This document shows, piece after piece, positions 1 to 56,986 of a stretch of 56,986 nt of DNA. The notes beneath the pieces were generated by a model, which was not told the origin of the DNA, did no database searches, and saw only the letters and a program-made list of their open reading frames with translations. Position 1 is the first letter of the stretch, and every line of letters starts with the position of its first letter. Origin of the DNA: Octopus bimaculoides (lineage: Eukaryota); assembly GCF_001194135.2 (NCBI RefSeq), contig NC_068981.1, forward strand, positions 40,560,905 through 40,617,890, written 5' to 3'. A program made the translations under genes and the position numbers.

Positions 1-138
1 AGCTGTAGAAACTCTGCCAAATTTAGATTGGAGCCTGGTGTTGCCATCCGGTTTCACCAGTCCTCAGTCAAGTCGTCCAACCCATGCTAGCATGGAAAGC
101 GGACGTTAAACGATGATGATGATGATGATGATGGTGAT
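1..138 (+). mobile_element. RTE 3'UTR fragment; further copies at 17625-17882 (+), 20358-20620 (-), 23095-23335 (-), 28820-28990 (+), 35865-35975 (-), 36425-36605 (-) and 51428-51615 (-)
   Basis: ...ccatgctagcatggaaagcggacgttaaacgatgatgat terminus. Confidence 0.85.
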
Positions 139-1739
139 GATATATATATATTTATACATTTGTGTGTGTGTATATATATATATATGTATTGAAAATCTTA
201 GCCGTTTCTTTTTAATTGTTTAGTTTAGTGTGCTACCAGTTACACTGAGGTCATAGAATTTGACCTGTGACAGAAGAAATACAGAGGTCAGAGAAGAAAG
301 AGATATTCATGGAATGTATGTCATTGATTCAATAAAAGAACTGTGAAAGAATGTCTTGATAAATGAGTAATTATAGATTATATATTAATGATAAACAACA
401 ATAAAAAAGAATTTGAATAGGAATATTATAGAAATAAATTAACTATTAGGGACAACAGCGGTGTTTGTAATGAATAATAATTGGCATAGCCAAATGTGCT
501 AATTATTATAGAAATAGATGCCAATAAATGAAATGTTTAGGAACCAAATACTGAAATGCATCTACAAACTTATTTAAACTTGAGCCAATGAAGTTTCCTC
601 TACCCGCTAGAATTAGCAGCCAAATCTATCTCAACCATGATGAATTCAATGTACCTAAAACTGCTCCTGGTTTTATGATACAAACATCCTGTTTTAAAAT
701 TGATGAGTTAAATCCTTCCACTAAAATTTCAAGCTAGTTTATGTTCTAACAGCTTAATTATGACAAAGTTATTTTAGTAAATTTTTTCATTATTCTAAAA
801 AAATTATTGAAACAAAGACAGTGTATTTTAACAGAATATGGTAACAAAAAGATTAAATCTTACTCTACATACATGTTTTTAAACAAAATTGGATAACAGA
901 GTTCTGAGCACACTTGTCCCTTGTAGAAATATAAATAGTCATGGCTAGAATTACTTTGATCTGTTTGATCAATGCTGACTTAAGGCGCTAAATAACAACA
1001 ACTAACTTCGATTTTACCAGAACTGTAAAAAGAGCTCTCAAAATTGTAGCAATTTATTTCAAATGAGCTAACAGTTATTTTGCTTCTACTGAATTTTTAA
1101 TAGAGTAAAATTTTTACTGAACTTTAAAAATATGAGTAAAAATATCATTTTAAGTTGCAAAGGAATATCAATACTAAAGTCCTTTATAAATATGTTGGAC
1201 AAATGCAGACAGTAGGATCGATGAACAATCATGAGACAAAATTAAGAGCTTAAAAGATAGCTTATCCTCAGCAATATTTACTCTTTTGTTCTCTTATTTC
1301 TATTTAAATACACTAACTTACTTGGTATTTATCTGGTAATTGAAACATAAAATTAACATGAAATTTTGATGAAAGGTTTCATTTTATCTCACATCAAAAA
1401 AGAAAGTTTGTGTCTTAGAGCCAAGGGTAGTCTCAGGCAGGTTGGTATCAAAAGGGTTAAGAAAAGCTTCCAATAAAGGAGACTAATTAATTATAAGATA
1501 AAGAAAGTACTTAGCTGAAGACCTGTGGAGAAAATTGAGTGAGCAACTGTTAAACTGGAAACTAATCTTCTGACATCAATAAAGAACTTGCTTGGCAATG
1601 GTTTCCAAATGTCAGTAAGATAAATTCAACCTTGGCAGGATAATGCAAAAGTGCATGAACGATTATCAATATTAGCGATATTATGATAAGAATTATAGCT
1701 TTTTATATCTTTGTACTTGTTATCTTTAACTATATTTAG

Positions 1740-1797
1740 ATATAACATCGGTCTTCTTTTTTGCTGCCTGTGTTGAAGGACCTTTATTAAGGGATAA
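1740..1797 (+). CDS. kcc: KCC exon (Y)[19 protein letters not shown]
   Basis: tttag| acceptor, |gtaagt donor, 58 nt, phase 1 to 2; resembles KCC ...FGACIEGVVLRDK. Confidence 0.92.
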
Positions 1798-3094
1798 GTA
1801 AGTATCCAATATTTCTGTTTTAGTCATATATATTTTTTTGATTCTCTGTTTTTCCTTTAAAGATTTCCAATGTTTTATTAAGAATTGTTTCTAATTTTTT
1901 CTTTTTTTTTTGATAAATTTGTTCAGCAAAACTGATAACATTTACATATTAGATACAGGACTCTTTAAATATTTCCAAAGGATATTCTCATATTTTTATG
2001 AATGAATTGATTTCTAAGATTTTCAGCATAAAGTGATAAGCAGCAATTTAAGACAGAAAAGAAAAGCAGACCCACAATTCTAATAAATTGATTAAGAATA
2101 TTTGTTAGTTTATAAAATACATAATATCTGTTAACTAGAAATTATAATGTAAAATATGGGGTTAGTATAACTAGTATGATGCCAGATTGTTAAGCCTGAA
2201 ACACTCCAGAAGAAATTTAAACAGCTGCAGTAGTAATCAACTGATGGCAGCTGATGATTTGGAGGTGTATTTAGATCTATAGAGTAAGTTACCAACAAGC
2301 AAAAGTGCAACCCAATTGGTGACCACATCACTTCAATTACATTTCTTATATTTATTTTTTTGAATGGTATGGATATAGTTCTCCTCTTATAGTTTTTGTT
2401 TATATGTAAGAAATTAGTTACTTAAAACTAGATTTTACTTTTATTAGTCAGTTAGAAGATGAGAGACATAGCCCAATACATTTTCAAGTTCTTCCAGATG
2501 GGTGAGATCAATGTGGTTGGTGTTTAGTTTCAAGATCTACAGATTGATACATATTGAAAAAGAAACTGTTCAGGAAAAGAGTGCCAGAGAGAGGCATTGA
2601 GGAAATTGGTTAAGTTTAGGATGCAGGATATGTGATGCAGTAGCAAAGATGGCAAACTGACCTGTGCAATGATGGAGGTATACACAGATCTTTATAAATA
2701 GATAGCAAATGGGTTTGTGTGAAGATTATTCATTGATATTAGCAGATGTTGCTGTAGCAGCAATAGAAGAGACAGATAATAAACAGTATATCTTTGGAGT
2801 AGTGGTTGGTGAGTGAGACTTTACCAATCATCTGCATAGCTTTCTTTTGTATATGACTTGTGTGTGTGTGTGGGTGTGTGTGCAACTACAGCACCTACCA
2901 GAAAAAGACAGTTATGTGAATGTATAATTTTATTCAATAACTGTGTTGTAGTTCTTCACTATGTGTACCATTCACTCTTTTTCATTGCTTGTTGGGTTCA
3001 CATAGCAACAAACTCTGAGTAGTGACAGAGTAGACATTAGCTTCAAAGAAATAAGTAAACTCTACTACAAGTATTGAGTGTTCATCCTCCTGTT

Positions 3095-3139
<45 letters not shown>

Positions 3140-4425
3140 ACAGACATAGAGTTTACTGTTTCATTAAGGCAAGATCAGCAAAAAAGTATTCCATCAAGTG
3201 GAAGATAAATATCATTTAATGTACACAGTATAAAAACACTATCTACTTTTTTTGCACTGGAGAAATAGGTCTAGGTAGGTTTTAATAACATGCCTTGTAC
3301 CTCTAAGAGACACAAGGCATATCATAAAAACTGGCTTAAAGAGCCCGAAGATTGCTTGGAGTTATAAAGTATATTATAAAAACCTGCCAAGAAAATATTC
3401 GCAGCTCATATCTTGATCCTGTGTACATTAAATGATATATATACACATGCACACATACAATAGATAAAAATACATAGAAAAGCATACAATAGATATGGAC
3501 AGATTACTGCTCAAACCAGATTGATAGTCTAAGATCCAATATCAAATTATGGGTGACATAAATCCAGGTAAACAAGATGTGATTGTGAGAAACAAACCAG
3601 TGGAGCTAATGAAAATAAAGATAGAGTATAAGATGGTATCAAAGCGTTTATAAATAAGTTATACAAATATACATATAAATGTATTTAAGCCAATAGCAGG
3701 AAGATAGTCCATAGTAGTCATAGTTTTTCATAAATAAATATCCAGAGATTTCATGTGCAAAAATCATTGAGAAGAAAGAAGAAATTTCCAGGTCATACTT
3801 TACATCTGTTTCAGGGACTCAATCATAGCTACATACAGTACTGTGTATTATGCATACATACATACATATATGTGTGTGTGTGTGAAATTGTTGTCGAGGC
3901 AAGTGAAGTCATTGTCATGGCCGATGACAGTACCTTCTGATTGTTACCCATGCCGGTGGCACGTAAAACGCACCATTTGAGTGTGGTCAATGCCAGTTCC
4001 ATCTAACTGGTCCCTTGCCAGTGGCACATAAAAAGCGTCAATTGAGCATGATCGTTGCCAGTGCCACCTGACTGGTTCCCGTGCCGGTGACATGTAAAAA
4101 GCACCATTCAAGCATGGTCGATGCCAGTACTGCCTGACTGGCCCTCATGCTGGCGGCACATAAAAAGCACCCACTACACTCTCAGAGTGGTTGGCATTAG
4201 GAAGGGCATCCAGCTATAGAAACTTTGCCAGATTGGATTGAGCCTGATGCAGCCTTCTGGCTTGCCAGCCCTCACTCAAACTGTCCAACGCATGCCAGCA
4301 TGGAAAGCAGACATTAAACGACAACGATGATGATGACGTACTAAATTGTGTTATTCCATATTTGGGATATATGATGTTATAGCTTAAATTGTGTTACCCC
4401 ATAATTATTTGTTAACACAAAGATA

Positions 4426-4470
<45 letters not shown>

Positions 4471-4688
4471 TTACTGGATCTATCTATAACCAAATCCCTG
4501 AAATAGCTGTAAAAAATACTTTGATTTTTCTCCTCACTGGTTTATGTGTATGAAATTTTTGGATGTCTATTATTTATGAACTATCTTCTTCCTTTTTGCT
4601 TTATTACATTTATATGCATATATATATCACTTATTTATAAATGCTGTGATGCGGCAAATAACTTCTTGTCCACCTTTTATTTTATCCT

Positions 4689-4720
<32 letters not shown>

Positions 4721-6558
4721 TGTATGTATGTATGTATGTACAGACAGATAGATAGATAGATAGATAGATAGATAACAGATAGATAGATAGATAGATAGAA
4801 TAACTAATGAATAATATTTGTTTTCATATACTATGATTCATTACAATTTAGATTTAGCAGAAAGTTATATTTTTAGGCAAACACAATTCATAGATAACAC
4901 TTTAGAGACTATTTCTAATCATTCTGCTGATTCAGTATTCAAATGTTTAATAATTTTTTAAGGATGGCATGGTGATGATAATACATGCGGATGAAAACAA
5001 GTAATACTTTCTTCCATTATTTTAATAGATTTGGTGAAAGTATAAATGGTGGCCTTGTGGTAGCTAATCTAGCCTGGCCCAATGAATGGGTTATTCTTAT
5101 TGGCTCCTTCTTATCAACTCTTGGTGCTGGATTGCAGAGTTTAACAGGTTTGATATTGTTCATCAACATCATCATCATCATAATCCATCATTATCATTAT
5201 CATCATCAACATTGCATATCAATAGCATCTTTTATCTCCATTTCACCTTGGGTTAAATGGGTCTTCTTGCTTGATTGGCTCTCTTTGACACAAGCCAGTG
5301 AGGGAGCCTCTATGTAGTTGGTGACATGCTAAAAATTGCAGCCAAATCTCCTTCGAAATTATATTCTACTATTTAAGAAAACAAACAATTGGATAATGCC
5401 ATTCTAGATACTCTACAACAGAAAGAAAAAGTCAGCGTGGTTATATTTGGGATACCTTTCATTGATCATTAATCTATACAATTAGGGGTAACATGGGGCT
5501 TAACAATATCTCTCTCCAACTTGTCATATCTTGTGATTTATGAACATACCATCACAGACTAACCCTGTTTATCTATTTTTACAAACTTCATTGGCTCTAA
5601 GTTACTCAGCTACAGAGTATACATGTGCAGTATGGGCTACATCTTCAAATGCATTTCTGGCCCCTGTTCTCAGTGAGTCATCCCAGTATATTAGACTGGT
5701 TGTCCCAGGCCGACTAACATTAATATTTTTTATAAGGTGGTTGGCATTGCTCCACCTATAATCAGGAGAGATGTTGCGAGCAAAGCTGAAAAACAAAATT
5801 AGATGTTTGATGAAAGATATTTATAACACAGATATCAACAAATATGAAGAAGGTTAAATAGAGGAAGAAAATATTTTCATAATATCCACAGTTTTTCTCC
5901 GTTTCCAAAGAATTTTACCTGCATACATTTGAGGAAAGAAAAACTGGTAAATTTTCTACCAGTGCCATATGTAGAAAGTTTGCTAAAATGATCCACAGAG
6001 CAATTGAAAATATCATAAATGATTCCACATTTCATTTCGGATTCCATACGCACCAAAGTAAATGGGGACATATGTGGAATCTCACTTCTGTGACTGTGAA
6101 ACTGTCCAAACTATGAGTTACAAGCTGGTTTTCCCATTAGTGAATTACCCTTGTTTAGATGATTTGAGAAATAACACAAAAAAACAGAAGACTGCATAAA
6201 AAAAGGTGGCAAAATTTGATCTCAACAGGAAATAACAATCATCTACCTCTGCTCCAGTTGCCATTTATCATTGACCATTTATCACTTAAATTCACATTTT
6301 CTACCATTAGCACTAACCATTGTCCTTACCAGTTTTCTTTACACTACCCTTTGCCTGTGTATTGTACATAGTACAGAGCAACACCACAACACCAGACTGG
6401 TATAGACATGCACTTTGTAAAATATTAATCGCACTATGTTTGCAGTATGTTTAATAATTCTTTATGTTCATATGCTAACATCTCTCTAGTTTTGTAGATT
6501 ACACTGTAATTCCTTCTCTCTCTCTGTCTCTCTGCCTTCCCAGCTTGCTTTGTAAGTG

Positions 6559-6598
<40 letters not shown>

Positions 6599-6608
6599 NN
6601 NNNNNNNN

Positions 6609-6645
<37 letters not shown>

Positions 6646-6766
6646 TTGTAGATATTATTTCTCTTTTTCTTTCTAGTTTTGTAGTAACCAGCCACTTTTT
6701 CTGGCTTTGTGAACAGCTATCACTCCCTATATAACTTTTTCAGCAACTCTCTCTCTCTCTCTCTCA

Positions 6767-6799
<33 letters not shown>

Positions 6800-9700
6800 T
6801 ATCTCTCTCTCTCTCTTTCTCTTTTCCTCTCTCTTTCTCTTTTCCTCTCTCTTTTAGGCTTTGTAGGTGGTTGTATCTCTTTATTGTTATCTCTCTCTTT
6901 CTCTCTCTCTCTCTCTGTCTCTGTCTCTCTATCTATCTATCTATCTATACTTGAAATTTTGCAGATAGCTCTGCATTTCCCTGTCTTTTGCTCAACATAT
7001 TTCTTTTTCTTTCCCTCACCCTCTCTCTCATTGTTGACAGCTGTTTAATTAACAATATTTCCTAAGGCTGAACTGTTTTAGCTAATTTATCTAATTATAT
7101 ACATATATATATATTTTTGTTAATATTTTGTGACTGAAATCCATTTTGCTTTTAAATTAAATTAAATATTATCTTTTCTTTTTTTTATTTCCCCTTTTAC
7201 ACTCAATAATCTAGGAGCTCCTCGTGTCCTGCAAGCAATTGCAAAGGATAGTGTCATACCTCTTTTAGATATCTTCAGTGTGACCACAAAGAAAGGAGAG
7301 CCGTTTCGAGCATTGCTGTTGACAGCTGCAATATCTGAAATTGGAATTATTATTGCCAGTCTTGACTATGTGGCACCCATCATTACAATGTAAGTAAGCT
7401 TTCAAATCAGCAAAAATGCCAATTTCTAACATTGGCACAAATAACTTTTCTTTTCATTTTTTTTTTCTTAGGGTAGAGAGTGAAAGTATAGTTAATTACT
7501 TTCTATCTTTCAGATCAAATACATTACCTTTGTTCCAAATAATTTTGAATTTAGCAAAATAACTTTGTCTTTTTTGGAACATAATTTAGAATGAAATTTT
7601 AATAATAGACTGTAATTTAGCTTAGTTTAAAACAGGAAACTTGTAACCTAGATTCAGGGCAGTCTCTGGCTGTTGGTATTAAAAGGGGCAGATCAAATCT
7701 ATTTCTTTCTGTTGCTTTATTTTATTGACCATTGGAAACTCCATCCAGTAAACAAAGTTGATCTTTGTTGTAAGTAAATACAAGATAATGATACTGTCCA
7801 AGGTTCATTCGTTCACACCCTTATAAAGCCTAGCCAGGCTCATGGGCCCGGTTTCCTGGTTTCTATGGCGTATGTGTTCCCCCCAGCTGTACGGGATGCC
7901 AGTCCATCGCAGCGTTACTCAAGAAACAGGAAGAAAGACTGAGAGAAAGTTGGGACGAAAGAGTACAACATGGGTTGCCACCACCCCCTGCCGGAGCCTC
8001 ATAGAGCTTTAGGTGTTTTCACTCAATAAACACTCACAACACCCAGTCTGGGAATTGAAACCGCGATCCTCCGACCACGAGTTTGCTGCTCTAACCACTG
8101 GGCCATTGCACCTCCACACTGTCCAAGGAATAAATTGTTTTGCATTACATTTCTCTTCTACTAATTAAAATGTAGTTCTATTCAAATTAAAATAAAATTC
8201 TTGATCATTTCTGAAAGTTTGTTTTATAAATTTGTTAAATTAATCAAAACAAGATTTGTTTGGCTGTTTTCAGTATGTTTTTATATTTTTTTTCTACAAG
8301 GTTCTTTTTGCTATGTTATGGATTTGTTAACATGGCCTGTGCCCTTCAAACCTTGCTACGGACACCAAACTGGCGACCACGTTTTAGATTTTATCATTGG
8401 TAAGTTTTTAACATTCGTTTTTTCAATCTCCAAGAGAATAGTCTTTCTTAGATAATCATATTAAACAATTAACACATTTGTTATGTATAATGCTATGAAG
8501 CATAGTAACTAAGAGCTTAAGGTATTGAACTCATAATTACATTGTTATATGCTTTTGAGTTGAACATTTTTATATTATTATAGTATTCTTAAACAAATTA
8601 CATTGTATTGTTTATTCACCTTCCTGATGACAAAAAATCTCTCATCTACTTGATGTGTAAGCGGTTGTCATTGGATGAATGTCTAGGGATATTGAATGAT
8701 AAGCTACAGCCATCACTTGCAATCAAAGATGACATTTTTACTAATGGTTTAGATGTCCATGTAGTTGCAAGTGGATACAAACACCTTCTCAACCCTCCAA
8801 CACTTCACCCCAACAGAACATCTTAGACAGTGGTTTTCAACTAGTTTTTGCATAAAAAGGAATCCCTTGATTCCTATTTTACTCAGATGAACCCTCACAA
8901 CCATTGAATGTTTATACTGTTGTGATTAAATATTATCAGGAATTGCATAAAAAAATGGTTATTTTGTGTATTAAAGAAATACAACCAATTCACTGCACAT
9001 ACCTTTTAACAGCAAAATCTTATATGGACCCTGGTTGAGAAACCAATGATCTAGGATGTGACAGCTGGAGGGAGAGAGGGCTATTTGAGCACTAGGCAGG
9101 GTGTTGGGTTAGTTCTCTATTTATCAGCCCCTAAATGATGAAAGGCAAATCTTACATCAGCAAAAATTATGCAAATATACAAATATATAAAAATTTGCTC
9201 TCTTCATGATTGTGCAAATATATGGAATATTAATAGTTAAAGGCTGAAATATTCAAATAAAATTGCATTAGCCTAATTTATTGTGATACTGATGGCTAAA
9301 TCAACAGAGCTCTAATGTGTATGACAACCAGAAAAGTGGAAGTTGATTTATTCATATCTTATTAACAAGGCATATAACTCTGAATGGCTAATTTCATCTA
9401 ACTGTAGTAAGTTCAGCTTAACTGGTGTGTTTGAAAATTACAAAATGCTTCATTATACACCAAATTGTTTTACATTTATCAATTATCTGCACTGCCTGTG
9501 TTATATACAATTAAAATAGGAACATTGCCTCAGTGCAATTTAGATATGTTACAAGTCTTTCAAATAGAATGGCTTCTTGAAATACTTGGTATATTGCAGA
9601 CTAATTACCTGCAACATAAAAAAATATTCTAGTCTTTCAGGTGTGTGTCTCATGTATAGCTAAATACATAAAAATGAAAAAAAAACCAACTAAAACTTGA

Positions 9701-10355
9701 ATAATTTCTTCAATGCAGGACAGCATTATGCGATGAATGTGCCATAATTGCAACAAACAAAAAATACATTGAGAAAAAAATTAACAGAGATTTTAATTTA
9801 TTTATTTTAAAATTCCTTTTTTTACATATTTGTTTTTATTTGGAAAAGATATGATGACCTTATTTATACTGAACAATAATTGGCAAATTATAAATGATTT
9901 CTTCTCTTTCCAGGACTCTTTCTTTACTTGGGCTTGGTCTTTGTATATCTCTTATGTTCATATCAAGCTGGTATTATGCTTTGGCAGCCCTTTTCCTTGC
10001 ATTATGTATTTACAAATACATTGAATATAAAGGGTAAGATTTTTCTGTTTACTTTTCTAATAANNNNNNNNNNCATTGAATATAAAGGGTAAGATTTTTC
10101 TGTTTACTTTTCTAATAACACGTCTACTCATACTCTTGAAAAAGTAAATATTCATTGCCCAAAATACTTTTTCATAATGCTGCTCTACAAAACCTACAAG
10201 ATGTCTGTACACATGGGTACTCTTTCTCATGTTCTGTACTTCATCAGTAACACAAATCATCCTGTTGCCAAACAATTCAAGCCTCTTCATTCGTGAGTGA
10301 GTGTAAATACACTCAAATACGTACATGTGTGTGTGTGTGTGTGAATGTATGTATG

Positions 10356-10387
<32 letters not shown>

Positions 10388-11350
10388 AATTTATACATGC
10401 ATACCCACCTACCTGCTTGCATGCATACATACATTCACACGCACTCATATACTTCCCCAATAAGTGATCTTTTCCTGTTGACCTCCCTTACAACCTCAAT
10501 ACAGCTGGACTAACATACCACAAAGAAGATCTGGATATGGACTCAGGCCTGCTATATTGCATCACACTTTGAAGATTATGTTTTAGCAAGCCAAGAGCAG
10601 GAGATTGCTACAAAATACCTAATGAACAAAAGAGACAATGAAGCACTTGGAGCAGCATATCAAGTATGATCAGCAGCTGCCCAAAAAATGTCATCAAGGT
10701 ATTATCTATGCAACACAACATTGTTGCAAAAACGATATGCAGTGTTATCTAGAGTAAATACTGTTCTGAAATAAATATAGAGAGTATCCCTATTATTGAA
10801 TACATACACAAGCATCAATGCAAAGAGTATTGGCAGAATACTCTCATCAAAACTTCTACCAGGTGCAAACATAACAGACCAAATATATTTGTTTAGGACA
10901 GACATGTAAAGGTATATACCATCATAGAAATCAGCTGCACTGTGGATTTTAATATCTCTTTGAAAATCGAAGAGAAAGAGAATAGCTATAGAGAACTGTT
11001 TTAAAACCTACAGATTCTATATTCAGATTATAAATTAACATTTTTATCAATAATAATTGTTGCACTAGGTTTTGTGAGTACATGCCTAAGTGACAATTTA
11101 GAAAAGCTAGGAGTTTCAGGAAAAGAAATCAATTGACTAACATGCACATCATTAATACAATCTGTAAGCAGAACAGTAAAAATATGCAAGACTTTCCTCA
11201 AGTTCAACATGTGACAATGTTTTTGTTATTCCAATGATAGAATGTTGTATCTTTGTTGAAAACTAGTTCCTTCCTTGCAGAAAGCATTCAAATAGTTAAA
11301 AACCAAAGGGAACATACACACATACATACATACATACATACATACATACA

Positions 11351-11382
<32 letters not shown>

Positions 11383-14300
11383 AAAACATACATATACATA
11401 CATACATATACTTGAAAGCTGTGACATATGATACTTAGAAAGTGAATATATAAAACTTTATGTAATTCAACAGTGCTGAAAAAGAATGGGGAGATGGAAT
11501 TCGCGGACTTGCTATGTCTGCTGCAAGATATGCGTTGCTCAGATTACAAGAAGGACCACCTCATACCAAAAATTGGAGGTACGTTATTTTTGTTCTCTTG
11601 AAATAAAAATTATGCAACTTTTGCTTTCTCCTTGACTCCAATTAGTCACAATTATCTGATTTGTTATTTTTTTTTTATATTTCAATTTTAAACGTTACCA
11701 GAAAGCATTTGTTGCAAATCAACTCTATTTTTTTTTTTCCTCTTTCAATTCCTAATCCTTAACCAGGAAAAATATCCACTTATCTACAATTAGTTATTAC
11801 CTCCGCCTTAGCAAAGGCAGAGGTATTGTTTGCAGTCAAGTTTGTTTGTTTGTTTGTCTGTGGACAAGATATCTCAAGAACCACCAGATGGATTCGGATG
11901 AAACTTTCAGGGATGTTTGGCCTCGTGATTGGCATGAACTGATTAGATTTTGGAATTGATCTAGTACCGGACAAAGATTCTGGATTATTTTCCTGTTTTT
12001 TTTACTTAATTTTTCAGAGTAGTCGGGTTCATTTTTAGTAATCTCATTTGTGAGAGCAATCGAGTTTATTTCAGGTATCCTCATTTTAAAAATCGTCTCT
12101 GGCTAATCATTGAGAGGACATTGGTGTCGCCTTAGTGGAGGTTTGCACTTTCTGGGTGCTCTTGCTATTGTTGTTGGCACTCCGTCGCTTACGACATCGA
12201 GGGTTCCAGTTGATCCGATCAACGGAACAGCCTGCTCGTGAAATTAACATGCAAGTGGCTGAGCACTTCACAGACACGTGTACCTTTAATGTAGTTTTCG
12301 GGGATATTCAGCATGACACAGTGTGACAAGGCTGACCCTTTGAAATACAGGCACAACAGAAACAGGAAGTAAGAGTGAGAGAAAGTTGTGGTGAAAAAGT
12401 ACAGCAGGGTTCGCCACCATTCCATGCCGGAGCCTCGTGGAGCTTTAGGTGTTTTCACTCAATAAGCACTCACAACGCTTGGTCTGGGAATCGAAACCGC
12501 GATCCTATGACCGCAAGTCCACTGCCCTAACCACTGGGTCATTGCGCCTCCACGCTCTTGTTATTAATGAGATCATAATTCGTCAGACTATTAACTTTCT
12601 CTTAATATTACATCTCATTATTTATATCTTAATATTTACATCTCAGCAACTTTTTTTAGTAGTTTCAACTCTGGTCATCAGCATCAGATGTCTTATTCCT
12701 AAATATGTGCATTGTCCCAAACTGGATTTGAACTTTTATTTTTAATTGCTCTTATCCACAACGCCATTGGCACATGTTCATTATAATTGTATTAATTTAG
12801 TTGCTTAGCAATTCAAAATGTATAGTACAAACTGGTCAAGTGTATCATTTTTTATGTGATTTTGATATTTTTGTGTATTTAATAATGAGATATTAAATGT
12901 TCTGAATTAATTAGTTCTGTATTGAAAGGTTACCAGTTGTCCATTTACATTATTAGCTCATTAATAAACTATATCAGGAAGTTAGAGTTAGCTGAATCAA
13001 CAGTATGGAAGACTCCCAACCAAAGGATCAACAGTTCATCCACCTTATTTTGAATAGATACCTCACTTGTTTACTGTTAATAATAGCACTGTTTACTTAA
13101 TAATTGTTATTGAACCTTGGCTCTGATCCTGCAGATCTATAATCAAAAGTATTCTAATCATAACCACCGTTTGTTTTTTAACCTTTTTGTTACCATATTT
13201 CTGTTGAGATGGTCTGTGTTTCTTTCAATTAATTTTGAATATAACAAATAATTTAGTAAAATAAATCAGTTATCATTTAAGTTAGTGTCAGGAACATAAA
13301 TTGTAACTAAGGTTTGGTGGACAATTTTAATTCAGAACTTTTGAAAACAAGACATTTGTACTACAGAGCCAGAGGTGGTTTCAGCCAGGTTGGTATCAAA
13401 AATGTTAAAGCATGTATCGTGTACCTAATACTACCTATATATTGTTGAATATAATTTTTCTTTTTCAAAATAGTCATGTGTGATTTAAATTAAAGTTGGT
13501 TGCTATTTCCAGCAAATAGAGTGAGCATGTAGTGTTTTAAGTTCTGTTTGTGTTATTTACCCTCACAGCAATGCTGACTAAGCAGACCCATGATCAGAAA
13601 TGTTCCTACTATGATCATCCCAACCTTTTCTTATTCAAATATCATATTTCTAACACTACAATCATTATCCAGTGTAACCTTCCATATCCTTTTTTTTTAA
13701 CATGAGTTTTCTTAGCTGACGGTGCTGAGTTTCAAAATTCTAGAGATAAGAAATTTCAGAGTACTCTCCCTTTAGACTCGATACTTGATGGTGACTCGAG
13801 GCAACCAATAGAAAAATTGTGAAGATGTGAACAATAAGAAATTAATTAATAACTAAAGATCTGGCAAACAGTTGTATATCAAAAGAACATTACTTATTAA
13901 CATTTTAGACGTTCTACTCTGCAATTAAACATGAACTTCTTTATGAAGCTTCCTTATAAGAATTCAGATCAAGTATAATAGTGCCAAGCTTTTTGTCCAC
14001 TACTTTCATTAGTAACTTTCTTATCTTTCAGAGAAACTGTTTAATCCATTCACGGATTACTCTCTCAAATGTATTACTTTTTCATTCACATTGTTTTTGA
14101 TTAATCATGCATGATTTTGTAGCATCGAAATTATGATTATGTACTTGTAATTTTTATTTTAGCATAGAAGGGTAGATTTGGTTAGGCTGGATTTGGCTGG
14201 CCAGAAGATAAAAGATATAGCATATTTGGGCTGGATATGGCCGATTTAAATGCTAACAAGTTAAATAAGTTATTTACTATGTGCACTTACTCAAACTGTT

Positions 14301-17094
14301 CAATACATCAGCAACCTTTAACTATCTATAAAGTAGGTACTAGTAGTTATCTTGTTCACAGTAAATGAAAGATGATCAACAGCTGAAATATTGATCAAAT
14401 GTCTTTTTGTATGAGATATCTCTGTGCACCTACTGTACACATGTAGAGCTGATTAATGCTATTCAACTGCAAGGATATGAACAACTATTTAGATAAAATT
14501 AAAATATCATTTTATAGTTGAACAATTCAACTTCATGCTGGTGGTTTTGATGTGTCTAACTTAATGACCTCAGTTTGAATCTTGTCTGAATTGATTTTGC
14601 TTTAATTTGTCTGGGTTTGATAAAATATATACCAGTAATATACTGGAACTGATTCAATCAACTCTACTCCTTCAAACCTCACAAATATTGGCCATGTTCA
14701 TTGTCTAATACAATCTATTTATATCATATGTGCATATATTTTTCTAATATTTGTTTCTCCTTTCCAGGCCCCAGTTACTTGTTCTTATGAAACCAGATGA
14801 AAATTTGAAACCAATGTATCCAAAACTAGCAACACTTGCAACTCAGTTAAAAGCTGGTAAATATATATACACATATTTCACTGTTTATCTTTGTTTTTCT
14901 TATTCATACACACACACACACTTTTCCCTTGCTATCAATTTAATTATCATCTTCTTTCTTCATACTTACATGTGTTAACTATCCCATATTACCTACATCA
15001 TCCATACAAGGGAGTACTGAAAAGTTCTTGGCTTTGGATAAAAGAAAATACAGGAGGATCACTTAATTATGATTTTATTCAACATCTTTCTCTCTCAGAT
15101 TCACACACTTATTGCAGCAGTCCTTCAGTTTTCCTAAGCCCTGTAAAAAAACTCAGAAGGTTAGGCCTCCAAACAGGCCTTTCACCATACCCTTAAAACT
15201 AGGAACTTTTCAGCATCTCCTCATATGTAATATAATGGTATGCATTAACATATAAACCACACAATTCTAGAGCATATATAAGTTATGTATTTAACAATTA
15301 AATACTCAGAGACATTATCCATATGAAAAACAACAGTTAGTGTTCACATATTTAAGTAAAAAATATGAAAAATTTAACTAGAAATAATTATGTACCAAAG
15401 ATAAAACAATATCAGCCTAAGACTAATATTCTATTTATTTATTTCCTGGGGTCAATTTGCTCGACTAAAGGCGGTGCTCCAGCATGGCCGCAGTCAAATG
15501 ACTGAAACAAATAAAAGAATATAATACACAACTTGGGATATGTTTCGGTCTTATTATGCTCTCATCAGTGGAACACAGACTTCACCCTACTTGTTGACAT
15601 AATGGTGATAGAATCACTTAGTAAATGTATAAGACTGTGCATGGTTTCACATAGAAAACTAGAATAGTTTAAAGAAAGATTTATTTAGAGCAGGGGTCAC
15701 CAGCCTTTTTTCACAGCAGGCCAGATAATTGAGAGAATGATAAGCACAGGCCACATAACCATTTTGTTTAATACAATACAGTAAATACACAAAAGAATAA
15801 AGACAGCCAACATATTTATTTACAAAAAATGTTATCAAGTTAGGTGACATTAATAATAAGATAGTTATATCACACCCAGTGTGCACATATCCAAATCTCA
15901 CAAACTAAGTAGCAAAAATGGTTAGTGGGATTTGTGAAACTGTTGTTTAGATTTTAAGATATCAATGTTTGCTTTGGAATTGTTGCATCCAACCAAGAGA
16001 ATTCCTTTCAAATGTTCATCAGTCAACCTCATTCAATGTGCTGACTTCACAGACATAAGTTGTTCCAAATACTGATGCCATATCAGGGACACTGGTTGAT
16101 ACTTCCTAGCAAATCGGTTTTCTCAGGAAACAAGTCATTTGTTGCTTCCATCATACATTCTTAGTTGAAGTTGCCATCAGTAAACTGTTTTCCTCACTCT
16201 GTCATCTTAAGCACTATTTTGTAACTTGTACAAGTGACAAATTCATTTTCAGCAAACATTCCCATGAAGAGAATGTTTAAACATGGCAATGCAAGTTAAA
16301 ACATGATCACTGCAGGAATGAACGCTCATTGTAGGTACACAAAAGATACAATGCAGCTGTGAGCTGGATGAACTGACCTCACGGGCTAGATTCGGCCTGT
16401 GGGCCATAGTCTGCTGACTCCTGATTTAGAGGATGCCAGCCAAATAAAAAACGATAGTGTTAACATATTTGCTGCAAAAGATTATTTCTCTTTAACTTTT
16501 GGCTCCTGACTGCATTAAATGTTTACACTATCTTAATTAAACTGTTGTTTTATAGTTTGATGGATATCTTGCAGTTGCTTAAAGCACTTAAAGGTTAATG
16601 CAAGTAGCTTAATATCACTTTATCTTCTCTTCCAAATTACAAAGCCAAATTGTAATTAATTGCATAATACCATTTAAAATTATAATTTAGACTTAAGTGA
16701 CTCTTTACTTAATTAGTACATAATCTTAATACATACTAATTAATTTTGTCTTTATGCAATTATTATTATTATTATTGTGAGGATGGCCTAGTGGTTAGGG
16801 TGTTGTACTCACAATTGTGAGATTGTGGTTTCAATTCCCAGACCAGGTGATGCGTTGTGTTCTTAAGCAAAACACTTCATCTCCCATTGTTTCTGCAATC
16901 ACTTCGACACTTGATATGTGGTACACCGTGCACCTGTTCGGGCAACATCGATTTGATGGAGGGAGTGAGCTAATGCACAGCACATACATTTGATTACTAC
17001 AAAGAAAATCATTTGTACAAGTCATTCTACAAAAGCTGAACACTCATATGTCATCTTCGACAGGAGAGTCCATCTTGATTATTATTATTATTAT

Positions 17095-17144
<50 letters not shown>

Positions 17145-19703
17145 AGGTGATGAGCTAGCAGAATCATTAGCACACCAAGTAAAATGCTCAAACACTGGGG
17201 TCGATGTAATTGATTTATCCTCTCCCCTGCAACTGCTTGCCTTGTGCCCAAAATTTGTAATTATTATTATTATTATCATTATTATTATTATTATTATGGC
17301 AGCGAGCTGGCAGAATCGTTAGTATGCTGAATGAAATGCTTAGTAGTATTTTGCCTGTCACTATGTTCTGAGTTCAAATTCCGCCACGGTCGACTTTGTC
17401 TTTCATCCTTTCGGGTTCGATAGATTAAGTACCAGTGAAACACTGTAATCGACTAGTCCCCTCCCCACAAATGTGAGACCTTATGCCTCCACTAGAAAGG
17501 ATTATTATTATCATTATTATTGTTTCAATTGTGTGACAGGTACTGATTAGATTACCTGAATGTGGACTCATCTAGATCGTATCTAGATAGGGTATTTTGT
17601 AGTCCAGTGGACAAGGATAGCATAGGGTGGCACGTAAAATACACCATTTCAAGCGTGACCACTGCCAATACCTCCTAACTGGCCTTCGTGCCAGTGGCAC
17701 GTAAAAACACCCACTACACTCTTGGAGTGGTTGGCGTTAGGAAGGGAATCCCGCTGTAGAAACTCTGCCAAATCAGATTGGAGCCTGGTGTAGCCATCTA
17801 GTTCACCAGTCCTCAGTCAAATCGTCCAACCCATGCTAGCATGGAAAGCGGATGTTAAACGATGATGATGATGATGATGATGAAGTTCCAGAGGAGTGAG
17901 ATGTGGTCATTTTCAAGCACTGAAAGTGGTTTGTGTTCCCACTAGTCTTTATCATGAGGTAGACCCAAGTCTTTGCAAATTACCAAGTGAATATACTGTG
18001 CAGTTCTATCATGTTTGTTGAGATACTCTGTATGCACAATAGCAATCACATAACTGCTTTTTCCACTTCCCTACTAATAAGTTAAAGAAGGGTGGACCAT
18101 GTGAATTCTCTTATTAACTTCACTCTTAGATCACCCTGGGTAACAACTGGTTTGATTTCTCTGGGATATTCTTCATGAAAGCAACAGAATATCCACGACC
18201 CTAAACTATTAGTTATATACCATGCAGATACCATGTTGCTAGAAAAATATACAGTTTCCATCCAATCCATGTTTTGTTTTGTAACTGTTAACTTTTACCT
18301 TTTCTGAAAACCATTAACTTTGTCAATTATACCTATCTTGGAGGGCCTGTCAAAGGCAATGGGCACAGTACTTTTTTCTGGACCAAAAGCCAATAAAAAT
18401 TAATAAACATAAATAAATAAATCCCCACCTTAATGTTCTTTTCATCCCACTTGCATTGACACAGGATATAAATACCTGAACTAGATATATTCTGGTATTT
18501 GATTTAAACTTTTTTAGACACCTGTTTGACTTGCACTACAGACAACCCAGAATGTATAGCATTAGTGAATGGGATCAAATAAAATTTACCCAATGTCATA
18601 CAACAGAAATCAATATATTCTAAGCATCATTGATAATGAAAAGCATTTTCTTTGAGTATTCTTAATATGTAATGTTTCCTTGTGAATTATTACTTTTTAT
18701 ACTACATTTTTTTTCTTTTAATCACTGCTAAAAAAAATAATATTGAAAATTTTAAAACTTCTATGTAATATCTAATGAACAAATTATTAAATTTACTATA
18801 TATATTCAACATTTTTAATTATTATTTAGGTAAAGGACTGATTCTAGTCTCCAGTGTACTTGAAGGAGATTTTAGAAAAACATTTGCTAAATCTCAAGCT
18901 GCTAAACAAGTAAGTTTATTTCAGAATCTTTACATTTAACCATTTTGATACCAACCTACCTGAGGCTAGTGGAGGCGCAATGGCCCAGTGATTAGGGCAG
19001 CGGACTCGCAGTTGTAGGATCAGGGTTTCGATTCCCAGGCCGGGCGTTGTGAGTGTTTATTGAGTGAAAACACCTAAAGCTCCACGAGGCTCCAGCGGGG
19101 GATTGTGGCAAACCCTGCTGTATTCTTTCACCACAACTTTCTCTCACTCTATCTTCGTGTTTCTGTTGTACCTGTATTTCAAAGGGCCAGCCTTGTCACA
19201 CTCTGTCATGCTGAATCTCCCCCAAGAACTACATTAAGGGTACACGTGTCTGTGGAGTGCTCAGCCATTTGCACGTTAATTTCACGAGCAGGCTGTTCCG
19301 CTGATCGGATCAATTGCAACCCTCGTCGTCGTAACCTGAGGCTATCCTTGGCTGAATGATACAAACTTCCTGCTTTTAAGACCTTCTATCAAAATTTTAT
19401 GTCACTTTATGTTCCAAAAACTAATTCAGTAATAAAGTTATTTTACTAAATTCTGCATTAATTTCAATATTAATTGAAACAAAGATAGTATTTTTCAACA
19501 GAAATATCATAACAAAAAGGTTAAAGCAACTGCATTTGATATTTGACATTATAAGTACCAATTTGAGATGGAAAAGTACAGAAGTTCATAGATAAGACAT
19601 GAATTATGTATCTATTGCTAATTGGGTACACACCATTGATACACAGCTGGAATCTTGGTAGTAAGCTTGTTGCCCTTTATGAGGGCGCGCACACACACAC
19701 ACA

Positions 19704-19734
<31 letters not shown>

Positions 19735-22700
19735 TCACACACACACTCACTCACACACATGCATATACAACGGGCATCTTTCAGTTTCTGTCCACCAATT
19801 CTGCTCACATGGTTTTAGAAGCAATTTGACTGAACCCAAGACCACATGATTGAAAAGCAAGCTCTTTAACCACACAACCACATCTGTGCCTTATATATAT
19901 ATATATATATATATTTCATGCACATATATATATATATATGTATGTTTGCATGCATATGTATCTATGTGGAAGTTTACTTTTAACTAAATATTTCTCCATG
20001 GAACAAAACCAAATTCTAACTCATTTAGTCTAATCATTTTCCTAAGTAGTTACAAAATGAAGTGTGCTAGATACTCTTTTAGAGCAAAGCATGGCTTAAG
20101 TTTATCATTTCTCACTCATAAACCCCAGTCAGCTGGTGGGAGAATGGTACAAGTTCTCCTATACAGTTTTGTCATCAGAGATTCAGGATATGTAGTAATG
20201 CAAGATCATAAGCTCTGAGAAGGAGATGTGAGATCTGATTGGATGTGATCCAGGATGTCCTCATATGAAAAGTGAGAAGTGCAAGGATTGGTCACCAGTT
20301 TCAGCATAATGGAAGGAATAATCCTTTTGTGACCATATTTGTATTGAAATATTCACATCATCATCATTTGTTTTCCATGCTGGCATGGGTTAAATGGTTT
20401 CATAAGATCTGACAAGGCCAGGAACCGCACCGGGATCCATAGTATGTTTGGGCTTGAATTCTACAGCTGGATGCCCTTCCTAATGCCAACCACTTTATAG
20501 AGTGTACTGGATGCTTTTTATGTAGCACCAGTGCTACTGCTTTTTACATGGCACCAGCACCAGTACTTTAATGTGGCACCATCATCAGTGCTTTTGATGT
20601 GGCCAGTGTTTTCACTCAGACAGAGAGGCCTTTGGTTGCCAGTAGAGGTAAAAGCTGTCTGAACTCATTCCATCCTATTCTTATTCCAGTAATAACACTT
20701 TCAGTACATCCTCCTCCACTTCTAACTAGGTCACCTAGGTAGCAGAAATTACCTATTACTTCCAGGGAACCTCCAGGACATTTGAGGAAATCAATTTCCT
20801 GTGTATCTGTAGTTTTTATGGCTCCTGTGCATCTTCAGCATACAAATGCTACTTTCTCTGTTAACCTTCTTACTATTTCACTATACCCCTTTTGTATTAG
20901 AGCATGCACTGGGTACACTGAATGGAACTCCTACATACACTTTTCCTACATATCAAGCAGGGTCATTTACCTGAAGTGGGTGGGGTCCTGTCTGTTTTCT
21001 TGTTTACTAGGATCTTGGTCTTTGCTAAGTTAACTTTAAGACCCTTTGATTCCAGATTGTTTCCACACCTGGAATTTCTTTTCTAGTTTTATTATAGATT
21101 CTGCTATGAGGGCAAGATCATCAGTATATAGTAGTTTCCATGGGCTTCCAAATGCAGAACGAGCTGAGTACACTGCGATAATATATAACTCTAAATTATC
21201 ATCATCATCATCATCATAGTATATATATATATGCATAAGTATACACATGTACACATAAATGCACACATGAAAATGCATTACATGTAAAACATGCATGTGG
21301 GTCCCACAGGATACTTATGTGCGTACATGTACCACGTACTCAAAAAAACAGTTCTCAGATTCTATTATCATCATTTGTAATATCTAATATACGTAAACAC
21401 ACACACACACACACTCACATAATTAAGTGCACAAAAAGTAATGAAGAATTTTGTGGCATTTAATAAATCAACTAACTTTTCATTGTTGAGCTGGTATTTG
21501 GAACCTAACTTCACATTAGGTTTTTAAATAAATTATGGAAAATTTTAATTTACATATGAGAGATGTCCTGAAGGCAATTTCCAACATGTTATGAAAAGGT
21601 TTAAGTGGTCATTTGACTACAATTACAATAACTTTAACAAATTAGCCAATTTTTCCCATGTCTCATTTCTGTTTTTGTTTTTTTTTTTTTGTTAATTATT
21701 GTTCCTTTTATGTTTTATTTCTTTATAGGCACTTGATCATTTGATGGATACAGAAAATATTAAAGGTTTTGCAGATGTATTAGTGGCAAAAAGTGTGATT
21801 GAGGGGTTATGTCACCTGTGAGTACCCTTATAGACTTCAAATTAGAACATAAATTAATATCTTTTTATACCTTTATTTTAATTTTTTTTTTTCTTTCATC
21901 ACCTTCATCAACATTTAACATCCATTTTCTATGCTGGCATGGGTTGGGTAGCTTGACAAGAACTGGCAAGGCCAGGGGCTGTGCCAGGTTCTATAGTCTG
22001 ATTTGGCTTAGTTTCTACAGCTGAATGCCTTTCTTAATGCCAATCACTCCACAGAGTGTACTTGGTGCTTTTTACATGGCACCAGCACCACCACCAATGC
22101 TTATGTGGCACCTTAGTTTTAGGATTTCAGTTCTGTTGTGGTTGGCAGGTCTTTTCAAGTACAGCAATGTGCCACATATCTCAGTCCTCTGTCATCTCCT
22201 TCATAAGACTCAATGTTTTGAGATTGGTCTTTAATACTTTGTCCCTGTCTTTCACAACTTCCCTCCACTTTATGTGAGTGGTGCTTCTTAATGCACCTAT
22301 CCTCATCTATCCATATCACATGACCATATCACTGCAGTCTTCTCTCTTGCACATTGCATATAGTTCCTCTTATGCCCAACTTCTCTCCCAATACACCACA
22401 CTTGTGAAGGTGCATGACTCAGTGGTTAGAGCATTAGGCTCACAAGCATGAGGTAGTGAGTTTGATTCCGTGACCAGGCTATGTGTTGTGTTCATGAGCA
22501 AGACACTTTATTTCACATTGCTCCAGTTCACTTAGCTGTAGGAATTAGTTGCAGCATTACTGGAGCCTATGTGTATCAACATTTGCCTTTCCTTTGGATA
22601 ACATCGGTGGTATGGAGAGGGGAAGCTGGTATGCATGGGCAACTGCTGGTCTTCCATAAACAACCTTGCCCAGACATGTGCCTTCGAAGGGAACTTTCTA

Positions 22701-25700
22701 GGTGCAATCCCATGGTTAGTCATGACTGCAGTGAGACTTTACCCTTGTTGCACACTGACATTGCACATCCAGTGAAACATACTAGCTTCCTGAAAATAGT
22801 CTCTGAACATAACTTGACAACACTTTAGTCACTATCGTCACTATCTGCAACCACACCAACATGTAGGCACTAAGCATCTCACTGAAATATATCACACAAT
22901 AATTGTCCTCTATTCACTGGCTAAAATTATCAGAAACTTGACAAAAGTAAATGGAGACATTCTGACACCACACCCTTCATGTCATAAAAGTATTTCCTCA
23001 TAGCTGAGGTTTCTTCAACATCTGCTGATAGAGGAAACTTTCTTTTTTTTTTTTTTTTAGAAAATGCAACTGTACCCAACACAAGAATATCATCATCATC
23101 ATCATCTTATAACGTCTGTTTTCCATGCTGGCATGGATTGGACTGTTTGACTGGAGCTGGCAAAATGGAGAGCTGCTCCAGGTTCCAGTCTGAGTTGGTT
23201 TGGACTCTATGGCTGGATGCCCTTCTTAATGCCAACCTCTTTACAGTGAGTGCTGGGTGCTTTTAATGTGGCACCACATGAGCATTTTTATGTGACACTG
23301 GCATGAGTACTTTTTATATGGCACTGGCACAGGACACTTGCAGGTCAATCCTCCTCACCAAGGAGAGCAACCTTATCACATTCCCCCCACACTTTGTATG
23401 TAAACTCAGCAATGATATTAGACAGGTTTTAAATGTCATTTCAAAAGCTTTCATTAATATCATCACAATCATCATTTCATGTTCACTTTCTATACTGGCA
23501 TATGCTATATGGTTCAACAGGATCCAATCTTACAAGCCTCTTGTCCACTTCTGGTTTTCTCAATGATCACCAGATAACAGAACAACAGACTTTCTAAATG
23601 TTGACAAATGCCAAGTACAGTGATTTACTCTAAGCTAAATACTTCTGCAGTAGCGTCACTAAGAAGATGGCATCAGCAGTATTTCTTCCTGTATTTTTCC
23701 ATAACTTTCATAACTGGACACAGAAATTTGATACTCCTAAAATTACATCTTTCTCTACTCTTGTAGTAATTGATTATGATTCTGCTATGCCAGTCAATGG
23801 GCATGACATCTTACTGTATTACCTGAATGACTGACTGTAAAATGACGAAGTCATAATCTAGATATTTTTAAGTTTTCACTTGTATTTATGTTTTAGTCAG
23901 AAGAGGAAGGCCATTCGTTTTTAGGGTCCCCAAGAACTGGTAGAAGGGAAAGAGAGAGGAAGTTCTTCTCAGACCAAAGGCCTGGTTCAGATGTATGCAA
24001 AAGTGTACACTCTTCTAAAGGCACCTAAGAGCCAAGTGGTAGTGTTTAACTGGCCAACCATTTATGAGGTGCATTCAAGAAGTATTTGAATTTATGATTT
24101 CCCACCAAAACTAATGCCATGTGGGCAAAATCTTAGGAGGACAAATGCATGGAAATTTTTGCACTGGTGGGCCATGTCAGTTCCCAGCTGCTAGCCCTAG
24201 TGTACAGACATGTAGTGTGCGTCCATTGGATTTTCATTCTAGAGGTTTTACCAGCAGTGACAGAACTGCTGAGAAAAGTGTGTGAACTCCTAAAGGGAGT
24301 ATTTTGAAGGTGATTAAATAAAATTTGTCTTTTTTTATACCCAAAGGTCAGATGCTTTTTGAACTCACTTCATGCAACACTTCCAGTCTCTATTACTATG
24401 GCTCTTTCGTATTTAAAATCATTCTCTACTATTACCAGACCTCTGTCCATCTTCCCTGATGTATTTCATTTCCTACACAATGTTATAAGTAATGTATTTA
24501 AGTACTATAGTACTTAATGTTGATCTATCATAAAAACTTCAATTAACCATAATTATATCCATATTGAGGGAAAACATTGTTGAACAATGCTTAAGTACTT
24601 TACACAATTGTTTTTTGCCGGAATTGCAACTCTTAAAATCTCCCTACTTATAATTTCCCTACAGCCAACAATCTGCAACTGTTGAAAATTAATATTAATG
24701 AGACTACTCCACCCAAGTTATCCTTTTTCTGATAAGAGCCTTGAGTAGCTCAAGCTATTGTCCAGGTTTAGACAGAGATAGATACATGACACACACCACA
24801 AGAAAGATGAAGCAGTCAGTTATAAAAAAACTGCATAACTACTTTCTTGGTATATCATTGCTTTGACTTAGTATCCAGCTGACGATGACTTAGTTTTTCA
24901 GTGAATTCATAAAATATGTGCTAATGTTTTTCAAAGGTTGTATCAATTGTAACTCTTTCTCCTACAAAAATACCCATGCATGTAGCCAAAACATATTAGA
25001 TGCATGCTCACACATATGCATTTACTCTATTGTTCATTTGTTCATTTTATACCTGTTCTCCATGCTAGCATGGCTTCAATCATCAGCGTTGTTTAACATC
25101 CGCTTTCCATGCTAGCATGGGTTGGACAATTTGACTGAGGACTGGTGAAACCAGATGGCTACACCAGGCTCCAATCTGATTTGGCGGAGTTTCTACAGCT
25201 GGATGCCCTTCCTAATGTCAACCACTCCAAGAGTGTAGTGGGTGCTTTTACGTGCCACTGGCACGAAGGCCAATCAGGCAGTACTGGCAACGGCCACGCT
25301 CAAAATGGTGTATTTTACGTGCCACCTGCACAGGAGCCAGTTCGGCGGCACTGGCAACGATCTTGCTCGAATGTCTTTACACGTGCCATCTGGCACAAGT
25401 GCCAGGAAGGCAATGCTGGGCACAGGTGCCATGACTGTTTCGCTTCAATGAAGACATTCTTCCAGTTACTGACTCTTACTTAGTTTACAAGTAAGGAATA
25501 CCTTATTCACCACATCTTGAGATGTATGTATAATGCCACTGGATGATCCAATGATAGGAGAAATAACAGTAACATCACAATTCACTGCAGAACAATATTT
25601 GGAGAACCCCAATTATGCACATACACACATAACCACTGTACACGTGTATATACACACACACACATACTGTGCTTCTTTCAGTTTTTGTCTGCCTCAAACT

Positions 25701-28700
25701 ACATGATTGGGAAGTGAACTTCTTAACTACACACCCATACCAGCATCATATTACATGTGTGTGAGTGTGCAAGATAAAAAGGTAGTTATTAAAGTATTAA
25801 TTAGATTTATAGCTGATACAATGCCCATGTGTTTAAGCTCAGCCATCATTGACTTTGACACAACTGTAGGTGAGTCAAAGCACTTTATTTAGTTCAGTTA
25901 ATTTATGCTTTTATTAATTAACTATTAAATAGTTGGCATTAATTAAGAACAACATTTAGTTGTAATAACAAGCTGTAATAAATGTTATAGCATTATTTAC
26001 ATGTGACAGATATATGATATTAAACAATCAACTAAGAAATTAGAACCAACCTACAGGCAACCGTTATGCATATATTTCTTTAAAATTTACCTGCAAACTT
26101 TTCATTTTTAAGTAACACAATTTTTCGTGCTACTTTTTATGAAATTGTACTGGCAACTCCTGTTACATATGAAACTCATTCATAAGATATTAAAAGTTCT
26201 TCTGCTTTTTGTTTTTCTCTTGTCTTTTTTAATACCAAACAGTATTTTTACATCTTATATTCAAATTTAGTGAACAATGCTAGAGTAATTTAAAAACTGA
26301 ATGACAAAAAATATTTTCAATGGTGTGTATGTGTGTGTGTGTATGTGTGTTATATTAAGTAAAAATGAAAGAAATCTAAGATAATTTCTTGCAGTTGAAA
26401 TAATCCAAACATTTCAATGTTTACAATTTTACAGAACCCAAACAGCTGGCCTCGGTGGTTTGAAACATAACACAATTATGATCGGATGGCCCTATGGATG
26501 GAGACATAGTCCTGAGCAGAAGAGCTACAGGGTCTTTATAGGTAAACCAATTAATCTCAAAATAATTACTACTGTGATGTCTTGGCTCTTTTATTTTGAA
26601 AACTTTATTACCTTGCTTCTGATGGTTGGCATCAGAAAGGATGATCAGTTTTAAAAATCACTGCCTCATCTGATCCATGCAAGCATGGAAAAGTATACAT
26701 GAAAACAGTGGTGCTGATGGACTTCCTCATATTTAAGAGGATTGTATACATCTCCTTTCTTGCCTTCTTAACTGTCTGTGAGGTTATTATTATCATTATT
26801 ATTAATACCCCACCACTTTATATCTGTCTCTGTATTGTCCCCTCATCCTTCGCCCTTGCGGCAAATAAATGAAATCATTATTGTAATTATTATTATTATT
26901 ATTATTATTATTATAGACGTCGCACAGTATACAATATCATGAGGTTGTTAATTGAAGATATTGTACTGCTTGTCAAGTCACAACAAGGACCTCAGACAGA
27001 CAGTACTTTATGCAATATGTGTGCAGTTCCAAGCATGCCAGGCAAAAAGCTTAGCAGCATTTCATCCATCTTTATATTCTGAGTTCAAATTCTGCTGAGG
27101 TCACCTTTGCCTTTCATCCTTTCAGGATTGATAAATTAAGACTAGCGAAACACTAATGTCACTGTGATCAACTAGTTCCCTACCCCCAAATTTCAGGCTT
27201 TGTGCCTATAGTATAAAGGTTAATTATCATTATTCATTAATCATATGTCACATGTTACTCTCATCTATCTGAATATATGATAGCTTTAGTTACATATGTT
27301 AGTCTTGTATCTATTTTCAAACATAGGCCTTTGCTAAACTTTTGGTTCATGGATGATATATTTATGTCCCATCCAAACTATTATCTTGTCCTAGTGACTT
27401 TAATATTTATCACTACTCTCATAGTTAAGAATATAATTGATATTGTGTTACCATTACTTGCATGAAGAAACATAATAAAAATTTCTGCCAAATAAAATTA
27501 TAAATTCATACTCATCAACTCTCAATGATGTTGAAGTAGATACTAAGACAAGAGTCTGACAACTGGATTAACAAAGGTCCTTAATTATGCATTTAAGGGA
27601 TTTCTAATACACAGCTATCAACTATACACTGTTTAATCTTTTTTAATTACCAGTTTTCGTTATATGACTGTCGCAACATAACTGATGACTACATCAAACT
27701 AGAACTCGCCACACTTCAGAAAATATCCTCTGCCATCTCGTGTTATTCACTCCACAATTTTTATCATCTTCTGTGTCTCTCTCTTAAATGTGTCCTACAC
27801 ATCTGGTTTTAGCAAGCCCATGCTATCTTTATTCCTGTTCATATTATATTTGTCTTGATCTTTAAACATATGTTGATGACTATCATGTATGAAGATATGA
27901 TAAAAGTGTCCTTTTGAGTTGTGTCTTAAATGTGAATACTAATTTAATACGATAAAAAAAACTGGTTATAAACATTTATTCAGTTATCAACAAACATTTT
28001 TCTTTTAAAATTTCTTTTTGGCTTAAATGTAATTATGTTTTTTTATATTTCTTTATAGACACCATCAGGAATGTTGCTGGTGCCCAGTTGGCCTTAATGG
28101 CTGTAAAAGGCATTAACCAGTTCCCAGATAACACGCAAAAACTTACCGGAACCATAGATGTCTGGTGGATTGTTCATATCCTTGAAATTGAATTAATAAT
28201 GTATAGAATTAATTGAACTAACACCTTTATCAAAGTACAAAAATACATCCGTATAAGTTAGAAATACTTCCAGCTTGAATAATTATATCTAAAAATCTTA
28301 ATTTTATTTTATCTAATTTTTTTTTTTTTTTGCATGTTTAGACAGATGTAAAAGGAAGTAAATTTTCCATTGTGTTAAAGCAATCAGAAAATATTTTTAA
28401 CATCATAACCTATAGATATCCTTATCTATATAGTTTAGATCCATCTAGAAGATTTACGTCTCCCTACTGACCACTAGCATACCAATATTTGCATAATAGC
28501 AATTAAAGCTGTTGATATCTTGAGCTCAATGGAAGTTCAGTGATTACTTTGGGTAAAATAAACATGCATATGTGTTTATACATCTACATGTTTAATCTCC
28601 AATTGATATAAGATGGCTGATAATGATTATAATAAAAGGTCAGAATTTTCAACATATAACTGGAATGTACGAGTGATAAAAAAATGTACCCAAGAATTCA

Positions 28701-31700
28701 TTTAAGGTAAACCAGAGAAGCATGATCTCAAATAGCAAAATAATTATAATACCAGTGAAGAGAAAGTGTCCGATATTTTGTCTTTATTTTAACATCTGTT
28801 TGGTGCCATGGAGAAAGCATCTACGCCATGTAAAAGCACCCATGCCACTGCTGCATAAAAGCACCCAGTATACTCTATAAAGTGGTTGGTATTAGGAAGG
28901 GCATTCAGCCATTGAAACCATGCCAAAACAGACATGGATCCCAAGCAGCTCTTCAGCCAACATGGAAAATGGACATTAAATGACGATGATTTCCTGTTCT
29001 AGATTGGATGAGGAGTTTAAGAAATACTGATTTTTATTGTATTTGTATTATTGACAATATTTTATTAAGGTTTATTATGTGAGTATATAAATTTAACTGT
29101 CAGATATTTCTATAAAAAAAAGATAAAAGAAAAATCTTAATTGATAATAAAAGAATGTTTAAGTAAATACACTTGAATAGTTATGATTAAGATGTTCAAT
29201 AAAATGTATTTGTCAATTTTATTTTTAAGTATCAAGCCATCGATATATATCAAGATCATTATATGAAAGTTTAGAAAATCAATTTTTTCTTTTAACATCA
29301 TATTGTTTTGTATTTGCTTTTTCCACGATTATTTCCCTTAATTTTGATCACATGAAGGAGGTCTTTTGATGTTGTTGCCCTTCCTGCTTAGACAACACAA
29401 AGTCTGGAAAAACTGCAAATTACGGATCTTCACAGTAGCCCGTATCCTTTGAAAGACCAAAAGTTCAACATTTACACCAAATATTTTTGATATCTAATTT
29501 TTCAGAGAATTAGTGTATATTCATAAATCTGAAGGAGGTTTTGTTGGGTGTCAGTAAGTATCACTTACTTTTTGAAGTGGATACAGCTTACATTTCAGGA
29601 TATACGCCATTCAATATAGTAAAAAATAATGGTTGGTGAGAGTGGATATATGCTAAGGACAGGAATTGGCATTGAAGAGGAATTACATTGACTGACAGAT
29701 GTAAGAGTGAGGTCAAGGAGGAAGGCTAAGAAAGAGATGGTTGGTGCGACAGTTGGCTGCCAAATCCCTGACTGCCAGACTACCTTAGCTAGCAATGTGT
29801 TGATTGAATTACTTAGTGAAGGTGACACAGAGAGGAATGTTTAGACATCTAGCGAGGCAAAACTAAATAGACAAGCACACAAAATGTTAAGCACATGTAG
29901 TCAGTGAGTGTACAAATACAACAAAGCATACTATCTGAAAGGAGTGGGGAAGGATAGGAGGACACAAGTTGTAAAACCAAGAAGTAAAAAAAAAAAAGTA
30001 AAGTGTTGAAACTAGAGGAAATGAAGGTAAATGTTCATACAAGTTAGAGCAACGGTTCTCAGTTCAAAATTGACCTGCTGTGCTTTTTAATTATTACATT
30101 GGTATACTCCAAACATGAGTTGTCTAGATGTGAAGTGGTGATCGACAGCTTTCAACAGATGTCTAGGACTTGTCACTCACATACAAAGTCTTGCAGAACA
30201 GCATGTGATACAGTGCATTAGATTAGCAAAAGTGCAATCAAAATGGTCAAAAACATGGGTAGTTTACTTGAAGCCATATAGAGTAATAATGCTGGGGTTG
30301 AAGTGGGAAATATAGCATTAAGTGCAGGAGGAGCAGGCAAAAGTACCAAGTTAGGTGTTAGGGACTTTGGGGTCAGAATGTTACAGAGGTTTTTGTCACT
30401 TTTGAAGAGTAGGTAAGGCTTCATAGAATATGGGAGCAGTAGTTAGGTCAAGCTGTAAAAAAAATTGCAAAAGTTGTAAGGAAGTGAGTGGAAGATGAGG
30501 ATGGAAAGGAATGTATGCCACAGGTAAGCAGTTCAAGACAGAGAAGAGCATTGGTGCAGTTAACGGTGTGGGCCTAGCAATACCAGTGGAAGATTGTGGT
30601 TACATTCAAAAAGATGGTGGGACAATTCTTGAAATCAGAGGCTATGGAAGAATAGTTCATTTAAAGCTAAATATTACCAGTCTAGAGAGTTTGTCTACAG
30701 AAACCAAAGAATTTCCTTTTCCTTCTATTCTCTATGAGTTTTTATTTAAAATACCTGCCTTGCTGAAGGGGTTGCTCCTGCTACAACTTACTGTGTCCTC
30801 ATCATTGTTAGTAATTCTTGACAAATCCCATATAATAAATACTTGAAAAAAAACAAAACTGAAAATGTAAGTGAGCTCTAAGGATTCTTTACATATGCAC
30901 AGCATTATTATAAGCAAATAGTTATTATATTTAGTGGCTTTTTGGCTGTTGCAACTTTTCCAGTCATGCTTTTTTTACACAGGATATTTTTTTACACAGT
31001 AGATTTTCCTACAAAATAATAATTTGGTGGTATCGAATTAACTGCCTTAAAATATTTTAAATGTGTGAGTGTGTGTGTGTGTGTTTGTTTGAGAGATTCA
31101 ATAGATAATCTAAAATAAACAAAATGGATTTCCTTTTGTTTGTATATTCTGAGATTGAATTCCTTTATGTTGACTTTACCTTTCATGTACACAAAATCAA
31201 TAAAATGATACCAACAATTTACTGGGATCAATATACCATTCATTCAGTTTTTGGTATTGTGTATTTGTTATTTTCTTAATAATACACTTCTTAGAACTGG
31301 AAGATAACAGTATTCAAATGGAAAAGGATCTTAACCAATACATGTATAACTTACGTATTGAAGCTGAAGTTAAAATAGTTGAGATGGTAAGAAATTGTTA
31401 TTGTCTTGATGTTAATGTTTTTCATCTGCTTTATATTTTACACCCTTTCAATAATGTTTTAAAAGTTTGTACAGATGTTATATTTCATCACAGCTAACAG
31501 TTGTCAAAAATCTCTTTTAAACATGCAGGCACAGGCATGTCTGTATGGTAAGAAATTTGCTTCCCAACCACATGGTTCTGGATTCAGTCCCACTGCATGG
31601 CACTTTGGTAAATATCTTGTACTATAACTAGAGGCCAACCAAAGCACTGTGAGTGGATTTGGTAAACAAAGAGCCTCTCACTCTGAGTAAAAGGTAGACT

Positions 31701-33633
31701 GTATGATGCATGTGTATGAACAGCTATGCTACATGGCAGTGAAACATGAGCCATGACTGCTGAGGACATGCATAAGCTCGCAAGGAATGAAGCCAGTATG
31801 CTCTGATGGATGCATAATGTCAGTGTGCATACTCGACAGAGTGTAAGTACCTTGAGATAAAAGTTGGACCTAAGAAGCATCAGATGTGGTGTGCAAGAGA
31901 GACAATTGCGCTGGTATGGTCATGTGGTGAGAATGGATGAGGATAGCTGTGTGGAAAAGTGCCACACCCTAGTGGTTGAGGGAACCTGTGGAAGAGGTAG
32001 ACCCAGGAAGACCTGGGGTGAGGTGGTGAAACACAACCTTCGAACATTAGGCCTCACTGAGGCAATGACTAGTGACCGAGACCTTTGGAAATATGCAGTG
32101 CATGAGAAGACCCAGCAAGCCAAGTGAGATCATAACACGTGGCCTATGCCAGGGGTGTAACCAGCCCAATTATGCATACCTTTGCTTCATCGGGCACTAA
32201 ACTCTGGTGTCCTTATTTTGACACTACTCTGACTAATACAAAACATATAAAATTCCTCATCTCAGAAATACAGAAATGTGTTTCTTGTGTTCTTTTGTCA
32301 TAAATAATAATGTAAAAATTCTCCACCTCTTTATTTTCTCAGAGTAATTCTGACATATCTGCTTATACCTATGAACGAACCCTTATGATGGAACAAAGAA
32401 CAGAACTGCTGAGTAATATGAGACTGCAGAAGGAAACGGTTAGTTTTCTTTCTTCTAATTTGCTAATTTGCCTCTAAATAAACTTAAACATCATTTATCT
32501 TTCTCTCATTATATTTTCTGATGCTGCTGGTTAGCAGAAGAAAGCATATTTAACCCTTTATTATTCAGATTTCTGTGTCGAATGTAATACTTATTTGTTC
32601 ACATTGATAAAAAATTAATCACACATTACCTTGTAGTTTTGAGATTTCAATGATGTAATTGTTTTATTTTTAGAATAATATTGTAGGGTAAGTGTGAGAG
32701 GACAGCTCTAGCTAGTTTGAAGATGAAACAGATAGAATATTTGGACCAGATATGACTGGCTTAAATGCTAAAGACTTAATTTCTGTATTGAAGCCGTTCT
32801 CAGTTGTAAGAATCATAGTATAATGGATTTCAGCTAAATTTAAACAGAATGTCCATACATCATATATTTATTAGAAAATATGCTTTTTGTTTCTAAAAAC
32901 ATTCATTTTGAAATTGACCATATCATCTAAAGAAGGTAATGAGAAATGGCTGCATACCTTACTGTAGATAAATATTCTACTGCTCTTTCTTTATTTTGCC
33001 ATATTTGTTACTCAACTTTACTATATTTTTTTTATGTGCAATGTACATTATTATTATTATTATTATTATTATTATCATTACTATTATTAGGTGCAGACAT
33101 GGCTGTGTGGTAAGGCAGCGAGCTGGCAGAAACGTTAGCATGCCGGGCGAAATGCTTAGCGGTATTTCATCTGCCGCTACATTCAAATTCTGCCGAGGTT
33201 GACTTTGCCTTTCATCCTTTCGGGATCGATAAATAAAGTACCAGTTATGCACTGGGGTCGATGTAATCGACTTAACCCCTTTGTCTGTCTGTGTTTGTCC
33301 CCTCTATGTTTAGCCCCTTGTGGGCAATAAAGAAATAAGAAGCTTGCTTCCCAACCACATTGTTCTGGGTTCAGTCCCACTGCATAGTACCTTGGGCAAG
33401 TATCTTCTACTATAGCCTCAAGGTGGTGAGCTGGCAGAATCGTTAGCATGCCATGTGAAATGCTTAGTGGCATTTCATCACACTTTACGTTCTGAGTTCA
33501 AATTCCACCAAGGTCAACTTTGCCATTCATCCTTTCAGGGTTGATAAATTAAGTACCAGTAAAAAACTGGGGCCAGTGTACTCAACTAGTCCTCTCCCAA
33601 CAATTTTCAGGCTTTGTGCCTTTAGTAAAAAGG

Positions 33634-33672
<39 letters not shown>

Positions 33673-34985
33673 ATTATTATTATTATTATTATCATTATTA
33701 TTATTAAAGCAACAAGCTAACAAAATTGTTAGCATGCCAGGCAAAATGCTTAGTCGCATTTTGTCTCTCTTTGTTTTAAGTTCAAATTCTGCTGAGGAAA
33801 TAAGTACCCGTTGAGTACTGGGGTCATTGTAATCAACTTACCCCCTCACCTGAACTTACTGGCCTTGTGCCAAAATTTGAAGCCATTACTACTACTACTA
33901 TTACATATAATAAACTATCAATGTCTTCTCAGTTATTGTGAGCCCATAATACCAAAAGTTTACTGCCTGTGAAACTATACTATAATGATTATACAACATT
34001 AAGAGACTTAATCTTGCATTACTTATTCCTTCTTTTCTAAAACTCTCTCTAACATTCTACCAATCTAATTGTAATTAGCATTTACTCCTGGCTGATAATT
34101 TCTCTCTGTTTTCTCCAGTACACTCCATAAACAAAATTTGGATGCATCAGATCCAAAACACTCCTTTTTTCACTGCCATTTAACTACAGCTGCTTTTCTC
34201 CACATTAAAGTATAGTCATAAGTTTTCAGACTTATTAGGTTAAAGTGATAGTCACTGTACATAAATTCTCTTTTATAGTTAATCAGTTAAATGTATAAGT
34301 GTGGTATTTTCATACTACATAACAGATTATTATGAATTTACTTAACTTTTCTAAATAATCATAATTCATTAACCTTTGGCAGACAATTATGTTTGTTCTA
34401 ACTTTCTGGTGTTTGTTGTATTTTTGCATTGTAGGCTCAGTCTATAATTGATCGTGCTCATAACCCTACTTCTCTGGAGTCAAAAGATGCGACATTGGAA
34501 ACAGTTGTTGAAGAGGCCATTGAATTCAATGATGCTGCCAATTCACTAGAACTTGACCGAAGTCAATACACATTTTCTCCATCAGAAGCAAAATCACTTG
34601 GAAAAGAATTAGGGAAAGAACTTTTCCAAATGAAACCGTTAGTATCGAATTATTCTATTTGCTAACTTTGTGAAAATTTTCAAGATTATTTCTTTTTTAT
34701 AATTTTTGCTGATTTTTCTTTAATGATAAACAAATTGTTTATTTTCTTTTGAACTTTTAAACTAATATAATTGAACTTGTAAGGTGTCCTCTTTCTCTTT
34801 TTACTCATCCTGCTCAATACAAGTGCCAAATTTCCTATGTTGAAGTCCTTACTATCTTTAAAATGCAGACGACAGGAAGGTTTCCCAACCACATGGTTCC
34901 AGGTTCAATCCCACTGCATGACACCTTAAGCAATTGTTTTCTACTATAGTCTTAGGCCAACCAAAGCCCTGTGAATGGATTTGGT

Positions 34986-35032
<47 letters not shown>

Positions 35033-38000
35033 CTGTCTGTCTGTCTTTGTCCCTCACCACTGCTTGATAGCTGGTGTTGATATGTTTACATCCTCATAAC
35101 TTAGCAGTTCAGTAAAGGAGACCAATTGAATAAGTTCCAAGCTTTAAAAAATAATAAGTGTTGGGGGTTGATTAATTCAATGAAAAATTCTCCAAGGCAA
35201 TGCTCCAACATGACTACAGTCTAATGACTGAAACAAGCAGAAGATAAAAGATAAACAACCATTGCCTCTGTATGTACCATAGGTTTGCTCAAGCATGGTT
35301 GACTTGATTTGCTCAATATATTGCTATTAGAGAAATATGATGAAATAATATTGTTTATTATGTTGTCTTGTATAAATGCAGATAGACCAAGTGGTTTCAG
35401 ATGCAGTTCCATGGCATAGCACCTTGAGCAACTGTCTTCTACTATACCCCCAGGCTGACCAAAGCCAAGTGGTTTTGGTAGGCAAAAATTGAAAAATGAA
35501 ACCCATCTTGTGTGTGTGTGTGTGTGTGTGTGTGTTTACTATTGTACTACTCACTACTACAAAATTGTGACCTACGAATGGTGGTTCTGTTGTCACACAT
35601 ATCCACAAATTATCCACTAACTTTGTACTTTTGAAGCTGAATGGAATAAGTAACTAATTTCTTGTGAAAGAAATAAAGGTTAGAGTCAAGAAGCACAGGT
35701 GGTTGTAAAACAATGCCTCAATGTCATATTCATCTAATCCATGCCAGCATAAAAAAAATACAAAAAAACAAAGGAACAAAGTACTTGTAATGTTCTCAAT
35801 CAGAAGATGTCAAAAGGGTAGTATTTTCAGATCTTTCACTTTTGAATCATTAATATTTAATGTCTGTTTTCCATGCTGCCATGGGTTGGATGGCTTGACA
35901 GAAACTGGTAAGGCTAGGGACTGCACTGTATTCCATAGTCTGTTTTGGCTTGGTTTCTATGGTTGGATGCCACTTCACAGAAAAAAAATTCTGTTTACAT
36001 GTCTCAAGTTATAAACGTTTTTATTTCTCATAAACATGGCTTTGGGTTCGGGTCTAATGTGTAGCACCTTTGGCAAATGTACTCTACAATAGTACTGGAC
36101 TAACCAAAACCTTGTGAGTGAACTTGGTTGGTAGAAACTAAAAAAAAAGAAGTTCCACGTGTGTGTGTGTGTGCGCATGCACATGCTTGTGTATGTGTGT
36201 TTACTACTGACATTTGTTTATACAAGTTGGCCCTCCTTGTGGCTTCAAAGTTATGTGGAATATGAATATCTCTTATCTGAAAGACAGCTAATTGCTGGCA
36301 TCTGGAACAGCATTTAGCTGTGAAACAAATGTCTCAATAATATACATGTCTAGCATAGATAAAAACAGGCATAAAAACAAGCAATATTCACATATATCCC
36401 AAATTTGTAATAATATTATATATATCATCATCATCATCATCATCGTTTAACGTCCGCTTTCCATGCTAGCATGGGTTGGACGATTTGACTGAGGACTGGT
36501 GAACCAGATGGCTACACCAGGCTCCAATGTGATTTGGCAGAGGTTCTACAGCTGGATGTCCTTCCTAATGCCAACCACTCCGAGAGTGTAGTGGGTGCTT
36601 TTACATTATATATATACACAGGGTGTGATGGGTACATTGTTGCTATTTTATATTTTTAATTTCATGCATGCACATTGCTTGTTTCTGATTTTGTTGACTA
36701 CACAGTATAGTAGGGTCAGTTGGGCACTGTCTGTGAGAAAAACAGCACCATGACACAATTCACTCTGCCAGAAATTTGGAAACGATATGCTGTGCTGCTT
36801 GGCTTTCACGTCAGAAGCTCCGATACAAACATATCAGAATGTTTGAGTGTCAATATGAGGACAGAGCAGAGGATTCAGAATGAGTTGGATGAGTCTGATG
36901 GTGATTATGAAGGTATGGCAGCTCAGGAAACTCACTCTGATTGTTCTGATATGAAAAGAACTCCTGAATTTGTTGGTGACATCCAGGCCATGATTGACAA
37001 CGATCCCTTCAAGTCAATTAGGTACATCACCCAGGACATGAGAGTGTCTGAGTCTCTTAACAGGCAGATAGTGCATGAAGACATTCAGTATTCCTCATAC
37101 AAGATGAGAAAGGGCCAATTTTTATCCCAAACCATCGAGGACAAGAGGAAACAGGATTTTGTCTGGCAAGAGGACTCTACACCATGCCACACAAGCAGGA
37201 GAACCCAGTAATGGTTGTCAGTCAATTTCTGCAACCCCATCACCCCTTACATCTGGCCACCTAACTCCTCAGACTGCAACCCCCTTGATTATTATGTGTA
37301 GGGCACGGTGTTAAAATGAAATATCAGTGTTATTTTCATTTTTGCATAATTTAGATGACAATTTATTCACCATACCCTGTATATATATATATATATATAT
37401 ATATAAATTTTTCATCATTATTTAATGTCCACTTTTTCATGCTTGCATGAGTCATACGAAATTTGTTGACTGATTTACTGTAGCTAAATGTCCTTCCGGT
37501 CACCAACCCTTATGCAAAATTGTGATACAGCTAGCAGAGCATTAATAAGAGTTAAACGGCATATTAAAATATGGTCTGTCAAAGTAGTTTAACCTTTATA
37601 TGTAGAGTCATGAATCATGCATCAACTAATGATAGGAAGAAAGATAAAGCAGAGAGTTAAATAACAACAACAAGAGTACTGAAAGATAGAAACACTTGTC
37701 CAAGAGAATGTATCACCATTTAGATTATGAGGTTAATGAGTAAAGACAACATATGCAAAAGGTAGGTTATTGGAATAAAATAACCCAGACCATAAAAGAA
37801 AAACAATAAAAGTTGAATTGGTAAAAGAAGAAAAACAATGTAAGAATTATGAAACACAAAGGAGTCATCATCATCATTTAACATCTGTTTTCCATGCTGG
37901 CATGGGTTGGACGGTTTGACTGAAAGCTGGCAAGCTGGGGAGATGCCCCAGGTTCCAATCTGATTTGGCATGGTTCCTACAGTTGGCTGCCCCTCCTAAC

Positions 38001-40464
38001 ACCAACCACTCCAAGAGTGTAGTGAGTGCTTTTTACATGTCATGGACATGGGTACCAGTTATGAAACACTGGCATTGGCCACGAGTACAATCTCACTTAG
38101 CTTGACAGGTCTTCTCAAGCACAGTATATTGCCAAAGGTCTTGGTCACTTGTCTCCATGAGGCCCAAGGTTCAAAGGGTGCTTTTTACATGCCTCAAGAC
38201 AAAACAAAAAATATGCGTGCTGCCCTGATTATTATAATTGTTGTTATTTTTCAAACTGTGATACAAGTTTTACGTCATGAGGAAAAAGAGATGACCAACA
38301 TATTGGACACTTGTCCTTGTTTGGTGAAAGAAAAAAATGTGATGATCTTATCACTCAGCTTCAAGATTGTAAACGATTCATTTTGTTGTGACTCTCAATG
38401 GTACAACACATCCTTTATTTATTAAATTAATTTTATTTTCTTCTTGGTGTGTTTTTGTTTATTTTTTGTTTTTGATCTTTTTCTGAAATAGTGATAAAAA
38501 GAATGTACGAAGAATGCACACAGCAGTAAAACTGAATGAAGTAATTGTTGAGAAATCCCATGAAGCACAGCTTGTCATATTAAACCTACCAACACCTCCC
38601 AGAACTGAATCTGGAGAACAAAACTGTATCCTTTCTTTAAAACCACTTTTATCTTTCAGTCTTTGAAATTTCAATTCATATTCTAAATATATTTCAACTG
38701 GGATAACCACAAAACTAGGCTCATTAAGTGCAGCTTAGTGTTTTAAATGCAACAATAGAATTTTTTTTACAACCATCGGAGCACAAAGCACTCCACATGG
38801 ACACAAGTTCATGACATAGTTGTGATCTGTAAACAGTTTTGAGTAGAAACCAGAAAGAGAAGTACGAAGATGCAATGTGCATGTGCACACTGAATATTTA
38901 AGATGGAAGAGAAGAATAAAACAAGTTATTTGATGGTCTGCTTTGCTTCAATTTTCTTGTTCTATTCTATTTTGCCTCTATGATAGCATCTGTTATTATG
39001 GCCAGAGAAATTTTGTTTTTATATAATTCAATGCCTTGCTAACTGATTAATAATAAAGTTTAGAAATTGAGCAAGGCAGAGAGAGGCAGATAAAATTATG
39101 TAATTTAGCCAAGGTACAATATTATATCTCAAAGTTTCATACATATTTCTGATCAAATAACTATGATTATAATAACACATAATATTTGAGTGAATAGTCA
39201 CTGGATGGCAAAGGAACCATTTCAAAATACTTAAAGATAATTAAACGCTTTCCCCAATAATGAAACATATTATATTTAGGCTATGACAAAACCATAAAAT
39301 GTCACAGTGACACTTTGGGCACACAGTTTTTATACCAACTTGTATATATCATAAACCAGTTGTGTGATGAGTGGCATATGTGAAAACTTGGACAGTAATA
39401 AAGTGTAGCAACAGCACTGCAATAAATATTCAATAAATATTTGCTCTCTATTGAAATCCTTTTCCCCATTCTCTCTTGTTAATTCAGACATATATACAGT
39501 TATATGTGTGTGTCTGTGACCATTCCTATGTTATGCTTACTGGTGTTGCAGCTCTTTAGGTCAAAGATTACTTAATGTTTTGATAAATAATCATCGTCAT
39601 CAACAGTATCATGATTGTTAAAATATGAACCAGAATGAAATATATATGCATTGGGAACAATATGATCAACCATGAAAAAGAATTTTGAAGGTGATGCATC
39701 AACATAATGATTTGTAACATAGGCATATGGCTTGAAATTTCAGGAAAAGAATGTTAGTTAACTAAATCAACCTCAGTACTTGACTAGTACTTTTTTTGTA
39801 TCAACTCCTGAGGGATAAAAGACAATGTTGTCTTCAGAGGGATTTGAACACTGAACATAGCAGGCCATAACAAATATCACTAAGTATTTTGTTTGACACT
39901 GACTAAATTACTATGCAGTCTATTGGCTGAAATCAGTTAAAGAATAAAAGAACATCATACTTGCAATCCTTCCAACTCTTATCTAACAACACTATCCACC
40001 TATCTTTTTTTCACTCTGATAGTTTACTTGCACTCACTACATTAACACACAGTAATGAAAGTAAGATAATCATAAAATATATCAGATGATGAGAATTGAC
40101 AAATTACAATCCTCAAATATACACAGGAGCTGTGACAGCTCTGTGCACTGAGGGACTTTGATGTTATAGATTGTGAAAAAGGAAAAGGAGTGTACAGTGT
40201 GTATGCTTAACAATGTACAATATGACTTTACCGTGATGCAGAAATCTTTATTGCAGTTTACTTATTTCTAATCAAATACAAACAAGAAAGAATAGATTAC
40301 ATCCACTCTAGGTGAATTTACACAGTACAACCTATAGCAACAACTAAAGATTTATTGCCTATTGTCTCTCACGCTCTTCTGAGTACTTAACTGCAAAGAC
40401 ATTATATTCACACTTTAACCATGTTTCTTGAAGCCTACCACAGCATAATACCACTTTCATTTAG

Positions 40465-40506
<42 letters not shown>

Positions 40507-40752
40507 TTGTTTATTCCATTACCACAGATCCAACAAAATATATTCTCTTTCACTTATGAACTTGTCAGCTGCCCCTATTGATTCCATGAGCAAAACCATA
40601 TACTTTGTTTGACTAATGGTGGTTATGGATTAAATGTGCTGACACTCAGACTTCTGACTGAGTTTTTGTTCTAAGTGGCCTGCCCATATTTGTATGAAGT
40701 TTTCACCACACTAGTCACACACATGCACATGCATACACACACACACACATAC

Positions 40753-40797
<45 letters not shown>

Positions 40798-41169
40798 TAT
40801 ATATAATGATTTCACTTAAGCATAGCCATACTAATAACCAGTTGTTGAAATTCAAAATGCTTCTGTTTTAGAGTAAAATGCCTGGGAAATACCAAACATA
40901 ATATCAATTAATGAATGACAAATGAGCAGGAATTATATAAAAATCTTCTTGTGCAACACCCTATAGCTAACTAAACCCATTAAAATGAAATATATGCTTA
41001 TTTCAGAAAGTGTTATATATATAATTAACTACTGAATAAATGATTCTTGATGTTGTTCCTTAATAAACTTTCTACAGATATGGAATTCTTAGAAGTTCTC
41101 ACGGAAGGTCTGGATCGTGTAGTAATGGTGCGTGGCAGTGGTCGGGAAGTTGTCACAATATATTCTTAA
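1740..41169 (+). CDS. kcc: K-Cl cotransporter (KCC, SLC12A4-7 family), 3' part, 17 coding exons in window; 5' exons lie upstream of the window
   Basis: Manual splice gives 1865 nt (2 + 621 codons incl. stop) with consistent phases and KCC motifs [98 protein letters not shown]. Confidence 0.97.
2490..2780 (-). mobile_element. Possible CR1-group LINE 3' relic
   Basis: Minus strand [10 protein letters not shown] resembles LWNSLP..VFP; weak. Confidence 0.4.
3945..4335 (+). mobile_element. RTE 3'UTR copy with ~3.5 internal ~62-bp tandem units; similar copy at 25080-25445 (-)
   Basis: Repeated gtgccggtggcac-taaaaagcacc units upstream of the (GAT)n tail. Confidence 0.8.
4692..4800. repeat. (TATG)n(GATA)n compound microsatellite
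   Basis: Direct reading. Confidence 0.95.
5029..5147 (+). CDS. kcc: KCC exon [39 protein letters not shown]
   Basis: aatag|, |gtttga, 119 nt. Confidence 0.96.
5580..6140 (+). mobile_element. Degraded non-LTR retrotransposon post-RT region (possibly Ingi/Vingi-like)
   Basis: [23 protein letters not shown]...GIAPPIIRR and [12 protein letters not shown] across frameshifts. Confidence 0.7.
6560..6950. repeat. (CT)n-rich compound microsatellite with an N-gap at 6599-6608
   Basis: Direct reading. Confidence 0.95.
7215..7389 (+). CDS. kcc: KCC exon [12 protein letters not shown]...[11 protein letters not shown]
   Basis: ctag|, |gtaagt, 175 nt. Confidence 0.96.
7804..8117 (-). mobile_element. tRNA-derived SINE with the family A head and a different (V-domain-like) 3' module
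   Basis: 11-bp TSD ACTGTCCAAGG; 3' part reads gcgatggactggcatcccgtacag...ccatagaaaccagg on the minus strand. Confidence 0.85.
8301..8399 (+). CDS. kcc: KCC exon [33 protein letters not shown]
   Basis: acaag|, |gtaagt, 99 nt. Confidence 0.96.
8828..9048. mobile_element. hAT-like MITE
   Basis: TIRs cagtggttttcaac / gttgagaaaccaatg; 6 of 8 matching TSD-like flanks. Confidence 0.6.
9914..10033 (+). CDS. kcc: KCC exon [40 protein letters not shown]
   Basis: tttccag|, |gtaaga, 120 nt. Confidence 0.96.
10520..11180 (+). mobile_element. Degraded RLE-type non-LTR retrotransposon (R4/Dong-like) C-terminus
   Basis: [24 protein letters not shown], a decayed CPKMS..HNIVAK segment, and [28 protein letters not shown]. 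Confidence 0.75.
11474..11578 (+). CDS. kcc: KCC exon [35 protein letters not shown]
   Basis: caacag|, |gtacgt, 105 nt. Confidence 0.96.
11795..12165 (+). mobile_element. Helentron-associated (DINE-1-like) non-autonomous element
   Basis: 5' hairpin ACCTCCGCC..GGCAGAGGT, (GTTT)n tract, 3' sub-terminal agtggaggt, short hairpin GCAC..GTGC, T-rich end. Confidence 0.65.
12170..12553 (-). mobile_element. tRNA-derived SINE family A, full length
   Basis: Reverse complement of the 18969 element; 12-bp TSD GCTCTTG(C/T)TATT. Confidence 0.9.
13182..13404. mobile_element. TTAA-flanked MITE (piggyBac-like); related copies at ~690-860, ~1340-1460, ~7510-7690 and 18940-19520
   Basis: TTAA flanks; ends cctttttgttacc / ggtatcaaaaatg; shared body aatttagtaaaataa..ggaacataaatt. 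Confidence 0.7.
14768..14856 (+). CDS. kcc: KCC exon [30 protein letters not shown]
   Basis: tttccag|, |gtaaat, 89 nt. Confidence 0.96.
15007..15223. mobile_element. mariner-type MITE; a left-end relic of the same family is at ~51285-51360
   Basis: TA-flanked imperfect TIRs caagggagtactgaaaagttc / gaacttttcagcatctcctca. Confidence 0.7.
15691..16423 (-). mobile_element. Internally deleted hAT transposon (SPIN/Buster/GTF2IRD2-like)
   Basis: Exact 8-bp TSD ATTTAGAG; termini CAGGGGTC / GACTCCTG; relic peptides [19 protein letters not shown] and FGTTYVCE...RLTDEHL. Confidence 0.85.
16782..17070 (+). mobile_element. Diverged tRNA-derived SINE; a related copy is at ~22405-22745
   Basis: tggcctagtggttagg (A box) and gtttcaattccc (B box) head. 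Confidence 0.7.
17078..17143. repeat. (ATT)n(AGT)n microsatellite
   Basis: Direct reading. Confidence 0.95.
17297..17500 (+). mobile_element. tRNA-derived SINE family C; other copies at ~17143, ~27040, ~39720 (minus) and ~50555
   Basis: gagctggcagaatcgttag head, gagttcaaattc B box, core gtcgactttgcctttcatcctttcggggtcgata..agtaccagt (tentatively Meta-domain-like). Confidence 0.75.
17885..18250 (-). mobile_element. Degraded RLE-type non-LTR retrotransposon relic
   Basis: Minus strand [23 protein letters not shown]...[20 protein letters not shown]. Confidence 0.75.
18830..18909 (+). CDS. kcc: KCC exon [26 protein letters not shown]
   Basis: atttag|, |gtaagt, 80 nt. Confidence 0.95.
18969..19333 (+). 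mobile_element. tRNA-derived SINE family A, full length
   Basis: A box TGGCCCAGTG, B box GTTTCGATTCC; 11-bp TSD ACCTGAGGCTA (18958-18968, 19334-19344). Confidence 0.9.
21729..21817 (+). CDS. kcc: KCC exon [30 protein letters not shown]
   Basis: tttatag|, |gtgagt, 89 nt. Confidence 0.95.
21905..22380 (-). mobile_element. RTE LINE 3' end (ORF2 tail plus 3'UTR)
   Basis: Minus strand [17 protein letters not shown] contiguous with the common 3'UTR. Confidence 0.8.
24065..24372 (+). mobile_element. Deleted mariner element
   Basis: TIRs tgaggtgcattcaagaagtatttga / tcagatgctttttgaactcacttca; C-terminal relic EYFEGD*. Confidence 0.7.
26435..26541 (+). CDS. kcc: KCC exon [35 protein letters not shown]
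   Basis: ttacag|, |gtaaac, 107 nt. Confidence 0.96.
28059..28175 (+). CDS. kcc: KCC exon [39 protein letters not shown](H)
   Basis: tttatag|; ends at non-canonical donor |ATATCCTTG; 117 nt. Confidence 0.94.
28176..29351 (+). other. U12-type AT-AC intron
   Basis: 5'SS ATATCCTTG, branch TTTCCCTTAAT (29332-29342), 3'SS CAC; splicing restores [17 protein letters not shown] in frame. Confidence 0.93.
29352..29441 (+). CDS. kcc: KCC exon (H)[29 protein letters not shown](Q)
   Basis: atcac| acceptor, |GTATCCTTT donor, 90 nt. Confidence 0.95.
29442..31294 (+). other. U12-type GT-AG intron
   Basis: 5'SS GTATCCTTT; branch TTTTCTTAAT (31271-31280) close to the AG. Confidence 0.9.
29600..30600 (-). 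mobile_element. Highly degraded CR1/L2-group LINE RT relic
   Basis: Purine-skewed block; minus strand [13 protein letters not shown] resembles GSVLSPTLFLLFINDL. Confidence 0.5.
31295..31386 (+). CDS. kcc: KCC exon [30 protein letters not shown]
   Basis: cttag|, |gtaaga, 92 nt. Confidence 0.96.
31522..31680 (+). mobile_element. tRNA-derived SINE family B (CORE-like); other copies at ~19755 (minus), ~34875, ~35380, ~36020, ~50840, ~52280 (minus) and ~53120
   Basis: ggttc..ggttcagtcccactg..ggcaccttgggcaagtgtcttctactatagcc motif, usually ending in (TA)n or (TG)n. Confidence 0.7.
31780..32200 (+). mobile_element. RTE-clade LINE ORF2 C-terminus
   Basis: [23 protein letters not shown]...[40 protein letters not shown]. 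Confidence 0.9.
32343..32438 (+). CDS. kcc: KCC exon [32 protein letters not shown]
   Basis: tctcag|, |gttagt, 96 nt. Confidence 0.95.
33095..33890 (+). mobile_element. Stack of four SINEs (one family B, three family C), nested and tandem
   Basis: Family B head gctgtgtggtaag^aagcttgcttcccaacc is split by a family C copy; two further family C copies follow. Confidence 0.85.
34435..34637 (+). CDS. kcc: KCC exon [11 protein letters not shown]...[11 protein letters not shown]...LFQMKP (variable C-terminal segment)
   Basis: ttgtag|, |gttagt, 203 nt, open frame, phases 0 to 2 bridge the neighbouring exons. Confidence 0.88.
36619..37379 (+). mobile_element. Internally deleted Tc1/mariner-superfamily transposon (maT/Tc1-like)
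   Basis: Imperfect ~23-bp TIRs CAGGGTGTGATGGGTACATTGT / CAGGGTATGGTGAATAAATTGT; transposase relic with WQEDSTPCH and [16 protein letters not shown]. Confidence 0.9.
37865..38185 (-). mobile_element. RTE LINE 3' end
   Basis: Minus strand [19 protein letters not shown] followed by the 3'UTR and (GAT)n. Confidence 0.85.
38492..38625 (+). CDS. kcc: KCC exon [44 protein letters not shown](Y)
   Basis: aaatag|, |GTATCCTTT, 134 nt. Confidence 0.96.
38626..41077 (+). other. U12-type GT-AG intron (last intron)
   Basis: 5'SS GTATCCTTT; branch TTCCTTAAT (41056-41064) close to the AG. Confidence 0.92.
41078..41169 (+). CDS. kcc: KCC last coding exon [29 protein letters not shown]
   Basis: ctacag|; canonical KCC C-terminus; TAA at 41167-41169. 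Confidence 0.97.
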
Positions 41170-42755
41170 TCAAGAAATACAGCTGCTGAAATGGACTCCA
41201 GATTTGTTGTAAACTGAAGCTCATTTTTCCTCCCACCCACCTATTCTTTCCCATTTACCACCTCCTCTCTTGTACTGCTGACACTGAAGTTGAACACGAA
41301 CAAAAATTGCTGATTAACAAAACTAGCTGTTGTTTCTTAATTAGAAATGTCTAAAATAGATAGATCCTGAATTCCTATGAATATGGAACTAACAGGAATG
41401 TATTTTTGGCAGTGACTGACATACAATGTTGAAAAAGGAAGTTATACTCTAATTATTACCTCCCTTGTCTCTGTATACATCACATATATGAGACAAACCC
41501 AACAGCAATAGTGTTTGATATGGTGAGAGGATTAAAAATGAATTTTGACAAAAAAAAACGTATCGGTTAACTTTCCCCTATTGGAGTATTTTTTAAAAGG
41601 AATTGCTGTCTATGATTTTTTAATCACGATTTTACTTTGTTTCTTTTTTGTTTTTGTTTTAATCCACCTTTCTGTTAATGTGTTATTTTAATGGAAAGGT
41701 TTCTGCTGATCAGATAATCCTGACTGGTGGTTAATTATTGCTGCAAAACTTTTAAAATCATTTTTGTTGGGTTGTATTTATATTTTATTTTTCAATTTTA
41801 AGTGTTTATAATTCATTTCTTTTTCTAAATTATTTTTTCCTCTCCTTTTCTTCTTCAAAAATAATTTGAAATGTTTATTTTGTTACCAAAGAAATAGACA
41901 AATCTGATTTAATAGCAATACCAAATATGTTTTTTATTCTAACATTTTTTTTTTTAATTTTGCTGCCATATGGTCATCTATAAACTCACCGAGAAACCAA
42001 ATTTGTTTATTTAAATGGAATTATTCTAAATGTGATACCTCTCCAACACTTTATCCATAAATAAAGAAAACCCAAGACTATCAGGTGTCATATTATTTTT
42101 TAAAAGAACCTTCTATAGGAGCCACTGTACATTGACTGTCTTTATTCTGTACAAGGTGTCATTTAAGATAGCAAAATCTTTTTCTTCATTAACTTCTCAA
42201 TCTTAAAGAATCCTCTGTAAGAGAAGAAATATCCCAACATTCTAAATTCTATTTTTTGACTACTAGGATACACATTTTGTTGGAAAAAAATTCTGTGTAC
42301 TGACACAAGCATATTCTTTCATTTATTGGCAGCTATTCTAGGGATAATTATTTAAATATTGTGATACACACTTGTAGGAATTTTTTATAGCCATCTCTTC
42401 TTTCTTTCCATATGCACATGCATTTTTTTTTAATGTGCCATAGGTCCTTGTATGTATGAAGAAATATTACTTTTGGTCCGATGCTATTTCTTCAATTTCA
42501 TATTAGGAACTTATCCAATATGTTAGTCAATGAAACCTGTTTATTATCTGTTCTCTATCAATACTATAAAAACCCTCCTTAAACATCTTTAGGTCATTGG
42601 TAGTATAGTAATACTGCTTTGATACTGTTTCAACTTTGAATAACCTCTTGATAATTTCCTTTTAGTATTTTAAACAACAATAAAATAAGAAACTGCATTG
42701 CACATTTAAAGTGCTTGACAAAATCTGATGGCTTTAGGTTAATAATAATAATAAC

Positions 42756-42774
42756 AATAAAAATGTTCAATAAA
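42756..42774 (+). terminator. Candidate polyadenylation signals of the KCC 3'UTR
   Basis: Two AATAAA (42756, 42769) followed by a T-rich tract; other AATAAA hexamers exist, so the site is uncertain. Confidence 0.4.
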
Positions 42775-43889
42775 AGTTTTTTACACTTTTTTTACATATC
42801 TATTTGACCGATCTTATAGAAACATTTTAAAACTGCTAGATCTTAAATCTATAGTATAAACAAAAGTCTAAAACTGCCAGGGCTTAGATTTATATCAGCA
42901 AAAACTATGATACAAATTGCTTAAGAAAAGTTTTTGGAATTGTAGCTTTTCTCCTTACCTTTGATTTTGTAACGTTGATATAAAAACTGTCATATTTTGA
43001 TTTTATATATGTATATATAATAGGGTCTTTGTTTTCTTATTTTACTTTGTGCTGCATTTTAGCTTCTGTTGTTTTTGCCCCATTTGCATAAAACAATTTT
43101 TTCAACCCTTTTATCAACATCTGTTCTCTTTTAGTTCCTATGGGTTTTAAATACATCGATTTATAAGAGAGATGGCGGGTGGGGGTATAAGACTTTAATA
43201 AAAAGCCATTACAAATCACTGCTGATTAAGTTAATCAATGATACAAAAACATAGATGAGTATAACAATAGTGTTGTCTGATCAGTTACAAGATGATGAAC
43301 TGTGATCAAAATAAAATATGTACAAAGATAACATCATTTCTTTTTCTCTTTAATAAAACTCACACATTAGAGATGAATGTTATATTGAAACTGAATTTCA
43401 TCATTTATCATTTGTCTTGCCATTTTTCTTCTTAAACCACCGTCTAAAATTGAATTCACAATTAGTATATTGATATGCCAATCAGGGAAAAATATCTCAG
43501 ATGGTTTCTTTATGTGCTCTAGTTACAATGCAAACTTATTGATGATGGTATATACAGAAACATTACAACCAGCACTGTTTGCTTAAGCATCTGAGAAAAA
43601 ATAGACAGAGAAAGAGACAAACATTATTGTCCAAAACTATATAAGAAAACAAAGCAAATTACCTGAACATACATAAACTAGTAATATTTTTTTACTTTTC
43701 CATTTATTTTTCACATAAAGATTTCTTGTGACATCGAAAACTCTCAAATCACATTGATTCTAAAGGTTTTAGTCTTATTTATTTGCATTGCTATCATTGA
43801 GATATCTAATTTAACTGTTTCATACATCTACAAAGTGTACTATACCATATCTATCGTTATATGTTTCTTTTCCTTAACATCAATAATTT

Positions 43890-44530
43890 CATGCATATTC
43901 TAACATATTTCTACCACATATTAGTAACATTTCTACATGTTTTTGCCACTTGATGCAAATGTTTACATATTTTTGCCATTTGGCAGAAGCAGCTCTTCAC
44001 ATTTATGTCATCTGGAAGAAACAGCATTATACATATCTATCATGTGGTGGAAATATTTCTAAATATTTCTGCTACTTCATAGTAACAGCTCTACACATTT
44101 ATCACTTGAGTAGAAACAACTCTATACATGTCTACTACATTGTAGAAACAACTCTACACATTTCTATTACTTTGTAGAAATAACTCTATACATTTTTATC
44201 ATTTGGTAGAAACAGCTCTCAACATTTCTACCACTTTGTACAAATAGCTCTTTACATTTCTATCAGTTGGTAGAAATAATCCATACATTTCTGTCATCTG
44301 ATTGAAATAACTCAACATGTTTCTGTCCTATGGTTCGAAACAACTCTTCACAATTCTGTCACTAAACAGAAGCATTTCTACATGTTTCTATCATTTGGAA
44401 ACAACAGCTCTACATATTTCCATCAGCTTGTAGCAACATCTTTATACATGTCTACTCCTTGGTAGCAATGTTCCAATACAAAGCAATGCAACAAACATGT
44501 TTCTACCACTTTGTAACAGCTCAAAATGTA
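43890..44530. repeat. Diverged 32-bp minisatellite, about 20 copies
   Basis: Unit ~gtagaaacaactctacacatttctatcacttt; anchors at 44110, 44142, 44174, 44206, 44238. Confidence 0.85.
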
Positions 44531-45890
44531 ACATCAGATATTTTCTGCCACTGATAAATAAACATCTCTGTATGTATATTCAGCACATTATCAGCTCTTG
44601 GTAATTATGAATTTTAGACTTGTTCTTTACTACATTTCTACATTTTAGTCATAAAGGTCTGTTACTGTGTAGATCTAAGTCTTTTTGTTCTGTGAGTTAT
44701 CTTTCCTTTTTTCATTTTTCTGTGCTTTTTCATGAAATCAAAATACAATTTTTTTTGTATTGTTTCTCTGTCTACACAAAAGAAATCAAAACAAATGGAA
44801 TTGTTCCAGAAATCTCTATGTGGTTGTTGCTACTGTGATCCAAAATGTTACTCAGCTGTAAAAACAGAGGTAAGCAGTTGAGCCATTGATTCCCAACTTC
44901 CCCCTCCCAATATATACATACACACATACAAACTTATTTTATTCTAATCAGTAGTTATTGGAGAAAGAATTTTCACTAAATATTTGTTGAAGGAAAACTA
45001 TGATAGGGCCATTCTTTAAAAGATTTCTACATATTCTTACACACCAAAAAAAAAGAAGGCAGTAGACTAAATCTTTTAAAGTATTTAGGTTTATCCTTCT
45101 ACATTCTGTATTCAACTCTCATGAGGATCGATTTCATCTCTCATTTCTCCAACGTCTATAAAATAAATAATTATAGTACATAAATAATATTTACTCACCT
45201 TGATTCTAACCAAATTTTGATATGGAGACAATGTTAGAAATTTTTATTATTCTTACAAAAAAAAAAAAAAAGCAGGAAGGAAAAAATACAAAATACATAG
45301 GAAATGAATAATATGAGGCTATTTTACAATTTGAAAACAAATTATTATAATATTTGTAAATTTTCATATTACTTAATTTCTGCCATTGAGAATGGTATGA
45401 ATATCAATCACTCTCATTTCTTTTTCTCTGGAAAAGTGAGGACTTAAGCCTATATAAAATTATTTTGATACAAATATATAGTAAAGGAATGTACTGAACA
45501 AAGATATTTAAGTTTGAAACTATTATTGATAGGAATAAAATATCTTGAACGTGGTTTTTTTCTTTTATTCTCTCTCCTGACATAATTTTTTTTTTCCTTT
45601 CTTTCTTGATATTTAAAACAATGGTGGAGTCTTCCTTGGTACACTCATTGACAATATTTAAAAACCAAAGTAAAGTAAGGTTTGATAACGGTTCCTTGTA
45701 AGAATTCCATGTAAAATTAGTGAATTATATAATAGGTTGTCAAAGTGATTTTGTGTTTACTTTCCTATTTTACTCTGATCCTCTTTTGAATTTTAGCATT
45801 AACATTTGGATGGTAGACTTGATCTGTCACTTGGTTTAACAACCACAACTTGGTCCTTTGGTACCTTTGCCAGAAACCACACTATTGCAG

Positions 45891-47960
45891 TCATTCAGGC
45901 CAAGTGCCCAGATTGAAGATAATTTCTTTCCACCAATCCAGCAGGCTCAGAATAGTATCATAGGCACTACCCTTTCTTTTCTGACTAAGCCATTAAAAAA
46001 AACACCTCAAATTTTCTTCATGAAATTCAATTTCTATATACTATTTCTTCATTTCCTTTTCTTTATTTTATGACTAAAGTATTTTCTTAGAGTTTTATTT
46101 ACACATAAACTATTCTATTATTAATTTGCATGTGTGTTTGCATTTGTTTCCGAGTCTGTGCTTCTTTTTCAACTGTGAGAAACTCTATCAAGAAATGTTG
46201 CTGCACAGATGCAGTTAGATCTATTAAGACTAAAACCAGAGTGCCAACATAAAATGAAGCTTAATTTAACCGTTAGAAAACTACTGTCTATCAAAAAGAA
46301 ATATCTATTCTCTAGATGCTAGATTTAAAAATTAAGTTATTTCCTTCTTAGTACGTTTACCTACATCTTTTGATATCATGTCTCAGTTCTCCAAACTGCT
46401 GATTATAATTATTTTTTATTGATATGTGATACATCATTTATTGAAGAGTTCTAGCATCCATTAGATGAAATCTTTTGGATTTATCCCATCTTTTATCTAC
46501 TGGGAAACATTTGCTGCTGACTATACATAAAATGTGATTCTTTAAAAATCTATATCTGTTGATATTTAGTTTTTAAATTTAAAAAAAAAATTTAAGATTG
46601 ATTTGATTTCAAATATACTTGCTCTTCCATGCTACAAATACCATTCTTTTTATGGGGTTATTCAACTTCAGTCCAAACTGCAACTTCTGAATTTGTATGC
46701 CACATTCTGGATATACAGTGTCAGTATGTTAATTGGAATTTTTATTACATTTCTATTTGATACATTAGTATGTTTAAAATGAAGTTTTAGTGAAATAATT
46801 TTAAAAGATTTCTCCAAACTGAACTGAGTTGTTCCAGTTGGTTTTTCCACTTTATCAGTCTGTATTTAGTAGTCAGTCTGTTAAAAAAATAATGTCCCTT
46901 CCAATCATTGTCGTCTGACATTTATCACTTTGGAACATAGTTGGTTGTATAAATTACATTCCTTTCCCCCAAAATATTAGTTCACTTGTAGTCCTTATTC
47001 ACATTTAGCCCATCCTCCTTAGCAATATCTAAACACTGCACACCATATGTTGAAGCAAATTGCTAGCTTGTTTTTACACTAAGATAATTTATAAATATTT
47101 TCTTCATATAATAAATAATATTGGTCATAGAAATTGACATTTTAAAAAAGAATTGACTTTTCAATTTTTAGTCTTTGAAATTAGATTAATAGTTTAATTA
47201 CGCCAATCTTTATACTGAATGGTATTAACTCAATGTACTATATCTTTTATTATTCATTTATTTTTTATCTATAGTATATTTTAGTCTATATTGTAGTTCT
47301 GTAAAAATAGTAGGGAATAGAAGAGGCTAGCTATATAGCTCCACATCAGGTATCTATTACCTGTAATGTCATTAAATGAATTAATAGCTAAAAAAACAGT
47401 AAAATTCTTTTTCTCTAATCACTGTATTTATTATTGTCATGTGACAAAAAAAAATTATACATAACACTCATCTCTTTCAATTGACTCATTGTTGTCAAAT
47501 TATTTCCATTAGGATTGAAGTTTACTGTTTATTCTGATCTGGAGCTGGTTTGTTTACCTTTCTTCTCTTCCCAAACTTCATCATATATCTATTTATACAT
47601 GATTTCAGACTGGCCAAAAGGTATAAATTGAAATTTTTCTATGTTAGCTATATAATGATAATGAGACATCCTTGTTTATATCAACTGGATGTCCTGACAT
47701 ATATATATATATAATGAATCTAATGTATTTATTTCATGAGAATTGATCACCTTACATCAAACAACCTTAAAGCATAAGTTGCCCGTGTCCTTCATATGAC
47801 AGTTGACTAAAATACACTTGTTGCTGCTGTTATATGTAGTTTTTTGTTTTTGTTTTTCTTCTCTTCACCGTATGGTTTTATAGGAACCGGTGCTACTGAA
47901 ACAAAGACTGAAAGGTTACACAATTTTTTTATGCATATATACACATATATATATGTATAC

Positions 47961-48014
<54 letters not shown>

Positions 48015-48728
48015 ACATAACTAAATTCAAATTTTCACACCTTGTAACTTTCAAACAATTCTGGCTGTGGCATGGGTAGAAAATATCATCTCTTTTTTTT
48101 TTATTTTCTCTTTTTACCAGCCATTGTTTTTCCTGGACATTAATATGTAACATGGATCATTGGATAATGAAGGAAGACACCTATTCAAATTATGTCCTCT
48201 CTTTAGGTTTTCCATTCCATTTAAAATCTCCTTGTATTACTGTTTAGTCATGAAAAAGTTTCTTTCATTTAGAACTGGAGTTGATATTATATACGCATGT
48301 ATTCTTTTACTTTCTCTGCTGGATTCCTAGCTGTTTTCTATACTGCTCTATAATCATATTCATTTTTCCCTCTCATTGGTTACTGGATAGTATCTCTCAG
48401 CACTAAGGAGCAATGTTTTTAAACATGATCTTTTATTATGCTTCTTATAGTAGTCAAATTTCTCCATAAGGACTGTGGCAAGATTCTGTTTGGCATCTTT
48501 ATATTATGGTTATAACGACTATATCCTTGAAAACCTAACTGCACTACTACTTTAACAAGAGAATTCAAAAATACATCATGACTTTTTAAACACAAATGAA
48601 AAGATAAGAAGTATTAACTAAAAAGCATATGATATGAATTATTTAAAGTTTGCATTATGAAAGATGGTTAAACATTTTGTAGACCAGAAATATATATATA
48701 TGTGTGTATATGTGTGTGTGTGTGTGTG

Positions 48729-48783
<55 letters not shown>

Positions 48784-49839
48784 NNNNNNNNNNNNNNNNN
48801 NNNNNNNNNATGTATATGATAAATATATATATATATATATATTATGTATATGATAAATATATATATATATATATATTATGTATATGATAAATATATATAT
48901 ATATATATATTAAGTATATGATAAAAATATATAAATCTTTATCATATACATAAGATCTATATTATGTATATGATGAATATATATATATGTGTGTGTGTGT
49001 GTGTAAATATGTATATTTGTGCATGTGTATATATGTATATATATGTGTGTTTATATAATTTGTATGCATATGTATACACACGCACATTATACATATATAT
49101 ATATATATATTGTTTCTATGTCAAAATATATATAAAACAATTTAACATTAAACTGAAGGGTTACTCGATACTTTCCAATAGAGCATATGTTTATTAAATT
49201 ATTGCATTGAAAAAGTTGACAGTGACTTTGAAGTCTGTGGCTTACTCACCTTTAGCAGCCTTCAATATCATTGTCAACNNNNNNNNNNNNNNNNNNNNNN
49301 NNNNNNNNNNNNNNNNNNNNNNNNNNNNNNNNNNNNNNNNNNNNNNNNNNNNNNNNNNNNNNNNNNNNNNNNNNNNNNNNNNNNNNNNNNNNNNNNNNNN
49401 NNNNNNNNNNNNNNNNNNNNNNNNNNNNNNNNNNNNNNNNNNNNNNNNNNNNNNNNNNNNNNNNNNNNNNNNNNNNNNNNNNNNNNNNNNNNNNNNNNNN
49501 NNNNNNNNNNNNNNNNNNNNNNNNNNNNNNNNNNNNNNNNNNNNNNNNNNNNNNNNNNNNNNNNNNNNNNNNNNNNNNNNNNNNNNNNNNNNNNNNNNNN
49601 NNNNNNNNNNNNNNNNNNNNNNNNNNNNNNNNNNNNNNNNNNNNNNNNNNNNNNNNNNNNAAAAAAAAAAAAAAAAAAAAAAGAACTGTCAGCAATACCA
49701 ATCAAGGTAAAATTTCAATTTGAAAACCATGCTCCGTATCTGAACAAACTGCCAACCAATAAGACAAACGACTTACCTTCATCAATTTACTTACCTATCC
49801 GTGATCCATGTTTTAGATCATCACCCCCCCCAATGCAAT
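45891..49839 (-). CDS. Candidate 3' end of an unidentified minus-strand gene; exons 49795-49839, gap-49250, 47816-47907, 46986-47062, 45891-45984
   Basis: Phase-consistent chain CIGGGDDLKHGSRI / ...LTMILKAAK / VFVSVAPVPIKPYGEEKKNKNKKLHITAATS / QFASTYGVQCLDIAKEDGLNVNKDY / QKRKGSAYDTILSLLDWWKEIIFNLGTWPE*; strong donors GTAAGT and GTGAGT on the first two exons, weaker sites on the later ones. Confidence 0.5.
48690..49110. repeat. (TA)n/(TG)n low-complexity tract with short tandem tgtatatgataaatatatat units and an N-gap at 48784-48809
   Basis: Direct reading. Confidence 0.9.
49279..49660. other. Assembly gap; other gaps at 6599-6608, 10064-10073, 48784-48809 and 54758-54963
   Basis: N runs. Confidence 1.
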
Positions 49840-50981
49840 CTAATGTATGTGTGTGATATAATGAAACCACATATCTCATTTCAAATTTTCTTGATATAGA
49901 GTCTAAATTGGTTGAAAATATATTTAAGTGTTTTAGAAATTTCAGAGTACCAATGATTTCTATTTTAATGGAATGTTATATTTCCTATGTTGAAAGTCTG
50001 TTGTAAACAAGTATGTCACTACACTTCCAGAATCCCCATTTTTATTATTTGGTAACAGTACCATGACACCTATCATGCTAAGGGCATGTAGTTACCATGA
50101 CACAGCTGGACATTGTTCAGGATGTTTTAGGATCCTTAAATTCTCAAAATAATTGCTGTGTTACAAGTTATACTTGTTTTTATAAGTTGCTGGATATTTT
50201 ATACATAGCCCAAAATATTGTATCCTTTCTATTTGAGAATGAGACAATAAAAGTCCCCTAAAACAAAAGTTGATGTTTTTATGTTCATTCATTTTTGTGT
50301 TATTTATAGAACAATACAATGTTGTTCTATTCCTTTGAGACTAACAAGCAGAATTTAGAAACTCAAAGACTGTGGTAAGTATAGTCAGATTCCACAAAAA
50401 AGATTACCTGCCTGTACTGATGACTTCCAACATCATCATCAGCATCATCACCAGTATCACTGCCATCATTATCATCATCACTACTACCACCATCATCATT
50501 ATCATCACCACCACATCTCCATGTCTATATATGTATTTTATTTACTGAGTACAAAAATAAGCTTGGTGAACTGGCCGAGTTATTAGACAATCAGATTTTG
50601 GGGAATTTGTTCTGATTCATTCTACGTTCAAATCCTGCTAGCGTAAACTTTGCCTTTCATCATCTTGGGGTCAATATTAAAGAACCAATCCAAAGCAGTG
50701 GATTGCCAAAGCCGTTAGAGGATCAAGCAAGATGCCTTGCAGTATTTGTTCCAGCTCTTTGTGTTCTGACAACACCTGTAGTGATACTAGTGCTAAGCTG
50801 TATTGGCCCAAGTCAGTGGCTTATCAATTTGTTAAATGTGAGATGCAGGTGTGGTTGTGTGGTAAGAAGTTTGATTCTCAACCACATGGTTGTGTGTCCC
50901 TTGTATAGTACCTTGGGCACAATAGTCTCAAGCCAACCAAATCCTTGTGTGTGAATATGGTAGACAGAAGCTGGAAGAAGC

Positions 50982-51057
<76 letters not shown>

Positions 51058-51910
51058 TTGGTAGTAGTAGTTATAATACATACTTTGAACAATTTTTTAC
51101 TGCTCAGTGAAGCATGCACAGGATTACCCATCAGAAGAATTCAAGGAGTGACTAGCAACAAATGGTAAGACACAGATGTTAAATACTGACCAAAGTGGTT
51201 AGCCGTTAACTGGAACTTAACTGAGAGCCAATTCAGTATCCACCTGGATAATATATCTCTCCAAACTCACGTTTATATATATATACGAGTAGGTGCTAAA
51301 AAGTTCATGGTTTGGGGTAAAAGAAAATACAGAAGTATCAGTTATTTATGATTTTATACAGAACACCACAGAATGAACCATAACAGCAAAGAATTCAAAG
51401 TAAACATTTGTCATACTTTAAAATCATATCATCATCATCATTATTATCATCATTTAACGTCCATTGTCCATGCTGGCATGGGTTGGATGGTTTGACCAAT
51501 GCTCATAAACTGAGGGGTTGCCCCAGACTCTGGTCTGATTTGGCATGGTTTCTATGACAGGATACCCTTCCTAATGCCAACCACACCAAGAATGCAATGG
51601 GTACTTTTACATGCCATTTTTTATTTTACAAGTCAATAAGTGGTAATATTAAAGCTGGTAGTAGTTGTGGAAATAAGGATGCTTTGCTGTTATTTTTCAC
51701 TTGTTTCAGTCATTAGACTGCGACCATACTTGACAACTCCATGAAGAATTCTTAGTTGAATGAATTGACCCCAGTACCTATGTTTTGTGCCGCCTGGTAC
51801 TTATTCTATTGGTCTCTTTTACTGAACCACTAAGTTACAGGGATGTAACCATATCAACACTAGTTGTCAAGTGTTGGTGGGAGACTTACACACACTCACA
51901 CATATATATA

Positions 51911-52211
51911 TATTGTATAAAGGATCGTGGGTAAGGCCAGAACAATGTGAAGTAAATGCAAAGCAAATCACAAGAAAACAAATATATGAATTAATGTAGA
52001 CTTACCTTGCATTTAAATATTTCAGGGTTATGACCCCCATCCTCAAGAAATTAATGAATGTTGCAGATGTTAATTTTCTGAGGCTGGTGTTATAACCCCG
52101 AAATATTGATTGCAAGGTAAGTCAACATTAATTCATATATTTATTTTCTTGTGATTTGCCTTGCATTTACTTAGCATTGTTCTGGCCTTACCCATGATCC
52201 TTTATACAATA
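51911..52211. mobile_element. Foldback (long inverted repeat) element, MITE-like
   Basis: ~144-bp arms (tattgtataaaggatcgtgggtaaggccagaacaatg... / ...cattgttctggccttacccatgatcctttatacaata), ~15-nt loop, TA-rich flanks. Confidence 0.9.
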
Positions 52212-52249
52212 TATTCTACACAATGCTTCACAGTAACAATTCCATTATA

Positions 52250-52290
<41 letters not shown>

Positions 52291-52444
52291 GCTTCTTTCA
52301 GTTTCTGTCTGCCAAATCCACTCACAAGGTTTTGGTCGGCCCAAGGCTATAGTAGAAGACATTTGCCCAAGGTGCCACACAGTGGAACTGAACCCAAAAC
52401 CATGTGTTTGGAAAGCAAGCATCTTACCACACAGCCACACCAGT

Positions 52445-52728
52445 GAAACAACAAGTGACCAAAACGGTTGGCGATATGCCATGCTTGAGAATACTTCTCA
52501 AGTCAAGTGAAATCATAGTTATGGCCAATGCCAGTGTCATGTAACTCACACGTAAAAAACACCCATTACACTCTTGGAGTAGTTGGTGATAGGAAGGGCA
52601 TCCAGCGGTAAAAAACAATGCCAAATCAGACTGGAACTTGGTGCAACTCTCCAGCTTACCAGTGTCAGTAAAAGTGTCTAACCCATGCCAGCATAGAAAC
52701 AGATACTAAATGATGATGATGATGATGA
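52445..52728 (+). mobile_element. RTE LINE 3' end
   Basis: TSDQNGWRYAMLENTSQVK* followed by the 3'UTR and (GAT)n tail. Confidence 0.85.
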
Positions 52729-53086
52729 CTTTAACTTCAATCTTAATTTAACCCAAAATATGACTCAGGCACATTTATAAATGTGATACTTAACTCTTTG
52801 GATAGAAATTTTAAGCTTCTTTGTTAGTTAATAAACACTTAAAAATACCTTAAATGGTTTATTCCAATGAAATATAACAGGCTGAATAAAGAGCTCAAAT
52901 AAGTATTCCATTATATCACAACTGAATATGTGTTGAAAAATTTATGCCAGTAATCCTCTAAATAAGTATTAAAACAACTAACAAGAGATATGAGATACAC
53001 ATGATACATAGCTTTACAAATTGTTGTTGTGTATCCTGATGAAGCAAACCTATAATTTCAAGCATTCCTGCTGTACCTTAGCTATC

Positions 53087-53132
<46 letters not shown>

Positions 53133-53294
53133 GTATGGTACTGTGGTTAAAGAGTTTACCTTTTTCACAATTGCATGGATTCAAGTTCAGTTGCCCTGCA
53201 TGGTACTTTGACCAAATGTCTTCTACTATAACCCTTGGGCCAACCAATGCCCTGTGAGTGAATGTGGTAGACAGAAACTGTAAATATATGTATG

Positions 53295-53330
<36 letters not shown>

Positions 53331-53337
<7 letters not shown>

Positions 53338-54176
53338 AATAATAAATGAGTATATGCATATATACGTACAAGTATGTGCATACCTACATCTACCTGTATA
53401 TATAGGTGTATATCTGGGTACAGGATGTTGCAAAAAAAAACGTAGACAAAAAAATAATAATAACCAGAGTACAGAAAACACACAGGCCACATAGAGAACA
53501 CCTTCCTTCATCAGCTGCCACCATTCTAACACAGGCGTTTCAAAGAGTTAGGGCAGGACGCATCGTTAAAATGGCTCTTTCCACGGACCACAAATTAAAC
53601 TTGTACCCACAAATTAAATTTGTACCATGGAGCGATGTAGTGGCGGACAGAAAACAAGACAGGAAAACAAACGGAAAAGGCTATACGGCCAGACGTGAAA
53701 AACTATGTGTATATTGAACTCAGTGAAGCAACGAACTGGAAGGAAGTGGGACGAAGTAGGTTCGTATGTTTGCTTGGCGATAGCCAAGGAAGAAAAGAAT
53801 TAGTAAGTGGACACATGTGACCAGCGAGGGGTAAGGAGAGAGTGCTAGAGGGAGAAACAAGGTGGGGGAGTCGAAAATAGGTGAGCAACGAGAGGAAGAG
53901 AGAGATATAGTAGTAACAGTAGGAAGAACGAGAGGGGGAAAGAGAGAGATATAGTAGTAACAGAAGGAAGAACGAGAGGGAGAAGAGAGAGATATAGTAG
54001 TAACAGAAGGAAGAACGAGAGGGGGGAAAGATATAGAGATAGATAGAGTCGCGTCAGAAAATATAAAGTTCAAAACTTATTTGCAGGGATGACGTGTGCG
54101 TTCGATCATGTAAAGCAAATAATAAATGAGTATATGCATATATACGTACAAGTATGTGCATACCTACATCTACCTG
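53331..54176. repeat. 780-bp unit bounded by 66-bp direct repeats, with an internal ~43-bp minisatellite
   Basis: 53331-53396 equals 54111-54176 with one mismatch; about 3.5 copies of aacgagagg..gatatagtagtaacagaaggaag at ~53888-54030. Confidence 0.85.
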
Positions 54177-54207
54177 AGTTAAACACAGGTGTTATTCAAA
54201 TTCTTTT

Positions 54208-54296
54208 ACTTCCAACACATGTTTCGAAGATGTCATTGGTATTATTCCAAAGGAATAAAATGGTGTAAAACAATGTAATCTTCTCTTCAGGGAAAT
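54208..54296 (-). ncRNA. Type I hammerhead ribozyme
   Basis: Minus strand: stem I AUUUCC/GGAAGU, CUGAAGA, stem II GAAGAU/AUCUUC extended by CAUUG/CAAUG and UUAUUCC/GGAAUAA, GAAA, stem III ACA/UGU, GUU triplet. Confidence 0.85.
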
Positions 54297-54489
54297 GAAG
54301 AAAAAAACTCATCAATAGGACATTTTAACAGAATATGATGGATATGTATAGTGATGAACTGAACACTATTAAGTTTGTTTTAATAAAACGTTAGGGGATA
54401 TAACGTCAAAGGTAGCCTATAGAAAGAGGAGGGGTAAAGGAAAGAAAAAATCAGAAACCAAATAAATGAGAAGTATATCTCCCTTCTTC

Positions 54490-54757
54490 TGGGGTTGTCA
54501 AACTTTATGATAGATTTTATTCCTCTATGAACCCAATAGTACTTAATAAGGCACTTTGGCTTGCTTATAACAAAGCTGGTCTCACCAGGGAAGAAATTAA
54601 TGTTTTGTTGGCCGCCAGAAAATTTATCATAAAGTTTGACAAAATGTGGGTCTGTAAAGACACACCCGATGGTTTTGATGCTACGATGGGAAGTTCTGAT
54701 TCAGCACAAGTAGCTGATTTAGTCTGTATATATATATATATATATAAATTAACTAAA
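54490..54757 (+). mobile_element. Penelope-like retroelement RT fragment (Naiad/Chlamys-like), truncated by an N-gap
   Basis: LNKAL...ARKFIIKFDKMWVCKDTPDGFDATMGSSDSAQVADLVCIYI resembles the PLE motif [22 protein letters not shown]. Confidence 0.8.
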
Positions 54758-56459
54758 NNNNNNNNNNNNNNNNNNNNNNNNNNNNNNNNNNNNNNNNNNN
54801 NNNNNNNNNNNNNNNNNNNNNNNNNNNNNNNNNNNNNNNNNNNNNNNNNNNNNNNNNNNNNNNNNNNNNNNNNNNNNNNNNNNNNNNNNNNNNNNNNNNN
54901 NNNNNNNNNNNNNNNNNNNNNNNNNNNNNNNNNNNNNNNNNNNNNNNNNNNNNNNNNNNNNNNAATTCATAGCAAAAGTGACAAAGGGAGGAAGAAAAGA
55001 AAAAGAAAGAAAGAACCAAAGCACAGGTGTCCATGGCAGACTATGTTATTTTGCCAACATGGTTTACATATAGAAGTACAAAGTACATAAGGAATTAGAG
55101 GATGAACAGAAGTTTAATCTTACAGCTGTTACGGCCTAGTTTTGGCAGACCCCATTCTATCCTAGATTAATTCCATTCAATCTTATTCTACCTTTACTAA
55201 TGGAGACATGAAATCTAGTTGTAAGAATATAAACGATATCAAATTTAATTTATATGTCAACACCAAACAGAGGAAGGGAGATAACCCTTGTTCAATCCCC
55301 TTTTTTTTATTCTAAAGGTAAATCGATGTCTTTTAAAGATAGTTATACTAAAAATAAGGCAACTAATAGTATGACACTTTATTTAACCGATAGAGAAAGG
55401 TGACCGATCAAACTGATTATCTAAACAGAATTCTGATTGGTCGAAAGTGTCTTCTTGTCTCAAGCTCTGATTTTCTGCCTATTCTTGTCGGAACCTTTGA
55501 TATGGAGTATTGAAATTTTAATCCCTTTCACACTTATAGAATGTCATGTAAATTTTTAAATTTTTAATTGCCGTTTTAGCCAGGAGACCAAACTGATAGT
55601 TTGGTAACCCGCTTAAATAAACATTAAAAAATCGAAAGGAGAAAATAAACAGCTTTGCAAGTTTAACTTAGTGATTATTGAACAAGAGAGGTACGAAATT
55701 TAAGAAGTGACTTGTTAGAATATACACGTCTGTGAGGTGACATAAACAAGAATAGCAAAAATCTACTATACCAAAAGAACTGGTAATACAAATGTTCTAT
55801 GAAGAGAACATAAGATTACTGCATAATTCAACGTGAATGTGAAATGACATTAAACATCATATAAGGTAAATGAAGATTTCTGTCGGAACACTAAGTCATA
55901 TTGACTTAGTGAGTTTATATGCGCAAGGAGGAATTATCATGCTGTTGTTGTCGACGTTAGATGCAGTAAGAGCTGATAGCAGTGATATCGGCGGTGAGGA
56001 ATTTCATTGTGTCGTAACATGGAGAAAGCGAGCAAATTAGTTTCCTGGTGCAAACTAGACACCCTAAGCAGAGAAAACCTTATCTATTTAAGGAAATTGC
56101 CGGGCTCTTTTGCGATAGGTAGAAACACCAAGTAATGTAAAATATGGTCTGGACTGTGACTACCAGCATGAACGTTGTAATGAAAGTCCTAATCATATAC
56201 CTCCCTAACAAGTGTTATTGCATGCCATGAAAAGGACAGGAAAAAAACCCAAGCACTTCAAACTATTGTTTGTTAAATCCACCCTTTTTGGAACCACTAT
56301 AAAAGTGATCATTTTTATATTTTTATCATTTTTTTAAAACAATTTTTGTTTTAAATTTGAATGTTTTTACACAACTTATCATTTTTACTAACAAGCAAGC
56401 AACATATTGCATTTCATTATAAAGGACTGAGTTTATGCAGAGCAATTCCATGTTGATTA

Positions 56460-56986
56460 TGATGATGATGATCATCATCATCATCATCGTTTAACGTCCG
56501 CTTTCCATGCTAGCATGGGTTGGACGATTTGACTGAGGACTGGTGAACTAGATGGCTACACCAGGCTCCAATCTGATTTGGCAGAGTTTCTACAGATGGA
56601 TGCCCTTCCTAACACCAACCACTTCAAGAGTGTAGTGGGTACTTTTATGTGCCGCCTGCACAAAGGCCAGTCAGGTGGTACTGGCAATGGCCACGCTCAA
56701 AATGGTGTATTTTACGTGCCACCTGCACAAGAGCCAGTCCAGCAGCACTGGCAACGATCTCGCTCGAATGTCTTTACACATGCCACTGGCACAAGTGCCA
56801 GGAAGGCGACGCTGGGCACAGGTGCCATGACGATTTCGCTTTCGCTTGCCCCAACAGGTCTTCGCAAGCCGAGTTTCGTGTCCAATGAAGGAGACGACGT
56901 TGGCATGGGTGCCAGTCGTCAAATTTAGTTCGATTTCGTTTTCGCTTGCCCCAACAGGTCTTCGCAAGCCGAGTTTCGTGTCCAAT
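56460..56986 (-). mobile_element. RTE-type 3' end with ~60-bp units and a 100-bp-period duplication, cut by the window end
   Basis: Common 3'UTR; 56831-56886 repeated at 56931-56986 with one mismatch. Confidence 0.8.

Follow-up and report, generated by a model that had tools for sequence, protein, structure and literature searches.

Which spliceosome removes the introns in the 3' part of an octopus KCC gene, and how old are those introns? Well under 1% of introns are of the U12 type, and the reason for their persistence is unsettled. A sequence-only reading of a window of 56,986 nucleotides from Octopus bimaculoides (contig NC_068981.1) had reported a cluster of them in one gene. Here, we indicate that this gene is of KCC (potassium-chloride cotransporter) type and that three of its introns, together with a fourth of which the 3' end lies in the window, are very probably U12-type and excised by the minor spliceosome.

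The 3' two-thirds (the C-terminal coding part) of a gene of KCC type (SLC12A4-7-like) lie on the plus strand of the window, which opens inside this gene. The gene model was assembled from stop-free segments plus splice signals; its 17 plus-strand exons, from 1740 to 41169, join as one frame of 620 codons with one terminal stop. The exon at 1740-1797, which encodes (Y), 18 residues and (K) and keeps the frame, was located via tblastn with molluscan (Pinctada, Lottia) and annelid KCC proteins as queries. It is followed by a block of ten plus-strand exons spanning 5029 to 28175 (5029-5147, 7215-7389, 8301-8399, 9914-10033, 11474-11578, 14768-14856, 18830-18909, 21729-21817, 26435-26541 and 28059-28175), with nine U2-type GT-AG introns between them, the 5' splice sites of which score from -16 to -27 bits. 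A 90-nt exon on the same strand (29352-29441), encoding (H), 29 residues and (Q), has a U12-type intron on either side. Four more plus-strand exons (31295-31386, 32343-32438, 34435-34637 and 38492-38625) are separated by three U2-type introns, and the final coding exon (41078-41169, plus strand) encodes (Y) and 29 residues before a TAA stop. Three of the 16 complete introns in this model are U12-type by sequence. Four long open reading frames of the window, located in introns or downstream, were scanned against Pfam and gave no match.

The identity of the gene was established with a 601-aa translation comprising the last 601 residues. This translation matched human KCC1, KCC3, KCC2 and KCC4 with E = 1e-252 to 1e-237, while NKCC1 and NCC were far weaker (1e-64 to 1e-59). 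The best human match was KCC1 (E = 1e-252), the aligned part of which comprises residues 486-1085. The alignment spans residues 1-601 of the translation for KCC1, KCC3 and KCC4, and the best stretch for KCC2 covers residues 1-467. The similarity covers the SLC12 C-terminal domain as well as the final transmembrane helices, and is higher to KCC than to NKCC or NCC proteins. The nearest database proteins are molluscan KCCs with 71-72% identity, from Pinctada, Gigantopelta, Lottia and Haliotis. The three complete U12 introns fall within the KCC C-terminal domain, in agreement with the earlier assignment to the KCC C-terminal coding region.

The three complete U12-type introns, here called A, B and C, all lie on the plus strand and are all in phase 1 according to the gene model, as the sequence-only reading had stated. 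Its three U12-like donors were also recovered, namely ATATCCTTG at 28176 and GTATCCTTT at both 29442 and 38626, and each of them falls exactly where a KCC exon must end for the frame to be maintained. Intron A (28176-29351) is of the AT-AC subtype, with 5' splice site ATATCCTTG and 3' end TTTCCCTTAATTTTGATCAC, and splits the His codon of WWIV-H-EGG, at about His853 of human KCC1. Intron B (29442-31294) is of the GT-AG subtype, with 5' splice site GTATCCTTT; it starts with GTATCCTTTG, ends with TTTTCTTAATAATACACTTCTTAG and interrupts TVA-Q-LEDN within its Gln codon (about Gln883 of human KCC1). Introns A and B lie next to each other and flank the single 90-nt exon. Intron C (38626-41077), the last intron of the gene, is again of the GT-AG subtype with 5' splice site GTATCCTTT, starts with GTATCCTTTC, ends with TTCCTTAATAAACTTTCTACAG and splits the Tyr codon of EQN-Y-MEFLEV, at about Tyr1056 of human KCC1. 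The predicted branch sites, which resemble TTCCTTAAY, are, on the plus strand, TTTCCCTTAATT at 29332-29343 for intron A (10.1 bits, branch A 11 nt from the last intron base), ATTTTCTTAATA at 31270-31281 for intron B (5.3 bits, the weakest of the three, branch A at 16 nt) and TGTTCCTTAATA at 41054-41065 for intron C (10.1 bits, branch A 15 nt from the last intron base). A distance of about 10-15 nt from the 3' end, as proposed earlier, is thus right for introns A and C and narrowly missed for intron B.

To classify the introns, position weight matrices were used in place of intronIC, and a U12 model was compared with a U2 model as log-odds in bits. The U12 matrix was derived from 83 human minor introns (MIDB supplement of PMC6717393) and the U2 matrix from 87 U2-type introns of KCC orthologues. 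The 5' splice sites of introns A, B and C reached +22.6, +15.7 and +17.2 bits, respectively, compared with -16 to -27 bits for the 12 of the 13 remaining introns that were scored. Branch sites of these 12 introns attained at most 2.4 bits, against 10.1, 5.3 and 10.1 bits for introns A, B and C. The evidence is weakest for the branch site of intron B, since a score of 5.3 bits is also attained by 3 of 87 U2-type control introns. The pyrimidine fraction of the last 15 nt ranged from 0.60 to 0.73 for the U12 candidates and from 0.60 to 0.93 for the others, so that the classes overlap in this AT-rich DNA. Taken with the AT-AC and GT-AG termini and with the orthologous U12 introns described below, the matching donors and branch sites bear out, at the sequence level, the earlier classification of introns A, B and C as U12-type.

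Beyond the range of the sequence-only reading, a putative fourth U12-type intron is represented by its 3' part (1 to 1739, plus strand), its donor being located upstream of the window. It occupies the position TTSFV/Y in phase 1. The sequence just before exon 1740-1797 is TTATCTTTAACTATATTTAG, and contains the candidate branch-site 12-mer TTATCTTTAACT at 1720-1731 (scoring 9.3 bits and lying 11 nt from the 3' end) and the terminal AG at 1738-1739. The intron at TTSFV/Y is U12-type, with a GTATCCTT donor, in six of the seven other species compared.

For this comparison, annotated KCC proteins were threaded onto their own genomic loci by an exact spliced-alignment script, and the junctions of Nymphon were read by hand after tblastn. 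The loci compared, all bilaterian, came from two molluscs, an annelid, a sea spider, a sea cucumber, a beetle and a pufferfish, and the vertebrate evidence consists of Takifugu and the MIDB tables. Wherever an intron is present, all four positions are in phase 1 across the compared species. The bivalve Pinctada imbricata has U12 introns at all four positions (TTSFV/Y, WWIV/H, TVA/Q and N/YMEF) and resembles the octopus gene even in the AT-AC subtype at WWIV/H. The limpet Lottia gigantea differs from the octopus gene in having no intron at WWIV/H, and has U12 introns at the other three positions. All four introns are U12-type in the annelid Lamellibrachia satsuma as well, although the one at WWIV/H is of the GT-AG subtype, unlike in the octopus. 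The same GT-AG subtype is found at WWIV/H in the sea spider Nymphon striatum and the sea cucumber Holothuria leucospilota, which both have U12 introns at TTSFV/Y and N/YMEF and depart from the octopus gene a second time at TVA/Q, where their intron is U2-type (63 nt long in Nymphon). In the KCC genes of Pinctada, Lamellibrachia, Lottia, Nymphon and Holothuria, the U12 introns shared with the octopus gene interrupt identical codons in an identical phase. The pufferfish Takifugu bimaculatus (SLC12A6-like) has U12 introns at TTSFV/Y and N/YMEF and none at WWIV/H and TVA/Q. In the beetle Asbolus verrucosus, TTSFV/Y, WWIV/H and TVA/Q are without introns and the intron at N/YMEF is U2-type; in every other species compared, the N/YMEF intron is U12-type.

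The roles of U11, U12 and U4atac/U6atac.U5 in splicing are established for this intron class. In the octopus transcript, U11 snRNA would pair with the (A/G)UAUCCUU 5' splice site and U12 snRNA with the UCCUUAAY-like branch site at 11-16 nt from the 3' end; both sites would be bound together by the U11/U12 di-snRNP, and catalysis by U4atac/U6atac.U5 would come next. We infer that introns A, B and C are indeed spliced by the minor spliceosome in the octopus.

Two other accounts of these introns have to be weighed. One would attribute the motif matches to chance or to a wrong gene model, with the true junctions elsewhere. Counted over both strands of the window, the motif RTATCCTT has 9 matches where 5.8 are expected, which is no enrichment, and the copies at 13684, 28416, 48521 and 50220 lie off every exon junction and were treated as chance matches. 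The significance of the motif resides in the placement of its copies on donors and not in their overall number: three of the six plus-strand copies are located exactly on donor positions, for which random placement gives a P of about 4e-10. The conserved KCC sequences WWIVHEGG, FTVAQLEDNSIQ and EQNYMEFLEV are restored by these junctions only, and within 24 nt no in-frame alternatives were found that keep the conserved residues. Intron A has zero in-frame GT/GC-AG pairs within 24 nt of its junctions; among the alternatives for introns B and C within the same distance, the stop-free ones reuse the same U12 donor and remove conserved residues, and were rejected. With U12 signals at the same junctions in five other phyla or classes, an origin by chance or misassembly of the model is hardly credible.

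The other account accepts the junctions and proposes that U12-looking introns are removed by the major (U2) spliceosome, for example in a lineage that lost or ran down its minor spliceosome. An Rfam scan of the window returned no hit, minor snRNA genes included, and the beetle Asbolus, with its U2-type intron at N/YMEF and three intronless positions, illustrates that U12 signals can be replaced or lost. Without selection, however, such signals would be expected to decay fast, as in the beetle, whereas introns A, B and C keep near-perfect U12 donors and branch sites at the correct spacing. Moreover, intron A is an AT-AC intron with ATATCCTT, which is unfit as a U2 donor, the U2 donors of this gene being GTAAGT-like. 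Molluscs are also reported to be relatively rich in minor introns, a class that avoids phase 0 (PMC10639083). That the octopus has the minor-spliceosome machinery is presumed from the literature on molluscs. We consider removal by the major spliceosome very improbable.

The sequence-only reading had called the intron positions ancestral, and the same codon is interrupted in the same phase in annelid, bivalve, sea spider and sea cucumber, which supports that view. That a U2 donor should turn into a U12 donor is considered very unlikely, while loss and U12-to-U2 conversion are documented (PMC3584512), so that an ancestor with four U12 introns offers the simplest history. The reconstruction presupposes that introns change from U12-type to U2-type far more readily than in the opposite direction (PMC3584512). 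With one species representing each lineage, the KCC gene of the bilaterian ancestor most likely had phase-1 U12 introns at TTSFV/Y, WWIV/H, TVA/Q and N/YMEF. Lineages would then have dropped some of the four ancestral introns or turned them U2-type, and the octopus gene would have kept all of them. Judged from the DNA, the locus is a well-preserved, old gene architecture shared across animal phyla and no new kind of element.

The vertebrate genes share part of this architecture. SLC12A4-7 are already known as minor-intron genes (PMC7507305, PMC6717393), and the minor intron of mouse Slc12a4 has been used as a model substrate (PMC8848931). The U12 introns that the sequence-only reading had named for vertebrate SLC12A4-7 are confirmed by MIDB, which lists two minor introns each in mouse Slc12a4, a5, a6 and a7, with exon-end contexts T(G/C/T)T|GTATCC and ACT|GTATCC (PMC6717393 supplement). 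These contexts are those predicted for TTSFV/Y and N/Y, where base three of the Val or Asn codon precedes the T that opens the Tyr codon. Intron C and the last intron of vertebrate SLC12A4-7 in U12DB and MIDB (phase 1, Tyr codon, N/YMEFLEV) are one and the same, and the exon context of intron C, ACT|GTATCCTTT, is identical to the listing for mouse Slc12a4. The vertebrate counterpart of the partial octopus intron ending at 1739 is the intron at TTSFV/Y, whose preceding exon ends with T(G/C/T)T before GTATCC. Whereas the mouse KCC genes are listed with two minor introns each and Takifugu also has two, the octopus gene has three complete ones and part of a fourth. Takifugu, the only vertebrate locus compared, lacks counterparts of introns A (WWIV/H) and B (TVA/Q) and instead has a GC-AG intron at LLRQHK/VW, between these two positions. 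Of the three introns of the earlier reading, C is thus the only one shared with the vertebrate genes compared; their second U12 intron is that at TTSFV/Y.

Genes with several U12 introns have been described in mammals. The sequence-only reading had stated that U12 introns usually occur singly, which is true in general, but genes with two of them are commoner than chance predicts, with about 50 in human (PMC1557818, PMC3584512). Three U12 introns are the maximum in human and mouse, reached by very few genes, all of them SLC9 exchangers (PMC1557818, PMC6717393). Like the octopus KCC gene, the mammalian voltage-gated Na+ and Ca2+ channel alpha subunits (two U12 introns each) and the SLC9 Na+/H+ exchangers (three) combine an ion-transport function with more U12 introns than expected by chance, and both the octopus gene and the mammalian multi-U12 genes mix AT-AC and GT-AG subtypes (PMC1557818, PMC2831892, PMC3584512). 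The octopus count, probably four, exceeds the human and mouse maximum of three (PMC1557818, PMC6717393), and the octopus gene also differs from the mammalian multi-U12 genes in having two of its U12 introns adjacent around one 90-nt exon. What is unusual here is this count, three complete and probably four U12 introns, together with the adjacent pair around the 90-nt exon. In a literature search combining KCC, kazachoc or KCC2 with U12, no paper going beyond list membership was found.

The U12 introns may also have been kept for regulation, with slow minor introns tying KCC output and chloride extrusion to how active the minor spliceosome is, for example to the level of U6atac. This regulatory idea, put forward in the sequence-only reading as rate limitation by minor splicing, supplements the minor-spliceosome explanation and does not replace it. 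Over very long spans of evolution, up to four U12 introns have persisted in several phyla, and minor introns of Slc12a4, a5, a6 and a7 are retained in some mouse tissues (MIDB, PMC6717393 supplementary files 6 and 7). U12 splicing as a possible limit on expression is a published general model (Patel et al. 2002, cited in PMC3584512; PMC3728624). On the other hand, between one and four of the introns are gone from Lottia, Takifugu and the beetle, so that the full set is dispensable; in addition, neutral processes may account for much of minor-intron evolution according to a pan-eukaryotic survey (PMC10639083). Retention for regulation seems unlikely. More doubtful still is the broader proposal that an ancestor had four phase-1 U12 introns, more than any reported human or mouse gene, and that lophotrochozoans keep this set, including the pair around the 90-nt exon, for minor-spliceosome control of chloride-extruder expression.

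The comparison also bears on how KCC genes are annotated. At WWIV/H, the public Pinctada protein has 'WIVHILCMLM', since its annotation continues through ATATCCTTT; splicing from ATATCC to GTCAC restores WWIVHDGGMLMLLP. Likewise, the Nymphon annotation reads through the U12 donor at TTSxV/Y. Since public models misread both positions, U12-aware annotation is needed for the KCC family. With four U12 introns in some phyla, two or three elsewhere and none in the beetle, KCC forms a compact natural series that suits the study of intron loss, U12-to-U2 conversion and AT-AC/GT-AG subtype switching. The same series could also serve for asking whether the expression of an ion transporter that determines neuronal chloride levels is limited by minor splicing.

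An additional U12-type intron of the potassium-chloride cotransporter (KCC) gene ends at the start of the window, with its branch site TTATCTTTAACT and terminal AG (1738-1739) lying within 1720-1739 and its donor upstream of the window. It is directly followed by a 58-nt KCC exon (1740-1797). The other U12 intron of the pufferfish Takifugu bimaculatus occupies the same position. Between the positions of the U12 introns at WWIV/H (28176-29351) and TVA/Q (29442-31294), Takifugu carries a single GC-AG phase-0 intron at LLRQHK/VW (3685-3791 of its locus, L002), whereas in the invertebrates these two U12 introns flank that site. Public annotations of KCC orthologues get the U12 introns wrong: in Pinctada imbricata (L003, 37355-38077) the annotation reads past the ATATCCTTT donor, resulting in the protein 'WIVHILCMLM', and in Nymphon striatum (L006, ~12717) it reads past the GTATCCTTT donor, resulting in 'TTSTVCILYQ'.

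The forward strand contains many copies of a dispersed repeat family, some within introns of the KCC gene and others past its 3' end, for example at 20348-20497, 21803-22021, 23100-23263, 25139-25480, 35709-36011, 36489-36656, 37853-38102, 51352-51554 and 56533-56925. When translated, the repeat displays recurring motifs such as CWHGLDGLT..., and a transposable element, SINE-like or of another type, is its probable identity. Two long stop-free stretches on the same strand, located inside KCC introns 12 and 14 (31861-32124 and 36714-37208), look like remnants of mobile-element proteins, and neither matched a Pfam family in a Pfam scan. Runs of N, which mark gaps in the assembly, together with numerous microsatellites of the types (TA)n, (CA)n and (CT)n (~6570, 10064-10073, 48770-48800, 49280-49660 and 54755-54960), point to an assembly at draft stage and to a genome rich in AT (GC 0.21-0.41).

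The terminal dinucleotides at WWIV/H differ among the loci compared (the window and L003-L006): the intron is AT-AC in the window (from 28176) and in Pinctada, whereas it is GT-AG in the annelid, the sea spider and the sea cucumber. By parsimony, this distribution suggests a switch from GT-AG to AT-AC within the molluscs, which would be the reverse of the AT-AC to GT-AG direction mentioned in a review (PMC3584512). SLC12A9 is also listed with a minor intron, with donor context ACT/GTATCCTCC (PMC6717393, supplementary file 3). As this context resembles that of the KCC intron at N/YMEF (38626-41077), the latter may be older than the divergence of KCC and SLC12A9.
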